Virus record (IMG/VR): IMGVR_UViG_3300009068_000028
Coordinates: 27,680 to 91,679 of that record
DNA: 64,000 nt
Direction: 5' to 3' (one strand)
Origin: a virus
Shown: piece by piece, positions 1 to 64,000 of the stretch
How positions within the stretch are numbered: position 1 is the stretch's first letter
Layout of the letters: the number at the start of each line of letters is the position of its first letter
Program-made: the position numbers and the translations under genes
The notes under the pieces: generated by a model
What the model was told of the DNA's origin: nothing
The model's database searches: none
The model's input: the letters and a program-made list of their open reading frames with translations, nothing else

Positions 1-2
1 TA

Positions 3-1457
3 ACAAGTACCCCACATAACTTTTTGCCTGGACAGGGTGTATTTGTTGATGGACTAGACAACGCAGTTGATGGTTCATATTCGATTGCTACAGTGCCAAA
101 TACATCAGCTTTTACTGTTAGTAAAGTTGCTGCTAATATTGCAACTACACCATCAACTCCTGGTACAGCAACACGAAATTTTATAAATAGGGATCAAATG
201 ACTTTTGAAATGTTTAGAGTGCCAATTGTTTCTCGTGGAATTATTACTGAAAACAATTTAACTAAAGTTGTATTTACTGCAGAACTTCCAAACCTTGAAC
301 AATACGGAATGACAGAAATTGGAATCTACCCTTCTGGAAGTAATCCAACAGCAAGCACTATTGACAGCAGGGTATTATTTAATTTTTCAGATACAGAAAA
401 CTGGGAGTACCACTCTGACGTTGTTGAAAAGCCAGTATCATACGTAGATGGTGCAGGATATGCAAATGCTGCAATAAAAATAAGCGGAAATGATAATTTT
501 GCTTTAATTAATTCCTATGATCCAATTTTTAGTACTTACTATAGAATGACATCAAAAGAACAACCAAGATTTGAATCAAAGACACTAATGCTTAGGGGAA
601 ATACTTCGGCAATAAACACCTCCCCTACAATATACTCAATCTATGAAAACAGTTCTTTTCCCGAAAATCAATCGCACATTCATCATACAAACGTTTCTTT
701 TTCCTTCGATAAAAACTCTGCAGACGATCTGTTAAAGTTAGCCTTCTCAGTAATTACAGAAGCTACAAGTGCTACACAATATTCAGAAATAGGTGGACTT
801 AATATAATTGTTCAGTTTGCAGACTCTGAGACACTTGGAAGTAGTGAGTATGCCAATATGCAATTTTCATTAAACTCAACAGATTTAAAAGCAAACAACG
901 CAAACACACAATATTATGTTGCCCAAAAATCATTGTCAGAACTTAAAACAACTTCAAACTTTCAATGGTCTTCTGTAAACACTGTCAAAGTTTTTGCATC
1001 AGCTTTTGCTAATGTTGGAACAAACGTTTCTGCATCAATTCTTACAAGCAATGTGGCTACAATAACAACTTCCACTGTTCATGATTTGCTTGTAGGAGAT
1101 AAAATTGCAATAAATAATAGACCTGGCTATAGCGGTGTATATGAAATTGCTACAGTACCAACTACAACAACATTTACATATTCAACAACAACGGCAAACA
1201 TAGCCTCTAATACAACAGATGGTGGCACAGTAACAAAACTTCTAGGAAATCACTGGATAGCACTAGACGGACTTCGTTTTGAAAACATATCTTCTGCTGC
1301 TGCAAATCCACTATACGGACTTACTGGATATTCTTTGCTTGCAGAAACAGCGGTATCGTCTAACGGTGCATCAATTACAAACTATCCAATAGTAAAACAA
1401 AGAAATACAAACAACCTTATAGAGTTTAAGTTTGCTGTAGATACTGGTGGTGTATAG
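3..1457 (+). CDS. Virion structural protein (tail/baseplate), 5'-truncated
   Basis: Frame is open back to the window start. Thr/Ser/Asn-rich, with a repeated T-x-x-H-x-L-x-x-G motif and 'YGMTEIGIYP' typical of baseplate/tail proteins. Confidence 0.6.
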   Translation, partial: TSTPHNFLPGQGVFVDGLDNAVDGSYSIATVPNTSAFTVSKVAANIATTPSTPGTATRNFINRDQMTFEMFRVPIVSRGIITENNLTKVVFTAELPNLEQYGMTEIGIYPSGSNPTASTIDSRVLFNFSDTENWEYHSDVVEKPVSYVDGAGYANAAIKISGNDNFALINSYDPIFSTYYRMTSKEQPRFESKTLMLRGNTSAINTSPTIYSIYENSSFPENQSHIHHTNVSFSFDKNSADDLLKLAFSVITEATSATQYSEIGGLNIIVQFADSETLGSSEYANMQFSLNSTDLKANNANTQYYVAQKSLSELKTTSNFQWSSVNTVKVFASAFANVGTNVSASILTSNVATITTSTVHDLLVGDKIAINNRPGYSGVYEIATVPTTTTFTYSTTTANIASNTTDGGTVTKLLGNHWIALDGLRFENISSAAANPLYGLTGYSLLAETAVSSNGASITNYPIVKQRNTNNLIEFKFAVDTGGV

Positions 1458-2227
1458 TGGCTGAACAAGAAATATTTGAAGCAAAAATATCTACGGCATC
1501 ATTTCCTCCTAGACTGCCAGGCAATAAGCTTGCACTTAGGTATAAAGTAAAATCTTCTGATCTTAATCAAACCACTCAATGGTCTCCAGTCTATTATATA
1601 AATGGACCAACTAGACTTCAGGCAACCACAAATTCAATCGATAATTTAACAGCCACAAAATTTGTAGTAGATTGGGTAGATGACAATGTATCTGGTTACG
1701 ATCTATTTGTTTCATATTCTATAGATCTTTCAACTTATACTGGAACAGTCAACTCTGTTGGAACTACTAAGACTATTTATTTTACTTCAACATTTATTCC
1801 CGAAGAACTTAAAAATTTTAAGGTTGGCGATTTAATAGATGTGGCTGGGGTAGCCAACGCACTTAATGGAACTGCTACTGAGGGTGGGGCAGATATGAAA
1901 ATTACTGAACTTAATTTAACAACAAGTCCATATTACATTAGATATATTGGTGACTCTAGTAATACAACAGCTAATACATCAATCTCAGCTGGTTATTTTG
2001 CAACAGCAAATCTTGCAAGTCCAGAACAAAGATATCGTCAATATAGATATTTAGCAACCTATCCATTAACTGGAGAGGGAGAAAAAACCTACACTTTTCA
2101 ATCAGCAATAACGCAGAATGGTGTTTTGCGTTATCAAACAGCAGCGGCAATAATTCAAATCGAAGGCACTAGTAAAGTTTTAGACTCATCTCTTCAAATT
2201 GCAAAGACTACCAGAGTGTCCCTCTAA
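1457..2227 (+). CDS. Putative tail-associated structural protein
   Basis: 256 aa ORF coupled to the upstream gene, beta-rich composition. Confidence 0.5.
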   Translation: MAEQEIFEAKISTASFPPRLPGNKLALRYKVKSSDLNQTTQWSPVYYINGPTRLQATTNSIDNLTATKFVVDWVDDNVSGYDLFVSYSIDLSTYTGTVNSVGTTKTIYFTSTFIPEELKNFKVGDLIDVAGVANALNGTATEGGADMKITELNLTTSPYYIRYIGDSSNTTANTSISAGYFATANLASPEQRYRQYRYLATYPLTGEGEKTYTFQSAITQNGVLRYQTAAAIIQIEGTSKVLDSSLQIAKTTRVSL

Positions 2228-2244
2228 TCTGATATAATAATAGT

Positions 2245-2691
2245 ATGAAACTTCCACTTCCAAATAGAGGTCAGCCATTTGACCTAGCCTTAGTATATAG
2301 AATAATTGAAGAGATCAATAATTTATGGAACGAGATTGGACTTCGTGTTTCTTCATACTCTTCAATACAAACCGCAAAAGAAGCTATTAGTAGTGTTCGA
2401 TCAAGCGACGTAAGAACTGTTGCTGGGTTTGTAAATGTTATTGATAATACTAGCGTAAAAACAAATGACGACAAGCCATTTACCTATACATTTGATAGAG
2501 CATTTAAGTATCCACCAATTGTATCCACATCGTTAGAAACTATTGGTGAAAGTAATACTGAAGCAACTAAAAGCTCTACTGTAATTCTTACAAAGGTTAG
2601 CACGAGCACAATTGAGGGAATTATTAAATTTGAAACAGCAGGAACGGCTGCTGTACGAGTTAATCTTATTGCCGTTGGCATTCCTGTATAA
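2245..2691 (+). CDS. Putative tail-associated protein
   Basis: 148 aa ORF, TGATATAAT just upstream of the ATG. Confidence 0.5.
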   Translation: MKLPLPNRGQPFDLALVYRIIEEINNLWNEIGLRVSSYSSIQTAKEAISSVRSSDVRTVAGFVNVIDNTSVKTNDDKPFTYTFDRAFKYPPIVSTSLETIGESNTEATKSSTVILTKVSTSTIEGIIKFETAGTAAVRVNLIAVGIPV

Positions 2692-3212
2692 TGGACAGAG
2701 AGCAGTATAATTCTGCCCCAATAATTCCAGGTAGCAAAAAGGTTTGGTTTTTAAATGGTGACCTTGTTCGCATCTATCACTTTAATAGATCTAATGGAAT
2801 AATGTCCGTATATAACATTATTAAAGATCAAGTTGAAAGTTGTTTAGTTACAGATTTTAAACGGAATCGTGAAAGAGCATACACTGTAGGCGAGACAGCA
2901 ACAATGGTAAACAGACACAAGAAGTATATGCCTAGCCTTATGAAACGTGGAGTAATCCCCGAACCAATGGGTTCTCAGAAGGGCGGAGAGCGTGGCTGGC
3001 AAGTTCGATGTTACTACTCAGAATCACAGGTGCGTGACATTCGTGATATACTTGCTACCTATCACATTGGTAGACCAAGAAAAGACAATCTGGTTACTAA
3101 TGACATTACGCCTTCGCCACAGGAGTTGACAAGACGTATGGGAGATGGTATACTGACATATACGAGAACTGAAGACGGCAGGTTTGTTCCTGTTTGGTCT
3201 GAAAGTATTTAA
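2691..3212 (+). CDS. MerR-like HTH DNA-binding protein
   Basis: 'YTVGETATMVNRH...MKRGVIPEP...YYSESQV' fits the MerR/Xis HTH pattern. Confidence 0.6.
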   Translation: MDREQYNSAPIIPGSKKVWFLNGDLVRIYHFNRSNGIMSVYNIIKDQVESCLVTDFKRNRERAYTVGETATMVNRHKKYMPSLMKRGVIPEPMGSQKGGERGWQVRCYYSESQVRDIRDILATYHIGRPRKDNLVTNDITPSPQELTRRMGDGILTYTRTEDGRFVPVWSESI

Positions 3213-3226
3213 CCGAAGGGTATGAG

Positions 3227-3436
3227 ATGGAAAACGAAAACACAAAAATTAACATTGCATTGGGCTATACGCTCAATCTTGGTAACTTTCAATCACTCCG
3301 CATTGATCTAGGCGTTGAGGATTCACGTCGTGAGGGTGAGACTGTACAACAGGCATTTGACCGTGTGTACGAGTTTGTGGAAGCACGACTTGTTGAAAAG
3401 ATTAACGAGTCAAAAGACGAGATCGATAGCAAGTAA
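3227..3436 (+). CDS. Hypothetical phage protein
   Basis: 69 aa ORF in the replication operon. Confidence 0.6.
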   Translation: MENENTKINIALGYTLNLGNFQSLRIDLGVEDSRREGETVQQAFDRVYEFVEARLVEKINESKDEIDSK

Positions 3437-3744
3437 TGGCTGAACGCAAAGACCGAATGGCTTTGCTCAGTAGATACTCTAAGCTTTATCTTATAAAGTA
3501 CGAGGAAAAGCCATTAGTAAATTTAAACGTAGAGCAGTGGGCTGCAGATGCACTCATTGAGTCATATGGCATATCTATGTGCTATGACCTATTAGAATAT
3601 TATTTTGATGTAGCACAGAACCCAACATGGAAGTATTTTGCAAACTATACAGATAATCTAATATCTGCACAACAACAACAAAAAAATGACATATCCGAAC
3701 GAGCAGTTCGCCGTGAACAAGCAAGGAAGTGGTTAAGTGAATGA
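3436..3744 (+). CDS. Hypothetical protein (possible helicase loader)
   Basis: Translationally coupled upstream of the helicase; function inferred from position only. Confidence 0.5.
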   Translation: MAERKDRMALLSRYSKLYLIKYEEKPLVNLNVEQWAADALIESYGISMCYDLLEYYFDVAQNPTWKYFANYTDNLISAQQQQKNDISERAVRREQARKWLSE

Positions 3745-4957
3745 TTCAGAAGCAAAGCTTATCTCAGCAGTACTACAGGATAAGCAGGTACACGTATTAC
3801 TACAAGCTAACGTGGAAAACATTCTTCGTACTCACAATGACATATGGCAGTTTATTAGGAACTACTCTGAGCATAACGGTACTGTCCCACCTGTTACCCT
3901 TGTAGTAGACAAGTTCCGTGATTTTCATCCTGTTGATGGGGTTGGTGCAACTAAGCACCACCTAGAAGAACTACAGGCAGACTATCTTAATGACAGCCTA
4001 AAAGATATCTTACGCAACACTGCCGCAGATGTGCAGGGTGGCAAGGGTACAGAAGCCCTAGAGTCACTTATTCAAATGACTTCAGAGCTTAAGAAGAATA
4101 CTGCCTCAATCCGTGACATTGACGTTACAGACATTGACGATGCGATTGCGTATTATGAAAATGTGCAGAGGCAGAATGAGCTAGGACAGATTGGCATTAA
4201 GACTGGTCTTCCTGGATTTGATAACTATCTTCCTGCTGGCATTATGCCAGGACAACTTGGAGTCTTTCTTGCCTATCCAGGCATTGGCAAGTCGTGGCTA
4301 TCTCTTTACTTTGCTGTACAGGCTTGGAAGCAGGGCAAGTCACCAATGGTTGTAAGCCTTGAAATGAGCGAGACAGAGGTTCGTAACCGTGTCTACACAA
4401 TTATGGGCAATGGTCTTTGGTCGCACCGCAAGCTGTCTTCTGGCGAGGTAGAGCTAGATATGCTTAAGTCTTGGCACGAAAAGAATCTTCAGGGTAAGTC
4501 TGAGTTCCACATTATCTCTAATGATTCTGGTGGAGAGGTTACGCCATCAGTTATGCGAGGGAAGATCGACCAGTACAAGCCAGACTTTGTAATTGTAGAC
4601 TACCTACAACTAATGTCACCAAACCAGAAGTCAGACAATGAAACTGTTCGTATGAAGAACCTTTCTCGTGAACTTAAGCTAATGGCTATCTCTGAGGAAG
4701 TGCCTATCATTGCTATTTCATCTGCAACACCAGATGATGTTAATAAGCTAGACACTGTTCCTACACTGGGTCAAACCGCTTGGTCACGTCAAATTGCTTA
4801 CGATGCTGACTGGGTAATGGCTCTTGGTCGTGGTGCTAACTCAGATGTTATTGAGTGTGTATTCCGTAAGAACCGTAATGGATTTATGGGTGAGTTTATG
4901 GTTCAGGTTGACTTCGACAAGGGTCTATATAAATACAAAGATTTTGAAGATAACTAG
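3737..4957 (+). CDS. dnaB: DnaB-like replicative helicase
   Basis: Walker A 'AYPGIGKS', 'SLEMSE', 'IVDYLQLM', 'KNRNG'. Confidence 0.92.
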   Translation: MNDSEAKLISAVLQDKQVHVLLQANVENILRTHNDIWQFIRNYSEHNGTVPPVTLVVDKFRDFHPVDGVGATKHHLEELQADYLNDSLKDILRNTAADVQGGKGTEALESLIQMTSELKKNTASIRDIDVTDIDDAIAYYENVQRQNELGQIGIKTGLPGFDNYLPAGIMPGQLGVFLAYPGIGKSWLSLYFAVQAWKQGKSPMVVSLEMSETEVRNRVYTIMGNGLWSHRKLSSGEVELDMLKSWHEKNLQGKSEFHIISNDSGGEVTPSVMRGKIDQYKPDFVIVDYLQLMSPNQKSDNETVRMKNLSRELKLMAISEEVPIIAISSATPDDVNKLDTVPTLGQTAWSRQIAYDADWVMALGRGANSDVIECVFRKNRNGFMGEFMVQVDFDKGLYKYKDFEDN

Positions 4958-4969
4958 TTATAATGGAGT

Positions 4970-5296
4970 ATGCAAAATCAGCATCATAAATCAATCAAGC
5001 GATTTGGTTTAGATGGCATTATTCACGACGAAGCTGCAATACCAAGGCTAAAGCAAGAATATGTTAGACTGTTAAAAACTGAAATGATTCTAACTGGGTA
5101 CGCACCCAGGCTAGATCTTGACCCAGATTTTACAATCTTTTACAACCACGAGAAAGAAATTTTTGAATTTCAATTATCACTATATGGAACATACCTAGGA
5201 AAGAATAAAACACAATGGATAACAGGAATAGACGGAACAAAAATAGTTCCTACACACAAGAACAAATCAAAAGAGTCCTTACAGGATCAGGCGTAG
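4970..5296 (+). CDS. Hypothetical protein
   Basis: 108 aa ORF, TATAAT 5 nt before the ATG. Confidence 0.55.
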   Translation: MQNQHHKSIKRFGLDGIIHDEAAIPRLKQEYVRLLKTEMILTGYAPRLDLDPDFTIFYNHEKEIFEFQLSLYGTYLGKNKTQWITGIDGTKIVPTHKNKSKESLQDQA

Positions 5297-6159
5297 ATAT
5301 TGAATCAGAAGTAGATTCAGACTACATTATCTTCTGCCCATTTCATCCTAATCATCGCTCACCAGCAGGTGAAGTTGATAAGCACAACGGAACATTCTTT
5401 TGTTTTTCCTGTCACCACGTTGCTGACCTAGTAGAGTTAGTTGTCAAGACCTCTGGTCGTACATACTTTGAGGCAGTACGTTTTATTAAATCTAAAGCAA
5501 CTGAGTCCGACCTTACGTCAGAGATTAATCGTAAACTATATACTAAGCCAGACTATGTACAGTTTGACGAATTGTTAATTAAAAGATTAAATACGCAAGC
5601 ACTAGAAGGACCTCGTGCAATGCGTTACTTTGCAGGTCGATCAGTAACAGAACAGTCAGTTAAAAAGTTTGCTCTTGGATTTTCTGAGAGACAAGATATG
5701 GTGACAATTCCTGTACACGCTCCAGATGGAATGTGCATCGGGTTTGTTGGTCGATCAATTGAAGGCAAGGAGTTTAAGAATACTCCAGGAATGCCTAAAT
5801 CAAAACTTCTGTTTAACCTACATAGGGTCAAAACAGCAGACAAGGTATATGTAGTTGAATCATCTTTCGATGCCATACGCCTTGACCAAGTTGGATTTCC
5901 AGCGGTAGCAACTCTAGGTTCTAACGTATCCAACATACAGATTGAATTGCTAAAGAAGTATTTCAATAACATAATAGTTATTGCAGATAACGATGAAGCA
6001 GGAGGAAACATGAAGTCAAAGATTATTGATAAGCTTGGCTCTCGTGTATCCGTGATCACACTAGAAAAACAATACAAGGATATTGGAGATATGACGGATG
6101 AAGATATTGCAAATCTGGATGTTGCATTTGACAAAACCATCATGTCTATGCTAAACTGA
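5215..6159 (+). CDS. dnaG: DNA primase (CHC2 zinc finger + Toprim)
   Basis: 'CPFH...CFSC' zinc finger; 'VVESSFD' and 'ADNDEAG' Toprim motifs. Confidence 0.9.
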   Translation: MDNRNRRNKNSSYTQEQIKRVLTGSGVDIESEVDSDYIIFCPFHPNHRSPAGEVDKHNGTFFCFSCHHVADLVELVVKTSGRTYFEAVRFIKSKATESDLTSEINRKLYTKPDYVQFDELLIKRLNTQALEGPRAMRYFAGRSVTEQSVKKFALGFSERQDMVTIPVHAPDGMCIGFVGRSIEGKEFKNTPGMPKSKLLFNLHRVKTADKVYVVESSFDAIRLDQVGFPAVATLGSNVSNIQIELLKKYFNNIIVIADNDEAGGNMKSKIIDKLGSRVSVITLEKQYKDIGDMTDEDIANLDVAFDKTIMSMLN

Positions 6160-6186
6160 TAACCTCAACAAAACAAGGAGAAAAAT

Positions 6187-6837
6187 ATGAGTGCAATTAA
6201 GGGACTTAAAAATCTAAACGCCCTACTCGAAAAACCAAAGTACGAAGGTACAAAGGTTCGTTGGCTTAAGCTTGCTGACGGACAGTCTGCTACGATTCGT
6301 TTCGTAGAAGAGCTAGATGCAGATTCACCCTACTACGATGAAAGTCGTGGAGAGGCTTGTGTATTTGCAGAGCACACCAACCCAAAGGACTACAAGCGTA
6401 AGGCTGCTTGTACAGTCGATTCGGAAGGTCGCTGCTACGGCTGTGAAATGGCTCGTAAAGAGCCTAAGTCTGGCTGGAGAGCACGTAACCGCTTCTACTG
6501 CAACGTCCTCGTTGAAGACGGTCTTGAAGACCCCTACGTGGCTGTATGGTCACAGGGTATCTCAAAGCAGTCTGCTGTACCCACATTGATGGAATACTTT
6601 GACGACACCAAGGGTATTTCAAATGTTGTTTGGAAGATCAAGCGTAACGGTCAGGGAACTGAAACAAGTTACACGCTTCTTCCCAAGGGACCTGACACAG
6701 AGCCTTTTGACTGGTCAACCCACGAGTTCCACAACTTGGAAAACGTTCTTCGTGAGATTCCTTACGCTGAACAGGAAGCATTCTATTTCGGTTTCGATGC
6801 TCCATCCATTACCTCTGCTACTAACGCAGACTGGTAA
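6187..6837 (+). CDS. Single-stranded DNA-binding protein (gp32-like)
   Basis: His/Cys metal motif, 'WKIKRNGQGTETSY', position between primase and polymerase, strong RBS. Confidence 0.7.
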   Translation: MSAIKGLKNLNALLEKPKYEGTKVRWLKLADGQSATIRFVEELDADSPYYDESRGEACVFAEHTNPKDYKRKAACTVDSEGRCYGCEMARKEPKSGWRARNRFYCNVLVEDGLEDPYVAVWSQGISKQSAVPTLMEYFDDTKGISNVVWKIKRNGQGTETSYTLLPKGPDTEPFDWSTHEFHNLENVLREIPYAEQEAFYFGFDAPSITSATNADW

Positions 6838-6844
6838 TAAAGAC

Positions 6845-6873
6845 TGTGCTGGGCAAACACACTAAACTGCCCA
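6845..6873 (+). ncRNA. 3'-UTR H-type pseudoknot motif (copy 1 of 5)
   Basis: tgtg-CTGGGCA-aa-caca-ctAAACTGCCCA; P1 tgtg/caca, P2 tgggca/tgccca; covarying copies at 43.2-45.7 kb. Confidence 0.6.
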
Positions 6874-6905
6874 CCTAAACTTTTCATTTCTAACGTAAGG
6901 ACTCT

Positions 6906-9900
6906 ATGAGTTACGCTGGGCTTCATGTTCATACCCACTACTCGCTTTTCGATGGCATTGCTACCCCACAGGAATATGTAAATCGTGCAGTTGCACTGGG
7001 AATGCCAGCCATTGCTATCACAGACCACGGAAGTCTTTCAGGACACCGTGAGTTATACCGCTCTGCTAAAGAAGCTGGCATCAAGCCAATTCTTGGCATT
7101 GAAGGGTACATTACTAAAGACCGCCTAGACCACACAGATAAAAAAGACAAGAACGACCCACTTGATCTTAACTATAATCACCTTATTATTCTTGCAAAGA
7201 ATACCACAGGTCTAGAGAATTTAAATAAGCTTAACGAACTTGCCTGGACAGAAGGTTTCTACAAGAAGCCTCGTATTGACTGGCAGATTCTTGAAAAATA
7301 CAAGGAAGGTCTTATTGTTACCTCTGGCTGTTTGTCGGGGGTACTGGCTAAAGCAATTGAATCAGACAATCTAGCCTATGCTAAGGAACACATCAGGTGG
7401 TGTAAGGATATCTTTGGTGACGACTATTACATTGAGGTTATGCCACATAATCCTGCAGAAGTAAACAAGATGTTGCTTGAGCTTGCAGACGAGTTTGGCA
7501 TTACACCTGTAGTCACACCTGACTGCCATCACTCAGATAAGAGCCAGAAAGAAATTCAAGAACTTAAACTAATCCTTAACTCATACTCAAATAAAACTGT
7601 TGGAGATTCAACATACAACGGTACAAAGAAGTATGACAATCTCATGGACAAGCTCGACTACCTCTATGGTGAAGACCGTCAGATGTCATTTAATAAGTTT
7701 GACATTCATTTGTTGTCAGATGAAGAGATGCACGATGCCATGAAAGCTCAGGGTATTGACCGTGAGGATATGTATGAGGCAACTCTTGAGATTGTAAACA
7801 AGATTGAAGATTATGATATCCAAGACTACCGTGACCTACTGCCTGTTCAGTACCAGGACCCAGACGGAGAGCTCCTCAGCCTCGCTCTGGAGGGCTTAAA
7901 GGCTAAAGGCTTAGATCAGAACCAAGAATATATTGATCGTCTTAACGAGGAGCTGACGATCATTAAGGACAAGAACTTTGGTCCTTACTTTCTAGTTGTA
8001 CGCTCTATGATTGCTTGGGCTAAGAAGGAAGGCATTATGGTTGGACCAGGACGTGGTTCGTCTGCTGGTTCGCTACTCTGCTATTCTCTTGGCATTACAG
8101 ATATTGACCCTATCATACACGGTCTACTGTTCTTTCGATTTATTAATCCAGAACGTAATGACTTTCCAGATATTGATACAGATATTCAAGACACACGACG
8201 TGAAGAGGTAAAGGATTACCTTGTACGTCAGTATCGTCACGTTGCCTCTATTGCTACATTCTTGCAGTTTAAGGATAAAGGTGTCGTGCGAGACATTGCT
8301 CGTGTGCTAAAGGTTCCACTTCCTGACGTTAATAAAGTTATGAAGCTTGTGGATACTTGGGAAGACTACTGCTCTTCATCATCTACAGCAGAGTTTCGTG
8401 AGAAATATCCAGAGATTGAACTATATGGAGAGCAACTGCGTGGTCGTATCCGTGGTACTGGTATCCACGCTGCTGGTGTTGTTACATCCAAGGAGCCTAT
8501 CTTTAAGTTTGCTCCAATGGAGACTCGTACAGCACCAGGAACCAAGGAGCGTATTCCTGTTGTTGCAGTAGATATGACAGAAGCAGAGCGTATTGGTCTT
8601 ATTAAAATTGATGCTCTTGGTCTCAAGACACTATCGGTTTTGCAGGACACGCTTGCAATCATTAAAGACCGTGGTGGCAAAAACATCGATCTTCTTAAGA
8701 TTGATATGGATGATAAGAATGTCTACGCCATGCTCTCTGACGGATTCACTAAGGGTGTCTTTCAGTGTGAAGCCACACCATACACCAACTTGCTAGTTAA
8801 GATGGGTGTCAAGAACTTTGCAGAGCTTGCTGCCTCTAACGCTCTTGTCCGTCCAGGTGCTATGAACACTATTGGTAAAGACTACATTGCTCGTAAGCAC
8901 GGTAAGCAAAAAATTACCTATCTTCACAGTGTTATGAAAGAGTTTACAGACGACACCTATGGATGCGTTCTGTACCAAGAACAGGTCATGCTTGCTTGTA
9001 CAAATCTTGGCGGTATGACAATGGCAGAGGCTGACAAGGTTCGTAAGATTATTGGTAAAAAGAAAGATGCTCGTGAGTTTGATGCCTATAAGGATCAGTT
9101 TGTAAGAGGAGCCTCTAGATATGTAACTACATTCCAAGCAGAAGAACTCTGGCATGATTTTGAGGCACACGCTGGTTACTCCTTTAACAAGTCTCACGCC
9201 GTTGCATACTCAACACTTTCTTACTGGACTGCGTGGCTAAAGTATCACTACCCAATTGAGTTTATGTTTGCACTTCTCAAGAACGAGAAGGACAAGGATG
9301 CTCGTACAGAGTACCTTATTGAAGCAAAGCGTATGGGCATTCCAATTAAGTTGCCACACGTCAACGATTCAGATGCTGACTTTAAGATTGAGGGCAAGGG
9401 TATTCGATTTGGTCTTAGTGGTATCAAGTTTATTAGTGATAACATTGCAGAAAAGTATATTGCTGCTCGTCCCTTCAACTCTTACAAAGAGCTAGAGGAG
9501 TTCTCGTTTGGCAAGGGCAACGGAGTTAACTCTCGTGCATTGTCAGCACTTAGACTAATCGGTGCTGCCACCTTCCCTGACCAGCCTCGCAATGATGAAG
9601 AGATTCGGGAGAACCTTTACGAGTATTTGAACCTGCCAGAATTTAATACAGCAATTCCACAGCACTATCACGCATTTATTAATGATGTTGAAGAGTATGA
9701 GGAAAAGGGTTCATTTATTATCATGGGCATTGTCAAGGGGATTAAGCGAGGCAAGGGCTGGTCACGAGTAGAGGTGCTAGATAAGACAGGTGCTATCGGT
9801 ATCTTTGATGAAGAGCAGTCCAAGGTTGAGGCAGGACGTACCTACCTTATCCTTGCAAGTGATAATCGTATCGTTACTGCAATCCCTGCAGATGAAATTA

Positions 9901-10184
9901 AGGGTAACGATTCAGGTCTTGTAAAGATTCTTAACTACCGTATGCTACCATATACAGACGACCAGTTAATGGTTGTGTCATTTAGACCACGCATTACTAA
10001 GGCTGGTAAAAAGATGGCATCAATGGTAGTCGCAGACTCGTCACGAGAACTGCACTCAATCACAATCTTCCCAACTTCATTTCCTAAAGCATATATGAAG
10101 ATTAAGGAAGGTAATGTATATAAATTCTCTTTTGGTAAAACAAAAGACGGAACAACAATAATGGAGGATGTATTCGATGTTTGA
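6906..10184 (+). CDS. dnaE: DNA polymerase III alpha subunit
   Basis: PHP 'HVHTHYS...TDHG', 'GPGRGSSAGS', 'PDIDTD', 'YSFNKSHA'; 1092 aa. Confidence 0.97.
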   Translation: MSYAGLHVHTHYSLFDGIATPQEYVNRAVALGMPAIAITDHGSLSGHRELYRSAKEAGIKPILGIEGYITKDRLDHTDKKDKNDPLDLNYNHLIILAKNTTGLENLNKLNELAWTEGFYKKPRIDWQILEKYKEGLIVTSGCLSGVLAKAIESDNLAYAKEHIRWCKDIFGDDYYIEVMPHNPAEVNKMLLELADEFGITPVVTPDCHHSDKSQKEIQELKLILNSYSNKTVGDSTYNGTKKYDNLMDKLDYLYGEDRQMSFNKFDIHLLSDEEMHDAMKAQGIDREDMYEATLEIVNKIEDYDIQDYRDLLPVQYQDPDGELLSLALEGLKAKGLDQNQEYIDRLNEELTIIKDKNFGPYFLVVRSMIAWAKKEGIMVGPGRGSSAGSLLCYSLGITDIDPIIHGLLFFRFINPERNDFPDIDTDIQDTRREEVKDYLVRQYRHVASIATFLQFKDKGVVRDIARVLKVPLPDVNKVMKLVDTWEDYCSSSSTAEFREKYPEIELYGEQLRGRIRGTGIHAAGVVTSKEPIFKFAPMETRTAPGTKERIPVVAVDMTEAERIGLIKIDALGLKTLSVLQDTLAIIKDRGGKNIDLLKIDMDDKNVYAMLSDGFTKGVFQCEATPYTNLLVKMGVKNFAELAASNALVRPGAMNTIGKDYIARKHGKQKITYLHSVMKEFTDDTYGCVLYQEQVMLACTNLGGMTMAEADKVRKIIGKKKDAREFDAYKDQFVRGASRYVTTFQAEELWHDFEAHAGYSFNKSHAVAYSTLSYWTAWLKYHYPIEFMFALLKNEKDKDARTEYLIEAKRMGIPIKLPHVNDSDADFKIEGKGIRFGLSGIKFISDNIAEKYIAARPFNSYKELEEFSFGKGNGVNSRALSALRLIGAATFPDQPRNDEEIRENLYEYLNLPEFNTAIPQHYHAFINDVEEYEEKGSFIIMGIVKGIKRGKGWSRVEVLDKTGAIGIFDEEQSKVEAGRTYLILASDNRIVTAIPADEIKGNDSGLVKILNYRMLPYTDDQLMVVSFRPRITKAGKKMASMVVADSSRELHSITIFPTSFPKAYMKIKEGNVYKFSFGKTKDGTTIMEDVFDV

Positions 10185-10515
10185 TGAAATAACAGAACAC
10201 TTGCACGAGATTGCAGTTGAAAAAGGATTTTGGGATCCAGTAGTAAGCAATGTATCTCAAGATCAAATTGATATCTTTATGACCAAGCAGTTGATGATGA
10301 TTGTATCAGAGGCTGTAGAGGTTATGGAAGCTATTCGTAAGTCAAAAGGTCCAGAGGAGATCGCTGACGAAATGGCAGACATTCTTATTCGCACACTTGA
10401 CCTATATGCAGGTCTACGTGAATTTGAATACACACACGTCTCTCTTGACGAGGCATTTGAAAAGAAGACAGCGTTTAATAAAACACGACCAGAAAAGCAC
10501 GGAGTAAAATTCTAA
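10177..10515 (+). CDS. MazG-like NTP pyrophosphohydrolase
   Basis: 'SEAVEVMEAIRK...EEIADEMADILIR' ExxE/ExxD motif. Confidence 0.8.
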   Translation: MFDEITEHLHEIAVEKGFWDPVVSNVSQDQIDIFMTKQLMMIVSEAVEVMEAIRKSKGPEEIADEMADILIRTLDLYAGLREFEYTHVSLDEAFEKKTAFNKTRPEKHGVKF

Positions 10516-10739
10516 TGACAGTAACAGTATACACAAAAGACAATTGCGTACAGTGTGAAGCAACTAAGCGTCACCTAAACAAGATTGATGTTGCCTATGA
10601 GACAGTTAATATTACAAACAATATTGGTGCTCTTGACAAGTTGATTGCTTTGGGATATCGTTCTGCACCTGTAGTGGTCACAGACGACGACAGCTGGGCA
10701 GGGTACATTCCAGAGAAGCTAGATAAGTTGGCTATCTAG
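10515..10739 (+). CDS. nrdH: NrdH-redoxin
   Basis: 'CVQC' active site, 'GYRSAPVV...WAGY'. Confidence 0.9.
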   Translation: MTVTVYTKDNCVQCEATKRHLNKIDVAYETVNITNNIGALDKLIALGYRSAPVVVTDDDSWAGYIPEKLDKLAI

Positions 10740-11749
10740 TGACAACAATGGAAGAAGCACTAGCACAGCTAGATCCACGTATCCGTAAGCGTCTTAGCAA
10801 TGGTGCAGGGTTCAAGACTGACTTTCAGCCTACCCCTAGCTACGGTCTAAATCGTGCTTTGGGTGGTGGGTTGCCATATGGTCGCCAGGTTCTTATCTGG
10901 GGTTCTAAGTCTTCAGCCAAGTCTTCATTGTGTCTCCAGATGGTTGGTCTTGCACAGTCAGAAGGAAAGCTTTGTGCATGGATTGATGCAGAGATGTCAT
11001 ACGACGAGGCTTGGGCTAAGAAACTTGGGGTAGACACAGAGAACCTTATTGTCTCACAGGCTCGTACTATTAATGAGATGGTAGACGTAGGCACAGCACT
11101 AATCAATGCAGGTGTAGACCTAGTGGTAGTTGATTCAATTACCTCACTACTCCCTGCCATCTACTTTGAAAAAGACTCTGACGAACTCAAGCAACTTGAG
11201 AACACTAAGCAGATTGGTGCTGAGTCACGAGACTTTAGTAACGCTTGGAAGATGATCAACTATGCTAACAATAAGGTCAAGCCAACCCTGTTTGTTTTGA
11301 TCTCGCAGTCACGCAACAATATCTCTGCTATGTACACACAGCAACAGCCTACAGGTGGACAGGCTACAAAGTTTTACTCGTCTACAGTAATTAAACTGTT
11401 CTCTTCTGAGTCAGACAATCAAGCCATTAAGGGTAAGATTCGAATGGGAGACAAGTTAATTGAACAGAAGATTGGTCGTAAGGTCAAGTGGGAATTACAG
11501 TTCTCTAAGACCTCTCCAGGCTTCCAGAGCGGCGAATACGACTTTTACTTCCGTGGGGATAGGGTAGGAATTGACAGCGTTGGTGACCTTGTGGACACCG
11601 CTGAGATGGCAGGTATTGTATCTCGTACAGGTGCATGGTACATAGTGTCAGAAGACAAAAAGGTTCAGGGTAGAGAAGCATTCATTAACTATGTTAAAGA
11701 GAATGACGACTTCCGTAAAAGCATTGAGGACCAGCTAAATGTCAGCTAA
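10739..11749 (+). CDS. recA: RecA/UvsX-like recombinase
   Basis: 'ALGGGLPYGR', 'WIDAE', 'VVVDSI', 'PTGGQATKFYSS', 'GAWY'. Confidence 0.92.
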   Translation: MTTMEEALAQLDPRIRKRLSNGAGFKTDFQPTPSYGLNRALGGGLPYGRQVLIWGSKSSAKSSLCLQMVGLAQSEGKLCAWIDAEMSYDEAWAKKLGVDTENLIVSQARTINEMVDVGTALINAGVDLVVVDSITSLLPAIYFEKDSDELKQLENTKQIGAESRDFSNAWKMINYANNKVKPTLFVLISQSRNNISAMYTQQQPTGGQATKFYSSTVIKLFSSESDNQAIKGKIRMGDKLIEQKIGRKVKWELQFSKTSPGFQSGEYDFYFRGDRVGIDSVGDLVDTAEMAGIVSRTGAWYIVSEDKKVQGREAFINYVKENDDFRKSIEDQLNVS

Positions 11750-11904
11750 ATATGATGTTCATAAAGGTAGGTTTAACTGTCATACCTGTAAAGTAGAAGT
11801 ATCATCAGTTAGATGGTACTGGACATTAAAAGAATTAACTTGGCTATGTCCAGGTGGACATCTTAGTAAAGTTAGCCTCAACACTAAAAAAAGTAAGGGT
11901 AGTT

Positions 11905-12192
11905 ATGAGCGAGAAGAACGAAAGTAAGAGAATTGGTGCAAAACAACATAAAAATTCTGGACGTAATACGACCAAAGGTGATGCTACTTGGGGACAGTTT
12001 GTTGTTGATTTTAAAGAAGTGTCGAAATCGTTTACTATTAACAAGGAAGTTTGGGCTAAGGCTACAACTGATGCAATACGTGGTAAGAAAGACCCAGCAA
12101 TTATTATTGTTCTTGGCGAGGGTAATTCTAAAGTAAGACTAGCAGTCATTGAGCTGGGTATCCTAGAGCAATTGACTGAATCACAAGAGTAG
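11905..12192 (+). CDS. Small PD-(D/E)xK nuclease / resolvase-like protein
   Basis: 'NSGR...KGDA...VDFKE' motif. Confidence 0.55.
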   Translation: MSEKNESKRIGAKQHKNSGRNTTKGDATWGQFVVDFKEVSKSFTINKEVWAKATTDAIRGKKDPAIIIVLGEGNSKVRLAVIELGILEQLTESQE

Positions 12193-12200
12193 TGTATAAT
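12172..12200 (+). promoter_or_regulatory. Sigma70/SigA-type promoter
   Basis: TTGACT-17-TATAAT. Confidence 0.7.
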
Positions 12201-12216
12201 AGAAGGATAGTAGAAA

Positions 12217-12531
12217 TTGGAAACAATGGAAGAAACAAAGACAACATTAGAACGAGTCAATGGTCTCAGTGAGATCGCTGACTTTATGAACGATGAAGAG
12301 CTTACCGAAGCCCTCACGTTTATTGCAAAGGTTATTTTCAAGCCAGAGATTCCTGCACAGGTAGCCTCTATTGAGATTGTTCGCTTGCAAGCCATTGCTG
12401 CTAAAATGTCGTTCAAGGCTACTTGGATGGCAAACGTAGATAAGGGAGATAGGGCGAAGAAGAATATTTATTTTACAGCTGCTAGTTCAATTAATGAACT
12501 TGTTGCTGCACTTAAATATATTACTCGTTAA
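12217..12531 (+). CDS. Hypothetical helical protein
   Basis: 104 aa ORF after a promoter and RBS. Confidence 0.65.
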   Translation: METMEETKTTLERVNGLSEIADFMNDEELTEALTFIAKVIFKPEIPAQVASIEIVRLQAIAAKMSFKATWMANVDKGDRAKKNIYFTAASSINELVAALKYITR

Positions 12532-12538
12532 AAACATT

Positions 12539-13342
12539 ATGGCTAAAAACTTACTAAATCAGGTTATGCTCAAAGGTGCATCAGATAAAAAGAAAACATT
12601 CTTAGATACGGACGAGCTTATCCAAAAGATTCAACATGGATATATAATTAACCGTGTTGATAAGCATCAGCAAAAGAAGACCTTTGCACCAAGCACGATT
12701 GCATTCTCTCACGGAGAGTGTCCTCGTTACTGGTACATCGCTTTTGAGGGTGCAACATTTACAGACAACGCAGATGCCTATGGTGCAGCAAACATGACTG
12801 CTGGTACAAAGTCACACGAACGTATCCAAGCAGCTATGGCAAGTGTTCCAGATCTTCTCGTTGACTCCGAGTTTAAAATCACAAGTCAGGACCCACCTAT
12901 TTTTGGTTACGGTGACGTAATCCTTAAGTGGGGTGGTGAAGATTTGCTTGGCGAAATTAAAACAATGCCAAACGAAGGATTTGAATATCGAAAAGCAGCA
13001 GGGAAGCCAAAGATTGGTCACCTAGTACAGTTGCTTATCTATATGAAAATTCTGGGGAGAGAACGTGCGGTACTAATCTATGAGAACAAGAATAACCACG
13101 AGTTGCTTGTACTTCCAGTAGTACTAAACGATTATCTTAAAGGGTGGGTAGACAACACGTTTGATTGGATGAGAGAAGTTCGTAGTGCTTGGGAGAATAA
13201 AACTCTTCCTACTAAGAACTACCGATCAAATTCAAAGATTTGCAAGACTTGTCCAGTAAGGGCAACTTGCAATATCGCTGGTCCAGGGACGCTACAAATA
13301 AAGTCTATGGAGCCAATCAATGAAGCATTGTCAATGGTGTGA
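12539..13342 (+). CDS. Cas4-like PD-(D/E)xK exonuclease
   Basis: 'ECPRYW', 'GTKSHE', 'GYGD...GEIKT', 'QLLIY', C-terminal 'CKTCPVRATC' Fe-S cysteines. Confidence 0.8.
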   Translation: MAKNLLNQVMLKGASDKKKTFLDTDELIQKIQHGYIINRVDKHQQKKTFAPSTIAFSHGECPRYWYIAFEGATFTDNADAYGAANMTAGTKSHERIQAAMASVPDLLVDSEFKITSQDPPIFGYGDVILKWGGEDLLGEIKTMPNEGFEYRKAAGKPKIGHLVQLLIYMKILGRERAVLIYENKNNHELLVLPVVLNDYLKGWVDNTFDWMREVRSAWENKTLPTKNYRSNSKICKTCPVRATCNIAGPGTLQIKSMEPINEALSMV

Positions 13343-13613
13343 CAGCCAGTTTAAACCAAATGTATCTTATCAAATATACTGCTCTGCTGAGTGTAGAGAA
13401 AAAGCAACAAGAGAAAAAATAGCTGAACGTTATGCTAAAAATCGTTTACAAAAGCCTTCTCGCAAAAATAGAAAATGTAAAAATTGTGGATCAACTCTTT
13501 CAATTTATAATGACGAGCCGATCTGCTCTGGATGTGACATCAATCCTTCAGAAGTAAATAAAGTATTAAAAGAGTTAAAGGGGATAGCTGATGGTAAAAT
13601 TGAGTTTGATTAA
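13320..13613 (+). CDS. Zinc-finger protein
   Basis: Four Cys pairs (CxxC/CxxxC). Confidence 0.65.
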   Translation: MKHCQWCDSQFKPNVSYQIYCSAECREKATREKIAERYAKNRLQKPSRKNRKCKNCGSTLSIYNDEPICSGCDINPSEVNKVLKELKGIADGKIEFD

Positions 13614-14166
13614 TCCAAAACCAAAAACAATTTGCTCAATTGATGCAAGTACAAATAGCCTAGCTTTTGCTATCTTTGAGGACAAGTCTTTAGTTAGATT
13701 TGGCAAAATTAATTTTACTGGTCGTAATACATATGAAAAAGTTGGAGATGCAGCAAAGAAGTGCTTGGCTTTTTTTAAACAATTTAATATTAATTCTATT
13801 ATTATTGAGCATACTGTATTTATTAATAGTCCTAAGACTGCTGCAGATCTTGCACTTGTTCAAGGGGCTATGCTTGGGTCAGCTCAAATTAATGGCATAA
13901 AGATTGCTGGATCAGTTAATCCAATTACCTGGCAATCATTTATTGGTAACACAAAACTCTCGGCGGTAGAAAAACAAGAACTTCGCAAAGAGAATCCTAA
14001 CAAATCCGAATCTTGGTATAAGGGGCAAGAACGTGAAATCAGAAAACAAAAAACAATACGCTATGTTGGCACGTATTATAATAAGTCTATTAGTGATAAC
14101 GATGTGGCAGACGCTATCGGAATTGGTCACTGGGCTATCCACAATTGGGAAAAGGTTGACAAATAA
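13591..14166 (+). CDS. RuvC-like Holliday junction resolvase
   Basis: 'SIDASTNSLAFA', 'IIEH', 'DNDVADAIGIG' RNase H-fold acidic residues. Confidence 0.8.
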   Translation: MVKLSLINPKPKTICSIDASTNSLAFAIFEDKSLVRFGKINFTGRNTYEKVGDAAKKCLAFFKQFNINSIIIEHTVFINSPKTAADLALVQGAMLGSAQINGIKIAGSVNPITWQSFIGNTKLSAVEKQELRKENPNKSESWYKGQEREIRKQKTIRYVGTYYNKSISDNDVADAIGIGHWAIHNWEKVDK

Positions 14167-14170
14167 AATT

Positions 14171-14326
14171 ATGGCTGCTAAACTGTATCAAAGCGAGGCA
14201 TGGCTTCGCAAACGCTACCACCTTGACCGCAAGACTCCAGAAGAGATTGCAAAAGAGTGTGGCACAAGTGTTGAAACAATTTATGTATACCTCGCAAAGT
14301 TTGGATTAAGAAAGAGTAAACGATGA
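14171..14326 (+). CDS. Small HTH protein
   Basis: 'KTPEEIAKECGTSVETIYVYL'. Confidence 0.7.
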   Translation: MAAKLYQSEAWLRKRYHLDRKTPEEIAKECGTSVETIYVYLAKFGLRKSKR

Positions 14327-14559
14327 GCGAAAATCTTAAAATCACGGTAGACCAAGTTAATCACCCACCTCACTATACACAAGACCCAAGTGGCGTTGAG
14401 TGTATTCAAATAACACGCCATCGTAATTTTAATGTTGGCAATGCATTTAAGTACCTATGGAGAGCAGGACTTAAGGACCAGGCTAAGACAATCCAAGATC
14501 TTGAAAAAGCTATTTTTTATATTCAAGACGAAATTCAAAGACTTGAAGGAAAGTTCTAA
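14323..14559 (+). CDS. DUF3310 (SaV-like) protein
   Basis: 'VNHPPHY...ECI...GNAFKYLWRAGLK...DLEKA'. Confidence 0.85.
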   Translation: MSENLKITVDQVNHPPHYTQDPSGVECIQITRHRNFNVGNAFKYLWRAGLKDQAKTIQDLEKAIFYIQDEIQRLEGKF

Positions 14560-14861
14560 TGGCTAGATTACGCAAAATCGATTTCTCTAGTGTTAAGATA
14601 AATGATCCATTTATTCGTGTAAACAAAATGAAGTATGAAAATTTTACAATTGAGCGTGGAGAGCTTATTAAAATTACTGGAGAATACGGAACACGCTTTA
14701 AGTTTGAGTCTATTACAACTAACCCAGTAAACGGTGCAATTTGGGTAGACTGTTTTGAAATGTGGCGAGGACGACAAGGTGCGTACCGATCATTTTCTAT
14801 TGACCGTGTAAAACGTATTCCAAAGCGTAGATCAAGAAAGGCTAAACCCAGTGTCGTTTGA
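14559..14861 (+). CDS. Hypothetical protein
   Basis: 100 aa coupled ORF. Confidence 0.6.
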   Translation: MARLRKIDFSSVKINDPFIRVNKMKYENFTIERGELIKITGEYGTRFKFESITTNPVNGAIWVDCFEMWRGRQGAYRSFSIDRVKRIPKRRSRKAKPSVV

Positions 14862-15384
14862 AGACCTTACTGTAGAACACCTTGATGAAATAAACAAGGT
14901 TGTAGAAAAGTATCTTCAGGGTTCTGAGCCTACACAAATTTCTAAAGAGCTTGCTATGCCACGCACAAAGGTTGTTGCTCACATCAACCAGTGGAAGCTT
15001 ATGGCTGCAGACAATGCTGCAATCCGTGCTCGTGCAAAAGAAGCATTGGTCGTTGCAGATACACACTATAATAAACTAATTAGCAAGGCATATGAAGTCA
15101 TTGACGATGCCACTACCATAGCTAACCTTGGTGCAAAAACTGCAGGGATTAAGCTAGTTCTTGATATTGAGTCTAGGCGTATTGATATGCTACAAAAAGC
15201 AGGACTGCTAGAAAACAAAGAGTTAGCAGACGAAATGTTGGAGATTGAGCGTAGACAAGATATCTTAAAAGATATTCTAAAAGATATTGCTGCAGAGCAT
15301 CCAGAAGTTCGTGACAAGATTATGCGTAGACTATCGGAGATCTCTAAAAATCAAGAGGTGATTACCGTTGTCAGAGATGTTTGA
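14851..15384 (+). CDS. Probable terminase small subunit
   Basis: N-terminal HTH, helical, directly upstream of terL. Confidence 0.55.
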   Translation: MSFEDLTVEHLDEINKVVEKYLQGSEPTQISKELAMPRTKVVAHINQWKLMAADNAAIRARAKEALVVADTHYNKLISKAYEVIDDATTIANLGAKTAGIKLVLDIESRRIDMLQKAGLLENKELADEMLEIERRQDILKDILKDIAAEHPEVRDKIMRRLSEISKNQEVITVVRDV

Positions 15385-17152
15385 CGATTTCTTTGAGGTT
15401 CTAAAAGATAGCAACTTTGATGAAACTCCTGTCAATGCTAGGACGTTTGTTGAGGGTGAGGCATATCTTGGACAACCACCGCTATCTCAAATTCAGTATG
15501 ACATTGTAGAAGCTATGAGCCAGGTCTACAAGCTTGAAGACTTAATTGATATTATGGGTACAGAAGAGGGTACACGTTATTACAAGAAGTATACTAAAAA
15601 TGAAATTATTCTTCAGCTTGGCAAGGGTAGCGGTAAAGATTTTGTATCTACCGTAGCCTGTGCCTATATTGTATATAAACTATTATGCCTTAAAGATCCA
15701 GCTCGTTATTTTGGGAAGCCATCTGGCGATGCTATTGATATTATTAACGTAGCTATTAACGCACAACAAGCTAAGAACGTTTTCTTCAAAGGATTTAAGA
15801 CCAAGATTGAACGCTCCCCTTGGTTTGCTGGTAAGTTCTACGCAAAAGTAGACAGCATTGAGTTTGATAGTGCTATCACTGTTTACTCTGGTCACTCAGA
15901 ACGAGAGTCCCACGAAGGTCTTAACCTTATCTTAGCCGTACTCGACGAGATCTCTGGGTTTGCACAAGAAACAAATACTGGCAATGACCAGGGAAAGACC
16001 GCAGACAACATTTATAAGGCGTTCCGTGCCTCTGTGGACTCTCGATTCCCAGACTTAGGCAAGGTTGCACTGCTTTCGTTCCCTCGTTATCCTGGAGACT
16101 TTATCTCACAACGATATGACGATGTAATTATGGATAAAGAAATTATTACAAAGACTCACAAGTTTATTATGAATCCAGATCTTCCAGAAGATGCAGATGG
16201 AAATACCCTAGAAATTTCGTGGGACGAAGATGTAATTATTAATTATAAGTATCCTGGTATGTTTGCAATCAAGAGACCTACGTGGGTAGTAAACCCAACT
16301 CGCAAGGTTGACGATTTTAAGTTAGCATTCTATACAGACCTTGGAGACGCTATGATGCGATTCGCCTGTGTACCTACCTATAGCTCAGATGCGTTTTTTA
16401 AGCAGATTGAGAAAGTTCAAGGTGCAATGACACTTCGTAACCCATTAGATGCCAACCGACGCTTTGACGAGACATTTGTTCCAGACCCAGATAAGATTTA
16501 TTACGTTCACGCTGACCTTGCACAACGCCATGACAAATGTGCTGTTGCAATTGCTCACGTAGACAAATGGGTAAATATTCAAGTAATTAAAGACTACCAG
16601 CAGGTTGCACCAGTAGTTGTGGTAGATGCTATAGCATGGTGGGAACCAAAGGTAGAGGGTCCTATAAACCTGTCAGAAGTAAAGCAGTGGATTCAGAACC
16701 TTCGTCGTCTAGGATTTAATTTAGGTATGGTAAGTTTTGACCGCTGGCAATCTTTTGATATTCAGAATGAACTTAAACAAGTTGGTATTAGAACAGAGAC
16801 TGTTTCTGTTGCCAAGAAACACTATGAAGATATGGCAATGCTTATTTATGAAGAGCGTCTTGCTATGCCATCAATTGACCTTTTGTTTGAGGAATTAACA
16901 GAGCTTAAGATTATGAGAAACAACAGAGTTGACCACCCTCGTAAAAAATCTAAAGACCTTGCAGATGCTGTGTGTGGTGCAGTCTTTGGAGCAATTTCTC
17001 ACACACCAAAAGACCTTAACCTTCAGGTAGAGATTCATACGTTTAAGCAAAAACCCAAAAATCAACTTGCGGAAAGTGCTAAAGGCGTGATAGAATATAA
17101 CTCTATACCAAATGATGTACGTGACTATCTTGATCAATTTAAAACAATTTAA
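15377..17152 (+). CDS. terL: Terminase large subunit
   Basis: Walker A 'GKGSGKD', Walker B 'AVLDEISG', nuclease 'HADLA' and 'SKDLADA'. Confidence 0.88.
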   Translation: MFDDFFEVLKDSNFDETPVNARTFVEGEAYLGQPPLSQIQYDIVEAMSQVYKLEDLIDIMGTEEGTRYYKKYTKNEIILQLGKGSGKDFVSTVACAYIVYKLLCLKDPARYFGKPSGDAIDIINVAINAQQAKNVFFKGFKTKIERSPWFAGKFYAKVDSIEFDSAITVYSGHSERESHEGLNLILAVLDEISGFAQETNTGNDQGKTADNIYKAFRASVDSRFPDLGKVALLSFPRYPGDFISQRYDDVIMDKEIITKTHKFIMNPDLPEDADGNTLEISWDEDVIINYKYPGMFAIKRPTWVVNPTRKVDDFKLAFYTDLGDAMMRFACVPTYSSDAFFKQIEKVQGAMTLRNPLDANRRFDETFVPDPDKIYYVHADLAQRHDKCAVAIAHVDKWVNIQVIKDYQQVAPVVVVDAIAWWEPKVEGPINLSEVKQWIQNLRRLGFNLGMVSFDRWQSFDIQNELKQVGIRTETVSVAKKHYEDMAMLIYEERLAMPSIDLLFEELTELKIMRNNRVDHPRKKSKDLADAVCGAVFGAISHTPKDLNLQVEIHTFKQKPKNQLAESAKGVIEYNSIPNDVRDYLDQFKTI

Positions 17153-17161
17153 GGGCATAGG

Positions 17162-17557
17162 GTGAGTTTAGGCATTGTTTATTTTTCTAACTATTCTGGA
17201 AACACTAAAAGATTTGTAGAAAAGTTAGGGCTAGAATCAATTAGAATTCCAATTAAGGATTCTGATAATCCAATTATAGTACCAGATAGATACGTACTAT
17301 TTGTTCCTACATATGGTGGTGGGAGCGAGAATCACGCTATTCCAAAACAGGTTCGCTCATTCCTAAACGTAGAGTCGAACAGGCAGAAGATGATTGCTGT
17401 CGTAGGTCTAGGAAACACAAACTTTGGGGAAGACTACTGCAAGGCTGCAGACATGATTGCAGCTAAAACAGGTGTCCCCATATTAGGCAGGGTAGAGATA
17501 TTCGGCACAGAAGAAGACACAATAACAATTAAGGAAAGGTTGGCGATGTTAGTATGA
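17162..17557 (+). CDS. nrdI: Flavodoxin NrdI
   Basis: '[13 protein letters not shown]', 'PTYGGG', 'GNTNFG'. Confidence 0.95.
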
Positions 17558-19671
17558 CAAACGCATACAGTTACCACGAGCTAAACGCAATGCTGAATCT
17601 TTATGACGAGAACGGTCAAATTCAGTTTAACAAGGACAAGGAGGCTGCAAAGGCATACTTTCTTGACCACGTAAACCAAAATACTGTTTTCTTTCACAGC
17701 CTTGAAGAAAAGCTAGACTATCTAGTTGAACACGAATACTACGACAAAGATGTTTTAGACCTGTATGACTTTCCATTTATTAAGTCAGCATTTCAACACG
17801 CATACGCCAAGCGTTTCCGCTTCCCAACATTCCTTGGAGCATACAAGTTCTATACTTCATATGCCCTCAAGACGTTCGATGGCTCACGCTACCTAGAACG
17901 ATTTGAAGATCGTGTAGTTGTTACAGCTCTTATGCTTGCCAATGGAAACAAAAAACTTGCGATGGATATAGTCGATGAACTAATTTCTGGTCGCTTCCAA
18001 CCTGCTACACCAACATTTCTCAATGCTGCTAAGAAACAAAGGGGAGAGTTTGTTTCTTGCTTCCTACTCCGTATTGAGGATAACATGGAATCGATTGCTC
18101 GTGCAATTAATTCCTCACTCCAGCTTTCAAAACGTGGTGGTGGTGTAGCACTAAACCTTACAAACCTTCGTGAAGCAGGTGCTCCAATTAAAAAGATTGA
18201 AAACCAGTCTTCTGGGGTCATTCCAGTAATGAAGCTTCTCGAAGACTCATTCTCTTATGCTAACCAGCTAGGTGCTCGTCAGGGGGCTGGGGCAGTGTAT
18301 CTAAACGCACACCACCCAGATATCCTTAGCTTCCTAGACACTAAGCGTGAGAATGCAGACGAGAAGATACGTATCAAGACTCTTAGTATTGGTGTCGTTA
18401 TTCCAAACATTACATTAGAACTTGCTAAGACTAACGAAGATATGTATCTCTTCTCACCATATGACGTTGAACGTATCTACGGATTGCCTATGAGTGATAT
18501 TTCTGTTACTGAAAAGTATCAAGAGATGGTTGACAATCCTGAAATTCGCAAGAGCAAGATCAAGGCTCGTGTCTTGTTTGAACGTATCGCAGAACTTCAG
18601 TTTGAGTCAGGGTATCCTTACATTGTCTACGAAGACACGGTAAACGATGCTAACCCAATTGATGGTCGTATCAATATGTCCAACCTTTGCTCTGAGATTC
18701 TTCAGGTAAACACACCAACAACGTATAATGCAGACCTAAGCTACGATAGCATTGGTAAGGATATCTCTTGCAACCTTGGTTCACTAAACATTGCTGCAGT
18801 TATGGATGGTCAAAACTTTGAGAAGACTATCGAAACATCAATCCGTGCATTGACAGCAGTTGCAGATATGTCTTACATCGAATCTGTAATGTCAATTGCT
18901 GAAGGCAACAAGAAGTCTCGTGCTATTGGTCTAGGGCAGATGAACCTACACGGCTACCTTGGTCGTGAGCAGATCCACTACGGCTCTGAAGAGGGTATTG
19001 ACTTCACCAATATCTATTTCTACACTGTCCTGTACTACGCTCTAAAGGCATCTAACAAGCTTGCCAAAGAAACTGGTAGCCCATTCGACGGCTTTGAGCG
19101 TTCCAAGTATGCAACTGGTAAGTTCTTCACTAAGTACATTGAACAGGAGTGGAAGCCATCTACAAAGAAGGTTTCTAAGCTATTTACAGATTCAAAGATT
19201 GAGATTCCAACACAGCAGGATTGGGAATCACTTGCTAAGTCTGTCAAGAAGCACGGTATCTATAACCAGAACCTTCAGGCAGTACCACCAACAGGATCAA
19301 TCTCATATATCAATAACTCAACATCATCGATTCACCCTATCGCTTCTCAGATTGAGATTCGTAAGGAAGGAAAGCTTGGTCGTGTCTACTACCCTGCACC
19401 ATTCCTTACCAACGATAACCGTGAATACTTTGCGGATGCGTATGAGATCGGACCAGAGGCTATCATTGATACCTACGCTGCAGCAACACAGCACGTAGAC
19501 CAGGGGTTGTCACTGACCCTATTCTTCAAGGATACAGCTACAACACGTGACATTAACAAGGCACAGATTTATGCCTTCAGTAAGGGAATTAAAACAATTT
19601 ATTACATCAGAATTCGACAGATGGCTCTAGAAGGCACTGACGTATCAGAGTGTGTAAGTTGTATGCTTTAG
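17554..19671 (+). CDS. nrdE: Class Ib ribonucleotide reductase alpha subunit
   Basis: '[10 protein letters not shown]', 'SCFLL', 'SNLCSE', C-terminal 'ECVSCML'; no ATP cone. Confidence 0.97.
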
Positions 19672-20631
<960 letters not shown>

Positions 20632-20646
20632 TAAAAACAAAAGATT

Positions 20647-20672
20647 GGGCTACTTTGGTAGCCCTTTTCTTT
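20647..20672 (+). terminator. Intrinsic terminator
   Basis: gggctac-tttg-gtagccc followed by a T-tract. Confidence 0.8.
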
Positions 20673-20756
20673 TGCAATAAAATGGTATAATTAGATAGTT
20701 AAGCTTCCCCAGGTTTAACAAAGGAGTGAAGGGAAATCAAAAAATTAGTCTCGTAT

Positions 20757-22028
20757 TTGAGTCTTATATTTTTAATGGCAATCTACATTGTAGTTGCCTT
20801 TGCCGTACCTGCAAGAGCTGAAGGGTGCGTATACAATCACCAGATCTATACCCCTGCGTCTGGCGATGTAGCAATATTTAATACTTGTGGTGGAGATGAT
20901 TCAGCCTACAGAATTCCACTAGCAACACCAATCGTATTTGATGGAGTAGAATACTCAACGATTTATGCAACCACAAATTCAACAATAACATTCGGAACCC
21001 CCGACGGTACTTATTCTGATTACCCAATGACACCATCATTATCAATTATGTCAATGGACTGGGTTGTATACCCACAAACTAGAGCAGATGAACATTTAAT
21101 TATTACAGTTAGCGACGCAGGATTTCAAATAGCTATTTCAGCTAGACCAATTTGGAATCAGGGAACGCCAAATACAACAAATATTACAGTTACAGCAATT
21201 AAAAGAACAGATGGCTCATATGAATTAACATACACAATGAACGGAACAGACTGGAGCCAACAAACTCAACTAAGAACTGGTGCTCGTCTACACAATAGAA
21301 GTATTGTGACCCTAGAAGAAGCAGGATTTACTCAGGTAACAGAGCCTCCAGTCGTTCCCCCAACACCAGAACCCACACCAGAACCTACTACGGAACCAAC
21401 CCCTGAGCCAACTATAGAACCTACTCCAGAACCCACTGTAGAGCCCACACCAGAGCCTACGATAGATCCTACACCCGAACCAACCATAGAACCAACTCCA
21501 GAGCCTACACAGCCTACAGAGCCTCCCGTGGACCCTGAGCCACCAACAGATCCTTCAGTAAAACCAGAAGTTCCTGTTGAACCAGAAGTTCCTGTTGAGC
21601 CAGTAGACAAGGTAGACCCACAAACTGAAGAGGTAATCGAACAGCCAACAACAGAAGAACTTTTAGCAGAGTCTCCACAAGATCTAACAGCACAAGAAAT
21701 TGTACAAATTATGAGCGAAGCATACGAAACTTTAAACACATCTGAGCAAGGCTCTCCAGAATATGAAGAAGCACTAGATGCAATATTCTTTGTTGCACAA
21801 GCAGACGATATTGTTCTTGACGAAGAGTTGTTAGCAATTCCACTTGTTGGTAATATTGCTCAAGCATTAACAGATTTAATTAACTTTGCAGGAAACGTAG
21901 GATCAGACATAAGTCCAAAAGTACGTGAATCTGCAAAGAAAACAATTGTTGCGGCAGTAATTGTCGGGCAGATAGCACAAATTAGTACAATGTCAGCAAT
22001 GACCTCAGCATCACTAAGGAGGATATAA
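20757..22028 (+). CDS. Secreted/membrane-anchored protein with Pro-Thr-Glu linker
   Basis: Signal peptide, beta-rich domain, PTPEPT repeats, hydrophobic C-terminus. Confidence 0.7.
   Translation: MSLIFLMAIYIVVAFAVPARAEGCVYNHQIYTPASGDVAIFNTCGGDDSAYRIPLATPIVFDGVEYSTIYATTNSTITFGTPDGTYSDYPMTPSLSIMSMDWVVYPQTRADEHLIITVSDAGFQIAISARPIWNQGTPNTTNITVTAIKRTDGSYELTYTMNGTDWSQQTQLRTGARLHNRSIVTLEEAGFTQVTEPPVVPPTPEPTPEPTTEPTPEPTIEPTPEPTVEPTPEPTIDPTPEPTIEPTPEPTQPTEPPVDPEPPTDPSVKPEVPVEPEVPVEPVDKVDPQTEEVIEQPTTEELLAESPQDLTAQEIVQIMSEAYETLNTSEQGSPEYEEALDAIFFVAQADDIVLDEELLAIPLVGNIAQALTDLINFAGNVGSDISPKVRESAKKTIVAAVIVGQIAQISTMSAMTSASLRRI
21358..21510 (+). repeat. Coding tandem repeat (PTPEPTxE)n
   Basis: About 6 degenerate 24-nt units. 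Confidence 0.85.
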
Positions 22029-22220
22029 ATGAAGAAATTTTTTGCAGATTTACTCAAAGATATAATTGAGCAATCTTGGACACTTCTTGGTATGGCTATT
22101 GCTTGGCTAGTACTAGAAGGGTCTGCCAGAGAGTTAACAGGGTATCTAATCCTAATAACTATCTCAGTTTGGATAATAACATTCAGACTACGCAATCCAA
22201 AAGATAAAGGAAAGGAGTGA
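22029..22220 (+). CDS. Small two-TM membrane protein
   Basis: Two hydrophobic helices. Confidence 0.6.
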   Translation: MKKFFADLLKDIIEQSWTLLGMAIAWLVLEGSARELTGYLILITISVWIITFRLRNPKDKGKE

Positions 22221-22225
22221 TATAT

Positions 22226-22471
22226 ATGGATAAAGAAACAACAATGAGCATTATTGGAAGAATGGTTGCATTATTCTTAGTCTCAGCATTAACAACAGTT
22301 GGTGCTGGTGCAATCATCGGAATTGACACATTACAGACTGCAATTCTTGCAGGTGTAATGGGAGTTGCAAATGTTGTTGAGGACCTTTCTCGTAGCTACC
22401 TAAATGATGGCAAGCTTTCAAAGAAAGAAATCAACGATGCATTTGCTGGAAACACACCAGACCCACGATAA
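22226..22471 (+). CDS. Small membrane protein (holin-like)
   Basis: Two TM helices, 'DGKLSKKEI' C-terminus, RBS aaggag. Confidence 0.55.
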   Translation: MDKETTMSIIGRMVALFLVSALTTVGAGAIIGIDTLQTAILAGVMGVANVVEDLSRSYLNDGKLSKKEINDAFAGNTPDPR

Positions 22472-22476
22472 GGTAC

Positions 22477-22505
22477 TTGACAGCCCTCTTAGGTTCCTGT
22501 ATAAT
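22477..22505 (+). promoter_or_regulatory. Consensus sigma70 promoter for tRNA-Asn
   Basis: TTGACA-17-TATAAT. Confidence 0.85.
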
Positions 22506-22534
22506 AAATATACAACTTAAGAGGGTTTGTCTAT

Positions 22535-22606
22535 TCCTCCTTAGCTCAACGGCAGAGCGTTTCACTGTTAATGAATTGGTTCGTGGTTCGAATCCACGAG
22601 GGGGAG
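22535..22606 (+). tRNA. tRNA-Asn(GTT)
   Basis: Acceptor tcctcct/aggggga, T arm cgtgg-TTCGAAT-ccacg, loop ctGTTaa. Confidence 0.9.
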
Positions 22607-22623
22607 CAATGCTATAATTAATC

Positions 22624-23634
22624 ATGGGTAAAATTTTAATATTAACAGATGCATGGTCACCTCAAACAAATGGGGTAGTCACGACATTAAAAAATCTAGT
22701 AAAAGAGCTTGAAAAAAAGTATGATGTACATGTAATACATCCAGGACTATTTAAAAGCGTTACTCTTTCTTTTTACAAAGATATATCATTGGCTATACCA
22801 ATAAGTATATTTAAGATGATCGATGATTATGATCCTGATTATATTCACATTGTCACTGAAGGTCCAATCGGTCTGGCTGGCAAAAATTATTGTCAGATAA
22901 AAAATAAAAAATACAACACCAGCTTTCACACAAATTTCCCACACATGATGAAAGATATTTTTTATGTTCCAGAAGATATTACATGGGAAACAATGAGATG
23001 GTTCCATGAGTCAAGTGAAAAAATTTTAGTTACAAACAAAAATATGAAAGACATCCTGCAGCAAAAAGATTTTAAAAACAAGATTATTCTTTGGTCTAGA
23101 GGAATAGACACAAAGAAATTCTTTTTTACAGAAAAGAAAATTAAATCTGAAAAAACAATTGTTTTATGTGTAAGCAGAGTAAGCAAAGAAAAAAACTTAA
23201 AACAGTTTTGCAAACTTTCGCTAAATGAAAAATATGAATGTGTTTTAATTGGAGATGGTCCACATTTAGAAAAACTAAGATCTAAATATCCAAAGGTAAG
23301 GTTTGTTGGTAAGGTAGAAAATAGTAAACTAAGATCTTGGTATGCTTCAGCAGACGTATTCTTTTTCCCAAGTCTATTTGATACGTTTGGAATTGTAATG
23401 ATCGAAAGCATGGCTTGTGGAACACCTGTTGTTGCTTATGATGTTACTGGTCCAAAGACAATTGTTGAAAATAGTGTTAATGGATATTTAATAAAATCTG
23501 AAGATGATATACACAAGGCAATCGTAAAAGCTTCTAAACTAAATCGTGTAAAAGTGTCAAACTCTGTAAAAAAATACACTTGGGAAAACGTGGCAAAAAT
23601 ATTTATAGAAAACTTAACTAGGACAACAACCTGA
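22624..23634 (+). CDS. GT4 (GT-B) glycosyltransferase
   Basis: 'TDAWSPQTNGV', 'SRVSKEKN', 'DTFGIVMIESMACGTPV'. Confidence 0.9.
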   Translation: MGKILILTDAWSPQTNGVVTTLKNLVKELEKKYDVHVIHPGLFKSVTLSFYKDISLAIPISIFKMIDDYDPDYIHIVTEGPIGLAGKNYCQIKNKKYNTSFHTNFPHMMKDIFYVPEDITWETMRWFHESSEKILVTNKNMKDILQQKDFKNKIILWSRGIDTKKFFFTEKKIKSEKTIVLCVSRVSKEKNLKQFCKLSLNEKYECVLIGDGPHLEKLRSKYPKVRFVGKVENSKLRSWYASADVFFFPSLFDTFGIVMIESMACGTPVVAYDVTGPKTIVENSVNGYLIKSEDDIHKAIVKASKLNRVKVSNSVKKYTWENVAKIFIENLTRTTT

Positions 23635-23649
23635 TATAATTGTATTAAT

Positions 23650-24432
23650 ATGAAGATTGGTCTAGGGTCAAGTAGCGTTTATCCCTTAAGTTTAGAATCG
23701 GCTTTTAGGTTAAGTTCTGAGCTTGGGTTTGATGGAATTGAAATTATGGTGACAGAAGATAGGGATACTCAAGATGTTGAAACAATAAAAAGATTAATTA
23801 AAAAATACAATCATCCAGTTTTGTCTATACATGCTCCAGTCTTAATTATGACCTCAAATGTATTTGGACGAACCCCGAAAGAAAAATTAATAAGAACAGC
23901 AGAGCTTGCTAATGATCTTGGGGCAAAAACAATTGTGGTTCATCCTCCATACAAATGGCAAGTGGTTTATAAAAACACCTTTAAAAAGCTTATGGAGTCC
24001 GTAGAAGACACCTATGGCATAACTGTTGCTGTTGAAAACATGTTTGGATGGAATCTTGGTGGCAAAGAGTTCGATGTCTTTTATCCATCTTGGGACCCAA
24101 ATGCTGCAGGAATAAGATCAATAACTTTAGACTTTTCACACTCAGCATCTCAAGGAGTTAATTCGTTAGATCTTGCAAGATCTTGGGGGAGCAAGATAAA
24201 GCATGTTCATCTTTGTGATGGTCATAGTCAAAAAGATAAGTTCCACATATTTGATGAACATTTAGCACCAGGAAAAGGAACACAGTTAGTAAAAGAAACT
24301 TTAGAATATCTTAGAGATATTGGGTTTGATGGATACATTGTTGCAGAAATTAATACAAGAACAAAAACAAAGAAAAAAAGAAATAAAATTCTAAAAAACA
24401 CACTTGACTTTGCTAGAGATTATACTCTATAG
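23650..24432 (+). CDS. Sugar phosphate isomerase/epimerase (xylose isomerase-like TIM barrel)
   Basis: 'GFDGIE', 'SIHAP', 'VENM', 'TLDFSH', 'HVHLCD', 'DEHL'. Confidence 0.85.
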   Translation: MKIGLGSSSVYPLSLESAFRLSSELGFDGIEIMVTEDRDTQDVETIKRLIKKYNHPVLSIHAPVLIMTSNVFGRTPKEKLIRTAELANDLGAKTIVVHPPYKWQVVYKNTFKKLMESVEDTYGITVAVENMFGWNLGGKEFDVFYPSWDPNAAGIRSITLDFSHSASQGVNSLDLARSWGSKIKHVHLCDGHSQKDKFHIFDEHLAPGKGTQLVKETLEYLRDIGFDGYIVAEINTRTKTKKKRNKILKNTLDFARDYTL

Positions 24433-24475
24433 TTGATTATAGCAAAACCGCTTTGTTTAAAAGTAAAAATTGTAT

Positions 24476-24548
24476 GCCGCCTTAGCTCATTTGGTAGAGC
24501 AGGTCCTTTGTAACGATCAGGTGCTCGGTTCGATTCCGAGAGGTGGCT
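24476..24548 (+). tRNA. tRNA-Thr(TGT)
   Basis: Acceptor gccgcct/aggtggc, T arm ctcgg-TTCGATT-ccgag, loop ttTGTaa. Confidence 0.85.
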
Positions 24549-24591
24549 CAAAGAATCCTGATATACTTGTATAGAAGGAGGTCATAAAACT

Positions 24592-25197
24592 ATGACTAAA
24601 GCACAATATGCAATTGATGGTCGTCCAGGAAATAAATGGAAGGTAACATCATACATGGGTTGGCGTATTCACCCAGTCCACAAGGACAAAAGACACCACA
24701 ACGGTACAGATATCTGGGCTTCACAGGAGCCTTGTTGGATTGAAGCACCATACGCAGGTAAGGTAGTAGCAATTGGTAACAACCCAGCTGGATTTGGAAA
24801 CTCTGTAACTCTTATGCACAAGATCAAGGGTGAATGGTACACAACACTCTACGCTCACATGGCTGATGGATCTATCAAGGTTAAAAAGGGTCAGAAGGTT
24901 GAAGCAGGACACCCTCTTGGTAAAATGGGTTCAACTGGTATGTCAACTGGTAAGCACCTTCACTGGGAGCTTCACAAAGGAAAGCAGCACATCTGGAGTG
25001 CTACTGGACAGGGATACATTGAGCCTGTCAAATTCTTTACACGTCTTATTGAGTGGGAAAAGTCTATTGCTACCGCTCCAGTAGAAGCAAAGCCAGAAGA
25101 CCCAGTACTTCCTACACCAACTCACGACGAAGCTGGAGCAACAACTGCAGAAGCAAGTTTAACTGCACCAGTTAAGCCAGTAGTTAAGAAACCATAA
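24592..25197 (+). CDS. M23 family peptidase (endolysin candidate)
   Basis: 'HNGTD', 'YAHM', 'STGKHLHWE'. Confidence 0.88.
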   Translation: MTKAQYAIDGRPGNKWKVTSYMGWRIHPVHKDKRHHNGTDIWASQEPCWIEAPYAGKVVAIGNNPAGFGNSVTLMHKIKGEWYTTLYAHMADGSIKVKKGQKVEAGHPLGKMGSTGMSTGKHLHWELHKGKQHIWSATGQGYIEPVKFFTRLIEWEKSIATAPVEAKPEDPVLPTPTHDEAGATTAEASLTAPVKPVVKKP

Positions 25198-25218
25198 GCA
25201 AGCAAGTAAGTAAGTTAA

Positions 25219-25401
25219 ATGGCTTTATATGATTACACTTGTTCTAAGTGCGGTCTAGAAAAAGTTATCACGAGACCCATCAGTGAAAATGAACCCACTG
25301 GTGGGTATTCGTGTAGCACTTGCAATTCTGTACTAACTAGGGTATACTCTAATATAGGAGTTGCTTTTAAAGGTAGCGGATTTTATTCCACTGATAAATA
25401 G
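25219..25401 (+). CDS. FmdB-family zinc ribbon protein
   Basis: 'YDYTCSKCG...CSTC...FKGSGFYSTD'. Confidence 0.85.
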   Translation: MALYDYTCSKCGLEKVITRPISENEPTGGYSCSTCNSVLTRVYSNIGVAFKGSGFYSTDK

Positions 25402-25409
25402 GAGACACA

Positions 25410-26723
25410 TTGATAGAATTAGAAACCAAACAGTGGACACTCACTGCAAATGACCGATGCGATGCTTGCCTATCACAGGCGTATGTACACGTCAAGGGCG
25501 TTGCAGGAGAGTTGTTCTTATGTGGACATCACTACAACAAAGCAGACAAAGTAAAGCTTGAAGACTTTGCCTTTGAAATTATTGACGAACGTGAACAACT
25601 TATTAAAAATCAATTGAAGGGCAATGGCTAATGGAAGAAAATATAACTAGGCTTGACGAGTTAATTCTTGAAGGCGGAATAGAGGTTGCAAGTCTTTCTG
25701 AGTCTGGTGAATTTTTGTATAAGTTTACAGACAAGCTAAAGGATATCGATCCACAAATTTATAACAATGTTATTCAGATGATGTATAAAGAGATTATTTT
25801 TCTTTGGGAAAACGGATTTATTTCTATGGATATTACTGCAGCTAATCCTCTGATAACCTTAACAGACAAGGCATCTGATTCCGAAGCAATTGATGGACTA
25901 TCTGAATCTGCACGAATAAATCTTTTTGCAGTAATTCGATCAATTGTAGAACAGTCGTAGTATAATTAATTAGGTGCTATGTTAGAATATTCTCTAGGTT
26001 CAATAATTACTGCAGCCACTATGTTTTTTACATATAGATGGTTGCAAAAAAGCGGTATCTCAGTAAGGTCAGTAAAAATTATTAACACTCAAAGTCGTAC
26101 TAACGAACTAATTAAACAAACCTTTATGCCAAATCAATCATTTCCGCCAGCAAAAAGTCAATCAACAAAACACTTTGACAGCAGAAGTCTTCGCATACTT
26201 ATAGTAGATAGCCAGGCTTATTGGATTACTAACAATACTGTTTTTACAGCAGATGTTATAGACGGAGAAGTTGAAAAAGAAACAGCCAGACAGGTTGACA
26301 CAATGACTATGGATAAGGTACAATTAAAGAAGATGATATTTATTGTTGAAAAACTAAAAGAAGGATTGTAAAATGAAGGTCGGTATCCAAGGAACTAAAA
26401 CCTTTGATGATTACAACGTATTTCTACGTGCAATGCGTGTTGCTCTTTCAGAGATTAAGGAAGGCGATGAAGAATTTTTTATTTACACTTCTGGACCTAC
26501 AAGAGTTAATGCGTTTGCAATGGAATTTATCAATATAACAGAGCGTAGCCTAAAGGCTCAGGGTATTCGTACAAGAGTATTTAAGCTGCCACCAAAGGTA
26601 CTAAAGGATTCTATGCATACTCTAGACTACTTTGCATTTTTTAGTAAGCCAAAAGAATCAACCTCTGATCTTGTGCGTGAGGCAGAGGATAAAGATATTG
26701 AAGTTGGGATCTTTAGATACTAA
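25410..26723 (+). CDS. Four hypothetical proteins (25410-25631, 25631-25960, 25979-26371, 26373-26723)
   Basis: Tightly packed ORFs; the first has 'DRCDAC...LFLCGHH', which I recall from actinobacterial small proteins. Confidence 0.6.
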
Positions 26724-27103
26724 TGGAGTATGACCTGAGTAACAAAGAAAAAGCTTACCTATCTGTTGCACGATACTTTGCTTCGAAGTCGAAGTCTCGT
26801 AGAATGCACGGAGCGGTAGTAGTAAAGTCTGGACGAGTAATTGGTACAGGCTATAATAAGAATCGTAATAATCCTTATTATGTTTCACCTGAGCACATCA
26901 AAACGCACTGTTCTGTTCACGCAGAAGTTGATGCAATCAGAGATGCAAACTGGAATGTCAAAGGTGCAGTTATCTATGTAGCTAGAATAAATAGCAATGG
27001 TATAGATAGAGATAGCAAACCTTGCATTCGATGCCAATCAGTAATTGATGCGGCAGAAATCAAAAAAGTAATATACACAATAGGAGAAGATAATGAAGAT
27101 TAA
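26723..27103 (+). CDS. dCMP/cytidine deaminase family protein
   Basis: 'HAE' and 'PCIRC' zinc motifs. Confidence 0.85.
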   Translation: MEYDLSNKEKAYLSVARYFASKSKSRRMHGAVVVKSGRVIGTGYNKNRNNPYYVSPEHIKTHCSVHAEVDAIRDANWNVKGAVIYVARINSNGIDRDSKPCIRCQSVIDAAEIKKVIYTIGEDNED

Positions 27104-27314
27104 CTCTCTAGAACAAATGGAGACCATTGTAGAAAACAATAAGTCTCTTCTCTGGGATGGTTGGAATGTAAAAGAAATTACGCCATCACCAACTGGATGG
27201 ACAAAGCCAAGCGGCATGTTCCGTAATAACGAGTGGTTCATTCAGAAACACTACAATCTTAGATATGATGGTTGGGATATCCCCAATAAGTTTGTGGGGA
27301 ATGATGCAAAGTGA
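27093..27314 (+). CDS. Hypothetical protein
   Basis: 73 aa ORF with RBS. Confidence 0.55.
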   Translation: MKINSLEQMETIVENNKSLLWDGWNVKEITPSPTGWTKPSGMFRNNEWFIQKHYNLRYDGWDIPNKFVGNDAK

Positions 27315-27588
27315 AGAATGGAAAAAACAAGCACGATGCGAAGGTTACGACACAAACCTATTCTTCGACAAATATGAAGAAGATCTTGACCTCAGAGTGG
27401 GGATAGACAATCTTTGTGCAGGGTGTCCTGTTGCAAGACTATGTTTTGCTACTGGAGTTTCTCAAAAAGCTTGGGGAGTCTGGGGTGGGGTATATCTTGA
27501 AAACGGAAAGATCTCACGAGAATTCAATAAACACAGGTCAAAGGCTGATTGGGCTGAGACCTGGCAATCTTTAGTAACGGATAGATAA
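27301..27588 (+). CDS. whiB: WhiB-family Fe-S transcription factor
   Basis: 'W...A.C...FF', 'CAGCPVARLC', 'GVWGG'. Confidence 0.88.
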   Translation: MMQSEEWKKQARCEGYDTNLFFDKYEEDLDLRVGIDNLCAGCPVARLCFATGVSQKAWGVWGGVYLENGKISREFNKHRSKADWAETWQSLVTDR

Positions 27589-27590
27589 TT

Positions 27591-27815
27591 ATGGAACTAT
27601 GGTCTTGGGTACTTGCGGCAATTGGCGTATCAGGAATTTATTTTGTTGGCAGAAAAACTGTTTGGGGTTGGCTAATCCTATTGTTTAATGAAATAATTTG
27701 GATTGCTTACGCAATAATTACTGAGCAATATGGCTTTATTGTTTCTGCTGTAGCATATGCAGTAGTATATATTAGATCATATTTGCACTGGAAGGAGGAT
27801 TCGAATGTACACTGA
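27591..27815 (+). CDS. PnuC-like small membrane protein
   Basis: Three TM helices, 'WGW...W..YA...QYGF'. Confidence 0.55.
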   Translation: MELWSWVLAAIGVSGIYFVGRKTVWGWLILLFNEIIWIAYAIITEQYGFIVSAVAYAVVYIRSYLHWKEDSNVH

Positions 27816-28460
27816 TGCAATGAAACGTGCTGTTCACTCAATTACTGCACCAAAAGGATTTGGTCTAGATATCGTTGAGCATAATACTGAAGGCATTACC
27901 TGGATTGAGCTGGTAGCAGATGAAATTAACTTTATGAAACTACTTGACAGAGACAAGCGTATTGCTGTAGAATATATGGTAAGGGTAAAAAAAGCACTAG
28001 AAGACAACGGTGCAATAGTACAACTAACACGAAAGGCAGTGCCACAGTGATTGAAGCAATTACAATTGGAATATTTTCAGTAGTAATCATAGTGCTAACT
28101 GGGATGCTTGTTAGAGAAAAACTTTTTACAAAAAACTTAGCAAATGAATTACTACAAGTAATGGTTGACAATAGAACATTATTAACAAAAATAGAACATA
28201 GATCTACTGAAAAAGATATTGAGCAAACTGAAGGGTTTGTAAGATTTCTATCGGAATCACGAAACTGGGCATTTGAGTATATTGAAACTGTTCAGAGTGG
28301 TTTAAATAGTTTTGTCGAACAAGCAGGTCCACGACTTGAATACTTCGACAAATATGGCAGGGTAACGGCAAGTCCACATACAGAAGGGCTAGAAGATATT
28401 CTGGCTGCATATCGTGAACTACAAAAACTGTTACCTGAAGAAAACAACAAGGAGAAATAA
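27805..28460 (+). CDS. Two hypothetical proteins (27805-28050, 28047-28460)
   Basis: Coupled ORFs; the second has an N-terminal TM helix. Confidence 0.55.
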
Positions 28461-28687
28461 TGAATAAGCAAATGATCGCAATGCTTGCATCGTATGGACG
28501 TAGCCTTTTGGCTGCTGGGCTTGCACTATATGCTGCAGGAGTAACAGAGCCAATGCAGCTTGCAAACGCACTATGGGCTGCACTACTTCCAGTAGTGATT
28601 CGCTACGTTAATCCAAATGATCCAGGTTTTGGTCGTGTACCAACACCAGAAGAAGTTGATGCTGCAGTTAAGACTGAACAGAACTAA
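28460..28687 (+). CDS. Putative holin
   Basis: Two TM helices, 'SYGRS...RYVNPNDPGFG'. Confidence 0.6.
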   Translation: MNKQMIAMLASYGRSLLAAGLALYAAGVTEPMQLANALWAALLPVVIRYVNPNDPGFGRVPTPEEVDAAVKTEQN

Positions 28688-28701
28688 TCTAGCACTAGAA
28701 G

Positions 28702-28728
28702 GTGGGCTATTTCGGTAGCCCACTTTTT
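28702..28728 (+). terminator. Intrinsic terminator between convergent operons
   Basis: gtgggctat-ttcg-gtagcccac followed by TTTTT; near-copy of the 20647 terminator. Confidence 0.8.
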
Positions 28729-29761
28729 ATTGCCCTAAAATATTTAAGTATCTAGACTTTAATACACTTGGTGAAAAAGAGTTATAGCCAATATTAAATG
28801 CACGTTGCTTTTCAATATTTTTGTCAGACATTGCTACATAGTAGTCAATATTTTCTGCAAGCTTTTGTGCATTAACATCATAACAAATAACAGGAGTAGC
28901 CAGTCTGATTACTCCAAGTTCTTCAGAAACAGTCAGCCATTCTTTTGGAAGAATCAAGTTGTTTGGAGAAACGTCTGTCATAAAAACTGGTAAACCACTA
29001 AGCAAGGCTTCATTCATAGGCAAGCACAAGCCAGCATATCTTCTAGGTAGAATCATACCATCAAAGCCAGTGTACATATCTTGTCTATGTTTTACATTAT
29101 CAATCTCAACAGTGATGCGTGAGTCTAATCTTTTAGTGTTGATTGGTGTTTGACTCTTGACTACTAACTCAAAATCTGCCTTAGAGTGTCGCATCATTTC
29201 AAAAATACTCTCTGTTCCATTACGATCATTTGCAGCAGCCTTACCAGCAATGTGTAGCATACGCTTATGATCTTTAGACATATTTGTTTCTAGTGCTTTT
29301 TCAAATAACTCTGGTCTTGTTGGTGGAGGAATGTGATATACCTTGGCTTGGTTAAAAAATCTTTTATTAACTTTTTCAATCATCCAGGGACTTGGCGATA
29401 TAAGAACATCTGCAAGAGATCTTTTATCTGCTTTTAAATTTCCAAATAGCTCGTAATTATATTGAAGATATGTTCTGACACCTTTTGACCTTGCAAGTGT
29501 GGGAGTATTGTCATTATAAAATGTCTCACAACTTAACAAAGCATCAAGGTCTTTTAAAAAATTATTCATTTCTTCATCCGTTGGAAAACCTTTACAGATA
29601 ATATAGTCACGTTCTGCATACCACTCAAAGTGCTGTTGATTACCGTTATAAGATGTAAAATCAATAATCATAATCTTGTATGGATTTAACATTTGTGTTA
29701 GCTCATATGTCTGATTGCCAAGACCAGTATTGTCTGCTCTTACAATTATTCCTAATTTCAT
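28727..29761 (-). CDS. GT-B glycosyltransferase
   Basis: 'DNTGLG', 'PRRYAGLCLPMNEALLSGLPV'. Confidence 0.75.
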   Translation of the reverse strand: MKLGIIVRADNTGLGNQTYELTQMLNPYKIMIIDFTSYNGNQQHFEWYAERDYIICKGFPTDEEMNNFLKDLDALLSCETFYNDNTPTLARSKGVRTYLQYNYELFGNLKADKRSLADVLISPSPWMIEKVNKRFFNQAKVYHIPPPTRPELFEKALETNMSKDHKRMLHIAGKAAANDRNGTESIFEMMRHSKADFELVVKSQTPINTKRLDSRITVEIDNVKHRQDMYTGFDGMILPRRYAGLCLPMNEALLSGLPVFMTDVSPNNLILPKEWLTVSEELGVIRLATPVICYDVNAQKLAENIDYYVAMSDKNIEKQRAFNIGYNSFSPSVLKSRYLNILGQ

Positions 29762-30519
29762 GCCTCTGTAAGTCCCCAAGCTTCATCATCATCAGTAAAC
29801 TTTTTTAAATGTCTGCGTCCATCTAAATTGTTTACAACTCTAATGTCATCTTTGTTTTGTGGATTGTACAACCACAGCCTGTGCTCCATCCAACCTGTAT
29901 CACTATCCTTGCAATCTGATAAAAGTTTTCCATAATACTTATCTTCAATAAAAAGTTTGGGGGTAGTATTAGGTAGCACCATATTTCGATAATACCAGAC
30001 GTGAGAGAAATGCGGTTGCTGACTCCACTGGTAGCATTTGAGAAAGTCTCCTTCTTGCTCTTTCATAAGATACATATGGTCTGGCTCAACTACTTTATTA
30101 AATGTATAAAATCTAACTGTGTATGCTTTTTCAGAATCAAGCATATCCATTATTTCTTGCCAGTTAATATTTAAGTTATCTTGTAAAGCAATATCACCTT
30201 CAATGTAAAACATTATTGATGTTTTAATAAGATCAATTGTTTTTTGCATCATTGTTGATTGATGGCTATGTTCATCAAAAATAATTGGTAAAACATTATG
30301 CCATTCATGTAGACACTTCCAAAGAATTCTATTTTTATATTCGTCATACATTTCTTTACGATGATTCTGTTCTCCCCTAAGACCATCAACTTGTAGAATA
30401 ATTTCATTGTCTGGAAAGTATTGTCTTACACTTCTAATTACTTCATCAATAATTTCGGTACTAGGGTGTAGTGGACTAACTGATGTTGGAATAACTATAG
30501 TTACGTCTTTAATATGCAT
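29758..30519 (-). CDS. GT-A (GT2-like) glycosyltransferase
   Basis: 'VTIVIPT', 'ILQVDG', 'YIEGD'. Confidence 0.6.
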   Translation of the reverse strand: MHIKDVTIVIPTSVSPLHPSTEIIDEVIRSVRQYFPDNEIILQVDGLRGEQNHRKEMYDEYKNRILWKCLHEWHNVLPIIFDEHSHQSTMMQKTIDLIKTSIMFYIEGDIALQDNLNINWQEIMDMLDSEKAYTVRFYTFNKVVEPDHMYLMKEQEGDFLKCYQWSQQPHFSHVWYYRNMVLPNTTPKLFIEDKYYGKLLSDCKDSDTGWMEHRLWLYNPQNKDDIRVVNNLDGRRHLKKFTDDDEAWGLTEA

Positions 30520-31387
30520 TTATTTGCTCCATAATCTTATATGCAAAATCCCTCTTCTGCTTAATCCACCAAGAGACTGCCCTGTGCATATTTGCTGGAT
30601 AGTCTTCTAACAATTGTTGGACTAACACTCGAAGTTTATTCCAATCACTTATCTGACTTACTGGCATATCCGTAAACAATGTTTCCCAAAAACCGTAGGC
30701 TTCTCCAACACTACTTATCTTGTCAGCAATCGGTAGAGCCAACATTTCTAATCCTTCGTAAAATCTAAAAGAATCAATTGTAGCGTTGCCAGCAGGGGCA
30801 GGAGCAAACCTAGCAGAAGCCAATAGATTGTAGTAGTCTTTTGGTGTCTCACCCTGTGTAAAGCCTTCTGTAAACTTATAGACTGTGTTTGAAAGTTTCT
30901 TTAGGGCTTGTGCAAGCTCTTTCCTACGTGGGTGAGTTATCTGACCAGCAAAGTAAATATCTGTTGTTTTTGTTGGATAATCTGGAATAACATTGTTTTT
31001 GTGGTTTGGAGTTCCAAGCGGCAACTTGTTGTATGACGAATGACGAGGGTAGGGAGATTGAATCCAAATTTCAACATTAGGGTGAGAGATCTTTTCAACA
31101 CCAAACACACCAAGCTCGTCTGCTGTAACAAACAACACAAGCCTTCTAATGTTAGATAAACTTTTATTTAAAGTTTCTTCGAGACCAGTCCACTCAAAAC
31201 CAGGAATAACAACAAATGCTCTGTCTGTTTTTGGTAGTTTGTTTACTTTAACAACATCAACACGGTTTCTTGTAAAGGCTTCTTGCAAAAATCCAAAGTC
31301 CCACTTATCATCTGGAAATCCTTTTCCTTTTGGAGTAAAAGAATAAGCTATCAATTTATTCCAAGTTCCTTTAAGATTGTTGCCCAT
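30509..31387 (-). CDS. Exostosin/GT47-like glycosyltransferase
   Basis: 'YFAGQ...RR', 'ARFAPAPAG...SFRFYEGLE'. Confidence 0.65.
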   Translation of the reverse strand: MGNNLKGTWNKLIAYSFTPKGKGFPDDKWDFGFLQEAFTRNRVDVVKVNKLPKTDRAFVVIPGFEWTGLEETLNKSLSNIRRLVLFVTADELGVFGVEKISHPNVEIWIQSPYPRHSSYNKLPLGTPNHKNNVIPDYPTKTTDIYFAGQITHPRRKELAQALKKLSNTVYKFTEGFTQGETPKDYYNLLASARFAPAPAGNATIDSFRFYEGLEMLALPIADKISSVGEAYGFWETLFTDMPVSQISDWNKLRVLVQQLLEDYPANMHRAVSWWIKQKRDFAYKIMEQINAY

Positions 31388-32307
31388 CTATGCTTGTATG
31401 TGTGTTCATTCTTTGCACGTTCGTGTCCAGCAAACCTAATTGCTTCTCGTTCTTCGTTGTGTTCAATATAATAATCAATTTTTTCTTTTAAATCCCTAAT
31501 GTTTCCGTGTTCATAGAACACAATCTCTTTCTTGTTTTCAAAAAAAGTATCAAGCCCTAGAATGTTTGGGTAGATTGTAAATCCTGCACGACCAGTAGAC
31601 TCAAACAATCTGTCCGAAGAGTAGTAAGGATAGTTAAAGTTAATGTTGAGCGTATCTCCAATTGCAATTTTACTACGAGCATAGATACGATTTAAATCGT
31701 TACCCCTTACAACACCTGTATCTCCATCTCCACCAACGTGAAGAAATCTTTTGCCATAAAGTTCTCTTAAAGCAGTTACAAGTCTTGGGCGGTATGGGTA
31801 TTCAGGATGATAGTTCTTGCTACCAACAAAGATAACATCATAATCAAACGTGCCGTTATAGTCTGGGTGAACATAACACTCAGGACCGAAGACTCCAGCA
31901 GGAAGGAAGTGACCTTTAACCTTAGTATTCTCGTTAAACCAATCAGCCATTAATTTATCAGTGGCAAAGAAGTGACCGATGTTTTTATAGAAAGGATCAT
32001 TCTCAAGATCGTGCTGACGCTTAAGACCAAACCATAGGTCTAAGTGATAGGTCATAGTTGGTACATTAGAATCTTTAAGTTCCTGAAGAATATCTATTCT
32101 TTCTTGACCAGGCGTATTCCATCCGTGAGTATGAACCCAAACAAAAAGGTCTGAGGTAACCGCCTCACGAAGAACCTTCCCAATGGTTGTTCCTCGTCCT
32201 TCTTGAAACTTAACTACGGTATGACCTAATGCTTCTAAAGATTTTGCGTGATGATTCTCACTGCTAAAATCTACCTGGAAGTTTCCAAGAAATGTAATCT
32301 TTGCCAA
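31351..32307 (-). CDS. CgeB/YkvP-like glycosyltransferase
   Basis: 'DVIFVGS', 'SKIAI', 'SDRLFE', 'EHTYKHR'. Confidence 0.75.
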   Translation of the reverse strand: MAKITFLGNFQVDFSSENHHAKSLEALGHTVVKFQEGRGTTIGKVLREAVTSDLFVWVHTHGWNTPGQERIDILQELKDSNVPTMTYHLDLWFGLKRQHDLENDPFYKNIGHFFATDKLMADWFNENTKVKGHFLPAGVFGPECYVHPDYNGTFDYDVIFVGSKNYHPEYPYRPRLVTALRELYGKRFLHVGGDGDTGVVRGNDLNRIYARSKIAIGDTLNINFNYPYYSSDRLFESTGRAGFTIYPNILGLDTFFENKKEIVFYEHGNIRDLKEKIDYYIEHNEEREAIRFAGHERAKNEHTYKHRWATILKELGIN

Positions 32308-32360
32308 AATAACCTCTTCTGTTATGTTTCTATTTTATCATATTGTGTTGTATACTATAA

Positions 32361-32454
32361 GTGTCCCTCACACTATCTTAGGATGGATTAGTTACCCAAA
32401 TGATAAGACCGTGGCTAACTGCAGCGGATTTCGGTGTGAGGGACTCTATTTTTT
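32361..32454 (+). ncRNA. Candidate structured small RNA
   Basis: TATACT -10 just upstream, 11-bp closing stem gtccctcacac/gtgtgagggac, then a T-tract. Confidence 0.55.
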
Positions 32455-32470
32455 ATGGTATAATATTTGT

Positions 32471-33598
32471 ATGCCATATAGCGTTGGAGAAAAAGGGTCT
32501 TACGGTTGCTCAGGTTACCCAGCCGTTAAAGACGACGGAACAGTAATGGGATGCCATAAGACAGCTGAAGAAGCTGCTAATCAAATTTATGCCATCAATG
32601 TCAGTGAGGGCAACATCGATCCAAAGTCTGGACATTCTGGAATGAGCGATGAAGAAGAACGTATGAAGCGTCGTGAAAGAATGTACAAAGCTGATATTAA
32701 AGAAGGCGACTACGTAATGGGAATGACTGTAGAAGGAATGGCTCACGGAAGAGTAGAACACATTATGCTAGAAGGTGGAACTCTTGGGGAGCCTGGAACA
32801 GCATACGCACTTGAGTCTATGCCACCAGAGAACCCAGCAATGTCCGTAAGAGTTTATGAAGAGGGTGAAGACGGAATGTGGGAAGCAACTGCCTATAGCA
32901 TTGGAATGATGTATCAAGATGCTACACGTCTTGACGATTTACAAGGACACCACATGGAAGACGAAGAAAATGATTATCAAATGGATATGATGGCTAAGGC
33001 TGAAACATATTCTCCAACAGAAGGAATGAAGTCTGCTGCTCGTCGTGCTCTTAAATGGAAAGCTGAAGGCAAGGCTACAGGTGCAGGAACTCCAGTCGGA
33101 TGGGGAAGAGCATCAGATATCGTAGCAGGAAGAGCTATGTCTCTTAGTGTAGTTAAGCGTATGTATTCTTTCTTCTCACGTCACGAAGTAGACAAGAAAG
33201 GCAAAGACTTTAATAACACTGCTAACCCTAGCAATGGTCGCATTATGTGGGATGCTTGGGGTGGAGATGCAGGATTTTCCTGGTCACGTGGCATTGCCGA
33301 GCGTATGAAGGATAAAGCTTTGTTTGCTAATTTTGGTAAAGACTATACAAAGTCTAAGCCAGTAGATCTATTTAAAGCAATTGGTGTTGGCTCTATGGTT
33401 AGTTGGAATTCTTCTGGCGGTAGAGCAACAGGTAAGATTACTAGAATTATTCGTAATGGATCTTACAATGTTCCAGGCACAGATGTTACAATCAATGGTA
33501 CTCCAGATAATCCTGCTGCAGTAATCACTCTATACCGTGACGGTAAGCCAACAGACACAATTGTTTCACACAGAATGAACACTCTTAGAGCCTCCTAG
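32471..33598 (+). CDS. Multidomain protein with Tudor/HVA1-like repeats (possible head-associated protein)
   Basis: Start re-called at the ATG after TGGTATAAT; C-terminal 'VGSMVSWNSSGGRATGKITRI' resembles HVA1/DUF2945. Confidence 0.55.
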   Translation: MPYSVGEKGSYGCSGYPAVKDDGTVMGCHKTAEEAANQIYAINVSEGNIDPKSGHSGMSDEEERMKRRERMYKADIKEGDYVMGMTVEGMAHGRVEHIMLEGGTLGEPGTAYALESMPPENPAMSVRVYEEGEDGMWEATAYSIGMMYQDATRLDDLQGHHMEDEENDYQMDMMAKAETYSPTEGMKSAARRALKWKAEGKATGAGTPVGWGRASDIVAGRAMSLSVVKRMYSFFSRHEVDKKGKDFNNTANPSNGRIMWDAWGGDAGFSWSRGIAERMKDKALFANFGKDYTKSKPVDLFKAIGVGSMVSWNSSGGRATGKITRIIRNGSYNVPGTDVTINGTPDNPAAVITLYRDGKPTDTIVSHRMNTLRAS

Positions 33599-33600
33599 AC

Positions 33601-33629
33601 TTGACAATCCTTGTCAGTTGCTGTAAAAT
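33601..33629 (+). promoter_or_regulatory. Sigma70-type promoter
   Basis: TTGACA-17-TAAAAT upstream of a 58-aa membrane ORF (33663-33839). Confidence 0.7.
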
Positions 33630-33856
33630 ATAAGTATAACAACTAACGCATTAGGAGAGACAATGCATACTGATGAATTGCTTGAGGTAATGTTTGGACT
33701 CGAACACGTTATTGCAGAAATGTTCTGGAATACTGTTTGGTTTGGCATTGCTTTTTTGCTTGGACAATTTATTGCATTCCGCAAGGTACACAAGTACATT
33801 GACGAGAAGCACGGAGTAACCCACGAGGAAGGCTATTGATGGGGTATAATTATCTT

Positions 33857-34537
33857 ATGGAACAAGAAGATGCAAACAGTTATCCTCGTGCATATTTTGG
33901 GAAAACTATTCCCATAGAAGAAAATACAAACGTAGTTGTTATTGGTGAAACACCAGTAGCACCACCAAAAGGAGAAGATAAAGTGGTAACAGTAAAACGT
34001 AAAAGAATTAGCCAACAGCAATCTGCATTAAAGAAAGCTGAAAGAGTTAAGAATGCATTGTATGCAAAGCAAGAAGCAAAACGTGCTCCAAAAGTACAGA
34101 TTGACCAAGGAATAGTTCTTTGGACCTGGATTATTGGTGTTGTAATTGCTTTCGGAACTTCGGCGGTAGTGTCCTTTAATGGAATCACTGCAGTAGCAGA
34201 GTATGTAGGACTAGCAGCACCCTGGATGGCAACATTATTCTTCTTCTTTGTTGAGTTGATGTATGTGCTATTCCTTATGGCTTACCTTGTTCTTAAATCT
34301 CGAATTGATGAACAGGGAAATCCTGAACGAACAGGTGGTGCATTCTGGGGCATGTTTATGTTTGGCTCTATTGCAGTTGCTGCTAATGGATTTCATACCC
34401 TTGACTTCTGGCAGTATGAGTGGACTAACCCACAAATGTGGGCAGGTATTGTTCTAAGTATTGCTGCTCCTATCGCTATTATTAGTGCCTCAAAGATGGC
34501 TTCTAGAGTAGTGTTTGCCAAGTCTATACAGCTCTAG
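33857..34537 (+). CDS. Four-TM membrane protein (DUF2637-like)
   Basis: Four hydrophobic helices, 'SFNGI', 'ANGFH'. Confidence 0.55.
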   Translation: MEQEDANSYPRAYFGKTIPIEENTNVVVIGETPVAPPKGEDKVVTVKRKRISQQQSALKKAERVKNALYAKQEAKRAPKVQIDQGIVLWTWIIGVVIAFGTSAVVSFNGITAVAEYVGLAAPWMATLFFFFVELMYVLFLMAYLVLKSRIDEQGNPERTGGAFWGMFMFGSIAVAANGFHTLDFWQYEWTNPQMWAGIVLSIAAPIAIISASKMASRVVFAKSIQL

Positions 34538-34544
34538 GTTAACT

Positions 34545-34618
34545 GGGGCAGTAGCATAACAGGTAAATGCAATACTCTTATAAGGTATCGATAATGGGTT
34601 CAAGCCCCATCTGCCCTA
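34545..34618 (+). tRNA. tRNA-Ile(TAT)
   Basis: Acceptor ggggcag/ctgccct, anticodon arm atact-ctTATaa-ggtat, T arm atggg-TTCAAGC-cccat. Confidence 0.8.
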
Positions 34619-34619
34619 C

Positions 34620-34691
34620 GCCCTTGTAGCTCAGAGGAAGAGCAGCAGGTTTCTACCCTGCGTGTCGCTGGTTCGATTCCAGTCAGGGGTT
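34620..34691 (+). tRNA. tRNA-Arg(TCT)
   Basis: Acceptor gcccttg/caggggt, anticodon arm gcagg-ttTCTac-cctgc, T arm gctgg-TTCGATT-ccagt. Confidence 0.88.
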
Positions 34692-35375
34692 CTCGTATTG
34701 CGAAGGATCTGGAAACATATCCTTTAAGATAAAATCAAGTATAAAGTCAAAGTTTGAGTCGTGACTAGATATGTAGTTTAGGTCTTCTTTAATGAGGTCG
34801 TGGAACTTACCCTTTAATTCTGTATTACTATATACTTTCACATCGTAAGTCTTTGTGCCACCTACATTATAAACATTTCCATATGTTGATCTATGCAGTG
34901 TTTTATGATTTAATACTTCAAGAAGCTTTGCCTTGTTCATAGGCATAGGAACATGTAGTTCGTAATCTAAAGTATTTGCAATACCCATTCTATTTAAATA
35001 GTTTTGTGTCTTGCTAAACAGTCTTTGATATCCATAATTGGTTTGTCCTGTGTCTGAATAAGATGCAAGAACTTCTTGGATTGTTCCAGAATAAAAGTAT
35101 TCAACCTTATCTAATTTTTTTACAGTAAAAAAGTCATCATTCATTAAAACAAAATCATCACTTATATCCTCTGTTGCACAGATAACATCTAATTGTTTCC
35201 AGACGTTAGGATGTCCTATACCAGTTTGTTGTACATAAATATAATCTCCTGTATACCAGTCTGGCTTGCCACCGACTACCCAGATACGACCTTCTGGTAA
35301 ATTTTTCACGGTAGATCTAATTGAGTATCTTAACTCTTCATTGTCTCCAGGACGGCAAACATAAACGTAATCCAT
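34683..35375 (-). CDS. Stealth-family-like sugar-phosphotransferase
   Basis: 'MDYVY', 'EELRYSIRS', 'LMNDDFF', 'ELHVP' resemble Stealth conserved regions. Confidence 0.6.
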   Translation of the reverse strand: MDYVYVCRPGDNEELRYSIRSTVKNLPEGRIWVVGGKPDWYTGDYIYVQQTGIGHPNVWKQLDVICATEDISDDFVLMNDDFFTVKKLDKVEYFYSGTIQEVLASYSDTGQTNYGYQRLFSKTQNYLNRMGIANTLDYELHVPMPMNKAKLLEVLNHKTLHRSTYGNVYNVGGTKTYDVKVYSNTELKGKFHDLIKEDLNYISSHDSNFDFILDFILKDMFPDPSQYENP

Positions 35376-35426
35376 TGTTAATCCAATCTTTATTTTATTA
35401 TATCATTAACTGGTATAATGGTTGTA

Positions 35427-35675
35427 ATGAGCGTGTCAGAACATCTGGCGGTCCTTAGAGCCTACAAAGAGGACAAGGGTTGCACTGACTGCGGTTATAA
35501 ATACCCTCATTTTATTCTTGAGTTTGACCACAAGCCAGGTTATCGTAAGCTTGATAACGTCTATAGAGTACTAAAGAAGTACGGAATAGAGATGGCTTGG
35601 AAAGAAATAAGAAAGTGTGAAGTTGTTTGTTCTAACTGCCACAAGATAAGAACAAACGATAGAGAAGAATCTTAA
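35427..35675 (+). CDS. HNH endonuclease-like protein
   Basis: 'CTDCG...EFDH...CSNCH'. Confidence 0.75.
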   Translation: MSVSEHLAVLRAYKEDKGCTDCGYKYPHFILEFDHKPGYRKLDNVYRVLKKYGIEMAWKEIRKCEVVCSNCHKIRTNDREES

Positions 35676-36075
35676 ACCTTTTTGTTAAGACGATCAATGA
35701 CCCATTTGATTATAGAAATACTGTCGTGATCTCCACGCTCAGTTTTTTCTTTAACAAGTAATCTAAGCTCATTCATAATACGTGAACGCTCTTCCAGTAC
35801 AGCTGCTTGATAAAGCTCAATAATATGATTTTCAATAATAGATATTTGTATCTGTGACTTTTTGTCAATGTGTAAGTTGCTCATCTTATAAGTATACACC
35901 AATCAACACAAGATAGGTGTTGGCGTGGTATGATAGAGCTATGACTTTTGAATATCCAATATACCCAGACCGCACCTATCGCATTGATGTAGATGGTGAA
36001 CAGCATTACATTACAGGCGACAACCTTATTGCCCTAGTACTTGACAAACTTAACGAGTCGTGAGATAATGGGGGT

Positions 36076-37729
36076 ATGAGAAAAATATTCATACCCACAC
36101 CTAGTAACCTTAAGCGTAGAGACGAGCTAATGATGAAGCGTGGTGCTCAAAGAATGAAGAGCCGCCTTGTAGACCTTGTAGAAAGCCGTATGGAAAACGG
36201 TATCTTTGAGGCTCAGGCTGCTTATGACCAGGGTCATCCAGACACTGGAGCGTACCTTAGTGGTGCTGTTGCTGCTTGTACTGCAATTATTGGTTCTATC
36301 AGAAAGAGTGAATTCTAATGACAAACTATAAGGAAATACCTATGAGTGAATTTGAAAATCGAGATCGTGAAATTGTTAATGCTGTCATTCACGAAGGAGA
36401 AATGCGACAGGGAGAAAAGGTTGTATCACTTCTTGAACGTAAGATTACAGAAGCATATGCTAACAACAACAAAGAGTTAGTCGGCTTCCTTGAAGATCTT
36501 ATCATAGAAATTGAGGGTATTTAATGGCTAAGACAATTGTACACTTTGGTTCCCCAGAAGGAACTACCTATGGAGAGGCTAAAAAGATTATCATTGTGAA
36601 GAAAACAGGTAGCTTGAATGATTAAACTTAAGCACTATGAAACAAAAGAAGTAGTAGAGGTAGACCCAGTTGGTATTGCCAATGGCTGGATGCTTTGCAT
36701 GGGTGGCTACACCTACGACATGAGATACTGGAGCCAGGTTTAGTGGATCGTAAAGAACGCAGGGATAATAAAAAAATGCTTGACATTGTTGTTCGTAAAG
36801 CAAAACAAGATATGGCAGAATGGATTTTAAAGATTGATCGTATGCCAAGTAAGTCAGAGATACTTGCATTTCAGGCAGGGTACATTTCTGGAATGAACCG
36901 TGGTGCTAACGATGAGAATTAATGATTCAGGTAAGTAGTCACTTAAGAAATATTTAGGAGAGAAACACAATGACAGAATTTATTGATGGATTTAAGAACG
37001 GCATATTGGCAGAGCGTGAAAGAGTTGTTGAGCTACTCACAAAACTGCGTGACTCTGAATACGCTGAGGTAATGACACACGACGATGTAATTAGCATTAT
37101 CATGGAAGACAAAAAATGATTAAGTTTGAACACAATATGCTTGTGCTTAACAATTTCTTTTCTGAAGAAGACGTTGACCAGATTGATGCCTACGCAGACT
37201 ATGTTCGTAAACAAGAGCGTGAACGAATTATTGCACTAATTCAATCTAGGGATGAATGGCATTATGAGTTCTCAGATGTCGCTGATGTTATTGCACTTAT
37301 TAAGGGAGAAAGTTAATGATTCAATTTATTGTAGGCTTGGTACTTGGCTTTATGGCAGGACTCACCATAGTTACTTGGTGGTTTGCAGACGCTGCTAAAG
37401 ACAAATAAAGTTCTCGGCGGAAAAATTCGGCGGCAAAGAGGACCCACGCTTGACAAACAAGCGAACATTTGATATAATAGATGTAACACAACAAAGGAGA
37501 TACATTGACAATTAAGAAAACATACGATGCATTCGATGCACGTGGATGGAAGACAAACGGAACACAGGATCGAATGATTACGCTTTATGTGCAAGGACAG
37601 CACGGAAACGTACAGCACGATCTCTCATTGTCTGAAGTTATCGAACTACAGGAACTCTTGGCACGAGCTGTTGCTCAGTCTGCCGAAGAACCTAAGAACC
37701 CTAGCTCGTGGGATGCGATGCCATTTTAA
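36076..37729 (+). CDS. Run of small hypothetical proteins (e.g. 36076-36318, 36318-36524, 37116-37316, 37505-37729)
   Basis: Short ORFs with RBS and sigma70 promoters at about 36041 and 37450. Confidence 0.5.
37450..37478 (+). promoter_or_regulatory. Consensus sigma70 promoter
   Basis: TTGACA-17-TATAAT. Confidence 0.85.
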
Positions 37730-37833
37730 TTCGGAGGTAGACGCAATAAGTGGGGGTGGGTAAAACTGCCCCCATTACCTCCGTTTAAAAAAGCTACTAT
37801 AGTGTTAGTAGCCAAACAAGAGAAAGAAGCACA

Positions 37834-38589
37834 ATGAATAAATACAAAATTGCTACATTAGTGGGAGTCGCATCTGTTGCACTTACCGCTACTACAGCAC
37901 TTGCATGGAGCCACGATCTTTCGATTCGTGCTCCTTATACACATGCTGCTGGTGCAGCAACTGCCACTATTGTTGGAGCAAAGCCCAACTGTGATGTGCA
38001 GTCTAAGTTGTTTGATGAAACAGCAACTGCTGATAACGAAGCAGTAGCTGCTCCTGACGACAAGGCTGTTAAGACTCGTGTTGCTAACGCAATTACGAAG
38101 TTCCCTGGAGTTGAAACCGCAAGGGTTTCGTTTACTCCTTCACTCGCTGGTTTCTACCAGATCGAGAGTGCCATCGTAGAAGTTGGTGTTAACTGCAAGA
38201 AGCTTATTGGTGATGTAACTGCAACCAAGGATATTCTTGTCGGAGACAATGTCTACATTGATACTTTTACATGGGATGAATCAGCAGAAGTACACGCTGG
38301 TCAGAACGACTATGATGTTCAGTTTGTTGGTGACGTTCGTACCAATGCTACATCAGACCGTCTTCGTGCAGGTGTAACTGTTCAGCTCTGGGTTCCTAAC
38401 CTTGCTGGAACCAAGATGGTTCTTGTTGACAGTGACACCACTGATGCTGATGGAGAGTTTGAAATCGAATACCGTTGGGATGCAGATCGTCACGGTACTG
38501 AAGACTTCCAACTTCGTGTAGCTCGTACTGCTAAGTTCTTCCAGGACTACAGCAGTGACGTTGCCGATGGTGAAGTAGACGTTCTCTAA
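37834..38589 (+). CDS. Secreted beta-rich protein
   Basis: Signal peptide ending 'ALA-WS'; flanked by hairpins. Confidence 0.65.
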   Translation: MNKYKIATLVGVASVALTATTALAWSHDLSIRAPYTHAAGAATATIVGAKPNCDVQSKLFDETATADNEAVAAPDDKAVKTRVANAITKFPGVETARVSFTPSLAGFYQIESAIVEVGVNCKKLIGDVTATKDILVGDNVYIDTFTWDESAEVHAGQNDYDVQFVGDVRTNATSDRLRAGVTVQLWVPNLAGTKMVLVDSDTTDADGEFEIEYRWDADRHGTEDFQLRVARTAKFFQDYSSDVADGEVDVL

Positions 38590-38651
38590 TTAGATAAATC
38601 AAAAAGTGGGGGGTAACGAAAGTTGCCCCTCATTTGCTATATAATAATACT

Positions 38652-39272
38652 ATGGAAACTTCCCTAGTTAAACTAATCCCATTGAAGAAGAAACATGCTT
38701 TGGATCTTTACTTCAATGTTAAGTCAAATGATAATGTGTTTCGTAATCTTTTATGGGACACACCACAGTCAGTTCTTGACTATGTTGCAATCGTAAAGCA
38801 ACTCAAAAAGCATACATCCTTTGCGGTAATAGATAAGGACACCAACGCTATTGTTGGCACAACATCCTACGTTGACTATTCTACAGAAGACCGATCAGCA
38901 GAAATTGGCGGTACATTCTATTCTGAATCCGTATGGAGAACTCACGTTAATACCCATACAAAGTATCTAATGCTACAGAATGCATTTGAGATACTAGGAT
39001 GCGAGAGAGTAATGTTCAAGACAGATGTTCTCAATGAGCAATCAAAGAAAGCAATCCTAAGACTTGGTGCTACCTACGAAGGAACCAAGCGTCATAACAA
39101 ACTCAGAACTGATGGGACCTGGAGAGACACAGCATACTTCTCTATACTTGGTGATGAGTGGGATGAGATCAAGTCTACAATTTTCGGGGGAATCAAAAGT
39201 GATAACGAATATCCCCTATATAACAACATACCTATAGTACCTATAGAAGTATATAGACCTATGTGGTTTTGA
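38652..39272 (+). CDS. RimJ/RimL-family GNAT acetyltransferase
   Basis: 'AEIGGTFY...W', 'LGCERV...TDVLNEQS..AI.RLGA..EG..R'. Confidence 0.88.
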   Translation: METSLVKLIPLKKKHALDLYFNVKSNDNVFRNLLWDTPQSVLDYVAIVKQLKKHTSFAVIDKDTNAIVGTTSYVDYSTEDRSAEIGGTFYSESVWRTHVNTHTKYLMLQNAFEILGCERVMFKTDVLNEQSKKAILRLGATYEGTKRHNKLRTDGTWRDTAYFSILGDEWDEIKSTIFGGIKSDNEYPLYNNIPIVPIEVYRPMWF

Positions 39273-39342
39273 GCCTATAGACCTGTTTGACATCAGAGGA
39301 TACAGCTCGATACAGCCCATTTTAGAGCTTCTCAGAGCATAG

Positions 39343-39957
39343 TTATGCACAGTTTTATCCACAAAGATCTTACTGATATGGATATTATCTGACTGAAAGA
39401 AGATGTTTGAAAAGTTGTTTGATGTACTGAACTATATATAGTATGGATCGTAATGTCCAAACACTATATCTTGTGTCCCCAAACACCCAAATCCAGCCTT
39501 GTACCACATCTACCCCCATTTGTCAACCCCTATATGTAGTATATTTATGCCCAAAAAACCCTATATATTGTGTATAAATATATCAAAACATCCTATTTTA
39601 TATCAAAAATATCCACAAATCTGGGAAAAATAATCAAGGGTTCGTAATGTCTTTGTTTATAGTTATATAGGGGGAAATGCTTATACTTAGCTGCCCCAAA
39701 TATCTATACCAAACCATCCTATTAGACATGTCCACATTTCGGGGGTATCAAATAGAAGATCGTAATACCTTTAGTATATATATTACCTATAGGAGAAACA
39801 CTGTATCGTCTGATACCCTCCAAACTTTCTGGGATTTTTTGAGATGCCTCGTAATGTCTGTAGAATTTGGGAAAAATGTTTAGGGGTTCGTAATACATGT
39901 TCGTAAAGGGATGTTTGTTAGTATGTTATGACATGGCTCGGGCAAAAGTTATCCACA
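39343..39957. promoter_or_regulatory. Non-coding control region with DnaA boxes, NrdR-like box pairs and iteron-like repeats
   Basis: TTATCCACA at 39355 and 39949; NrdR-like 16-mers at 39429, 39461, 39527, 39558; four GGG-N15/16-TCGTAAT units. Confidence 0.7.
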
Positions 39958-39958
39958 G

Positions 39959-39991
39959 AAAAATCCCCCACCTGTGAGTAGATGGGGGATT
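39959..39991 (-). terminator. Intrinsic terminator of the reverse-strand block
   Basis: aatccccca...tgggggatt hairpin with a T-tract on the minus strand. Confidence 0.65.
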
Positions 39992-40003
39992 AGACTATTA
40001 CTG

Positions 40004-43000
40004 TTAGACCGAAGACATCAAATCGTCTAAATGCTCGAAGCCTGTATCGTCAATGCCAAGACCAGCAAGCAATAAGTCGAATGTCTCGTTGATGAAATTA
40101 GTAGCAAGGTCAGTCGTGTCTACGATACCTTCGTTGATTGCGTAAGCAAGTGGCAAACCCAAATCGTTGTATTCGATAAAGTCTACAAACGCTGTGTCTG
40201 TTCGATAGTTGAGCCAAATGTCAGACAGAATAACTGTCTTGTTCTCAAAGGTAGTCGTAGTCATTGTGCTTGTTCTCTTTCTCATCTTTTAGTAAATCTG
40301 CCATTAGCAGAATACGGTTGATAGTTACATTGGGACTGATTTGGTGAATATACATTGCTACCGCTTCCAAATCCAGTCGTAGGTCTGAAACAAGATTGCC
40401 GATTGTTTTGGCAACTCGTTCATTGTCTGTTATTACTTTTCGCATTTCTCTCCTCAATCCATTATACCAAAAAAATGGTGGGAACGCAAGTCCGAAAGGA
40501 AATAAGAAACCTACGCCCCCACCAGTTTGTAGACGGAACCCCCATTCAACGTCTACCTATCTAGTACTACATTGTACTAGAATCTGATATAACTATAGAT
40601 GGGTCCTTACGAATGTGATCGATTTCGATACCCCTCAGAATTTTGGTAATGCGTCGTGTAGGACTCTGGAGCTGGTCTGCAAACACCCACCAGTCACTGC
40701 CGTATTCATCCATCGGAAACTGGTCTGCAATCCAGGCAGTCTCATAGAAGTCACACTCAATGAGCACACCTGTCTCATACTTGCGTGTACCGTTGTCGTC
40801 AGACTCATAGATGTATGGTTCGATAGTTAGTTTGTCAGACCACGTAGTGCCAGCCTCTTTACTCCAATCCTCACGGTAGAAGATGTTGAGGTCAATCGTT
40901 CTATAGCCTTGCATTAGTACCACTCCGTTCGATATCCAGTTCCAGCACAGTTGCCACACGTTTCATCTTCCTCGCCATTAGCAGAGGCACACTGCTCACA
41001 CTCTACATCTCGTGAGACAGGAACTTCATAGTCTTCGCCATCTGGGACAGGGATTGTACCAACATAGTAACCCAAACGATTGACAGCGTGGTAACCACTA
41101 CAGATACTAATATAGTCGTCTCCAGCCAAGTAAGTCCAAACAAGTCCGTCTGCATTGTGTCGTACATCTTCCCAATCCTGAATCATCTCATAGCCAAGAC
41201 CAAACTTCTCTTCGGCTTCTTCCATTGTTATAATCATTACTAATCCTTTCTTAGAAGTGGAAGTCCACAGGGACGAGGAACCAAAGAGTATCATTCTCGA
41301 TACGGTCTTTGTTCATATGAACAGGGTTAGTTGACCAGTTGGCAAGGTCGTAGAAGTAAGAGTTGAAATCCCAATCACCTTGAATCATACCAAGCATTCT
41401 GCCAATACCATAGAGTCGCATACTATAATCCATAGCACCGTCAAACTCGTCAAAGACACCGTCAAGATTGATGTTGCTACGATTCCATTCATCACGGTAG
41501 CGATTGAATTCCGACATTCGTGCTTCGACACAATCCTTCAGTATCAATTCGAATGCTTCACTATCTTTAGAAGAAACAATCATGTTGATTGCTCCGTCAG
41601 TGTAGGGGTCGTTGTCAGTGTTGAATCGTCCACCACCAGTTACAAACCAGTCGTACCAAGCACCACCACCATATTCGTCACCAAGAATGTCTTGGAGTCT
41701 TTCTCGAACTTGGTCAATTGCTTCTTCAGGGCTGTCTGCTTTTACTGCGATGTATTGTAGAACGTGCATGTGTTTCCTTTTCTTTAGGGGTAGTATCTAT
41801 TTTACAGCATGGAGCGGTATTTGTCAAGTATCACACTTCTCACAGTATACCCTTGACCACCGACACGAAATGATCCTCGCATAGATAGCCATAGTCCTCT
41901 ACGTCTCGTTTGGTAGCAGGTTCCTTACACCAAATCATTTCACACACATAGATATATGGTTGCATTATTCGTTATCCTGAATGTCAAAGTCCCACTGTGC
42001 GTGGTTCTTGTATGGTTCGAAGTCGTCTATAATCCATTCGTCCAATGCTTGATAGGCTGCATCTTCACTCTCTGCTTCAACAGGAACGAGGTACTCAATC
42101 TGCACGGTTGCTGTGATTAGATATTTACGCATACATCCTCTTATCGTTAGTTACGAATACATCTTCCGACCACGGCTTCTCGGTAATGAAATAGCCAAGA
42201 CGATTGAATTGGCGGTAGCCATTCCAAAGATTAGCATACCGTCCGTCACCATCTACCATAGTCCATACATAGCAAGGAAGAGTAGTGTCAGGGATATCCT
42301 CAAGTTCTAAAGCCAATGGGGTAGTTGGCAGATAGGTGTCTTCCCATTCGTCCCAAGTAATCATTACTTATCTCCAAAGTTATTGCTGTCATAAGGGTCA
42401 ATGAATGCTTCCCAGTCACCGTCAGGCATATCCTCGTGAACAAGAATTGCTTTCTCGATTGCTTCTTCTTCGCTGTTTGCTTGAATCCAGTAAGTCGCCT
42501 GGTATTCTACTTGATATACTTTCACATTACTCCTCGTCCATAAATTTGATAAACACTTCTACTAACTGTAATGCTATTATACCAGTGAGGTACGACATAG
42601 AACTCATACTCTTGAATTCCTGAATCTTATCTAGAATCTGTTGCTTGGCTTCTTCTCGTTCACTCATAGGGACACCTCACCGTATTGGTCATAGTTCTCG
42701 GCAAGGCTTTCGTCTTCCCAATCTGAATTGAGATGCCACTTGGTTGCTTCGTTATTGAAAAGATTGACAAGCATATTCTCAGCCTCGTCGTCAAAGTGAC
42801 CAGTATCCCAATCACTGAATCCAACTACAGCAAACTTGATTTGGGCAGGGTATTTGATATGGTCATAGATATAAACCATTACCTTAGTTGTCATCTTCGT
42901 CCTCCTCAATCTCTTCTACCTCAACCTCGTACACACCGTCATAGTTTAGATTGTCGTAGTGATAACCAATCTCCTCTGCCTTTGCCTGACTGTCTGCTTC

Positions 43001-43048
43001 AATCGTGCCAGTAAAGGTGACTAGGGTTTTTACATAATACTGAGCCAT
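40004..43048 (-). CDS. Cluster of about 11 small, mostly acidic hypothetical proteins (e.g. 40004-40264, 40245-40445, 40567-40914, 40914-41237, 41251-41769, 41965-42132, 42125-42364)
   Basis: Tightly packed minus-strand ORFs with aaagga/ggag RBS. Confidence 0.6.
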
Positions 43049-43256
43049 TGGGCTACCTTTCTTTTTGGGTTACCTCTATTATATCGTTGACCACCGACAT
43101 CAAACTGGGTAAATTCGGGAGAATTCGTAATGAGTTCGTAATGATTCGATAATTACTGTTTGTTTATTATGTCAGCAGCCCGAGCTGCCTGTGGATAAGT
43201 CTGTGGAGATCCCCCAAAGGGGGAGGCAGTTTATACTGTTGCCCAGCAGTTACGGA

Positions 43257-44279
43257 TTATACTCCCAGCATTACGGAAGCGACTACACGAGCCAAGCGGT
43301 TCTTCTCTGCGTTGAGAGCAGGGTCAAGTCCACTAGCACCAGCGAGAATGTTCTCGTTGTTTCCGCCACGAGCGGTGCGATACCAGTCAAGGCGTTCCGT
43401 CAAGGCGTTGAGAGTACCCCAAGCCGTTCCAGTAATTGTGTTGTTGTATTGCCCAACATAAATGTCGTTGATAAGGTCAATCTTGTCGTTGTGCTTCTTG
43501 AAAGAACCTTTGGCATCTTTTTCTGGGGCAGGGTAAGCAAGAGAAACAATCTTGTCAAACTCTGCTTTAGTAACTTCAGTTTCAATCATAGCGTTAGCCA
43601 TAACAGAAAACTCGTCAAGGTAAGTCTGTGCCAAGCCAAGTGCTTCACGAGCAACCTGAACACGACCCTCTGCCGTCTGCGTGTGACGGATTTTGAACGA
43701 CTGCTTTACCTTACGGTTAGAACCAATACCGCCACCCAAAGCAAGGTTGAGAGTGTTAGCACACACAACACGGACAGGCGTGATACTTGCCATAATGGAG
43801 ATAGAGCCATCGTGAGATGTGTTGATAAGCAGGTAGTTCTCTACCTTGTCAGCACGACCATTGGGGTCAAGCACAATGTCGTTGTCAAGAGCGAGAGAGC
43901 CAAAAACTACACGACCACCCTTGATTGAACCAGCAGTCTCCCAACGACCACCACCGTCAAGCAGGTTGTCACCAAAGGTGAACAGGTCTTCGTTTTGGAG
44001 AGTGTGGTAGCGTTCACCCACAACGCCAAGCACATCATTCTGTGACTTGTCGAATGGGTTGGTACGACAAACAAAATAGTTTGTCTTGTCAGATACATAA
44101 CCTTCTGGGAACGAGAGTTCCTCAAGACGAACATTCCAGTTGTCAAGGTGAGCCAACTTGAGCATTTCGTCTGTGGTAACTTCGTCTTCAAAGACAGTCC
44201 CAAGTTTGTGCCAAGCAGGTTCTCGCAATGAAGCAAAAGCCACTTCGCCGTTAGCACCGATTTCTAATTCGTGAGCCAA
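43257..44279 (-). CDS. DUF932 / phage-plasmid-like protein
   Basis: 'REPAWHKLG', 'WETAGSIKGG', 'NTSHDGS', 'TPVRVVCANTL', 'IRHT'; TTG start after RBS gaaagga. Confidence 0.88.
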   Translation of the reverse strand: MAHELEIGANGEVAFASLREPAWHKLGTVFEDEVTTDEMLKLAHLDNWNVRLEELSFPEGYVSDKTNYFVCRTNPFDKSQNDVLGVVGERYHTLQNEDLFTFGDNLLDGGGRWETAGSIKGGRVVFGSLALDNDIVLDPNGRADKVENYLLINTSHDGSISIMASITPVRVVCANTLNLALGGGIGSNRKVKQSFKIRHTQTAEGRVQVAREALGLAQTYLDEFSVMANAMIETEVTKAEFDKIVSLAYPAPEKDAKGSFKKHNDKIDLINDIYVGQYNNTITGTAWGTLNALTERLDWYRTARGGNNENILAGASGLDPALNAEKNRLARVVASVMLGV

Positions 44280-44587
44280 TGTATTTCCTTTCGTTGTTGT
44301 TGATAATCTAATTATACACCTGACCACGGACATCTAACTATTCTGGGGAACATTCTGGGAGGTTCGTAACCTAAACGTAATAACTATGTTAGGACATGGC
44401 GGCTCGGGGATCCCAGCTGACAAAACAAAAATCCCCTGCTACCAGCAATCTATCCAGACGCTTCGCAGGGGACTTATGTATGGAAGTTTATTTCAATTAG
44501 ACGGCTTCTCATTCCACCGTAGCCCTAGTCTAACCTAGACGGTTATCATCTACACACCGACAAACTCACCCCATATTTCAGGGGAAG

Positions 44588-44659
44588 CGACCTCATAGGG
44601 ACTCGAACCCTAACCTCTACCTCGACAGGGTAGCGTGATAACCTTTTCACTATGAAGCC
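44588..44659 (-). tRNA. tRNA-Asp(GTC)
   Basis: Acceptor ggcttca/tgaggtc, anticodon arm ctacc-ctGTCga-ggtag, T arm taggg-TTCGAGT-cccta. Confidence 0.85.
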
Positions 44660-44718
44660 AATGTTTCTCTGTGTAGTTATAGATTGGGCAGTTTAGACTG
44701 TTACCCAGCAGTTGCTCG

Positions 44719-45177
44719 TTAGAGGAGTTCCATCACCGTGTTGTAGGTGCTGGCATTGACTTCCTCTTGGTTGGTCATTTTGAGAACTTTGAGGTTCTTT
44801 TTGAGCAAGTCCAACTTGGTGGTGTATTCACGACCATAGTGCTGACGGTCATTAGGGTTGGTGGGCTGTTCTGGTGCTTGGGGCAGAGCAAGCAAGTCAG
44901 TATTGACCTGAATGTTTACGCCATAACCACCATAACGGTTTCCAGCACTAACACGAACAAGAGCGTTGGTGTCATACTCGCCACCAATGTTGTCAGGGTT
45001 CTTGATTGCCTCAACAACAGCATTGAGAACCAACTCTTGGTGTGCCTTGTATGCCTGACGGTATGCTTCCATATCGGCAGGGTATGTAGCCATCTCTGCC
45101 TCAATCTTGGCAATAGTAGCCTCAACATCAGCAATCAGAGTAGCGGTTGGGATTTTCACGGAGAGTGAACGAGCCAT
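44719..45177 (-). CDS. Hypothetical protein
   Basis: 152 aa, RBS gaaagga, own promoter. Confidence 0.7.
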   Translation of the reverse strand: MARSLSVKIPTATLIADVEATIAKIEAEMATYPADMEAYRQAYKAHQELVLNAVVEAIKNPDNIGGEYDTNALVRVSAGNRYGGYGVNIQVNTDLLALPQAPEQPTNPNDRQHYGREYTTKLDLLKKNLKVLKMTNQEEVNASTYNTVMELL

Positions 45178-45294
45178 TGGTTTAGTCCTTTCGTTTGGCT
45201 TATATCTATATTATATCATTGGGGTATGACATATAACTATTGAGTTAGGTGGGCAGTTTGACTTGATACCCAGCAAGCAGACTAGGGTCTGACC

Positions 45295-45447
45295 TTAGTT
45301 GCTGGAAACCGTAGTCCAGCGAGGCTGTCCTGCGACATCAAGACGAACACGGAACGAACCGTTTGCGTTCTTGACAACTTCCTGAACGATACCAGAAACG
45401 CCAGACTTCTGCGTGGTGAACGACTGACCGATTTCGATTTGCGACAT
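45295..45447 (-). CDS. Small SH3/Tudor-like protein
   Basis: 50 aa 'MSQIEIGQSFTTQKSGVSGIVQEV...', preceded by TTGACA-17-TATAAT (45503-45531). Confidence 0.55.
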   Translation of the reverse strand: MSQIEIGQSFTTQKSGVSGIVQEVVKNANGSFRVRLDVAGQPRWTTVSSN

Positions 45448-45788
45448 TGTGTACCTTGCTTCCTTGTAGTGAGCCAACTGTTTTGTTTGCTTCGTTATTA
45501 CCATTATACAGGAAAGGAAAGAGTTTGTCAAGTCTTTTTCTCAACTTTTTTATTTTTTTTGTGGGGACTTCCGACTTCGTTTCCCTGCCTGTAATACAAG
45601 TATACCAACGACCACCGACATATAACTAATCGTTTCGGGGGATTTTTGTAACAGTTCGTAACCTGTTTGTCATAACATAGGCGGCTCGGGGATCCGCAGG
45701 GCATAGAGAAAGGACAGTTTATAAAGGACATGTCCAGGTCCTCGTCCAGTGCAGGGGAAAGGACAAACAATACCCTGCAGCTGGGAGC

Positions 45789-46438
45789 CTAACTCTCTTC
45801 GATTTCTCCTACATCGAATGACTGGACACAGAAATCTTCTACGTCTGTGTTGTAGCAATCAAGGTTGAGTTCCCCAACTTCGAAATGTTCAATGTCAAAG
45901 TCAGCAGGGACTAACATTGTTGCTTCAACAGTCAACGGAATCGTGACGGTAATCTCACGAAGGAGCGAGATACCAAGTACGTCAGCAACAGAATTCGCTA
46001 CTGTCTGAACGTCAATGTCCTCAGCAATTGCTTCCAAGAGAATCAATCGGATGTTCTCGTTTTCCTCGTTACGACGGATAGACATACCAAGATTATCTTG
46101 ATTGAGACCTGTAGCCTGTGCTTCCAAGTCTTTGATGTACTCATTCATTTTGCTAAGTACTGGGTGATTGTTTTCCATTAGTTGTCCTCTGCTTCTTGTG
46201 CGATACCGTTGAGTTCGTCAATTGTCTGTGTGAGTACCTGAAAGTCCTCTTCCGACAAAAGTAGTTGTGACATTGCGTGTGCCATAAGTCCTGTGATTGT
46301 CTGCCCGAAAATGTTGAGAGCAATCCGACGGTCTTCATCGGTTTCTGCGAACAGTACCATACCAGACGCAGTCTGTGTCATTACATCCTGCGAAACATCT
46401 TCGGCAACCTGCCGTAGTCCAAATGCTATGTCAATCAT
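45789..46438 (-). CDS. Two acidic hypothetical proteins (45789-46178, 46178-46438)
   Basis: Coupled ORFs behind a repeat promoter. Confidence 0.65.
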
Positions 46439-46487
46439 TCTTTGTCCTCTCGTTGTTGTATTACCATTATACCGTTCACCACGGACA

Positions 46488-46916
46488 TCAAACTATGTCC
46501 ATTAGTTTGCCATTGACTAATACCTGTGGTCGTTCAGGGTAGTGGCGTACCCAACCATAGTCCTCAAAGGTGAAACGGATACCATACACCTCATAAATAA
46601 ATGAACGTGCCTGTCCAGAGATATCTATGAATTTGTCAAGGGTAGACAAATCGAAATTCGGAATGTCACCCTGTTCAGAGTAGTCACCAATAACAACTAC
46701 CCTGTCACCAGTCCAACGACCAATGAAGTCTGCCATTACCTCTGCCCAGAAATCTCCACCACCACGCATAGGTGAGCAAGTGGTGAGGACATACATCATA
46801 TCCGAAAGTGATGCCTCGTGACCTGTGTGTTCACGTTGCTTCGCACCCAGACCAATGTCGTGAGGGTGAATGACTTCTTGCTTGTCAAGGTTGTAAATGC
46901 TGTGGTATTGTCCCAT
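46488..46916 (-). CDS. Conserved phage hypothetical protein
   Basis: 'MGQYH..YNLDKQE', 'GRWTGDRVVVIGDY'. Confidence 0.7.
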   Translation of the reverse strand: MGQYHSIYNLDKQEVIHPHDIGLGAKQREHTGHEASLSDMMYVLTTCSPMRGGGDFWAEVMADFIGRWTGDRVVVIGDYSEQGDIPNFDLSTLDKFIDISGQARSFIYEVYGIRFTFEDYGWVRHYPERPQVLVNGKLMDIV

Positions 46917-47306
46917 TGTGTGTCCTTTTCTTTGTCTGTCTTATAAGTATACCCCAGACCACGGACATGAAACTCTGGGAATCTGGATAGTTAGTCGTAA
47001 TTCTTAATAACGTTTAGGTAACGAAGCGGCTCGGGATCCCCTACCTACCTCACATATTTCTTATCGAGAACATCATAGATATATGCGTTAGGATAAGTAA
47101 CCTTGACAGAAAGTAGGAATCGCATAGCAGCTTCTTCATTACGGAATGTAGCGAGTTTACTCTCTTTACCCTCGCCAGCCCACACCTGATATTTGAGTAC
47201 ATAGTCAGTCATTAGTAGTTCTCTCCGAATATATCAAGTATAGCGGATACCTGTTCATCTGTCAACCTGTCAACAACTTTCCAGTCGATTACGTTTTCCC
47301 AGTCCA

Positions 47307-47916
47307 TTAGCAATCACCCTCTACGTCCTCAAAGATAAATGCGTCAAGACGGTGTTGGTCAACAAAAGTACCTGCGTCAACATACGGACTGTCCTTGTAA
47401 GTGACTCCGTGTGGCAATTCGATTACTTCATCATAGTCCCCTGCCGATACTGCCACAACGGCGGCAACGGCAGACTGTACCATAAACTGCGGAATTGGGG
47501 GGTAGCAATTCGATGAAAAGTGAATACTGATAGCGTCCTCTAAAGAGAGGTGAGCGTCAGTAGCGAGAGAGTAAGCGGTTGAGTATCCCATTAGTGTCCT
47601 TTGTTCGATAGTCTAATTATACAGGGTAGGTCTGACATCAAACTAATGTGTAAGTCCAAATTTCTGTTTCGTTGGCACAGTCCCAGATAGCCTTTTGTAC
47701 GAATTGGATAGCCAATTTTCCAGCGGTATCCAAGTCAGCCACCCAAACACTACGGTCACAAAACACTTCATCAGTTTCAGGATTAGTCCACACTCCAACA
47801 TATTGTCCGTCAAGTGTATCGTCAAGGGTAGTTTCACCAATAGCCACCCAATAGCCAGTCTTGGCGTGAGAGAGAATGAAAGTGTCATTCAGTTTGAGGT
47901 AAGTACCGTCTTTCAT
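47307..47916 (-). CDS. Two hypothetical proteins (47307-47591, 47638-47916)
   Basis: Each has an RBS aagga and its own repeat promoter. Confidence 0.6.
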
Positions 47917-48043
47917 AGTGTGTCCTTTCGTTGTCATACTATCATTATACCAAGTACCACCGACATGAAACTCTGGGATTTCGGGAAACATATCGTAAGG
48001 TTAGTAATGAGTTTGTTATGACAAATGGGCTCGGGCGACCCTG

Positions 48044-48595
48044 CTAGATAGCAGAGCCTCTCACGACAATCCAAATCAGAGCCTGTGCGGTGCGAGGTGT
48101 CAAACCAAACTCACCAGCAACCTTGCGAACGGCGTTAGCGATAGCGTGATACTGTCCCTGCGTAGGGCTGTCCGTAGGCATTTCGGCTGCTCTCATCATC
48201 CATACATCGACAACCACAGCGTCAGTATCGCCAAAGATAGCACGAGCGAATGCGTTAGTTTTGAGACCTTTGAGACCGTCAATGCCTTCGTTCAGCACAT
48301 CATTAGCCATTTTAGTGTTGTTTTTGAGACCATTCACGTGGTATCCAAGCGAGAATGCGACTGCCTTAGTGATGTTGCTTGCCCAACGCTCACGTGGGGA
48401 GAATGCGGAGACAACGCCAGCACCAATCTCAAGCGAGGCATTGAGGTTATTGGCAACCTGCTGTGCGACTTCCTGTGCTTCGTGATACCAGACACTAGCC
48501 TGTTCGACCTGTCCAAGTGTCGCCTTGAGAATGAGGTTACGGAACAAATCCGTAGCAGTAGCGGTTACGATTTCGTTTGCGGTGAGAGTAGTCAT
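48044..48595 (-). CDS. HhH-GPD-like DNA glycosylase-fold protein
   Basis: 'WY', 'SP..RW..N', 'GLKTNAF', 'VVVDVW..RA', 'QALIW'. Confidence 0.55.
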   Translation of the reverse strand: MTTLTANEIVTATATDLFRNLILKATLGQVEQASVWYHEAQEVAQQVANNLNASLEIGAGVVSAFSPRERWASNITKAVAFSLGYHVNGLKNNTKMANDVLNEGIDGLKGLKTNAFARAIFGDTDAVVVDVWMMRAAEMPTDSPTQGQYHAIANAVRKVAGEFGLTPRTAQALIWIVVRGSAI

Positions 48596-48796
48596 TACTT
48601 TGTCCTTTACTTTGTTGATAGTTCTATTATACATCTGACCACCGACATATAACTAGGAAAAAATCCAGGGGAATCTTAAAGTGTTTCGTAACTAAATTGC
48701 CCGATCCAGATCAGCTCGGGACCTGTGGATAACTTTTAGTCGTTAAACCACGCCAGGAATATGATTAGTATCCCCAGCGTGGCAACGATTACAAAC

Positions 48797-51700
48797 TCAA
48801 TCATTCTCTACGCCATTCCAACAAGCAGAGATAAAACGGTCAGCAATAAATCGTTTGTTGTCCTGTGCCATCAGTCCAGCAAAATCGTGAATGAGAATAT
48901 CGAATGTCTGCTCATCTATTTTGAGAGCGTAGGTGTTCAGCAATTCTGAAACGGCTACATAGTCTTTGCGTGTCATCATTAGGATACACTCACCCAAGCC
49001 ATAGCGGTACGCAAAAGGTGGTTGTAGTCACCAGACATACTCTCTTTGAGATATTCGTCAATTTCCTCTTTGGAAACTTCTGCGTTACGGAGAGCCTTCT
49101 GAACAGCACCCATAATTGCGTAGGCGTTGCCGTCTTGCCCAATGAGTTCGACTTCGATTTCTGGATACTTTGTCATTAGTTTTCTTCCTTTTCGTTTGCT
49201 TTTTGTTCTGCCAATTCGAGCATACGGTTTCGTTCTTTTTCCGTGAGCATAGCCCAAGCGTATCCAAACGCATAGGCGTAAGCCATATCACTTTGTCCGT
49301 TGTTTGCCTTTTTGAGATTGGCGATTACTTCATTTGAGCGGTTGATGTTACTTGTCATTTCTTGTCCTTTGTTCGTATTACTATTATAACCTAGACCACC
49401 GACATCAAACTATTCGTTTTCACGAATGGCTTGTGTCTTGATTGCCTTGCGAGTACGCAAACGATTTGGTCGATTGTCGTGAGTGCCAGCCGCCGATGAA
49501 CGACGGATTTCACGCATAGCCTCAATATAGGGCTTGTTCTCAATACCTTTGTGAGTTGGGTTCTTTTTCTTCATAGTCTTATTATACATCAGACCACGGA
49601 CACCAAACTGGGATTTTTGGGGAAAACGCAATAATGTTCTTAATTACGCAAGAAATCTGCGTGGCTCGGGGATCCTGTGGATAACCTCTGGGGATAACTC
49701 CCCTAGCAGGGAGCGATATCCTCATTTGGCACAATAGCAACGGTATCCGTTCCAAGCACCAGAATGTGCGACCATTCATCGCTCTGGAAAATCAACTCGG
49801 CACGACGGATATCCTCGTGGTCAGTACCAATGTAGTTTACGAATGTCATTTTTTTGTCCTTTTCTTTGTTAGTCTAATTATACTGCCTAGCACCGACATA
49901 TTACTCTGCGTTGCTCCCATAAAACTGGACTCCGAATCCGCATACGGTACAGTCTGCCCAAATTATCTCAGAGTCACCAAGGCGTTTAGGCTGTTGGTCA
50001 AGGTCTTCAGTGAATAACGTTCCCCTGTCGCAGATATAGCATTCTGCCTCATAGGTTATGACTCGCTTGCTCACGCTACCTCCGACAATTCGTCTGCGGA
50101 TACAGAGACATTACCGATGATAACGCCTATCGCACCCATGTTCACTAATTCGTTTGCCACAAAGTATCGGCATTCGAACGGAACATTATAGGCGATAAAC
50201 TTACCGTCTCCGTAGTTTGCTGTAATCTTGACCATCTTCATATTTCTGTCCTTTTCTTTCTCTAAGTATAACATCAACCACCGACACATAACTAGCCAGC
50301 GAAGTCCCAAGGGGAGACATCAAACTCCCAAACGCTCCAAGTGTCAGGCAATTGCCTAGCACAGCCTTCACAGGCTGCCTGAGAGATATTTCCCTGAGTA
50401 ACTCCAACGGTGGCGAGGTTGTCGCAGAATTCACATTCCATATTTTTTGTCCTTTCCTTTCTCTAATTATAACACTGACCACGGACACCAAACTATCTGG
50501 ATTCAGGAAAATTATCCACAGCCACGTAATTGCCCTGTGGATAAGTCGGCTCGGGCTCCGCAAAAATCTTGCGTGGGGAGAGATTTATTTGCTCTTGCGA
50601 GGCTCACTCTCTCCCCTGCGAGATTAGACTACATAACGCTTGTGGATTTCCATAGCGTCACGAGCGATAAGCGTAGTCCAGCCTTTGGGAGACTCGTCGA
50701 TTGCGACAGCGTAGGCAACATAAGGCTCGTTAGCCTCAATGCCAAACTGCTTACGGTAAGGTGTGCCAACATAAATTGACTCCACCTGCTTGACTTCGCC
50801 AACATATTTGTTGTCGTGAGACTGAATTGTGTATCCGATTAGTTCTTTCATTTTTTTCCTTTTCTTTCTTGTATTACAATTATACTGCCGACCACCGACA
50901 TATAACTATGCCCAAATATCTAAGAGGTTTTGGTAAGTGACCATTCGTGCGTAGTGAAAGGTTTCCATAACCTTATCGCCTCGCTCAATTGCGTCTGCCA
51001 TATCCTTTTCGTTGTCAGCGATAAATCCAACAATCATAGCGGTTGGGAGAGTGATTTCGTTTTTCATAGTTTGTCCTTTGTTCATACCTTCATTATACAG
51101 TCGAGCACCGACATGAAACCCATCAATTCAGGGGAAACGCAACTATCTTCATAAAGACGCAATAAACTTGTGCCGCCCGAGCCCAGGGTATGTCAGGACA
51201 AAATCCTCCCTAGAACCAATCTTCTTCAGTAGTAGACACACCAAGAATTCCGCCTGGCAAATAGAATGGGCGAGCATCCTGGTGACAGAAGAGGCAACGC
51301 TGAAAGCCATCAGCATATTGGAAAATCTGGGAAGTCTTTTCCCAGCAGTTGTGACAGGTGTGGACAGGGCGAGAGAATTCATCAAATGTGTTCATACACA
51401 CATTATACCAAAGACCACGGACACGTAACTCTGTGGATTCAGGAAAAAGGATCTTAATTACGTAAAGAGTTTGCTTGATCCAAAATGCCCGAGCCAGCCT
51501 GTGGATAACTTTGGGGCTAGGTTTATTTGCTGTGGATAAGTACAGGCTCACCCTAGCCCCTGTGGATAACTATGCCTTGTTTTCTTTGCCACCGTTTTGG
51601 ATACGGACAAGCGTACGGTCTACGATTTTGGAAACCAAACGCTTGGGGCTACGGTAAATTTCACTAGCCTTTGGGTAGACAATGGTGTAGGAAGCCCAAC

Positions 51701-53032
51701 CGACAGCATAATCGGTACGAGCGATATCCTTTTCCACGTCTTCACGGAAAGCGAGAAATTCGCCAAGCGTATTGGCAACGTGGACAACGGTCTTACCGTC
51801 CCAACGGCGTACGAGGTGGAATTCGATTTCTGGAATGCTTTTCATTTTTGTCCTTTTCTTGTTTTTGTTTATATCTAAATTATACCAGCGACCACGGACA
51901 CGTTACTCGTGGTGGACGGTGACAGCGAGTGCTCCCATTTCGAACATAGTTTCGACTGTGACATCTACCATCCAAGGGTCTACTAAAACGCTTACGTTTT
52001 TTGGGTTGGTGGCGAAGATTGCTTTGATTTCCATTTTTCTGTCCTTTGCTTATATTCATATTTTACCACGGAGCACGGACACGTAACCCTAGAATCCAGG
52101 AAAATTCAGGGGAATTTCGTAACAATTCGTAACTTAGTTGCTAACAGCCTGTGGATAACTTGCTCGGGCTGCCTGTGGATAACTTTTTGGGGGTGTGGAT
52201 AAGTCGATCTGGCTACTGTTCCAAATAACAGGCTAGACAAATCTCATAGGCAATAAATCCTAGAGTGTCTTCATCAATTTTTCGTCCACAGTCATTACAC
52301 TTAGTCACAGTCTATCGCTTCATCAGTTGGCGAGTGAGTGAGAGTGCTTCCTCAAAATCGTGATTTGTGAACACATTACCCTGAGCCAATTTCACCAGAG
52401 CGTTTAGGCGTAGTGCTTTTTGCTTAGGTGTGAGAGCGTTGATGTTGATGTCCTCAACTTCGTTGATGTCAATTTCGATTTCTAATTCGTTCACTTGATT
52501 TTCCTTTTCTTGATTACTTACAGTATGACAGAGAGCACGGACATGAAACTACATGCCCAGAGTCTGGCGAGCAACCAGAGTGATTTCCTCATCTGAGAAT
52601 TCTGTTTGGGTAGCCAACAGAGCGTTGTAGTTTTGGGTATCACGGTAGACAGCGTTTCCGTAGTCAGAGAATACCGATGTGATGGCTGAAATCTTAGCCT
52701 GTACCAATTCTTCTTTTGTAGTCATATTTTCTATCCTTTTCTTTTTCTTTATATCCACATTCTAACATCGACCACGGACATGAAACTATCCAGATAGGCG
52801 AATATCTGCCTATTGTTACGTTTTGTTACCATTCTGTTATAAATCTGGGGAATCTATATATAGTACGTAAATGTCTATGCTGCCACTACATCTAGCCCGA
52901 GCCCTGTGGATAACTTGTACCCAACTACTCCCTACTGAAACGCAGGGAGATAGCCAACAGAGCCAGAGCAGTGGCACTCAGTCCAGATACCTTGGCAGTC
53001 TGAGCAGTGATACACATAGTCTTGATTTTTCA
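48797..53032 (-). CDS. Array of about 14 very small hypothetical proteins (e.g. 48979-49176, 49176-49358, 49410-49574, 50071-50241, 50624-50851, 51210-51395, 51570-51845, 52312-52494, 52549-52725)
   Basis: Most have their own repeat promoter and an aaagga RBS. Confidence 0.55.
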
Positions 53033-53373
53033 TTTTTGTCCTTATCTGAAACCGTGAGATTTATTTGCTCTGAGAGGCTCATACCCTTTGGGTCTTATTT
53101 GCTCTGAGAGGCTCACTCTCTGCGGTTTCTCTGTTTGTTTATATTATCAGTATAGCCGTGACCACCGACACCAAACTATCAAAAACAGGCTATTTGCAAT
53201 GTATTTGCGTGAAATCAGGGGAATGTTGCGTAAGGTCATAAAACACGCAAGATTATTGCGTTTGGCTCGGGCATTTTTGTTCATCTATTGTTTACCTAAA
53301 TAGGCACGGTATCAGTAGTTATATGTCTGTGCTCAATGTTAGTATGAATACATACAAAGAAAGAAGAAATCAA

Positions 53374-53523
53374 ATGGAAATTCAAATCATAACAGAAACA
53401 AAGGCAATCTATATGCCATTCGCTCCAGTAAACAAATTGTCTGCTGACGAATATAACGAAATGCGAAAAATGCTTGCTGAAGCAGAAGCATTAGGCGTTA
53501 TCCGTGATTGGTCAATCTACTAG
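53374..53523 (+). CDS. Small hypothetical protein, divergent from the array
   Basis: Preceded by a plus-strand copy of the repeat promoter; a second such unit spans about 53577-53693. Confidence 0.5.
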   Translation: MEIQIITETKAIYMPFAPVNKLSADEYNEMRKMLAEAEALGVIRDWSIY

Positions 53524-54314
53524 TTAGATGTCAGACCTATCTGCCATACTGATTACATACAAACAAAGGACAAAGAATGACTAACACACAACGTCTCCGT
53601 TACTTGGAACTCATCGCTATCGCTAAGAGTGATGTGATGACGGCTAGTGAGTTCGATGAACTGCTAGGTCTCCAGAAACTTATCAAGCGATAGGTGGCAC
53701 TAGTCACTAGTTATTAGGTGGCACTAGTGTGCTCACTAATTTAGTGTGCTATTTTATTTTAGATCATGTATCGTACATATTTAGAAAATATTCAGATTTT
53801 GTACAAATTGGAAAATATAAAAATTTTCAGATTTCTGTGCGAAGGTAACACTCTATGCAATCGCATTCAAGAATTTTTTCAGGGGTATTAGAATCCTTCA
53901 TCTAATTCATCCCTAAAGATAGCCTGATCAGAGTTAAATAACATTCCAATAATCAATAGACCTATTGCAATAGCTACAATTGGAGCACAAAGAATAATTA
54001 ACAGTATGTGTGAATCTGTCACGGTAGATCATTCTCTCCTAAATCATCTCTTGTAATAAGACCAAAGTTCAATAGACAAACGTTCACAATCTTTCTTGAT
54101 ACTTTAAACTCTTTTGAGATCTGACGAGATGTTTTCTCTAATTGTACAAAATGTTGATTGAGAAATTCTTTTGTTAAGTGTTTTGTTTCCATATGAACAG
54201 TATATCATAAGCTCTGAGAGGCTCTCTAAGGAGATAGAATTTATTTTGGTATTTGGATTCGAGATAGCTTATTTTTCGACGGTATACAGCAAGCAACGCT
54301 TGCCTGATGTGTAT

Positions 54315-54524
54315 TCACCATTTATGTATAGGACAATAAGCATGAGCTAACTTAGTCTTCATCCTCATAAAACATTTACATATTGTACACGTATGTGCAA
54401 ATGAATTATATAAAGGACATTCTCGGCATATGGCTAATCGTTCGGTTTGAAGTTCTTTGGTGGTACGAGGCTGTGCTGGGTTTAATAGGTCCCAGGGTCT
54501 AACAGGCTTTTGTTCGTCGGTCAT
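54315..54524 (-). CDS. Cys-rich small protein (DUF6171-like)
   Basis: 'RLAICRECP...CTICKCFM..KTKL...CPIHKW'. Confidence 0.65.
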   Translation of the reverse strand: MTDEQKPVRPWDLLNPAQPRTTKELQTERLAICRECPLYNSFAHTCTICKCFMRMKTKLAHAYCPIHKW

Positions 54525-54723
54525 ATATCTAGTATATCAACACATTCAGTGTGTCAACACATACTTCCCCATGTGAGATGTTTTTATATCCTTGTTTGGG
54601 GATAGGGTGTTTGGGGTACTCTATCCGCCGCCGAATTTTCCGCTTCGCTAAAAACACACTATATCTAGTTATTGTCGAAGAACTTTATATCAAGATGTAG
54701 TAAATTGTATATATAATATTGTT

Positions 54724-55017
54724 ATGGACCTTGCTTTGCTTCAAATGATATTTGGTATCTGTATCAGTGTTGCTACAGTTATTACTATTTCAGCAGCAGG
54801 AGTCAGATGGTTAGTCAGACACTACTTCGACGATATCAGAAAAGAACTTAAACCAAATAGTGGTAGTTCTATGAAAGATCAAATAACTAGACTTGAGGGA
54901 GATGTCTTAGACTTAAAAATTCAGAATCAGCAAGGTGAAAGATTTCACGAAAAGCTAGATGATAAAATTGATAAATTGACCGAACTTTTTGTTCAGTATG
55001 TTGCTAAAATTAAATAG
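54724..55017 (+). CDS. Single-TM coiled-coil protein
   Basis: TM helix followed by 'ELKPNSGSSMKD'. Confidence 0.65.
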   Translation: MDLALLQMIFGICISVATVITISAAGVRWLVRHYFDDIRKELKPNSGSSMKDQITRLEGDVLDLKIQNQQGERFHEKLDDKIDKLTELFVQYVAKIK

Positions 55018-55282
55018 CACGAATGTCCTTCGGACTTGACTTGTTTTCTTTAGGAAGACTATCTAGTAGGTTTGTAACTCTTGCCCCCCTACCCCCCATT
55101 TATATATAGTAGCAGCTGTCAAACACCTTGTCAACCCTTATGCCCAAATCTCTTATATTTATTGATGTAACATTTCGTAACAATTAAAAATTGTAGTATT
55201 TCATAAACTGTGCTATAATTTTTTTTACAGCACTTTGACTTAGAGTGTTTTTCTCTTTATGAGAAGGAGGAGGTATCTTAAA

Positions 55283-55978
55283 ATGAAAACAAATCCTAGA
55301 ATAAAGAGCTTTTTATTAAGTTCTATTGTTTTATTTATATTAGTTGGACTAAACGTAAGTTTTTCTCCAACTGCCAGTGCATCTGAACAAGGTGGCATTG
55401 AAATATCTAGGTCAGCAGTTAACACTGTTGAAATCCGAGAGACTATTGCTGCTGTTAAAGCAGAAAAGAAAATTGAATATATGCAGATATACGATCAGGT
55501 TGTTCAAGAAGAGGAAGAGCGAATTGCTAGTCCTAGTTCTAAACAATCTAAGTTTGTAAGATATGCATTAAAATTCCAAGGAACTCCATATTGGTATAGT
55601 GGATCAACTCCAGAGGCTTTTGATTGTAGTGGTTTTGTTGCTTATGTGATTAAGAAAGTTCTTGATAAAGATGTCCGTCATTCAGCAACATCACAAATGC
55701 AATTAGGTCCACGAGTTGATGATCCATTACCTGGAGATCTTGTGGGATTTGGTTATGGAAATGATTTTGGACATATTGGTATTTATGTCGGTAACGGAAA
55801 AGTTATTGACGCACTAAACCCAAATAGGGATACTGAAGTACGAGATTTATCCTGGCTAGAAGCAAATGTTGCTCCAGCAGTATTTGTAAGAATTATTGAA
55901 CCAAATAGAAATTTTAACCCACATAGAATTACACAAAAAATTATTGATGGTAAGATTGGATTCGATTTTACTCCATAG
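55283..55978 (+). CDS. NlpC/P60 peptidoglycan hydrolase
   Basis: 'GTPYWYSG...FDCSGFV', 'PGDLV', 'HIGIYVGNG'; signal peptide. Confidence 0.9.
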   Translation: MKTNPRIKSFLLSSIVLFILVGLNVSFSPTASASEQGGIEISRSAVNTVEIRETIAAVKAEKKIEYMQIYDQVVQEEEERIASPSSKQSKFVRYALKFQGTPYWYSGSTPEAFDCSGFVAYVIKKVLDKDVRHSATSQMQLGPRVDDPLPGDLVGFGYGNDFGHIGIYVGNGKVIDALNPNRDTEVRDLSWLEANVAPAVFVRIIEPNRNFNPHRITQKIIDGKIGFDFTP

Positions 55979-55997
55979 TCTGATACAATTGAGTAAT

Positions 55998-56049
55998 GGC
56001 TGGCACTCAGGCTCGTCTCTCATACCCACCATCCTGAGTGTCAGTCTTT
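55998..56049 (+). ncRNA. Candidate small hairpin RNA with C/U-rich loop
   Basis: TGATACAAT promoter, 14-bp stem, 21-nt loop ctcgtctctcatacccaccat. Confidence 0.45.
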
Positions 56050-56069
56050 AATTATGTTATAATAAATGT

Positions 56070-56441
56070 ATGGCACTTCAAGAATTCTTTGGCTCTGACC
56101 CTGCTCGTGTTACCTGGAAAATTGTCCGTGGTGATACGTCTGCAATTAAAGTTTCATTTTTACAAGATAATGAAACTACACCATACTCAACTACTGGTTG
56201 GGATTTTGTTTCTATTGCGTATGACCCTAAGACAGATTCAGAATTTGAGCTTGAAACTTCTATGGTATCCAATGTCTTAACTATTACTGCCCCCTCAGAT
56301 GTGACTGTTGAGTGGGGTAGTACATATGGATCAGTTGTAGCAGAGTTGCTATTTGATTTACAGGTTGATACTGGTACTCAAATTTGGACTCCTATTGTTG
56401 GAACTATCAGCGTAGTTGGAGATGTTGGGGGTAGCCTCTAA
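56070..56441 (+). CDS. Tail/baseplate adaptor-like protein
   Basis: 'WKIVRGDT...FDLQV' Ig-like fold; paralogue of 58570-58974. Confidence 0.6.
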   Translation: MALQEFFGSDPARVTWKIVRGDTSAIKVSFLQDNETTPYSTTGWDFVSIAYDPKTDSEFELETSMVSNVLTITAPSDVTVEWGSTYGSVVAELLFDLQVDTGTQIWTPIVGTISVVGDVGGSL

Positions 56442-56566
56442 TGGCAGTAATTAAAATTGTAGATTCTAAATCTACCCTACCGCCAGTAATTAAGGTAACT
56501 GAAGGCGGAGTTGTAACCGTATATAAAGTTTCAACACTTGTCAAAACTTTCTGATAGAATAGTGTT

Positions 56567-56986
56567 ATGACAGAAGCAAATACCGCAGGTGGGATTGTAG
56601 TTACAATTCCTACATCAACAGATGCTGCAGATATTAATAAAGCATTTAAGGACTACCACGCAAATGTTGGCAATGCTATTTCAATAAAAGCAAATACCGC
56701 TAGTCCAACTTTTACTGGAAATGTTACAGCACCTAATCTGCTTGCTACAACAGGGGTTACTGCACCGACTATTACATCAAATACCGCCCACACTGATGTT
56801 CACACAATTACTTTAGTCGGGCAAGCATCTTCTGCTGTTAAGTCTGCAAGGTATTATCCTGCAGCTGCTGTAGGATATAATCCAAACTCTGCAACAGTAA
56901 ATCAAACAAGAATTATTGTTTCACAAAATACCCCTGCAACAGCAAACCTTCAAGCAGGGGATGTTTGGATTTCCTGGGCGGTGTAG
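56567..56986 (+). CDS. Tail fibre-associated protein
   Basis: 'KANTASPTFTG' fibre repeat, 'GDVWI' C-terminus. Confidence 0.6.
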   Translation: MTEANTAGGIVVTIPTSTDAADINKAFKDYHANVGNAISIKANTASPTFTGNVTAPNLLATTGVTAPTITSNTAHTDVHTITLVGQASSAVKSARYYPAAAVGYNPNSATVNQTRIIVSQNTPATANLQAGDVWISWAV

Positions 56987-56989
56987 CTC

Positions 56990-58546
56990 ATGGCAAAAAC
57001 AACAATTTCTCTTGGTGGTGGACTAACAGATACAGCAAATCAGTCAACTTCTGTTACATCAGCATCTGGGACGGATATTGTATCTAATGTGCTACTTACC
57101 ACTACATCCACATACTTATCTGGAGGTTTTGACTCTCTTGGAAACTCGTACACTACCAGACCAGTAGCTGTTGTAGATGTTAGCGTTAGGGTCGCTGCCA
57201 CAACGCCAACTGGGACTCGTCTTGTTGCTGCTCAATTCAGTTCTTCTGCTACTGGATCTCCATCAACTTCATCAGGATCGGTTAACCTTGTTAGTTCTGT
57301 TTATTCTAGTACAATAACTTTATCAACCACCAGTACCTATGAATATGAAGCTTTTGCAGGACAAACATATTATTATGGATTTGAAACGAACTATAGTTCT
57401 ACAGGAACAATTTTATATGCAGATGGAGGAACATCTGGAACTATATATAAAGATGGAACTAGTTTAAGCTCAACAAGAAAACTAAGTGGAGAGATTAGCT
57501 ATAACAGTATCCCCAGTGCTCCAAGCAATGTAAATGCACTTAGTATAACCGATATCTCTGCAAACATTACTTGGTCAGCACCTACAGACGATGGTTTACA
57601 AAGTCCAGCTGCGTATAGTGCAGCAAATATTAAGGGCTATAGAATTAACTATAGAAACTCTAATTCAGAAAACTGGAAAGTGTTAGTTGCAAACACTGGA
57701 TCAAATGCCTTATCTAGAATAGTAACTGGGCTATCACCATCCACATATTATGAAATTCAAGTTGCAGCACTAAATTCTGTAACAGATGTACATAATGCAA
57801 CTTATACAAGCATGACTGCACACGTAGGATCAAGAAGTGTTACAAAAACATTTACGACAGCCGTTTCTACAAATGATGCTAGAATTTGGACTGGATCTGA
57901 ATTTAAAAAAAGTATTATTAAAATATGGAATGGTGCTGCTTGGATACAATACCCAAACGTAAGAGCAAAAGTTTGGAGCGGCATAACTACTCGAACCAAT
58001 CTTGTTGTAAATCCTAACTTTGAAACAAACACAACTAACTGGTCAGTTCCCTATGGTTCGTTGTCAAGAGTAACAACAACACCACAAACAGGAACATATT
58101 GTTTACAAATTGATTCCGATGGTGAAGGTTATCTTAGTGCTGCTTATGTTAAAAGTAATAGTTTTTCTATTGGAACATCTTATCGTGCAGGATTATGGGT
58201 TAGAGCAGCTTCTGCTGGATATACCCTACAATTAACTCTTAGTGATAATGGTAGTTCAACAGCAAACACAGTTTTTGTAGTAACAACATCGTGGCAGTTT
58301 GTACAGACACCAAGCATAACTGCAACAGGAACAACTGCAACTTTAAGTATTGATGGATATCCAGTTAACGACCCCATATTTGTTGATTCAGCAATTATTG
58401 AAACTGCATCAACCTACACAGGAACATTCTTTGACGGCAACACGCCAGATTCTAGTGATATAGATTATGCTTGGACAGGTACAGCAAATGCATCTACCTC
58501 AACTGCCACAAGCTCAGGGTTTAAAGAGCTGGCTCTTGATTCCTAA
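56990..58546 (+). CDS. Tail protein with FN3 and carbohydrate-binding-like domains
   Basis: 'PSAPSNV...WSAP...GLSPSTYYEIQVAA' FN3; 'NLVVNPNFE' CBM4/9-like. Confidence 0.75.
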   Translation: MAKTTISLGGGLTDTANQSTSVTSASGTDIVSNVLLTTTSTYLSGGFDSLGNSYTTRPVAVVDVSVRVAATTPTGTRLVAAQFSSSATGSPSTSSGSVNLVSSVYSSTITLSTTSTYEYEAFAGQTYYYGFETNYSSTGTILYADGGTSGTIYKDGTSLSSTRKLSGEISYNSIPSAPSNVNALSITDISANITWSAPTDDGLQSPAAYSAANIKGYRINYRNSNSENWKVLVANTGSNALSRIVTGLSPSTYYEIQVAALNSVTDVHNATYTSMTAHVGSRSVTKTFTTAVSTNDARIWTGSEFKKSIIKIWNGAAWIQYPNVRAKVWSGITTRTNLVVNPNFETNTTNWSVPYGSLSRVTTTPQTGTYCLQIDSDGEGYLSAAYVKSNSFSIGTSYRAGLWVRAASAGYTLQLTLSDNGSSTANTVFVVTTSWQFVQTPSITATGTTATLSIDGYPVNDPIFVDSAIIETASTYTGTFFDGNTPDSSDIDYAWTGTANASTSTATSSGFKELALDS

Positions 58547-58569
58547 CACTGTGATATAATTTAATTACT

Positions 58570-58974
58570 ATGGCAACACGTAAAAATTATCCTGTTGGGA
58601 ATGTTCCACCACTTGTAACGTGGACAGTTGTTCGTGGAGATACCGCCGCATTTCGTGTCTACGTAACTGACGATACAAAAACTGCACTCAATGTTACATC
58701 TTGGACTAAATCAATGCAGATTAAGCGTCCAACTACACCACAGACTACACCCACAATGACAGATGCTGCTACCTTAATTACTACAGTAACTCCTGCTGCT
58801 GTTGCAGGAGACGGTACTGGAGAGTTTACAGTAAAGCTAACTTCTACAAAAACAAATCTTCTAGAAACAGGAGATCTTTTTGATATTGAAATTAAAGATG
58901 CAACAAGAGTTTGGACAGTCTGCCAGGGCAGCATAATTGTAATTGAGGATATTACTAATTCAGGAATGAGCTAA
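58570..58974 (+). CDS. Tail/baseplate adaptor-like protein
   Basis: 'WTVVRGDT...FDIEI'. Confidence 0.6.
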   Translation: MATRKNYPVGNVPPLVTWTVVRGDTAAFRVYVTDDTKTALNVTSWTKSMQIKRPTTPQTTPTMTDAATLITTVTPAAVAGDGTGEFTVKLTSTKTNLLETGDLFDIEIKDATRVWTVCQGSIIVIEDITNSGMS

Positions 58975-59756
58975 TGGCTAAAGCAGTTATTAGTGACATT
59001 AAGCCTGGATACCTTAGTTCCGTAGTACAAACATCATATTCTAATACTTCTGTAACAGGTGAAGCACACTCTGCAAAAATAACAGACATTATTCACGATG
59101 CAAAAGTTACATCTATAAGTTATCCAATTACCACAGTTCAGGACATTGTTTATAATGCAAAACCTATTAGCGTTGTTCCATTTTATGTAAGATTTGTAAA
59201 TGTTGGAATTGCAGGGTATAGTGCAAGTAATCCAGCACCAATCGGTATAGCTGTTGTTGGTTTCAGTAATTACATTTTATAAAAAGAATGATGATATAAT
59301 TAATGTATTATGCCAAGAGCTACCCTTTCAGAAATTAAAGCTAAGTTTGAGACTGGAGATGTCCCCACAGGGGCTGACTACGCACAACTTATTGATACCC
59401 TTGCTGCTCAAGCAACTGAACTTGGTACGACTGGTAATAATGAAGAAACAATTTCTGGAATTGAGAATGCAACAACAGTAGATAGTTTTCCATCAGCTAG
59501 TTGGAGAATGATCAAATACTTAGTTTCTATTTCTAAAATTACAGGTGGTGCAAATAAATTTTTTGCAACCGAATTAACAATTCTTATTGACGGAACAAAT
59601 GTTAGCGTTAGTCAATATGGAACAATAGACAATGATGGGGATATTGGAACCGTTAGCGTCTCTCAGGTAGGAGCAAACGTAACTCTTGTAGTTACCCCAA
59701 ATCCTGCCGTAACGCCAATCACTGTGCGATACGCTCGTATGGGATTAAAGGCATAA
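58974..59756 (+). CDS. Two virion proteins (58974-59282, 59310-59756)
   Basis: Tail-module context; 'KFETGDVPTGADYAQLID' motif. Confidence 0.6.
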
Positions 59757-59771
59757 TAAGGAGATAATAAA

Positions 59772-61178
59772 ATGGCAACAGTCAACAAAAACTTTAGAGT
59801 CAAGAATGGCTTAACTGTTGAAGGCAACGTAACCATTACAGGTACAAACGGAACCATCAATAGCTCAAACATTCTTACCGAAGCTACCGTAGCATATCCT
59901 AATGTATTTGCAACAATTAGTGCTAACGGAACATCAGTAGTTGCAGATAGCAGTACTGATACACTTACACTCACACCAAGCACTGGAATTACAATTGTGG
60001 GTAACGCAACAAGCGATACAATCACGATTACTAACTCAGATCTTGGTTCAGCACAAGAAATTTTTAAGACAGTTAGTGCTAACGGTACGTCAATTGTTGC
60101 AGACAGCAACACCGACACGCTTACCCTAACTCCAAGCACTGGAATTACCATTGTTGGTAACGCAACAAGTGATACTATTACAATTACAAACTCTGGTGTA
60201 ACAGGTCTTACTGGAACTGCGAATGAGGTTGAAGTTTCCGCATCTACTGGTTCAGTAACAGTTGGTCTTCCAGATAACGTAACAATTGGTAATAACCTTA
60301 CCGTTACTGGAAACCTAACAGTCAGCGGTACAACTACAACCCTTAATACAGACACGCTTGCTGTTGAAGACAACATTGTTGTTCTTAATAGCAACATTAC
60401 TGGAACACCAACTCTTGACGCTGGTATTGAAGTTGAGCGTGGAGATTACACCAATGCAAAGATCTTCTGGAAAGAATCAGCAAACGCTTGGTATCTTGCT
60501 ACTCCTGGAGATTCTGGGGCTGCAGCTTCAGAAGCAGTCATTGCAACTGGTGGCTCTGTAAACGTATTCAACAATTTCTCTGATGGAACAAACATTGCTT
60601 CACCAGATAGTTCAGACGATACTTTTACATTCACAGCAGGTACTGGAGTCACAGCAGTAATTAGTGCAGCAGGAGACTCTCTTACAATCACAAACACTGG
60701 TGTAACAGGAATTACTGGTACTGCAAATCAAATTATTGCTAACGCTTCTTCAGGTAGCGTAGGTCTTTCACTACCGCAGAGCATTAATACAACTTCTGCA
60801 GTTACCTTTGCAAATGTCACAGCTGGAAATGTTATTGCAAATACTGTTGTTATGCAACAGGCTGCCATTGACACATTTTCAGTAGGGCTAACAGGTACAA
60901 GTGCAACTGGTGTTGACACTGCTTGGAGCTCTACAACATATGGAACTGCAAAGTACACAATTCAAGCTCGTAATGCTGGTGGAGATATCTATGCAATTGA
61001 AATTCTTGCGGTAGCCACAGGTTCAAACGTCTATGTAACAGAATATGCTGAGGTATACAGTTCAGCAGAACCAATTATTACAACAGACGTTACAAACGCT
61101 GCTGGCTCAGTACAACTTTCAGTTACTGGAACTAACGGAGTTACCGTTAAAACCACCAGAACATTGATTGAAGTCTAA
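59772..61178 (+). CDS. Tail fibre protein
   Basis: T/G/S/N-rich, internal duplication, 'DAGIEVERG'. Confidence 0.8.
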   Translation: MATVNKNFRVKNGLTVEGNVTITGTNGTINSSNILTEATVAYPNVFATISANGTSVVADSSTDTLTLTPSTGITIVGNATSDTITITNSDLGSAQEIFKTVSANGTSIVADSNTDTLTLTPSTGITIVGNATSDTITITNSGVTGLTGTANEVEVSASTGSVTVGLPDNVTIGNNLTVTGNLTVSGTTTTLNTDTLAVEDNIVVLNSNITGTPTLDAGIEVERGDYTNAKIFWKESANAWYLATPGDSGAAASEAVIATGGSVNVFNNFSDGTNIASPDSSDDTFTFTAGTGVTAVISAAGDSLTITNTGVTGITGTANQIIANASSGSVGLSLPQSINTTSAVTFANVTAGNVIANTVVMQQAAIDTFSVGLTGTSATGVDTAWSSTTYGTAKYTIQARNAGGDIYAIEILAVATGSNVYVTEYAEVYSSAEPIITTDVTNAAGSVQLSVTGTNGVTVKTTRTLIEV

Positions 61179-61231
61179 TTAGTTAGTTGTTGAGTATCAT
61201 TATCTGGTATAATTTACTAAGGTGATGATAC

Positions 61232-64000
61232 TTGGCTACTAATAATAAAGACTTCAGGATCAAAAATGGTCTGATAGTTGATGGTGCTAATGCTACGGTA
61301 AATGGTAGTAGCGTTCTTACTACCGCTTCTTCTATAGACGCACTTGGTGATGTTACAATTTCTTCTCCCACTTCTGGACAAGCTCTTAAGTGGAATGGAA
61401 CTGCTTGGGTTAACGAAGCAAACTTCACAGGCTATGACTATGAAATTCACGTTAGTCAAGTAGATGGAAATGATACTACTGGTAATGGTGATTTGCTTAC
61501 TCCAGTTGCTTCTATTACTAAGGCATTGACTTTAGTAGATTCACAGCGTAAAACCATTATTGTTCACCCAGGAACGTACACTGAAAGCCCATCAATAACT
61601 GTCCAATACACGACCATAACTGGTCCAGGGCTTATTGGTGGAAACATCGTAATCTCTGGAACTGTAAGCACAAGTGTTGGCTGTACTATTTCAGGGCTAA
61701 AGATGACAAACCTTACTATCACTACGCCCACTGGTACAGGGAATGTAAACATCTTGAACTGTGAAGTTTCTGGAACTCTCACAAAGAGCAGTAATGCTGA
61801 CTACACCGTTCTTCGTTTGTGTGATTTTAATGCCGCAAGTATTACTGGGGCTGGACTAGTAGCCATCTTTGGTGGCAACCCGAACTTCATAACGGTCAAC
61901 AACGCTAGTGCGAATGTAATTGTAAAAAGTGCCGTCACCGTTGCTCCTGTTCTAACTGCTGGAACACTGAGCCTTGTAGATTCTGTGGTTGGTGCTGCTG
62001 TGACCAATGCCGTGACATCTGCTGCTTCAAGCGTCATTACCTTAGCAAACTGCCAATTACTGACCTCAGCACTAAACAATGTCGCACCAGTTGTTTTAAA
62101 CGGCTTCTACTCAATCCTGAACTGTGTATATGATAAGCCAAATTCAACCTTAGTTGCTTCGTCTGGTACTGGTGGCACAACAAACGCCATTGATTACTTC
62201 CAATACATCAACGCAGATAATGTTAATGCTGCTACAGTAAATGCAACCACTCTAATTGGAAACACAAACGCTTCAACAATTACTACTGGAACTATTTCAA
62301 ATGCACGTACATCGGCAAACTCTGCTAATGGTGCATCAACAATTGTTGCTCGTGATGCAAACGGTAGTTTTGCTGCAAACGTGATTAATGCAACAACTTT
62401 TAGCGGTAGCGGTGCAAGTCTTACATCAATTCCAAACTCTTCATTAGTAAACAACTCTATTACTATTAATGGAAATGCTGTTGCCCTTGGTGGTAACATT
62501 ACTATTGCTGGTAGTAGTGGGAATTCATTCGAGACTATTTCTGCAAACGGTACTTCAGTAGTTGCTGATTCTTCTACAGATACCCTCACAATTACTCCTG
62601 GAGATGGTATTTCTATTACTGGAAATGCTACCTCAGATACTATTACTTTTACCCCCAATGTTGCTGGTGCATCTGCCAACGGTATTGTAACAACAGGCAC
62701 ACAAACATTTGCAGGAGAAAAAACATTTACTGGCAATGTTGCTGGTACTAATATAAGCGTAACTGGTAATGTTAATGCAGCAACAGTTAATGCAACTACA
62801 TTTACTGGTACTGCTTCTTTTGCAACTACTGCCAATGCTGTGGCAGTTGGAAATGTAACTGGTCTTGGAACAAATGTTTCTACATTTCTTGCTACCCCCA
62901 ACTCTTTAAATTTATTAAATACTGTACCTGATGAAACAGGATCAGGATCTTTAGTTTTTGCAACAAGTCCAGCTTTAACTACCCCAAATATTGGATCAGC
63001 AATTGGAACATCGGTAAATGTTACTGGTCAATTAATTTCAACGGTAGCAACAGGAACAGCCCCACTAGCAGTAACATCTACAACAATGGTTACAAACCTT
63101 ACTGCACAAGTTGCTACACAAGTAAATACAATTTCACAAGGAGCAACAAACGCAAACAGATACCTAACATTTGTTGATTCAAATAATGGAACATCTGGGG
63201 CAGAGATAATATATACACACGGCAGTTTATATTATAATGCATCAGATTCTTCACTTAGTGCTAATTATTTTATTGGTACTGGTGCAAATGTTACAAATGT
63301 TAATGCTACTACAGTAAATGCCACCACCCTGATTGGAAATACAAATGCTTCTACAATAACAACTGGAACAATTGATAATGCACGTACAAGTGCAAATACG
63401 GCTAACGGTGCTTCAACTATCGTTGCTCGTGATGCAAACGGTAGTTTTACTGCAAACGTAGTTACTGCTACAACTTTTAATACTCCTTTTACTCGCACCA
63501 ACCTTGTCACTAACCCAAACCTTGAGCTCAATGCTTCTAACTGGACCGCGACCAATGGCGGTGGCAGAGTTACAACAAGCCCTTATATCGGCACATACTG
63601 TTTTCAAGGTGACAGCGACGGTGAAACTGGAGATTCGCTTATAATTTATAGCCAGTCGTCTACTCTAGCAATTGGCACTAGCTATCGTGTTGGGGTTTGG
63701 GTAAGAGCCAGCACTAACTTGAGTGCAGATGCAGGTCAGCTTATTGGCAACTTCGGCTCGGCTACGGTAACTAAATACTTTACACCAACCACATCCTGGC
63801 AATTTGTTGAACTACCTGCAATTGTTGCAAGTCAAACTGCCTTAAGTGTCAGTATATATATACCTTCTTCTGGTCAAACACTTTTTGCCGACTCGCTTGT
63901 TGCCGAACTGACATCAACCTACACAGGAACATTCTTTGACGGCAACACGCCAGACGCTGGAGGGATTGATTACGGATGGACTGGAACAGCAAACGCTTCA
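61232..64000 (+). CDS. Long tail fibre protein, 3'-truncated (absent from the ORF track)
   Basis: TTG start giving 'MATNNKDFRIKNGL', paralogous to the 59772 N-terminus; appears open to the window end; fibre repeats and a CBM-like domain. Confidence 0.75.
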   Translation, partial: MATNNKDFRIKNGLIVDGANATVNGSSVLTTASSIDALGDVTISSPTSGQALKWNGTAWVNEANFTGYDYEIHVSQVDGNDTTGNGDLLTPVASITKALTLVDSQRKTIIVHPGTYTESPSITVQYTTITGPGLIGGNIVISGTVSTSVGCTISGLKMTNLTITTPTGTGNVNILNCEVSGTLTKSSNADYTVLRLCDFNAASITGAGLVAIFGGNPNFITVNNASANVIVKSAVTVAPVLTAGTLSLVDSVVGAAVTNAVTSAASSVITLANCQLLTSALNNVAPVVLNGFYSILNCVYDKPNSTLVASSGTGGTTNAIDYFQYINADNVNAATVNATTLIGNTNASTITTGTISNARTSANSANGASTIVARDANGSFAANVINATTFSGSGASLTSIPNSSLVNNSITINGNAVALGGNITIAGSSGNSFETISANGTSVVADSSTDTLTITPGDGISITGNATSDTITFTPNVAGASANGIVTTGTQTFAGEKTFTGNVAGTNISVTGNVNAATVNATTFTGTASFATTANAVAVGNVTGLGTNVSTFLATPNSLNLLNTVPDETGSGSLVFATSPALTTPNIGSAIGTSVNVTGQLISTVATGTAPLAVTSTTMVTNLTAQVATQVNTISQGATNANRYLTFVDSNNGTSGAEIIYTHGSLYYNASDSSLSANYFIGTGANVTNVNATTVNATTLIGNTNASTITTGTIDNARTSANTANGASTIVARDANGSFTANVVTATTFNTPFTRTNLVTNPNLELNASNWTATNGGGRVTTSPYIGTYCFQGDSDGETGDSLIIYSQSSTLAIGTSYRVGVWVRASTNLSADAGQLIGNFGSATVTKYFTPTTSWQFVELPAIVASQTALSVSIYIPSSGQTLFADSLVAELTSTYTGTFFDGNTPDAGGIDYGWTGTANAS

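Follow-up and report, generated by a model that had tools for sequence, protein, structure and literature searches.

DnaA boxes and NrdR-type operator pairs in the early promoter cassettes of a freshwater phage as possible cis-regulatory sites for host proteins

The DNA described here is best explained as a block of early genes with which a lytic freshwater phage takes over its actinobacterial host, and the DnaA boxes and NrdR-type pairs in it resemble genuine host sites by every sequence criterion tried. Tentatively, and with somewhat less than even confidence, we favour the reading that host DnaA, NrdR and PafBC regulate the early promoters of the phage in cis; binding and the direction of its effect are predictions. 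The block lies in a window of 64,000 nucleotides (the whole stretch of DNA that was analysed) from the 91,679 bp record IMGVR_UViG_3300009068_000028 of an uncultured freshwater phage, which is 85% complete. Coordinates refer to the window and are collected in Table 1.

The phage encodes WhiB and its DNA was found in lake metagenomes, which makes a freshwater actinobacterium the probable host; a sequence-only reading of this DNA had assumed an actinobacterial one. That reading had also credited the phage with its own helicase, primase and DnaE, and all three are present. The dozens of tiny genes under one promoter family that it had described correspond to about 40 called minus-strand genes and 21 near-identical promoters. 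Nearly all genes of the block lack a known family, and several further short ORFs lie in the gaps between called genes. The DUF932 protein shares 55% identity with gp2/gp3 of Streptomyces BE phages, in which its homologue is found at two places per record, within the first ~2.4 kb. Direct terminal repeats of 12 kb have been described for the BE-cluster phage Coruscant (PMC7650747). The early stretch matches the ~10-12 kb terminal repeat of the Streptomyces BE-cluster phages, which likewise consists of tiny leftward genes, and we infer that the block is physically a terminal repeat also in this phage. The 731 bp between the convergent gene ends are probably the counterpart of the untranslated repeat end in BE-cluster phages. 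They contain a DnaA-box pair with a 3 bp spacer, two NrdR-type pairs, and a GCTCGGG heptamer adjoining a further DnaA box, a layout that is shared by the relatives L016, L018, L019, L021, and L025. In the Streptomyces phage NootNoot the first 888 bp are likewise non-coding, with TTACGA repeats.

Downstream of each of the 21 promoters an AAAGGA-type ribosome site is followed by a start codon. All 21 share the reading tGTC[G/C]G-N10-TA-N3-T and fit the motif tGTCgg(N10)tA(N3)T (PMC8635444) bound by PafBC, an actinobacterial activator of the DNA-damage response that senses single-stranded DNA; nine of them have a C in place of the consensus G or A. The RecA-NDp promoter has been given as tTGTCRgtg-8nt-TannnT (PMC5656591). 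PafBC (RecA-NDp) promoters have a 22 nt motif with a GTC triplet, a canonical -10, and no -35 (PMC5656591, PMC6789036, PMC8635444, PMC11804915), and the phage promoters likewise combine a normal -10 with a -26 element instead of a -35. The known members drive host repair genes induced by single-stranded DNA, whereas in this phage 21 copies serve early genes. For canonical sigma-70 promoters the region shows no enrichment (31 versus 33.5 expected). A related form, TGTC-N12-TAGACT, recurs in the terminal repeat of NootNoot, and a literature search for PafBC together with phage early promoters found nothing.

A long upstream cassette precedes 13 of the 21 promoters, in the order terminator, optional DnaA boxes, GC-rich heptamer, operator slot, TTCCCnGAAT, promoter. 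Each long cassette has one heptamer, which in most cases precedes the TGTC (-26) element by 68-76 nt, and the DnaA boxes abut the heptamer. The operator slot is filled by TTACGAA repeats, an inverted DnaA-box pair, or an NrdR pair: in the cassette of promoter 50487 the inverted DnaA pair lies between heptamer and promoter, where TTACGAA repeats are found elsewhere, and in that of promoter 52780 an NrdR pair replaces them. The phage-specific repeats noticed earlier can be specified as the heptamer (14 copies), the TTACGAA direct repeats, and the TTCCCnGAAT element.

The perfect DnaA box TTATCCACA is present 14 times in the window, three times on the plus and 11 times on the minus strand, whereas 100 dinucleotide-preserving shuffles gave 0.70 copies on average and never more than 4. 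The whole record contains no copy beyond these 14, which span 39355-52913 and all lie outside called genes; the earlier claim of 14 intergenic boxes confined to about 15 kb was thus correct. The probability that all 14 are non-coding by chance is at most ~1e-6, because ~62% of 39273-54723 is coding by the gene calls made here. The common orientation of 11 boxes could stem from cassette duplication, not function. Most boxes lie ~80-150 nt upstream of a -26 element. They are flanked by G at -1 in 8/14 and at +1 in 12/14 cases, and chromosomal boxes likewise. Box pairs with a 3 bp spacer are found in the end region of the phage, in its relatives, and also in actinobacterial chromosomes, and a lake Actinomycetota MAG carries AGTTATCCACAGG-C-TTATCCACA between rnpA and dnaA.

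Together, the window region and seven close relatives contain 53 perfect boxes. One-mismatch variants in this set are in excess at position 5 (22 versus 5.7 expected; TTATACACA, TTATGCACA) and also at position 1 and position 7 (TTATCCCCA), and no excess is seen at positions 3, 4, 8, and 9; this pattern fits the DnaA consensus TT(A/T)TNCACA, as quoted in bioRxiv 10.1101/866236. Among close relatives with the orthologous gene, one cassette always has a DnaA box, four never have one, and two are variable. Box 43190 is retained in all five (four perfect, one with one mismatch), box 48724 in three of six, and box 49676 in two of six. The triple at 52150..52202 is also found in L016, L018, and L019, and L019 has the 3-bp-spaced pair TTATCCACA-gag-TTATCCACA in its untranslated end. 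The heptamer beside the box varies between close relatives and the box itself is unchanged, as would be expected if a conserved host protein reads it. Conservation in related phages, on which the sequence-only reading depended, holds for the close relatives and for the distant clade L010/L012/L013 (shared proteins 33-48% identical), which keeps the order terminator, GCTCGGG, DnaA boxes, ~80 nt, TGTCAGAC promoter. It does not extend to the intermediate sister clade L022-L024 or to the first 16 kb (terminal-repeat region) of the two cultured Streptomyces relatives checked, and therefore the phage family can dispense with DnaA boxes.

Four NrdR-type pairs had been proposed to be correctly spaced, and this was confirmed. 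The published criteria are six conserved positions and a linker of 15-16 bp (PMC13584703); C4, A6, A8, T9, T11, and G13 are kept in 8/8 boxes, and the start-to-start spacings of 32, 31, 32, and 32 bp correspond to linkers of 15-16 bp. In 200 local shuffles such pairs had a mean of 0.005 and a maximum of 1, and by the same criteria no further pair was found in the phage genome. Mismatches to the full 16-mer consensus number 3/1, 4/1, 4/6, and 3/7 per pair; two pairs are strong and the other two fit only in the conserved core. Like the operators of RNR operons, they consist of two partly palindromic 16 bp boxes with the same positions and linker (PMC13584703; PMC9110341), and the Listeria nrdAB promoter also has two NrdR pairs, ~100 bp apart (PMC13584703; PMC9110341). 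In contrast to those operators, none of the four phage pairs adjoins an nrd gene: the phage nrdE/nrdF genes are ~20 kb away and have no NrdR-type pairs. The rightmost pair immediately precedes the rightward gene 54724-55017 and covers its likely promoter, and the tandem pairs at 39429-39573 have no obvious target gene. L022 and L023 keep an NrdR pair though their clade lacks DnaA boxes. A literature search for NrdR boxes and phages found no work on phage genomes.

Table 1. Features of the early region (window coordinates)
Feature	Position	Strand	Remarks
Non-coding stretch, 731 bp	39273..40003		between convergent gene ends
Five ATTACGA repeats	39448, 39642, 39760, 39849, 39888	-	within 39273..40003
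Terminator of last leftward gene	39962-39991	-	
Leftward tiny-gene block	40004..54192	-	~45 genes, of which ~40 called (29-340 aa)
DUF932 protein	43257-44333		in leftward block
tRNA-Asp gene	44587-44659		inside leftward block
DUF7178 protein	48044-48634		in leftward block
21 promoters, one family	41844..53170	-	22-mer TGTC[G/C]GTG-N8-TA(T/A/G)A(A/C)T
Promoter 5' ends (1-11)	41865, 43099, 44332, 45620, 46487, 46967, 47965, 48647, 49404, 49602, 49898	-	
Promoter 5' ends (12-21)	50286, 50487, 50900, 51113, 51423, 51900, 52081, 52543, 52780, 53170	-	
14 GC-rich heptamers CCCGAGC/GCTCGGG	39936..53271		all copies in region
Heptamer starts	39936, 43179, 44402, 45684, 47029, 48029, 48714, 49664, 50549, 51176, 51488, 52162, 52896, 53265		
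DnaA-box pair TTATGCACA-gtt-TTATCCACA	39343-39363	+	
Perfect DnaA box	39355..39363	+	partner TTATGCACA at 39343, 3 bp spacer
Perfect DnaA box	39949..39957	+	adjoins heptamer 39936 and terminator 39962-39991
Perfect DnaA box	43190..43198	-	99 nt upstream of promoter element at 43099
Perfect DnaA box	48724..48732	-	cassette of promoter 48647 (DUF7178 gene)
Perfect DnaA box	49676..49684	-	cassette of promoter 49602; variant TTATCCCCA precedes
Inverted perfect DnaA-box pair	50512..50544		50512-50520 +, 50536-50544 -
Three perfect DnaA boxes	51500..51569	-	starts 51500, 51531, 51561; spacing 31, 30 bp; upstream of promoter 51423; middle box in long-hairpin loop
Three perfect DnaA boxes	52150..52202	-	starts 52150, 52174, 52194; spacing 24, 20 bp; heptamer between second and third box; upstream of promoter 52081
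Perfect DnaA box	52905..52913	-	directly upstream of heptamer 52896; long cassette of promoter 52780
Two tandem NrdR-type pairs, 98 bp apart	39429..39573		orthologous in L016, L017, L018, L019, L020, L021, L025
NrdR-type pair 1	39429-39444 with 39461-39476		
NrdR-type pair 2	39527-39542 with 39558-39573		
NrdR-type pair	52851..52898		boxes from 52851, 52883; operator slot, cassette of promoter 52780; orthologous in L018, L020, L022, L023
NrdR-type pair	54656..54703		boxes from 54656, 54688; orthologous in L021

Alternatively, as the sequence-only reading preferred, the sites might chiefly act as a protein-free decoy or sink: with DnaA sequestered the host could no longer initiate replication, and with NrdR sequestered its nrd genes would be de-repressed. 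The effect would start on DNA entry, become stronger with replication, and leave the neighbouring phage promoters unaffected. Quantitatively such a sponge is plausible. The 14 perfect boxes in 13.5 kb compare with 13-39 in whole actinobacterial genomes of 1.8-7.3 Mb and equal the total of one genome of 1.8 Mb, so that with one phage genome the high-affinity sites of a cell would at least double, or triple should the block be a terminal repeat. All boxes have the perfect consensus, the best form for titration, and the three-box arrays in 53-70 bp resemble chromosomal DnaA-box clusters. Clusters that titrate DnaA are E. coli datA, which needs IHF and promotes DnaA-ATP hydrolysis, the B. subtilis DnaA-box clusters, and the Streptomyces D78 cluster. 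They share with the phage dense high-affinity boxes outside oriC, but they are host loci that govern the host's own initiation, whereas the phage boxes are tied to promoters, and we know of no phage locus shown to act in this way. Four NrdR pairs are, to our knowledge, more than expected on a host chromosome; the tandem pairs without a gene to regulate, nrdE/nrdF without NrdR boxes, and the phage's own replication enzymes also fit a sink. Nevertheless, we regard it as unlikely to be the chief role. Sites that only absorb protein could lie anywhere, but these boxes keep to defined slots and their conservation follows the individual cassettes; they are absent from the sister clade and the cultured relatives' first 16 kb; their number ranges from 2 to 11 per relative (in roughly 12-21 kb examined); and a benefit to the phage from blocked host initiation has to be presumed. 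Conversely, some observations count against cis-regulation: the distance of the boxes from the promoters exceeds that of a classical activator or repressor site, perfect high-affinity boxes would be bound by DnaA in any nucleotide state, which suits anchoring or titration better than graded sensing, and the same tandem NrdR pairs lack an obvious gene.

The closest precedent comes from T5-like phages, whose left terminal repeat (first-step-transfer region) has DnaA boxes that were first seen in 1987 (Davison, bioRxiv 10.1101/866236). In both cases a large lytic phage has consensus or near-consensus boxes, including 3-bp pairs and the variants TTATCCCCA, TTATCAACA, and TTATGCACA, in a terminal-repeat early region, and its relatives keep them; both functions are putative. 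T5 differs in having ~8 boxes in one untranslated repeat region, which have been proposed to stop DNA injection; here the boxes are mostly distributed over seven cassettes among early genes and the untranslated end has only 2-3, the host is probably actinobacterial, and NrdR-type and PafBC-type elements lie beside the boxes. By analogy, box-bound DnaA could tether or stall the phage end at the membrane during entry, or mark origins of phage replication for the DnaB-like helicase. The 3 bp pairs in the untranslated ends (39343-39363; L019) fit this, as does the 731 bp stretch, which with its iteron-like ATTACGA repeats and boxes at both flanks is like a plasmid origin, and the record encodes helicase, primase, and DnaE and no initiator among the families searched. 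However, 11/14 boxes are spread over the cassettes and not placed at one AT-rich unwinding element, no trinucleotide (DnaA-trio-like) periodicity was seen by eye beside the boxes, and the T5 model is itself only a proposal, so that we judge such a role improbable. Quite improbable, too, is that small phage DNA-binding proteins bind TTATCCACA(GG) and the CwAnATnTwG pairs, with the likeness to host sites being coincidence or mimicry. The cassettes do contain clearly phage-specific elements (TTACGAA repeats, TTCCCnGAAT, heptamer), dozens of proteins encoded in the block have no known function and one of these weakly matches a DNA-binding PHROG, and a phage-encoded binder could have been missed in a record that is 85% complete. 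But a 9/9 match in 14 copies with DnaA-type tolerance at position 5 is unlikely to be coincidence, the flanks and pairings of the boxes are of chromosomal type, the NrdR pairs agree with both published features in all eight boxes, and the box is invariant while the adjoining heptamer differs among close relatives. No DnaA DNA-binding domain, ATP-cone, or WYL domain is encoded in the 91.7 kb record, so that the host must supply any such binder; tandem WYL proteins and NrdR are both encoded in the actinobacterial genomes taken as examples.

In favour of cis-regulation by host proteins, the fixed cassette slots, the cassette-specific conservation and the swapping of slot contents fit a sensing of host state, which the sequence-only reading had named as its alternative. 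With a -26 element read by PafBC in place of a -35, the early genes would probably be transcribed by the host RNA polymerase with PafBC as its adaptor. Host DnaA and NrdR would bind their cassette sites and gate chosen early transcription units, DnaA, whether as activator, repressor, or roadblock, signalling the replication-initiation state of the host and NrdR its ATP/dATP state. Many phage copies would automatically sequester both proteins, and this may be incidental or an additional function but would not be what the sites are chiefly selected for. T4-type promoter-plus-stem-loop cassettes flank small early genes, and SPO1 has its host-takeover module in the terminal redundancy; many tiny early genes with their own strong promoter and stem-loop in a plastic terminal region are common to these phages and the present one, and we know of no host DnaA, NrdR, or PafBC sites reported for those cassettes. 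On the favoured reading, part of the takeover programme would be expressed according to the replication and dNTP state of the host, and the repeated regulatory cassettes could also drive gene shuffling.

The DnaA box TTATCCACA occurs 14 times in the 91,679 bp virus record (3 copies on the plus and 11 on the minus strand), always between 39355 and 52913 and nowhere else, while 100 dinucleotide-preserving shuffles yielded a mean of 0.70 and a maximum of 4 copies. The confinement of 14 perfect boxes to the early region, which had been claimed in the sequence-only reading, is thus borne out. None of the boxes lies in coding DNA. Twelve are found within seven of the long upstream control units of the repeat promoters, the cassettes, where they occur singly or in arrays of three with spacings of 20-24 or 30-31 bp, most of them adjoining a GC-rich heptamer on its upstream side. 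The remaining two flank the untranslated end of the early block, and one of these forms a pair (39343-39363), 3 bp apart, with TTATGCACA at 39343, a further match to the relaxed 9-mer TT(A/T)TNCACA.

The degeneracy of the sites is that of true DnaA boxes. In the region and seven close relatives (142.8 kb with 53 perfect boxes, the sites being partly orthologous and not all independent), the surplus of one-mismatch variants falls on position 5 (22 versus 5.7 expected), which is the free position of TT(A/T)TNCACA, on position 1 (18 versus 3.8), and on position 7 (TTATCCCCA; 15 versus 3.9), with no excess at positions 3, 4, 8, and 9. The variants TTATCCCCA and TTATCAACA are also found in T5. The boxes are flanked by G at -1 and +1, resembling chromosomal boxes in bacterial loci. 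A search of species-representative genomes for AGTTATCCACAGG-N(1-30)-TTATCCACA retrieved at least 80 loci, and 33 of 80 among the matches listed belong to Actinomycetota according to their titles. In a lake Actinomycetota metagenome-assembled genome (MAG) the AGTTATCCACAGG/TTATCCACA pair, with the same 13-mer, is located between rnpA and dnaA, and actinobacterial genomes commonly contain box pairs at a 12 bp spacing. Judged from these features, it is quite probable that host DnaA binds the TTATCCACA boxes of the phage.

In the actinobacterial chromosomal loci L041, L051, L052, L054, and L058, AGTTATCCACAGG-nn-TTATCCACA is followed by GGGGAT-n-A-n-TTACAC, an arrangement kept in high-G+C Actinobacteria. 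Rhomboid, sortase, and glutamine-amidotransferase genes are nearby in three loci that were checked, and no dnaA was detected within these three 8 kb loci; the element is a conserved DnaA-box pair outside oriC. A lake Actinomycetota MAG (G001:C115:7073-7566) carries a perfect TTATCCACA about 60 bp upstream of its nrdR gene, which hints at a link between control by DnaA and control by NrdR in hosts of this kind.

In published NrdR operators, a linker of 15-16 bp separates two boxes of 16 bp, each with the highly conserved positions C4, A6, A8, T9, T11, and G13 (PMC13584703). All six positions are present in each of the eight phage boxes, and the start-to-start spacings of the four pairs (32, 31, 32, and 32 bp) correspond to linkers of 15-16 bp. 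The four correctly spaced NrdR-like pairs noticed from the sequence alone therefore stand, at a shuffle expectation of 0.005 pairs. Genome-wide, 19 sites have all six positions versus about 10 expected; eight of them make up the four pairs, and no further pair exists elsewhere in the genome. A chance origin of two of the pairs was overturned by this core-position test and by conservation, because orthologous pairs are present in seven close relatives. The pair within a cassette has orthologs also in the sister-clade loci L022 and L023, both of which are free of DnaA boxes. A further defining feature of NrdR operators, their place in promoters of ribonucleotide reductase or nrdR operons, is lacking here: none of the pairs is near any nrd gene, the nrdE/nrdF genes of the phage included.

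The third host-regulator motif is found in the promoters themselves. Between 41844 and 53170 the minus strand carries 21 promoters of one family, TGTC(G/C)GTG-N8-TA(T/A/G)A(A/C)T. An AAAGGA-type ribosome site and a start codon lie downstream of every copy. The RecA-independent damage promoter of actinobacteria has been described as tTGTCRgtg-8nt-TannnT (PMC5656591) and is the binding motif of PafBC (PMC6789036), for which ChIP yielded tGTCgg(N10)tA(N3)T; PafBC reads a -26 element in place of the -35 contact, with a GTC triplet that hardly varies among Actinobacteria (PMC8635444). Single-stranded DNA is the activating signal of PafBC (PMC11804915). Its motif, with GTC triplet, -10 element, and no -35 element, fits all 21 phage 22-mers, and the region shows no enrichment of canonical sigma-70 promoters (31 versus 33.5 expected). 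TGTC-N12-TAnnnT is enriched on the early-gene strand in every relative examined, including the distant clades; for example, the repeat of the BE-cluster phage NootNoot contains seven copies on the minus strand versus 1.3 expected for both strands together. Adjacent WYL-domain gene pairs are present in three example actinobacterial genomes. We infer from the motif that PafBC drives these phage promoters, and early transcription may depend on host PafBC throughout the phage family. A related form, TGTCC-N11-TAGACT, is present ahead of small genes in the terminal repeat of NootNoot (1328-9252). Three near-perfect canonical promoters of the TTGACA-17-TATAAT type (45503-45531, 47237-47265, and 41799-41827, minus strand) are interspersed among the PafBC-type ones and may represent a second temporal class.

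Eight of the 21 promoters adjoin the preceding gene, and the other thirteen have a long cassette with a fixed order: hairpin, optional DnaA box(es), GC-rich heptamer, operator slot, TTCCCnGAAT, and promoter. In nine cassettes the heptamer (CCCGAGC or GCTCGGG) precedes TGTC by 68-76 nt. The operator slot usually contains TTACGAA-N4-TTACGAA, which is replaced by an inverted DnaA-box pair in the cassette of the promoter at 50487 and by an NrdR-type pair in that of the promoter at 52780. TTACGA(A) repeats followed by TCCCnGA(A/T)T are found in the cassettes, in the untranslated end (39448-39901), and in that of NootNoot (1-900), and resemble an operator for a conserved phage protein. An assignment of the TTACGAA repeats as an actinobacterial LexA box was rejected, because the repeats are direct and their second half departs from the consensus. 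A minus-strand hairpin with the conserved loop GAGCCTCnCAGAGCAAATAA recurs at 50560-50600, 51510-51560, 53040-53130, and 54200-54230; in one copy a DnaA box replaces part of the loop motif.

The IMG/VR virus record is linear and rated 85% complete, and the window comprises its bases 27680-91679. The sequence-only reading had assumed a phage with its own helicase, primase, and DnaE, and all three are indeed encoded in the window (see the table), together with five tRNA genes. DnaE shares 56% identity with its counterpart in Streptomyces BE-cluster phages, and WhiB points to an actinobacterial host. Nearly all runs that contain DNA of the phage are freshwater or lake metagenomes. Contigs of a lake metatranscriptome (X13) match 37504-38437, 39944-40237, 44714-45584, 48906-49075, 53880-54177, and 55245-55632 with at least 99% identity, which indicates presence in an RNA library and is not proof of transcription. 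According to a simple codon-usage gene call, the early block comprises about 40 minus-strand genes of 29-340 aa (40004-54192), with 731 bp of non-coding DNA at its downstream end (39273-40003) and a divergent control region at its upstream end (54193-54723). Comparison of 39 early proteins with Pfam and PHROG yielded only DUF932, DUF7178, and weak matches, and an Rfam search returned only tRNAs.

Location of replication, host-related, and regulatory features in the window
Feature	Position	Strand	Remark
DnaB-like helicase	3737-4957		
DnaG-like primase	5215-6159		
DnaE	6906-10184		
RecA	10739-11749		
Class Ib NrdE/NrdF	17554-20631		
WhiB	27319-27492		
tRNA-Asp gene	44587-44659	-	within the early block, flanked by two cassettes
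NrdR-type pairs	39429-39573		
NrdR-type pair	52851-52898		
NrdR-type pair	54656-54703		

Comparison of the region with phage records by megablast gave no match, and relatives surfaced solely through protein and motif searches. The DUF932 protein encoded in the block (43257-44333) shares 55% identity with gp2/gp3 of BE phages, in which the homolog is encoded within the first 2.4 kb and present in two copies per record; therefore, the gene is part of the direct terminal repeat of these phages. For the BE phage Coruscant, repeats of 12 kb, a G+C content of 48%, and a whiB gene have been described (PMC7650747). The layout of NootNoot, 888 bp of untranslated DNA and then about 20 small leftward genes, agrees with that of the block, and TTACGA repeats are common to both untranslated ends. 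The small leftward genes and the untranslated end are thus homologous to the long direct terminal repeat of the BE cluster (Stanwilliamsviridae), and the homology and position of DUF932 together with the NootNoot layout suggest that the block is the counterpart of this repeat, collapsed in the assembly. Contig depth over the block is about 2-3x that of one flank in run X3, with an inconsistent left flank, somewhat raised in X4, and flat across one boundary in X1; with such differences between runs, these depths, taken from contigs only, argue neither for nor against a physical repeat at both genome ends. The contig of the close relative L021 stops at the inner edge of the block.

Recurrence of the boxes in related phages, as expected if the early region is built around them, was found in part. 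Close relatives (91-98% identity of DUF932) have 2-11 perfect boxes in the approximately 12-21 kb examined. Presence is cassette-specific: upstream of 42884-43048, a box is found in the cassette of each of the five close relatives that possess the ortholog, four cassettes are always without a box, and two are variable. Boxes are also present in the distant clade L010/L012/L013 (37% G+C; shared proteins 33-48% identical), in opposite orientation but with the order terminator, GCTCGGG, boxes, about 80 nt, and TGTCAGAC promoter retained. In contrast, the sister clade L022-L024 (74% identity of DUF932) has 0-1 boxes, and no box occurs within the first 16 kb of either NootNoot or BillNye.

A further unusual feature is the heptamer. 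GCGC, GGCC, CTCGAG, CCCGGG, and GGGCCC are absent from the 91.7 kb genome, although about 147 copies of GCGC are expected from base composition. CCCGAG/CTCGGG has 14 copies versus about 17 expected genome-wide, and all of them are cassette heptamers (39936-53271). The word differs between relatives: CCCGAGC is shared by the window, L017, and L018, L016, L019, L020, L021, and L025 use a word with GCGC, and L022-L024 have the GGCC word GGGGCCCC; in the locus of each relative the two words not used as heptamer are absent. The DnaA box is unchanged wherever it is present, while the adjoining heptamer varies, as would be expected of a box that a conserved host protein reads. The genome-wide absence and the swap between relatives indicate that the cassette holds one restriction-type word that is missing from the remaining DNA, and a nickase, endonuclease, or methylase of the phage might act on the heptamer. 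A role as hairpin stem was discarded, as CCCGAGC has no consistent partner. An origin-type architecture of box, GC cluster, and DnaA-trios was also rejected, because inspection by eye revealed no trinucleotide periodicity after the heptamer and because the GC element is present even in the clade without boxes.

What might these sites do? The sequence-only reading had proposed that the DNA itself is a decoy that soaks up host DnaA and NrdR, and had named sensing of the host state as the alternative. The numbers make sequestration quantitatively credible: whole actinobacterial genomes of 1.8-7.3 Mb hold just 13-39 perfect boxes, every phage box is of the high-affinity form, and the NrdR pairs of the end region have no gene to control. 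However, a sink leaves the placement of the boxes unexplained and is dispensable in sister clades, so that sequestration is unlikely to be the main function, though it may well occur as a side effect. The former alternative fares better. Fixed placement, cassette-specific conservation, swapping of the operator slot, and the third host-regulator motif alongside argue for an action on neighboring promoters, and DnaA, NrdR, and PafBC are all indicators of replication, dNTP supply, or damage to DNA. Cis-regulatory sensing of the host state is accordingly the reading that we favor, at a strength somewhat short of an even chance.

T5-like phages offer the nearest precedent: their untranslated left terminal repeat contains about eight DnaA boxes, in pairs with 3 bp spacing, for which a role has been proposed only (bioRxiv 10.1101/866236). 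A function in DNA entry or as an origin, as proposed for that repeat, appears rather improbable here. Marginally less probable still is that the sites are look-alikes read by proteins of the phage; the record was found to encode neither a DnaA DNA-binding domain (domain IV) nor an ATP-cone or NrdR protein, a WYL domain, or Lsr2. A small chance is left for mechanisms beyond these four. Sensing of the host state in cis can be extended, speculatively and with considerable doubt, to a three-input device. The promoters would fire only once single-stranded DNA switches on host PafBC, and DnaA and NrdR would further gate selected cassettes. As the phage genome multiplies, the same sites would drain all three regulators from the host chromosome, and the heptamer would serve as a fourth address, read by a phage enzyme.

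Single host regulators are borrowed by phages, for example LexA, or DnaA at lambda pR. Host-regulator sites in phage early promoters are thus of a known kind, and it is the combination that appears to be new. Literature searches for DnaA boxes in phages of actinobacteria, for NrdR boxes in phage genomes, and for a link between PafBC and phage promoters came back empty, and an early region that joins PafBC-type promoters, DnaA boxes in numbers typical of a whole host genome, and NrdR operators away from nrd genes appears to be undescribed. The cultured Streptomyces BE phages have the TGTC -26 promoter type and lack DnaA boxes in the regions checked, and therefore offer a natural control for the PafBC part. 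The combination would surprise specialists if binding were shown. Confirmed binding would also provide a first test case for the sequestration of DnaA or NrdR by viral DNA alone, and it would mean that the replication, dNTP, and DNA-damage state of slow-growing freshwater actinobacteria sets the time at which a lytic phage takes them over.

Follow-up and report, generated by a model that had tools for sequence, protein, structure and literature searches.

DnaA is universal and essential, and its exploitation by phages beyond origins of the lambda or P1 type has hardly been explored. The PeSL (promoter-early stem-loop) cassettes of T4-type phages, reportedly described by Arbiol et al. in 2010, share with the locus considered here a repeated hairpin and early promoter between small early genes that can spread by duplication or recombination, but they are not known to carry host initiator sites, and the present cassettes are longer and made of multiple parts. 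In cells, box clusters at which DnaA acts as a transcription factor are found at dnaA, sda, ywlC, and yydA of B. subtilis and at dnaA and nrdAB of E. coli, where DnaA represses by promoter occlusion or as a roadblock (PMC2533591). The phage boxes are similar to these clusters in being consensus sites in intergenic DNA near promoters, and the cellular clusters also titrate DnaA, with repression through occlusion or a roadblock having been proposed (PMC2533591). They differ in being repeated at seven promoters, in being perfect sites alone, and in always standing beside a lineage-specific word.

In T5-like phages, pairs of DnaA boxes are located in the first-step-transfer (injection-stop) region, and their function is hypothesised (Davison, bioRxiv 10.1101/866236). 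As in T5, the boxes described here belong to the first-expressed region of a large, probably lytic phage and are kept in relatives. The T5 boxes lie away from its known origin, with pairs 3 bp apart like that at 39343/39355, and the variants TTATCAACA and TTATCCCCA are common to both phages. However, half of the 8 boxes of T5 are degenerate, and they lie inside large inverted repeats within a single untranslated region, whereas here 14 perfect boxes extend across promoter cassettes in a phage with another host phylum and zero sequence homology. In the literature searched, no paper connected DnaA boxes with early promoters or with actinophages; the nearest published parallel is the injection-stop proposal for T5, itself unproven. 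In Cluster A mycobacteriophages (L5, Bxb1), stoperators halt elongation; the immunity repressor that recognises them is encoded by the phage itself, and their motif co-varies with it (PMC6550527). Like stoperators, the sites considered here are numerous, asymmetric, placed in short intergenic spaces of an actinophage, and oriented with transcription, and an elongation stop is one of the roles proposed for them; unlike stoperators, their motif is invariant and equals the DnaA box of the host. Nearly all of them are built into repeated control cassettes of the early genes, which suggests that the phage may use or soak up host DnaA.

The phage and its early region

The record IMGVR_UViG_3300009068_000028 is a 91,679-bp virus contig, 85% complete, of which 64 kb make up the window (the whole stretch of DNA considered here). 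Its source is an uncultured phage, a distant relative of Streptomyces phages (Stanwilliamsviridae), and neither a chromosome nor a plasmid; the lifestyle is probably lytic and the hosts are probably actinobacteria. The idea that the repeats are SPbeta SPBRE elements or MrpR operators was dropped because the phage is not SPbeta-like, its DnaE being nearest to that of Streptomyces phages. A megablast search of the region against phages gave zero matches. The phage NrdE is 75-78% identical to NrdE of 1.1-1.6-Mb Actinomycetota genomes, and because of this similarity the host lineage is likely to be freshwater actinobacteria with small genomes.

The early-gene block (40004..53050) comprises ~35 small ORFs, every one encoded by the minus strand, and its GC content is ~45% compared with ~38% in the flanks. 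It includes the genes of a DUF932 protein (43257-44333) and a DUF7178 protein (48044-48634) and a tRNA-Asp (44587-44659); the tRNA alone was recovered by an Rfam scan of 39-54 kb. Pfam and PHROGs searches of ~30 early ORFs assigned only DUF932, DUF7178, and the uncharacterised family phrog_1933 and found no DNA-binding domain, and >30 early ORFs are without assignable function. A phage-specific promoter with the consensus TAGTTW-N-RTGTCSGTGGTC-N4-5-TATAMT is present in ~22 copies on the minus strand (41855..53171), with core starts at 41855, 43089, 44322, 45610, 46477, 46957, 47946, 48637, 49394, 49592, 49879, 50276, 50477, 50890, 51094, 51413, 51890, 52071, 52533, 52770, and 53160, and two plus-strand copies at 53316 and 53521 read rightward. 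Downstream of each copy, an AAAGGA ribosome site and then an ATG follow. Three near-perfect consensus promoters stand out in a sigma-70 scan, and overall enrichment was seen in neither the sigma-70 nor the terminator scan. Along the direction of transcription, the long cassettes start where the preceding gene ends and continue with an RNA 3′ hairpin, 0-3 DnaA boxes, the lineage-specific GC word, TTACGNA repeats, TTCCCCWGAAT, and then the promoter.

Position of the DnaA boxes in the cassettes

All 14 perfect TTATCCACA/TGTGGATAA sites listed by the first-pass annotation were recovered where it had placed them, 3 on the plus and 11 on the minus strand, as were its four one-mismatch boxes (39343, 39609, 49689, and 52751). 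Its chance expectation below 1 agrees with dinucleotide shuffles of the 64-kb window, which averaged 0.70 sites and never exceeded 4, and the whole-genome motif count that it had proposed showed that the 14 are the only perfect boxes in the 91.7-kb record, all within 13.6 kb. One-mismatch variants are weakly enriched overall (35 vs 20 expected). With 14 exact matches to TTATCCACA, the relaxed form being TTWTNCACA, the identity of the sites as DnaA boxes is correct by sequence, and from it we infer DnaA binding. The annotation had described the boxes as dispersed through intergenic gaps; the dispersal holds, but the gaps are repeated promoter cassettes of the early region, which it had missed. 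The extended context that it had noted, CCTGTGGATAA(C/G)T, is found in 9 copies, and 11-12 of the 14 boxes lie within ~35 nt of the CCCGAGC/GCTCGGG word, confirming the proximity it had pointed out. This CYCGRG-type word occurs in 14 copies (39936..53272), the sole CYCGRG sites in the 91.7-kb record, all at cassette boundaries and 1-5 nt from the box where a box is present.

The 11 co-oriented boxes are located 56-145 nt upstream of seven of the ~24 promoter cores, directly after the preceding gene; they stand at cassette boundaries, ~90-180 nt upstream of the inferred start. A single perfect box (52905..52913, minus strand), followed by GGCTCGGGC, lies 132 nt upstream of core 52770. Trio B (52150..52202, minus strand) has three perfect boxes in one orientation at spacings of 20 and 24 nt, with CCCGAGC between boxes 2 and 3, and is 76-120 nt upstream of core 52071. 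Trio A (51500..51569, minus strand), with three co-oriented perfect boxes at the previously given spacings of 31 and 30 bp, is 84-145 nt upstream of core 51413; its first box directly adjoins the stop codon with which the upstream gene ends, the middle one lies within a hairpin loop (stems 51552-51560 and 51513-51521), and GCTCGGGC comes after the third. The spans of the trios are 53-70 bp. Upstream of core 50477, two perfect boxes form a head-to-head inverted pair (50512..50544), separated by a spacer of 15 nt and preceded by GCCCGAGC. At 49676..49697 (minus strand), a perfect box and a tandem one-mismatch box (TTATCCCCA, 49689) are followed by CCCGAGC, 81 nt upstream of core 49592. Further single perfect boxes on the minus strand are followed by CCCGAGC at 48724..48732, 84 nt upstream of core 48637 (DUF7178 gene), and by GCTCGGGC at 43190..43198, 98 nt upstream of core 43089 (54-aa gene). 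A box of opposite orientation beside GCTCGGGC (39936..39957, plus strand) heads a degenerate last cassette and stands just after the terminator hairpin (39962-39991) that closes the early block.

Conservation in related phages and host-like flanks

The clade comparison combined the window with 26 related IMG/VR loci (318 kb), from phage records that are 27-87% complete. Of the 53 same-orientation perfect boxes, 50 lie between positions -170 and -40 relative to a promoter core, an interval amounting to 8.8% of the sequence, and a promoter- or boundary-linked role is therefore favoured over a plasmid-type origin. The annotation had left origin activity, titration, and promoter regulation open, and the position of the boxes in the cassettes shifts this balance toward the same role. 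The orientation bias, which had been noted for 11/14 boxes in the window and is of the kind known from stoperators, extends to the clade, in which 54 of 71 boxes run as the promoters do and 17 run opposite. Among 52 unique contexts, the consensus widens to the 13-nt A[G/C]TTATCCACAG[G/C], and degeneracy is low, with ~50 perfect boxes vs ~18 excess one-mismatch sites.

Boxes and layout are kept in relatives, whereas the GC word differs; at orthologous places it is CCCGAGC here and GGCGCA/TGCGCC or GGGCGCGG in other lineages, next to an invariant box. The promoter core also differs between lineages (TGTCSGTGGTC vs TGTCAGTGGTC). The presence or absence of a box at orthologous promoters is largely conserved: the 43190 box (54-aa gene) is kept in 4/5 relatives, and the DUF932 promoter and others are without a box in 5-15 relatives. 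Trio B has orthologous trios in L068, L074, and L061, and the 48724 box is kept in 3/7 relatives. In the box clusters flanking dnaA of the candidate-host genomes, A is found at -2 in 25/33 boxes, G at -1 in 22/33, and G at +1 in 21/33, which matches the 13-nt phage consensus; the phages conserve G at +1 and G/C at +2 more strictly than the host clusters do, which counts against a reading by host DnaA.

These data bear on whether the 11-13-mer could be read by a phage-encoded regulator, either a small early protein or a virion-delivered factor, in the manner of a stoperator, its identity with a DnaA box being coincidence or mimicry. The conserved site does exceed 9 nt and is almost never degenerate, the sites are like stoperators in their asymmetry, dispersal, and orientation along transcription (PMC6550527), and such a factor could be hidden among the unassigned early ORFs or in the missing parts of the records. 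However, the box does not drift between lineages while the neighbouring word does, and its flanks match those of the host boxes next to dnaA. No repressor was found in the 85%-complete record and neither was a tyrosine or serine integrase, so that an immunity repressor is not expected. When this record and those of five relatives were searched in all six frames for DnaA domain IV (Bac_DnaA_C, PF08299), no candidate emerged at E<=1. A regulator of this kind thus seems doubtful to us.

Proposed role of host DnaA

The 14 sites could best be explained as high-affinity host-DnaA sites that act on early transcription at cassette boundaries, a reading to which we give a probability of about 0.45. It is based on the sites themselves, their restriction to the region, the place and direction in which they stand within cassettes, their constancy in relatives, and the match to host dnaA flanks. 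That the box stays constant while its neighbouring motif is swapped points to a conserved host reader; with a phage regulator evolving alongside its site, drift would be expected, as is seen for stoperator motifs (PMC6550527). The absence of DnaA domain IV and of early DNA-binding Pfam domains from the searched phage sequence points in the same direction.

In the proposed mechanism, host DnaA would occupy the upstream end of a subset of early-promoter cassettes, with ATP- or ADP-DnaA alike because exclusively perfect sites are used. Most likely, DnaA at the boundary would act in cis on transcription, either as a roadblock or insulator that keeps out read-through from the unit upstream, or in an architectural or activating capacity at the promoter ~90-180 nt downstream; as a by-product or parallel purpose, phage DNA would compete with the host chromosome for DnaA. 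Both the binding and its effect are conditional in this scheme, and some observations argue against it. The proximal boxes are a variable 56-132 nt from the core, too far and unphased for classical activator contact, and only 7 of the ~24 promoters have boxes. The bias in position and orientation could come from cassette duplication rather than selection. Cellular DnaA targets are mixtures of strong and weak boxes, and compared with them the scarcity of degenerate boxes here makes a stricter reader possible. Streptomyces prefers TTGTCCACA, and the related Streptomyces phage BillNye nevertheless carries TTATCCACA.

If DnaA does bind, the phage would couple either its earliest transcription units or the shut-off of the host to the replication initiator, and the locus would offer a natural set of insulated, DnaA-addressable promoter cassettes. 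The perfect boxes at defined early-cassette places are a property of a clade of abundant uncultured phages, probably of freshwater actinobacteria.

Possible titration of DnaA and NrdR

The boxes might instead serve as a DnaA sink that titrates the host protein, blocks new rounds of host replication, and de-represses DnaA-controlled genes, the cassettes being merely the route by which boxes spread. The candidate-host genomes have 12-32 TTRTCCACA sites each, 10-22 of them TTATCCACA, and the phage load of 14 boxes equals that of a whole such genome; one phage genome would approximately double the high-affinity sites of the host, and replication would multiply them. The exclusive use of perfect, nucleotide-state-independent sites fits titration, and titration loci are established in bacteria, such as datA in E. 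coli and the box clusters of B. subtilis (PMC2533591). In addition, NrdR-operator-like 16-mers form two pairs (39429/39461 and 39527/39558, within 39429..39573; spacing 31-32 nt) adjoining the distal box pair at 39343..39363, and no NrdR ATP-cone gene was found in the record; these pairs could titrate NrdR and raise the dNTP supply. On the other hand, titration does not need a fixed orientation, adjacency to the GC word, or conserved gene-specific presence, and known sinks are tight clusters rather than single sites over 13 kb, which leaves a pure sink unlikely.

A broader and likewise improbable extension is that the early region is a protein-free host-takeover device, in which the array of top-affinity DnaA operators and the NrdR operator pairs would, upon entry and amplification, strip a small-genome host of both regulators while bound DnaA would partition the early units. 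If so, host initiation would stop in a cell with only 10-22 perfect boxes of its own and dNTP synthesis would be released, and the GC words would be the sole survivors of a purged restriction-type word, read by a lineage-specific partner.

The distal pair and possible replication origins

The distal tight pair (39343..39363, plus strand) consists of TTATGCACA, a 3-nt gap, and TTATCCACA, followed by GATC and AT-rich DNA, inside a 730-nt non-coding stretch (39273-40003). It is the sole compact box group, with two boxes instead of a several-box cluster, and would be the best candidate for an origin. In an origin reading, host DnaA would open the DNA or load phage DnaB at one or more of the sites, perhaps aided by transcription from an adjacent promoter. 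The phage encodes DnaB, primase, SSB, and DnaE and has no recognisable initiator. As in bacterial oriC, the basal unwinding system, and datA, the same 9-mer has the same flanks and is followed by a GC cluster and AT-rich DNA, an order that resembles the box-to-DUE junction at E. coli R1. Nonetheless, the promoter-linked boxes form seven groups of 1-3 across ~10 kb (9.7 kb), which bears out the earlier remark that they are unlike a compact oriC, and promoter-tied sites so spread are not an origin layout. The AT-rich DNA after the GC word and the distal pair shows, by eye, no clear 3-nt DnaA-trio periodicity, and UvsX, RuvC, and Cas4, also encoded by the phage, suggest that recombination-driven replication is available. 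Origin function for the boxes as a whole is very improbable; at best it would account for the distal pair, with the trios as a further possibility.

Viral contigs commonly contain tight box clusters: among the matches listed for the 14-mer AAGTTATCCACAGG in IMG/VR, most are single sites or tight clusters, and they therefore say little on the prevalence of the dispersed type. In BillNye, four boxes form a compact cluster within 1.3 kb of non-coding DNA that also contains iteron-like repeats. The distal pair has a layout similar to that of two boxes next to dnaA in one candidate-host genome, and its orthologous place holds 2-5 boxes in relatives, with 4-5 in L023.

Phage and Probable Host

The source record is a linear IMG/VR virus contig of 91,679 bp, estimated to be 85% complete, and the window corresponds to its bases 27680-91679. 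Encoded in the window are replication proteins (a DnaB-type helicase, primase, SSB, and a DnaE-type polymerase), recombination and nuclease proteins (a UvsX-like recombinase, a Cas4-type exonuclease, and a RuvC-like resolvase), a large terminase, a class Ib ribonucleotide reductase, glycosyltransferases, and five tRNAs. No nucleotide-level relative was found among cultured phages; the DnaE-type polymerase shares 54-56% identity with its counterparts in the Streptomyces phages BillNye and Wakanda and other Stanwilliamsviridae. The phage NrdE shares 75-78% identity with Actinomycetota NrdE, its matches being mostly from Microbacteriaceae and small (1.1-1.6 Mb) river and lake metagenome-assembled genomes, and homologues of the DUF7178 early protein come nearly all from actinophages. 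These similarities, together with the lack of an integrase in searches of the 85% complete record, indicate that this is probably a lytic, uncultured phage, and we infer its hosts to be low-GC, likely freshwater, actinobacteria.

DnaA Boxes and Promoter Cassettes of the Early Block

A both-strand search of the window for the 9-mer TTATCCACA, which is the DnaA-box consensus, returned exactly the fourteen sites reported by the first-pass annotation, three on the plus strand and eleven on the minus strand. Dinucleotide-preserving shuffles of the 64-kb window contained a mean of 0.70 and a maximum of 4 such sites. The spacings of the trio at 51500-51569, the extended box context, the proximity of boxes to GCTCGGG, and the one-mismatch boxes at 39343, 39609, 49689, and 52751 that it described could all be recovered from the sequence; one-mismatch variants as a class are mildly enriched (35 versus 20 expected). 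No perfect box other than these fourteen occurs in the 91,679-bp record, so the objection that a similar density might be found elsewhere in the genome fails.

Approximately 35 small genes lie between about 40.0 and 53.1 kb, every one on the minus strand, and the GC content of this early block is ~45% versus ~38% in its surroundings. A single promoter type is present on the same strand in ~22 copies across the block, with the consensus TAGTTW-N-RTGTCSGTGGTC, 4-5 nt, TATAAT or TATACT, an AAAGGA ribosome site, and ATG, and two rightward-facing copies are located on the plus strand at 53316 and 53521. The promoters of this phage-specific class (41855-53171 and 53316-53574) have no recognisable -35 element and carry the conserved spacer 12-mer RTGTCSGTGGTC instead, which is replaced by TGTCAGTGGTC in the promoters of related lineages; transcription diverges at ~53.2-53.3 kb. 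Three near-perfect sigma-70-type promoters stand among them on the minus strand, at 47237-47265 (TTGACA-17-TATACT), 45503-45531 (TTGACA-17-TATAAT, 12/12), and 41799-41827 (TTGACA-17-TAAAAT). Transcription of the actual immediate-early genes may start from these, and one such gene could specify the RTGTCSGTGGTC class of promoters.

Short-form promoters directly adjoin the preceding gene, and ~11 long-form copies bear an upstream module. In transcription order, the module runs from the end of the preceding gene, through an RNA hairpin in most cases, zero to three TTATCCACA boxes, CCCGAGC or its complement, one or two TTACGNA motifs, and TTCCCCWGAAT, to the promoter. Boxes are found at seven long-form promoters (cores at 43089, 48637, 49592, 50477, 51413, 52071, and 52770), where they lie 56-145 nt upstream of the start of the core. 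Eleven boxes have TTATCCACA on the transcribed-sense strand, and the box at 50512 is the inverted partner of that at 50536. Another inverted box, at 39949, heads the degenerate last cassette directly after the block-closing terminator hairpin, and the distal pair, formed by the box at 39355 and TTATGCACA at 39343 with a 3-nt gap, is situated in a 730-nt non-coding stretch. At the trio at 51500-51569, the stop codon of the upstream gene adjoins the first box.

Long cassettes such as those at 43100-43150, 44340-44380, and 52090-52120 carry one or two copies of TTACGAA, TTACGTAA, or TTGCGT ~30-70 nt upstream of the core, the TTGCGT type sometimes forming an ACGCAA-N5-TTGCGT palindrome; these motifs look like operator sites of a further factor. 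In BillNye, the box cluster likewise has TTCGTAA repeats on its flanks (record position ~119240-119310). A hairpin motif without a match in Rfam occurs in four minus-strand copies (50585-50607, 51523-51551, 53061-53082, and 53095-53116), each combining a 9-bp outer stem and a short inner stem with the conserved loop words GTGAGCCT and GCAAATAA. A relative shows covariation of the outer stem (CTAGG versus TATCGA), the copy at 51523 has a DnaA box within its inner loop, and two tandem copies are held by the apparently non-coding first transcript from the promoter at 53160.

Conservation among Relatives

A scan of IMG/VR with the promoter core picked out many contigs of uncultured phages in which it occurs several times, and the window was analyzed jointly with 26 promoter-bearing loci, 318 kb in total. 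The zone from -170 to -40 of a promoter core, which makes up 8.8% of the 318 kb, contains 50 of 53 same-orientation perfect boxes, and degenerate boxes are far fewer there than perfect ones. Over the window and the 26 loci, 54 boxes have the same orientation as the promoters and 17 the opposite. Five relatives searched whole likewise have boxes restricted to the early region, at the far end of which a reversed tight pair (12 nt start-to-start) is present in both near-complete records. When 52 distinct contexts are compared, conservation extends over the 13-mer A[G/C]TTATCCACAG[G/C], with A at -2 and G at +1 in 49 contexts each. The presence or absence of a box at the promoter of a given gene is also largely conserved: boxes are lacking at the DUF932 promoter and at those of several other genes in 5-15 relatives, and a box is found in four of five relatives for the 54-aa gene at 43048 and in three of seven for the DUF7178 gene.

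In orthologous modules, the boxes are retained and the neighbouring GC word is swapped. This phage and the loci L068, L050, and L029 have CCCGAGC; L062, L074, L026, and L061 have GGCGCA/TGCGCC; and a more distant lineage, whose promoter core variant is TGTCAGTGGTC, has GGGCGCGG. GCGC, CCGG, and GGCC have zero copies in the 91.7-kb genome, where base composition would predict ~110 of each and a Markov model 41-67, and CGCG has three. CYCGRG occurs 14 times in the whole record, always as CCCGAG/CTCGGG and at cassette boundaries only (39937-53266 in the window); beyond the early region its count is zero versus ~27 expected by base composition, although the Markov model predicts only ~3. What remains of this restriction-type site is thus the boundary word alone, which suggests a sequence-specific enzyme or binding partner.

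Probable Reader of the Boxes

Several results point to host DnaA as the probable reader of the boxes. In five genomes of the candidate host lineage, TTGTCCACA is rarer than TTATCCACA, and dnaA is flanked on both sides by box clusters in the three genomes where it was found. The flanks in these clusters (A at -2 in 25, G at -1 in 22, and G at +1 in 21 of 33) are the same as those of the phage sites; E. coli R1 and R4 have a G on each side of the box. In addition, the box stays constant while the phage-specific neighbour word drifts between lineages; stoperator motifs are known to co-vary with their repressor (PMC6550527). Six-frame searches of the phage record and five relatives found no DnaA domain IV, and no DNA-binding domain was found in ~30 early ORFs. 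A stricter reader other than DnaA would also fit, as weak boxes are nearly absent and the +1 and +2 positions are more strongly conserved in phage sites than in host clusters; its gene could be concealed among the many ORFans or in the missing 15% of the genome.

A second host regulator might act in the non-coding stretch of the distal pair, which holds two pairs of NrdR-operator-like 16-mers (39429/39461 and 39527/39558, within 39429-39573) at the canonical 31-32-nt spacing. At up to three mismatches to the NrdR consensus, two pairs occur in the 39429-39573 stretch and none in shuffles, and a weaker pair lies at 52851/52883. The phage has no ATP-cone (NrdR) gene, though it has ribonucleotide reductase genes.

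Possible Functions

The promoter-proximal boxes are at a variable distance of 56-132 nt from the core, or roughly 90-180 nt from the inferred transcription start, and because they are so far from the promoter at variable distance, classical activator contact by a box-bound factor is unlikely. Located directly after the end of the upstream unit and pointing the same way as transcription, the boxes have the arrangement of a boundary or roadblock element; at cellular box clusters, roadblock and occlusion by DnaA have been proposed (PMC2533591). Since all sites are perfect, their occupancy should be independent of ATP-DnaA, so that an architectural or insulating role of host DnaA is favoured over one in sensing replication state. 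In parallel or instead, the boxes could serve as a DnaA sink, which is supported by a quantitative point: candidate-host genomes have only 12-32 TTRTCCACA sites each, and a single phage genome would therefore roughly double the high-affinity sites.

Among the proposed roles, that of replication origin is the least likely for the dispersed boxes and is plausible for the distal pair. The latter resembles a pair adjoining dnaA in a candidate-host genome, both having a one-mismatch box, a 3-nt gap, a perfect box, and then GATC and AT-rich DNA. Four or five boxes are present at the orthologous place in a relative (L023), and BillNye has a compact four-box cluster inside a 1.3-kb non-coding region. 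The absence of a recognisable replication initiator among the phage genes is also counted in favour of an origin at the distal pair.

Comparison with Known Systems

A literature search found no paper tying DnaA boxes to actinophage promoters. The closest published phage parallel is in T5-like phages, where eight DnaA boxes with a hypothesised function lie in the first-step-transfer region (bioRxiv 10.1101/866236). The T5-like boxes form pairs with 3-bp gaps and use the same variant boxes as the window. The arrangement was also compared with DnaA-regulated cellular promoters, stoperators, PeSL cassettes, and oriC or datA. None of these systems, T5-like phages included, combines perfect putative host-initiator boxes, recurring at the cassette boundaries of a phage early region, with a lineage-specific word beside each box.

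Among the listed viral contigs with the extended box, tight box clusters spanning as much as 350 bp are common. One unrelated IMG/VR contig (L260:5976-6124; reverse strand offsets 7103-7251) carries at least seven co-oriented perfect boxes within ~150 nt.

Follow-up and report, generated by a model that had tools for sequence, protein, structure and literature searches.

The genome of an uncultured actinophage carries, in a non-coding gap between two convergent genes, four 16-bp boxes that form two pairs of the kind recognized by NrdR, the bacterial repressor that senses the levels of DNA precursors (dATP/ATP). The observation is real and lies far beyond chance, and the reading of the boxes as NrdR operators, which we draw from their sequence, is well supported. 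The four boxes are probably two genuine sites for the host NrdR in the control region of one actinophage sub-clade, from which the repressor would be released as dATP drops. We infer NrdR binding, the direction and product of a promoter under these pairs (pairs 1 and 2) and the timing logic of the response. The analysed window is a 64,000-nt stretch (positions 27,680-91,679 of IMG/VR record IMGVR_UViG_3300009068_000028), that is, the last 64 kb of a 91.7-kb virus record of ~40% G+C, and all coordinates refer to it (Table 1).

In the literature, paired NrdR sites are regarded as confined to ribonucleotide reductase (RNR) operons, as a 2025 preprint describes for Escherichia coli and Pseudomonas aeruginosa (bioRxiv 10.1101/2025.03.28.645925), and our literature search turned up no account of NrdR boxes in phage genomes. 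Here, four pairs, all of them with conserved counterparts in relatives, lie on a phage without NrdR, and none lies at its own RNR genes. If NrdR binds, phages would have taken over a ready-made dATP/ATP sensor, either for gene timing or for stripping the repressor from host promoters; either outcome would broaden the known role of NrdR and provide a testable handle on how phages sense precursor supply.

Table 1. Positions of the boxes, candidate promoters and neighboring features in the window
Feature	Position	Strand	Sequence or structure	Remark
NrdR box 1, left of pair 1	39429..39444		GAACTATATATAGTAT	11.3 bits, cellular matrix
NrdR box 2, right of pair 1	39461..39476		ACACTATATCTTGTGT	18.3 bits, best single box in the phage genome
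NrdR box 3, left of pair 2	39527..39542		CCCCTATATGTAGTAT	17.5 bits
NrdR box 4, right of pair 2	39558..39573		ACCCTATATATTGTGT	14.9 bits
Third NrdR pair	54656..54703 (boxes 54656/54688)	+	ACACTATATCTAGTTA, 32 bp on TATCAAGATGTAGTAA	19.3 bits, above every shuffle
Fourth NrdR pair	52851..52898 (boxes 52851/52883)	-	32-bp spacing	7.1 bits in this phage
Candidate leftward promoter	39577..39606	-	TTGATA-18-TG-a-TATATT	Consensus scan
Candidate rightward promoter	39839..39866	+	TTGAGA-16-TAGAAT	Right part of gap, no overlap with a box
Conserved non-coding gap	39273..40003		730 bp	Holds the four boxes; majority of columns identical across 9 phages
Intrinsic terminator of the minus-strand early gene block	39962..39991	-	12-bp stem, then T-run
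Perfect DnaA-box sequence	39355..39363	+	TTATCCACA	Second copy 39949-39957
Class Ib RNR genes nrdI, nrdE, nrdF	17162..20631	+
nrdH-like gene	~10521-10691

The boxes and the cellular operators of the candidate host lineage

The four 16-mers occur exactly as the original prediction had written them, with the start-to-start spacings it reported (32 bp in pair 1 and 31 bp in pair 2). All four carry C4 and G13, nine bp apart. Box 2 departs from the 16-mer consensus by a single mismatch, and box 3 shares 15 of 16 bases with the promoter-proximal box upstream of Microbacterium nrdH, TCCCTATATGTAGTAT. The core CTATATNTWGT is present 7 times in the window against 0.51 expected, a count that none of 100 shuffles reached.

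To score the boxes independently of the phage, we used a symmetrised matrix of 50 non-redundant cellular nrdHIEF operator pairs from Micrococcales, the candidate host lineage by relatedness. A first search of the cellular loci by consensus mismatches recovered pairs in just 5 of 80, because high-GC operators deviate from the AT-rich consensus, and iterative matrix refinement was needed. In 68 of the 73 usable loci, the iterated matrix detected a pair of boxes spaced by 31 or 32 bp, 765-1165 nt upstream of nrdE and thus in front of nrdH. The Microbacterium nrdH operator, for instance, reads CTACTACCCCTTGTGG followed 32 bp on by the promoter-proximal box given above, and that of a low-GC Micrococcaceae metagenome-assembled genome (MAG) reads GCACTATATATTGTGG followed 31 bp on by ACACTAGATGTAGTAT.

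Across the whole 91.7-kb genome, pairs 2 and 1 rank first and second with 32.4 and 29.6 bits, respectively, whereas the best pair in each of 200 dinucleotide-preserving shuffles of that genome averaged 8.0 bits (sd 3.6) and never exceeded 17.7 bits. Scored with an actinobacterial matrix, as the prediction had proposed, both pairs lie far above shuffled DNA. Of the single boxes in the phage, box 2 scores highest, box 3 comes second and box 4 fourth, and the best single box in the shuffled genomes scored 14.4 bits on average (maximum 17.5). When spacings from 20 to 44 were scanned, pairs above 20 bits appeared at 31 and 32 only. Judged by sequence, the pairs appear to depart from the NrdR-operator family only in location: they combine C4/G13, A6/T11 with an AT-rich centre, the 31-32 bp spacing and a high score with the cellular matrix, and they sit between convergent non-RNR genes rather than in the promoter region of an RNR operon. 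Capture of a host nrdH promoter was ruled out, as the two box types stand in swapped order relative to the host and similarity is confined to the boxes.

The phage encodes a WhiB protein (27265-27588) and a class Ib NrdE that is 75-78% identical to NrdE of Micrococcales, freshwater MAGs included, and we therefore regard it as an uncultured actinophage, in line with the actinobacterial origin guessed beforehand. Its DnaE-type polymerase is closest to that of Streptomyces phages (56% identity). Two low-GC (37%) Micrococcaceae MAGs are also among the Micrococcales at this level of NrdE identity; their nrdHIEF loci have a G+C content of 37%, unusually low for Micrococcales and near the 40% of the phage, which makes them the most phage-like candidate host lineage seen. 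NrdR is encoded above the curated cut-off in all five candidate host-lineage genomes tested. Sequence searches of the phage genome returned no NrdR or ATP-cone homologue and no stand-alone NrdR-like zinc ribbon, even at E <= 10; such a search leaves room for a phage protein with NrdR-like specificity. Two assemblies labelled Yersinia pestis NCTC5923 and Neorhizobium sp. contain an actinobacterial-type NrdE (76-77% identical) with Micrococcales-type operators and are probably contaminated or mislabelled.

Conservation of the pairs and of the surrounding gap

Searches with the flanking proteins gathered 17 related viral contigs. Both pairs are found at the orthologous place in seven of them, with scores of 16.5-36.6 bits, and the flanking proteins of the relatives that keep the pairs are only 61-95% identical. 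In an eighth relative, pair 2 alone passes the threshold and pair 1 is degraded and recognisable by alignment only. The box 1 orthologue is present in eight relatives and always retains C4 and G13. Over the nine phages, the spacing is invariably 32 bp in pair 1 and 31 or 32 bp in pair 2, whereas the distance from box 2 to box 3 varies (66, 63, 55 or 54 bp). Conservation of the spacing in homologous regions, on which the prediction had staked itself, hence extends to eight related phages.

Positions C4, A6, A8, T9, T11 and G13 are invariant in all 23 distinct orthologous boxes of these nine phages, whereas positions 5, 7, 10 and 12 and the edges (1-3 and 14-16) vary. The information profile of the orthologous phage boxes correlates with that of the cellular boxes (r = 0.69, p = 0.003). 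Published mutagenesis of NrdR boxes (PMC13584703, PMC9110341, PMC12051234) established a crucial role for C4 and G13 and an important one for A6 and T11, and further that the central A8/T9 is largely dispensable for NrdR binding and positions 7, 10, 3 and 14 are free, and that both boxes are needed with a linker constrained in length only. The positions fixed in the phage boxes agree with these data except for the central A8/T9. The NrdR-type identity of the boxes, as originally proposed, is supported by their sequence, their spacing, the independent cellular matrix and the positions fixed in relatives.

More distant relatives, including a complete 94.8-kb genome, carry no NrdR-type pair anywhere and keep the rest of the region; we therefore consider that the operators were added in one sub-clade. 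No DNA similar to the gap was found among deposited phages.

The region has a G+C content of 37%, and the gap is flanked by a GNAT acetyltransferase gene (38634-39272, plus strand) and a gene for a 93-aa protein (40004-40285, minus strand) that converge on it. Frame-specific coding conservation was absent from every frame of both strands, and several frames are broken in relatives; all frames are equally conserved because the DNA itself is conserved. Folding of the two strands gave z-scores of -0.66 and -0.80, which makes a structured RNA in the gap unlikely, and an Rfam scan of 38500-40500 returned nothing above threshold, its sole match being a chance-level sRNA (E = 0.56). In the alignment of nine phages, two blocks are near-invariant, with one variable base each (39365-39397, 33 nt, and 39909-39932, 24 nt).

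The gap also contains other repeats. TCGTAA(T) occurs six times on one strand (39448, 39642, 39760, 39849, 39888 and 39901; TTACGAA when read on the minus strand), and one or two copies are also found upstream of most early promoters. This array persists in distant relatives without NrdR boxes (L010, L013 and L016-L018) and is, by this comparison, older than the boxes. DnaA-box-like sites lie at 39355, 39610 and 39949, and an AT-rich stretch spans 39574-39620. The longer form CTGTGGATAA/TTATCCACAG, a perfect DnaA box plus one base, is present 12 times in the genome against 0.21 expected; all 12 copies are intergenic and fall within 39949-52913 of the window, in the early block, where they are often followed by GCCCGAGC/GCTCGGGC. 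Because the gap is full of such conserved repeats, the boxes could belong to a larger complex that serves a different function.

A DnaA-dependent origin combines a cluster of DnaA boxes with an adjacent AT-rich unwinding element and lies at the strand-skew minimum. The cumulative GC skew reaches its maximum in the gap, as at a terminus, a reading confounded by transcription direction, and an origin of replication at this place is not supported by the skew. Further into the early block, the minus strand of 41855-53170 holds ~20 copies of a promoter family, AGTTTGATGTC[C/G]GTGGTC-N4-TATAAT, each preceding a single small gene or a short run of them; in this family the spacer is taken up by the conserved block, and the match at the -35 position is weak.

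Predicted promoters at the pairs and the phage reductase genes

NrdR-type pairs do sit on predicted promoters in this phage, at pairs 3 and 4. Past the second box of pair 3, after 8 nt, a TATAAT (54712-54717) ends 6 nt before the ATG at 54724, and transcription would therefore start at the A of the ATG (leaderless geometry), with the second box covering the -35 region. Two relatives (G001 and G002) preserve the boxes, the TATAAT and the ATG, whereas the intervening 8-9 nt differ. The putative leaderless gene (54724-55017, plus strand) encodes a 97-aa membrane protein with weak holin-family matches and is followed by an NlpC/P60 peptidase gene and tail genes. Pair 4 scores low in this phage, and its orthologue in G002 reaches 20.7 bits with all key positions kept and differences at positions 7, 10, 12 and 14-16. 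Reading along the minus strand, a conserved TATAAC (52841 to 52836) follows pair 4 after 9 nt and lies upstream of an early-family promoter.

Divergent from pair 3, the minus strand encodes a 69-aa Cys-rich DUF6171 protein (phrog_13558; 54315-54524), possibly a zinc-binding DNA-binding protein. Upstream of the NlpC/P60 gene, 55090-55160 is a degenerate paralogue of the pair 2 region (CCCCATTT..., TTGTCAACCC, TTATGCCCAAA) in which the boxes have decayed.

Pairs 3 and 4 share the geometry of a box followed after 8-9 nt by TATAAY, which neither strand shows at pairs 1 and 2. The original prediction envisaged a leftward RNA from a minus-strand TTGACA abutting box 3. The hexamer exists, at 39526-39521 rather than 39520-39525 (TTGTCAA on the plus strand), and is kept in seven of nine phages without a conserved -10: the position 17 nt downstream reads TACAAG, TGGAAG, TAGAAG or TAGATA, none of them sound, and the proposal is not supported. 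On the minus strand, matches to the promoter consensus overlap the boxes of pairs 1 and 2, none of them with firm conservation. The leftward candidate given in Table 1 would set box 4 at ~+1 and box 3 at ~+32, and its equivalent in the relative L008 is TGGACA-18-TATGAT; it stays a candidate because the first -10 base changes in five relatives. The -10 of the rightward candidate persists among the relatives in the forms TAGAAT, TAAAAT and TAAATT. By analogy with the host nrdH promoter, where TAGTAT may be the -10 judging from its position alone, the TAGTAT that boxes 1 and 3 contain is another possible -10, for rightward transcription.

Pairs 1 and 2 accordingly stand without an adjoining ORF and without a clearly conserved core promoter, and their place between two gene ends is unusual for an operator. 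Their description as operators parked in non-coding DNA is correct as to the place; the absence of a local function that it implied is one possibility, given two sister pairs on promoters. The pairs may allow the repressor to gate a non-coding or antisense transcript where the convergent gene blocks meet.

The RNR gene nearest to pairs 1 and 2 is nrdF, which ends 18.8 kb away. No NrdR pair was found near the phage nrdH or nrdIEF, and apart from the four described here, all pairs in the genome stay at or below 5.8 bits, as anticipated by the view that the phage reductase is not under NrdR boxes. Directly upstream of nrdI, a 594-aa ORF (15368-17152) with weak terminase-large-subunit matches only is an odd RNR neighbor.

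Host repressor, rival explanations and pairs in other viruses

NrdR operators are bound only by NrdR loaded with dATP together with ATP or ADP. Each phage pair would take one dATP/ATP-loaded NrdR tetramer, with one zinc-ribbon pair per box and three helical turns between the two. Such sites would have been placed by a single sub-clade of uncultured actinophages in a conserved non-coding control region between convergent gene blocks; the same phages have two further sites on promoters and none at the class Ib RNR genes that they encode. As long as dATP is abundant, NrdR would occupy the phage sites; when replication depletes dATP, or when there are more phage genomes than repressor molecules, NrdR would leave and the blocked output would be released. 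Lytic phage infection of pneumococcus is reported to upregulate the host NrdR regulon strongly (PMC6755750), and NrdR-gated phage promoters would therefore open during replication.

The sites resemble bacterial operators in build and differ from them in place. Like the operators at the RNR promoters of Streptomyces coelicolor (nrdAB, nrdRJ) and E. coli (nrdHIEF, nrdDG) (PMC9110341, PMC12176259, PMC13584703), each phage pair is built from two 16-bp boxes that are partially palindromic, have an AT-rich centre and carry C4 and G13 at a distance of nine bp; the linker of 15-16 bp between them is constrained in length alone. Unlike them, the phage sites are far from any RNR gene, non-coding and between gene ends. 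NrdR proteins bind heterologous operators in vitro (PMC13584703). The nrdAB promoter of Listeria monocytogenes (PMC12051234, PMC13584703) has two NrdR box pairs 113 bp apart, compared with 98 bp in the phage, and in both systems two tetramer sites lie side by side, with a linker of 15 bp in one and 16 bp in the other. The proximal Listeria pair overlaps the RNA polymerase site of the RNR operon, whereas no gene follows phage pairs 1 and 2, and the pair-to-pair distance drifts among the phage relatives (98, 95, 87 and 86 bp). P. aeruginosa topA (PMC4409342) likewise has an NrdR site at a non-RNR locus, although this is a single box with an activating effect, whereas the phage carries full pairs at canonical spacing.

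Operators for a host sensor that the phage does not encode, tying phage development to host physiology, have a parallel in phi29. This virulent Bacillus phage carries Spo0A boxes on its DNA, that is, sites for a host regulator. The signal there is the sporulation phosphorelay, in contrast to the dATP/ATP state in the NrdR case.

Among the alternatives to a host-timed switch, one that we regard as unlikely, though the least so, is that the sites act as a decoy: multiplying phage DNA would draw the repressor off host nrd promoters, and the derepressed reductases would feed replication. The place of pairs 1 and 2 between gene ends, with neither an adjoining ORF nor a firm promoter, fits this, as do four pairs per phage genome compared with a single pair at the host nrdHIEF promoter, the escape of the phage RNR itself from NrdR, and the derepression of a host NrdR regulon by phage infection (PMC6755750). 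Titration would work together with the many DnaA boxes nearby, of which the 12 perfect copies cluster in the same 13 kb. However, the fixed register of pairs 3 and 4 with -10 elements would be superfluous for a pure decoy, many such pairs in other viral contigs lie 20-80 nt upstream of an ORF, and dATP depletion alone would already free NrdR. If the decoy were true, NrdR titrated by phage DNA would open host dNTP synthesis.

Less probable still is the explanation that a phage-encoded DNA-binding protein recognizes the boxes, or that they belong to the phage replication origin, and that they merely resemble NrdR boxes. The DnaA-box sequences and AT-rich stretch of the gap would suit an origin, the six same-strand TCGTAAT copies form an array that predates the boxes and persists in relatives without them, and the small Cys-rich DUF6171 protein is encoded beside pair 3. 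Against this, the match is to a matrix of cellular operators and at NrdR spacing only, and the fixed positions, bar the central A8/T9, are those that mutagenesis ties to NrdR binding (PMC13584703). Moreover, searches of the phage down to E <= 10 returned no NrdR-like zinc ribbon, cumulative GC skew peaks here in a terminus-like manner (with the confounding noted above), and relatives lacking the boxes retain everything else in the region. A chance cluster of AT-rich palindromes in intergenic DNA that is itself AT-rich, to which the low G+C content of the region and the similar-scoring single boxes in shuffled genomes might point, is refuted by pair scores 6 to 7 sd above the shuffles and by the retention of both pairs and their spacing in relatives with diverged flanking proteins.

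Host NrdR sites of this kind may extend beyond the sub-clade. A strict pair pattern (CTATATNTWGT, N20-21, CTATATNTWGT) matches at least 113 viral contigs, compared with only 19 when the linker is set to 18-19 bp. In the 107 distinct viral pairs among the matches listed, the positions left free by the pattern follow the NrdR consensus, in that 79% have A at position 3, while position 15 is G or A and position 16 is T. Among the matches listed, 28 of the 48 records tested encode NrdD and 5 of 48 a class I or II reductase; for the 32 RNR-encoding records among them, the pair lies >10 kb from the RNR gene in 23 and within 5 kb (<=5 kb) in 3. Most pairs among the matches listed are intergenic, many within ~100 nt upstream of an ORF, and the ORFs that follow include genes for an NAD-dependent DNA ligase, an AAA_24 ATPase, an MT-A70 methylase, a terminase and a portal protein.

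We tentatively propose that many phage lineages use NrdR pairs away from RNR genes as a clock or a sponge and that, in the present phage, the NrdR sites and the 12 DnaA boxes form a joint array; such an array, if real, would be aimed at two host proteins through which replication is coupled to precursor supply. In the clock version, the host NrdR would act as a sensor of the dNTP state that times phage genes, in this phage the holin-like gene and the output of the non-coding hub. Among the IMG/VR contigs (L122-L234), perfect NrdR-type pairs occur in many large AT-rich phages, tens of kb from nrdD, and one 42-bp version of the pair recurs with hardly any change in seven or more contigs, which are 95-156 kb long.

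Follow-up and report, generated by a model that had tools for sequence, protein, structure and literature searches.

The frameshift signals of luteoviruses include minimal H-type pseudoknots of the BWYV type, in which a first stem (S1) of 4–5 bp, a very short L1 carrying a conserved C, a single-nucleotide junction and an A-rich L3 by the second stem (S2) are placed 5–6 nt from the A-site codon. All of these architectural features are common to the phage knot described here, and several other known RNAs resemble it in part. Post-ORF stabiliser hairpins (E. coli REP, T7 RNase III-site hairpins and the terminator-like hairpins behind phage capsid genes) are, like the knot, sense-strand structures that immediately follow the stop of a strongly expressed cistron and lie mostly between cistrons. 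The preQ1-I riboswitch aptamer (RF00522) has the same size, H-type topology and A-rich L3. Type III antitoxin RNAs (ToxI, CptI and TenpI) are likewise small pseudoknots (~35 nt) that contain an A-rich segment and are associated with phages or defence. The 3'-end module of MALAT1 and MEN-beta consists of a triple helix followed by the tRNA-like mascRNA, which is processed by RNase P.

The window analysed is a stretch of 64,000 nt (positions 27,680–91,679 of IMG/VR record IMGVR_UViG_3300009068_000028, whose whole genome is 91,679 bp), in which an earlier note had claimed five pseudoknot copies. All five are present where the note placed them, in coordinates and strand:

6845–6873, plus strand: pseudoknot copy 1, consisting of P1 TGTG (6845–6848) with CACA (6858–6861), loop CTGGGCA (6849–6855), L3 CTAAAC (6862–6867) and P2 3' arm TGCCCA (6868–6873); covariance model (CM) score 39.2 bits, E 4.7e-10
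43224–43250, minus strand: pseudoknot copy 2, with P1 ACTG/CAGT and P2 GGGCA/TGCCT, one G-U wobble; CM 37.5 bits
44685–44712, minus strand: pseudoknot copy 3, with P1 ACTG/CAGT and P2 TGGGTA/TGCCCA, one U-G wobble; CM 38.9 bits
45250–45277, minus strand: pseudoknot copy 4, with P1 CTTG/CAAG and P2 TGGGTA/TGCCCA, a U-G wobble; CM 37.7 bits
45712–45741, minus strand: pseudoknot copy 5, a variant, with P1 GGAC/GTCC and P2 GGACA/TGTCC; CM 23.6 bits, E 7e-5

The covariation that had been attributed to both helices is seen within these copies. The P1 arms are TGTG/CACA, ACTG/CAGT (twice), CTTG/CAAG and GGAC/GTCC, and those of P2 are GGGCA/TGCCC, GGGCA/TGCCT (G-U), GGGTA/TGCCC twice (U-G) and the compensated GGACA/TGTCC. 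This last change, from G-C to A-U, belongs to copy 5, where L3 is 9 nt long and an alternative nested fold is possible, with GGAC and GTCC each present twice. With a strict pattern there are 4 matches, where 100 shuffles predict 0.00, and a relaxed pattern recovers exactly the 5 known copies against 0.16 expected. No sixth copy was found in the whole 91,679-bp genome.

The broader claim, that the sense-strand RNA forms an H-type pseudoknot with covariation in both helices, held in more than 250 independent viral instances. The motif is ~31 nt long and runs in the order P1, C-U-GGGYA, N, P1', NN-AAAC, UGCCCA; in the knot, S1 has 4–5 bp, L1 is a C, S2 is UGGGCA:UGCCCA or a variant with compensating changes, the junction is a single nucleotide, and L3 has 6 nt, the last four being AAAC. 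The two inner pairs of P1 are 100% paired, with 51 and 27 double substitutions. Pairing across P1 and P2 amounts to 94% versus 33–40% with slid partners, and double changes occur in 8 of the 10 pairs. P2 is found in the compensated classes GGGYA/UGCCC, GAGYA/UGCUC, GGACA/UGUCC, GGCCA/UGGCC and CGGCA/UGCCG. P1 is present in 74% of compensated GAGYA/UGCUC matches versus 17% of uncompensated GAGYA/UGCCC matches, and the latter behave as random sequence. Since G-U wobbles are common on the sense strand, the folding molecule is the sense-strand RNA. A DNA-level palindrome or protein operator is ruled out, as P1 covaries freely and the U-G and G-U wobbles correspond to A-C mismatches on the other strand. 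Nested energy folding indicates unexceptional stability (z-scores -1.5 to +0.4), a method that is uninformative for a pseudoknot. Structure and conservation are shown by these comparisons, and the tertiary contacts considered below are inferred.

At least several hundred IMG/VR viral contigs, ranging from 32 to 67% GC, carry the motif. Among pattern matches from 596 Gb of scanned bacterial contigs, only 12 of 122 have a P1 of at least 4 bp, versus 77 of 123 viral matches; the matches in bacterial genomes look like chance, and the element is observed to be restricted to phages. Nine named or deposited phage genomes were negative in a covariance-model scan, except for one weak match. Its absence from the cultured phages tested would explain why the element has so far gone unnoticed. 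The earlier note could assign it to no known family, and indeed there is no Rfam 15 match, even at E<=10 (the gathering score was applied to the window and 16 other knot-bearing loci, and E<=10 to two small regions); apart from noise, the output consists of tRNAs and, elsewhere, a single Glutamine-II riboswitch. Full-text searches of the literature, including for the sequence word AAACUGCC, turned up no description of the motif. It is not discussed in the text of a catalogue of ~10,000 candidate IMG/VR RNAs (PMC10690425), the tables of which fall outside this check. The element is a new, previously undescribed RNA family in many uncultured phages. By blastp, the only protein common to three complete knot-bearing genomes (G000, G003 and G005; 40, 61 and 36% GC) is DnaE. 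DUF932 was rejected as a phage-encoded partner, being missing in three complete knot-bearing genomes and present in Streptomyces phages without the knot. There is apparently no phage-encoded partner.

Maintenance of the invariant C8, U9, A14-U30 and AAAC across backgrounds of 32–67% GC could indicate a binding pocket made of loop and junction nucleotides, as in H-knots of the preQ1-I type, with occupancy by a conserved host factor or small ligand regulating the neighbouring genes. The knot is as small as the smallest riboswitch aptamers and has their topology. However, we regard an aptamer or operator as improbable. The knot occurs in several copies per genome, behind unrelated genes, and lies 3' of ORFs without an expression platform; no Rfam riboswitch model matches it, and the phages that carry it are unrelated and have no common protein or pathway. 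Moreover, a conserved recognition base in L2 is impossible because L2 is a single variable nucleotide. The preQ1-I model (RF00522) itself gives no match even at E<=10, and unlike that aptamer, which lies in the 5' leaders of queuosine or preQ1 genes and whose 3' arm of P2 overlaps a Shine-Dalgarno sequence or terminator, the knot has no conserved C in its 1-nt L2 and no link to queuosine genes, its neighbours being DUF932, SSB, Hsp20 and capsid genes. Of the three functions proposed in the earlier note, ligand or protein binding is less likely, although not excluded; no function has been demonstrated.

The earlier note placed every copy shortly after a stop codon. The genes concerned are:

6187–6840, plus strand: ssb, which precedes copy 1 and ends in a double stop (phrog_9721 single-strand DNA binding protein, E 1.8e-43)
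6906–10184, plus strand: dnaE (DNA polymerase III alpha), downstream of copy 1 (tblastn match to Streptomyces phage DnaE, with 100% length coverage and 55.9% identity)
43257–44333, minus strand: DUF932 gene of 358 aa, upstream of copy 2 (PF06067, E 7.7e-49; phrog_1221, E 3.9e-98)
44587–44659, minus strand: tRNA-Asp (GTC), 25 nt 3' of copy 3 (ARAGORN; Rfam tRNA model, 62.4 bits)
44719–45177, minus strand: 152-aa ORF of unknown function, upstream of copy 3 (no Pfam or PHROG match)
45295–45447, minus strand: 50-aa ORF, upstream of copy 4, following a consensus TTGACA-N17-TATAAT promoter (45531–45503)
45789–46178, minus strand: 129-aa ORF, upstream of copy 5 (no Pfam or PHROG family match)

Copy 1 begins 4–7 nt after the TAATAA double stop of ssb and 33 nt ahead of the dnaE start codon, in agreement with the ssb–dnaE location given for it. 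Copies 2 and 3 each follow a TAA by 6 nt, that of the DUF932 gene and that of the 152-aa ORF, respectively, and the copy described as lying ahead of tRNA-Asp is copy 3, at the distance listed. The remaining two are further removed but also conform to the claim, copy 4 lying 17 nt after the TAA (45297–45295) of the 50-aa ORF and copy 5 lying 47 nt after the TAG of the 129-aa ORF. Four of the window copies form the ends of promoter-ORF cassettes. In this arrangement the knots differ from Type III antitoxin RNAs, which are tandem direct repeats beside an endoribonuclease toxin gene of the ToxN/AbiQ type; the knots are single units, 0.4–1.5 kb apart, each behind a different ORF, and no toxin family was found among their neighbours.

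The same positional rules are observed across the viral instances. The spacer between stop codon and P1 peaks at 5–6 nt, with 56 of 81 cases at 4–7 nt and only 2 at 2–3 nt. Approximately 40% of copies lack this tight spacing, lying 10–145 nt from a stop or having no upstream ORF. The strong stop context UAAU is enriched and tandem stops are common. Flanking genes are sense-oriented in 82–87% of cases. The next start codon lies at widely varying distances (mostly 0–160 nt), and, in contrast to the cassette ends of the window, a co-oriented ORF starts within 60 nt downstream in 75 of 130 copies. More than half of all instances have the next gene 20–60 nt downstream, and neither a terminator nor a processing site is visible there.

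A spacer of 5–6 nt is also the classic distance from an A-site codon to a stimulatory pseudoknot, and together with the luteovirus-like architecture it raises the possibility that the knot acts on the ribosome. Situated at the mRNA entrance of a stop-decoding ribosome, it could block forward sliding and re-initiation after termination, or tune termination itself. This would uncouple a low-copy downstream gene such as dnaE from a heavily translated upstream gene such as ssb, and would suit a mostly intercistronic element with a same-strand gene 20–60 nt downstream. This possibility also seems improbable, however, as the ~40% of loosely spaced copies are not accounted for, window copies also appear to stand at the ends of transcription units, and the tight link to tRNA genes (see below) has no place in the model.

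The likeness to luteovirus and retrovirus pseudoknots might equally point to a recoding signal (programmed -1 frameshifting or stop-codon read-through), given that spacing and topology resemble those of such signals and an H-type knot 5–9 nt downstream is what they call for. This is almost certainly not the case. Of 117 tight-stop cases, just 2 have a slippery heptamer, the -1 and +1 frames stay open for a median of 8–9 codons, and the stop is found at -12 or -13 about equally often, indicating no fixed frame; the common tandem stops and UAAU context also speak against it. The slippery-site, frame-extension and register counts effectively refute recoding. Thus, in contrast to the luteovirus knots, the phage knot has neither a slippery site nor an extended frame; its S2 is longer (5–6 bp), and it occurs in DNA phages, behind a stop codon.

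The upstream genes typically encode stoichiometric or abundant products. Among 90 non-redundant upstream proteins, DUF932 is the commonest family (13), followed by SSB-type proteins (~6–8), Hsp20 (5) and major head proteins (2–4). In cultured Streptomyces phages, GC-rich hairpins are found 6–16 nt after the stops of the orthologous MCP, ssb and DUF932 genes. Judged from these sequence comparisons, the knot is a replacement for ordinary post-ORF hairpins at the same three gene ends. It differs from the stabiliser hairpins in being a pseudoknot with conserved loop and linker nucleotides, a single sequence family common to unrelated phages, and its action as a barrier is inferred.

The hairpins in related phages are terminator-like and one has a U run. 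A knot in such a place, as at the cassette ends of the window, could be a transcription attenuator or terminator whose P2, on forming behind RNA polymerase, dislodges or pauses the enzyme and so reduces read-through downstream. However, no U tract follows P2 (T makes up 28–41% at the next positions), a consensus terminator scan flags none of the 5 window copies, and most copies are followed within 20–60 nt by a co-oriented gene without its own promoter. We therefore consider this reading highly doubtful.

The nuclease-blocking and processing-signal functions proposed earlier fit best, because the knot lies just outside the terminating ribosome, replaces the hairpins of relatives and tightly adjoins the 5' ends of tRNAs. 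A same-strand tRNA starts 1–12 nt after P2 in 23 of 259 knots, versus ~0.1 expected. The order of knot then tRNA is found in at least 9 independent contexts, and only 2 tRNAs lie close upstream; knots are also found within tRNA arrays. Approximately 90% of copies have no adjoining tRNA. An RNase P cut at the adjoining tRNA, if it occurs, would leave a tail of at most 7 nt in most cases.

These associations could mean that the knot is itself the processing signal, its coaxial P1–P2 helix and pyrimidine-rich tail, sometimes ACCA, mimicking a tRNA acceptor arm that is cut or bound by RNase P or the CCA-adding enzyme, and thus punctuating polycistronic phage RNAs as tRNAs do. The helix of 10–11 bp is near minihelix length, and CACCA is the commonest 5-mer after P2 (21 of 252 copies). 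However, only ~8% of copies carry an ACCA tail, and single-position frequencies account for how often CC occurs. In addition, tRNA models do not match the knot, with ARAGORN and Rfam reporting genuine tRNAs only, and a cut at the 5' side of P2 would break the knot apart, so that the upstream message would lose its protection. This explanation appears distinctly improbable.

Comparison with MALAT1 suggests a further possibility. Where a real tRNA adjoins, the knot is likewise a compact structure, possibly stabilised by a groove triplex, directly upstream of an RNase P site, and a cut there would give a protected, non-terminated 3' end. It may be that one universal knot, in phages of very different hosts, provides punctuation for RNA: together with an adjoining tRNA or through acceptor-arm mimicry, it would guide RNase P or another enzyme of tRNA processing to cleave polycistronic transcripts immediately after the stop codon, and would seal the new 3' end. 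If true, this would be a prokaryotic-virus counterpart of both the MALAT1 triple-helix/mascRNA mechanism and mitochondrial tRNA punctuation. We know of no bacterium or phage in which stable mRNA ends are made independently of terminators in this way. Unlike MALAT1, the knot consensus has no U-rich clamp or internal loop and no 3' A tract; the knot is viral and prokaryotic, the adjoining tRNAs are genuine, most copies have none, and cleavage by RNase P is inferred. We consider this punctuation unlikely but possible.

The explanation that we favour, tentatively and with somewhat less than even confidence, is that the knot is a cis-acting 3'-boundary cap for the upstream cistron; there are no RNA-end, half-life or nuclease data. 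In the transcript, the knot would open the untranslated region that follows the ORF and, at 5–6 nt from the stop, would occupy the closest position outside a terminating ribosome and so stay folded. The transcript would then be cut downstream, where RNase P could act on an adjoining tRNA or a different endonuclease on the G-poor linker, and 3'-to-5' exonucleases would trim back until they stall at the knot. The message for an abundant upstream product (SSB, capsid, Hsp20 or DUF932) would in this way outlive the downstream RNA. The invariant C of L1 and the AAAC of L3 may form triples, in the major and the minor groove respectively, that give the small knot mechanical stability. Both the nuclease block and the end formation are inferred. 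Several observations tell against such a cap. A plain barrier does not obviously need strong conservation of C8, U9, A14-U30 and AAAC, which could instead reflect a specific partner; 3'-end formation is unexplained in the more than half of instances without a visible terminator or processing site before the next gene; and ~40% of copies are not tightly spaced from a stop.

If the cap reading holds, the element ranks among the structured RNAs that are most widespread in tailed phages. Phages would be setting the relative output of neighbouring genes (SSB versus polymerase, capsid versus its neighbours) with a portable 31-nt module and not with terminators, and phage tRNA genes would be tied to mRNA end formation, a further reason for carrying tRNAs. 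Its small size, its independence of host GC content and its apparent lack of need for a phage protein make the knot a candidate for use in synthetic biology, as a plug-in stabiliser or insulator of mRNA. It also lends itself to structural studies of minimal knots with high mechanical strength. With these positional rules (5–6 nt after the stop; tRNA at +1 to +12), the hypothesis can be tested directly.

Three further features of the window concern the surroundings of individual copies. After copy 2 come a CCCCC-TTT-GGGGG hairpin and a DnaA box. Behind copy 4, the next promoter-like region begins ~15 nt downstream. Homologues of the 152-aa ORF upstream of copy 3 also flank pseudoknots at four other loci (L039, L045, L104 and L107).

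Each of the five sites in the window consists of a 4-bp stem (P1) closed around the loop C-T-G-G-(G/A)-(C/T)-A and one or two further bases. The 3' part is NN-AAAC (longer in copy 5) followed by TG(C/T)C(C/T); this last segment base-pairs to the loop, giving the second helix (P2) of an H-type pseudoknot. This reading agrees exactly with the earlier note, which had claimed five covarying copies lying 3' of open reading frames (ORFs). All five are in the sense orientation relative to the flanking ORFs, as claimed, and the copies reported between ssb and dnaE and ahead of a tRNA-Asp gene are confirmed.

6845-6873 (+), copy 1, between ssb (phrog_9721) and dnaE
43224-43250 (-), copy 2, 3' of a DUF932 gene
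44685-44712 (-), copy 3, 3' of a 152-aa ORF, ending 25 nt ahead of tRNA-Asp
45250-45277 (-), copy 4, 3' of a 50-aa ORF
45712-45741 (-), copy 5, 3' of a 129-aa ORF

The finding is real and non-random. A strict form of the pattern has four matches in the window against 0.00 expected from shuffles, and a relaxed form matches exactly the five sites, with 0.16 expected. No further copies are present in the entire 91,679-bp genome (a single viral record, GC 39.7%), of which the window covers bases 27,680-91,679. Copy 5 is the lowest-scoring of the window copies. Its region (45704-45750, (-)) contains GGAC twice and GTCC twice, forming a nested two-helix fold of -10.5 kcal/mol that competes with the pseudoknot.

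An IMG/VR scan with the exact pattern CTGGGYA-N5-10-AAACTGCC, in which the bases ahead of CTGG were left unspecified, identified the motif in at least 120 viral loci. Among the 123 matches listed, the four unspecified bases pair with post-loop bases over at least 4 bp in 77; P1 is 3 bp in most of the remainder, and nearly every stem sequence differs. The covariation proposed from the window copies holds in a wider alignment of 103 instances (A1), where 94% of cells are paired; sliding the 3' partners lowers this to 33-38%. Pairing is complete (100%) at both inner P1 pairs of A1, which show 45 and 27 double substitutions. A covariance model built from P1 only (R1) picks up extra copies in the same loci that lie outside the search pattern, and the P2 of these copies carries compensatory changes: GAGCA/UGCUC (many), GGCCA/UGGCC, CGGCA/UGCCG and GGGUA/UACCC. 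The compensated form GGACA/UGUCC occurs in copy 5 of the window and in two other viral loci (L016 and L081), and four of the six P2 pairs in the model-made alignment (A2) show changes on both sides. Compensation in P2 was tested with two more pattern scans. The doubly changed GAGYA...UGCUC is again abundant; among the matches listed, 74% have a P1 of at least 4 bp and 39% have a stop codon at -12/-13, whereas the singly changed GAGYA...UGCCC, which has an A-C mismatch, resembles random sequence (17% and 12%, respectively).

Pairs of the U-G and G-U type are frequent in P2. As these would be A-C mismatches on the opposite strand, the folding molecule is the sense transcript and not duplex DNA or the antisense strand. 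Little or no variation is seen at the C and U that precede P2, at the A-U pair abutting P1, in the AAAC of loop 3 (L3) and at the closing pair of P1, which is always G-C or C-G. For the P1 pair next to the closing pair, 98 of 103 instances have A-U or U-A, for which simple pairing gives no explanation (both P1 pairs: A1/A2 columns 6-7 with 17-18; 30-31 in A2). One nucleotide makes up the junction (L2) in 101 of 111 cases, and L3 usually spans 5-7 nt. A variant at L006:9987-10027 (+), in another viral locus, has an L2 of 9 nt (CCATACTCA); the junction therefore tolerates an extra element.

Rfam 15 yielded no match to the motif, either at the gathering score (window and 16 other carrier loci) or at E<=10 (the pseudoknot regions themselves), and a literature search found no description of it. 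The family is thus absent from Rfam and was not found in the literature; the earlier note, too, could not assign a known family. Across 596 Gb of contigs from bacteria and archaea, only 12 of 122 matches to the same pattern have a P1 of at least 4 bp. Because most of these matches lack P1, the motif is essentially confined to viral DNA. It belongs to an RNA family that is large, covaries strongly and is restricted to phages. Elements that guard mRNA boundaries, the kind to which it would belong, are already known; what is new is the form, its universality across unrelated phages, and the spacing rules relative to stop codons and tRNAs.

Carrier loci range from 32 to 67% GC. Complete carrier genomes hold 1-7 copies, usually three to five grouped within ~3 kb, as is also seen in the window. 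By its DnaE (55% identity), the window phage is distantly related to the Stanwilliamsviridae Streptomyces phages; the capsid protein of another carrier shares 75% identity with its counterpart in Streptomyces phage LuckySocke, and a third carrier groups with Bacillus- and Geobacillus-type phages. The motif is absent from all nine named or deposited genomes scanned with R1, which is probably why it has gone unnoticed. The sole protein common by blastp to three complete carrier genomes, G000, G003 (L491-L500) and G005 (L501-L509), with GC of 40, 61 and 36%, is a DnaE-type polymerase, and DUF932 is missing from three complete carriers. On these comparisons no phage-encoded partner is apparent, and the pseudoknot must therefore act alone or rely on host machinery that is universal. 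Binding by a host factor or a ligand would explain the sequence conservation, but not the multiplicity of copies or their location 3' of ORFs.

In approximately half of the 130 first-scan instances, among the matches listed, the stop codon of an ORF of at least 50 aa begins 11-16 nt ahead of CTGG, and the distances peak sharply at 12-13. Between the stop and the base of P1, 56 of 81 cases have a spacer of 4-7 nt; shorter spacers are almost absent. Since this spacing corresponds to a structure at the mRNA entrance of a ribosome with the stop in its A site, the pseudoknot lies maximally close while still escaping unwinding. The next start codon follows at widely varying distances, and 82-87% of flanking genes are co-oriented with the motif. 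The strong stop context TAAT is enriched at the ORF ends. Among 90 non-redundant upstream proteins, recurrent families are DUF932/phrog_1221 (13), SSB-type including Gp2.5-like (about 6-8), Hsp20 (5) and major head protein (2-4). A recoding signal is ruled out: a slippery site is present in 2 of 117 cases, extensions are short and the frame is not fixed.

A same-strand tRNA starts 1-12 nt after P2 in 23 of 259 pseudoknots (~0.1 expected), while only two have a tRNA close upstream. At least nine unrelated contexts are represented, with tRNAs for Asp, Asn, Arg, Leu, Tyr, Gly, Ser and Ala; copy 3 is a looser case. A ribosome-directed decoupler, which the stop-to-pseudoknot spacing fits, accounts neither for this link nor for the distant copies. 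The recurring unit in these phage contexts is an ORF stop, ~5 nt, the pseudoknot, 1-12 nt and the tRNA; examples from other viral loci, among others, are:

L062:7155-7254, pseudoknot-tRNA unit
L331:7863-7969, pseudoknot-tRNA unit
L025:5157-5262, pseudoknot-tRNA unit
L068:534-629, pseudoknot-tRNA unit
L298:6566-6665, pseudoknot-tRNA unit

Relatives of the window phage with tRNA-Asp make up 12 of the 23 cases, in the order 152-aa gene, pseudoknot, tRNA-Asp, DUF932 gene. L025:211-6673 (-) is a 6.7-kb array of 17 tRNA genes with one pseudoknot inside, 8 nt ahead of tRNA-Ala; the array tRNA at 3816-3891 has a CTA anticodon, is amber suppressor-like and is called tRNA-Pyl by ARAGORN.

Across 252 instances, the RNA 3' of P2 is pyrimidine-rich and G-depleted over at least six bases, with 4-11% G at six positions; window 6873-6877 and 45250-45246 are examples. 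No U tract follows P2, which, with the mostly intercistronic position of the copies, speaks against an attenuator. The commonest 5-mer after P2 is CACCA, resembling a tRNA 3' end. This would suit an acceptor-arm mimic serving as a processing signal, but CACCA occurs in just 21 of 252 copies (8%).

The facts are best fitted by a 3'-boundary cap, a reading that is wholly inference, without RNA-end, half-life or nuclease data. The pseudoknot would remain folded behind the terminating ribosome, and 3'-to-5' exonucleases coming in from a downstream cut would stall at it, so that the upstream mRNA, encoding an abundant protein, would outlast the decaying downstream RNA. If a tRNA adjoins, RNase P would make the cut, leaving a tail of at most 7 nt in most cases. 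Such a tail is too short for PNPase, RNase II or RNase R to engage. The MALAT1 triple helix with mascRNA offers a parallel to the pseudoknot with an adjoining tRNA as the presumed RNase P site. The conserved C of loop 1 and the AAAC of L3 could form major- and minor-groove triples, making a small pseudoknot mechanically very stable, by analogy with BWYV-type knots.

At three comparable gene ends, the place taken by the pseudoknot in carriers is occupied in cultured Streptomyces relatives by an ordinary GC-rich hairpin, 6-16 nt past the stop:

Behind the capsid gene, hairpin at the pseudoknot position in LuckySocke
Behind ssb, hairpin at the pseudoknot position in Paradiddles and BillNye
Behind the DUF932/DUF945 gene, hairpin at the pseudoknot position in Karimac

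In the early region of the window, four promoter-ORF cassettes terminate in the pseudoknot and the others in hairpins. Further features are repeated intergenic blocks (GATCCCCGAGCCGCC, then several TTACGAAC-like repeats) ahead of the promoters of successive cassettes, a promoter that is the top sigma-70 match of the 14-kb early region, and a DnaA box:

~45700-45640 (-), repeated intergenic block
~44415-44350 (-), repeated intergenic block
~43170-43110 (-), repeated intergenic block
45531-45503 (-), perfect TTGACA-N17-TATAAT promoter for the 50-aa ORF (45447-45295), which has an AAGGAAG ribosome-binding site
3' of copy 2, perfect DnaA box TTATCCACA

A pseudoknot-bearing viral contig also carries a Glutamine-II riboswitch aptamer (L002:7880-7936 (+)), scoring 45.4 bits (gathering score, 33).
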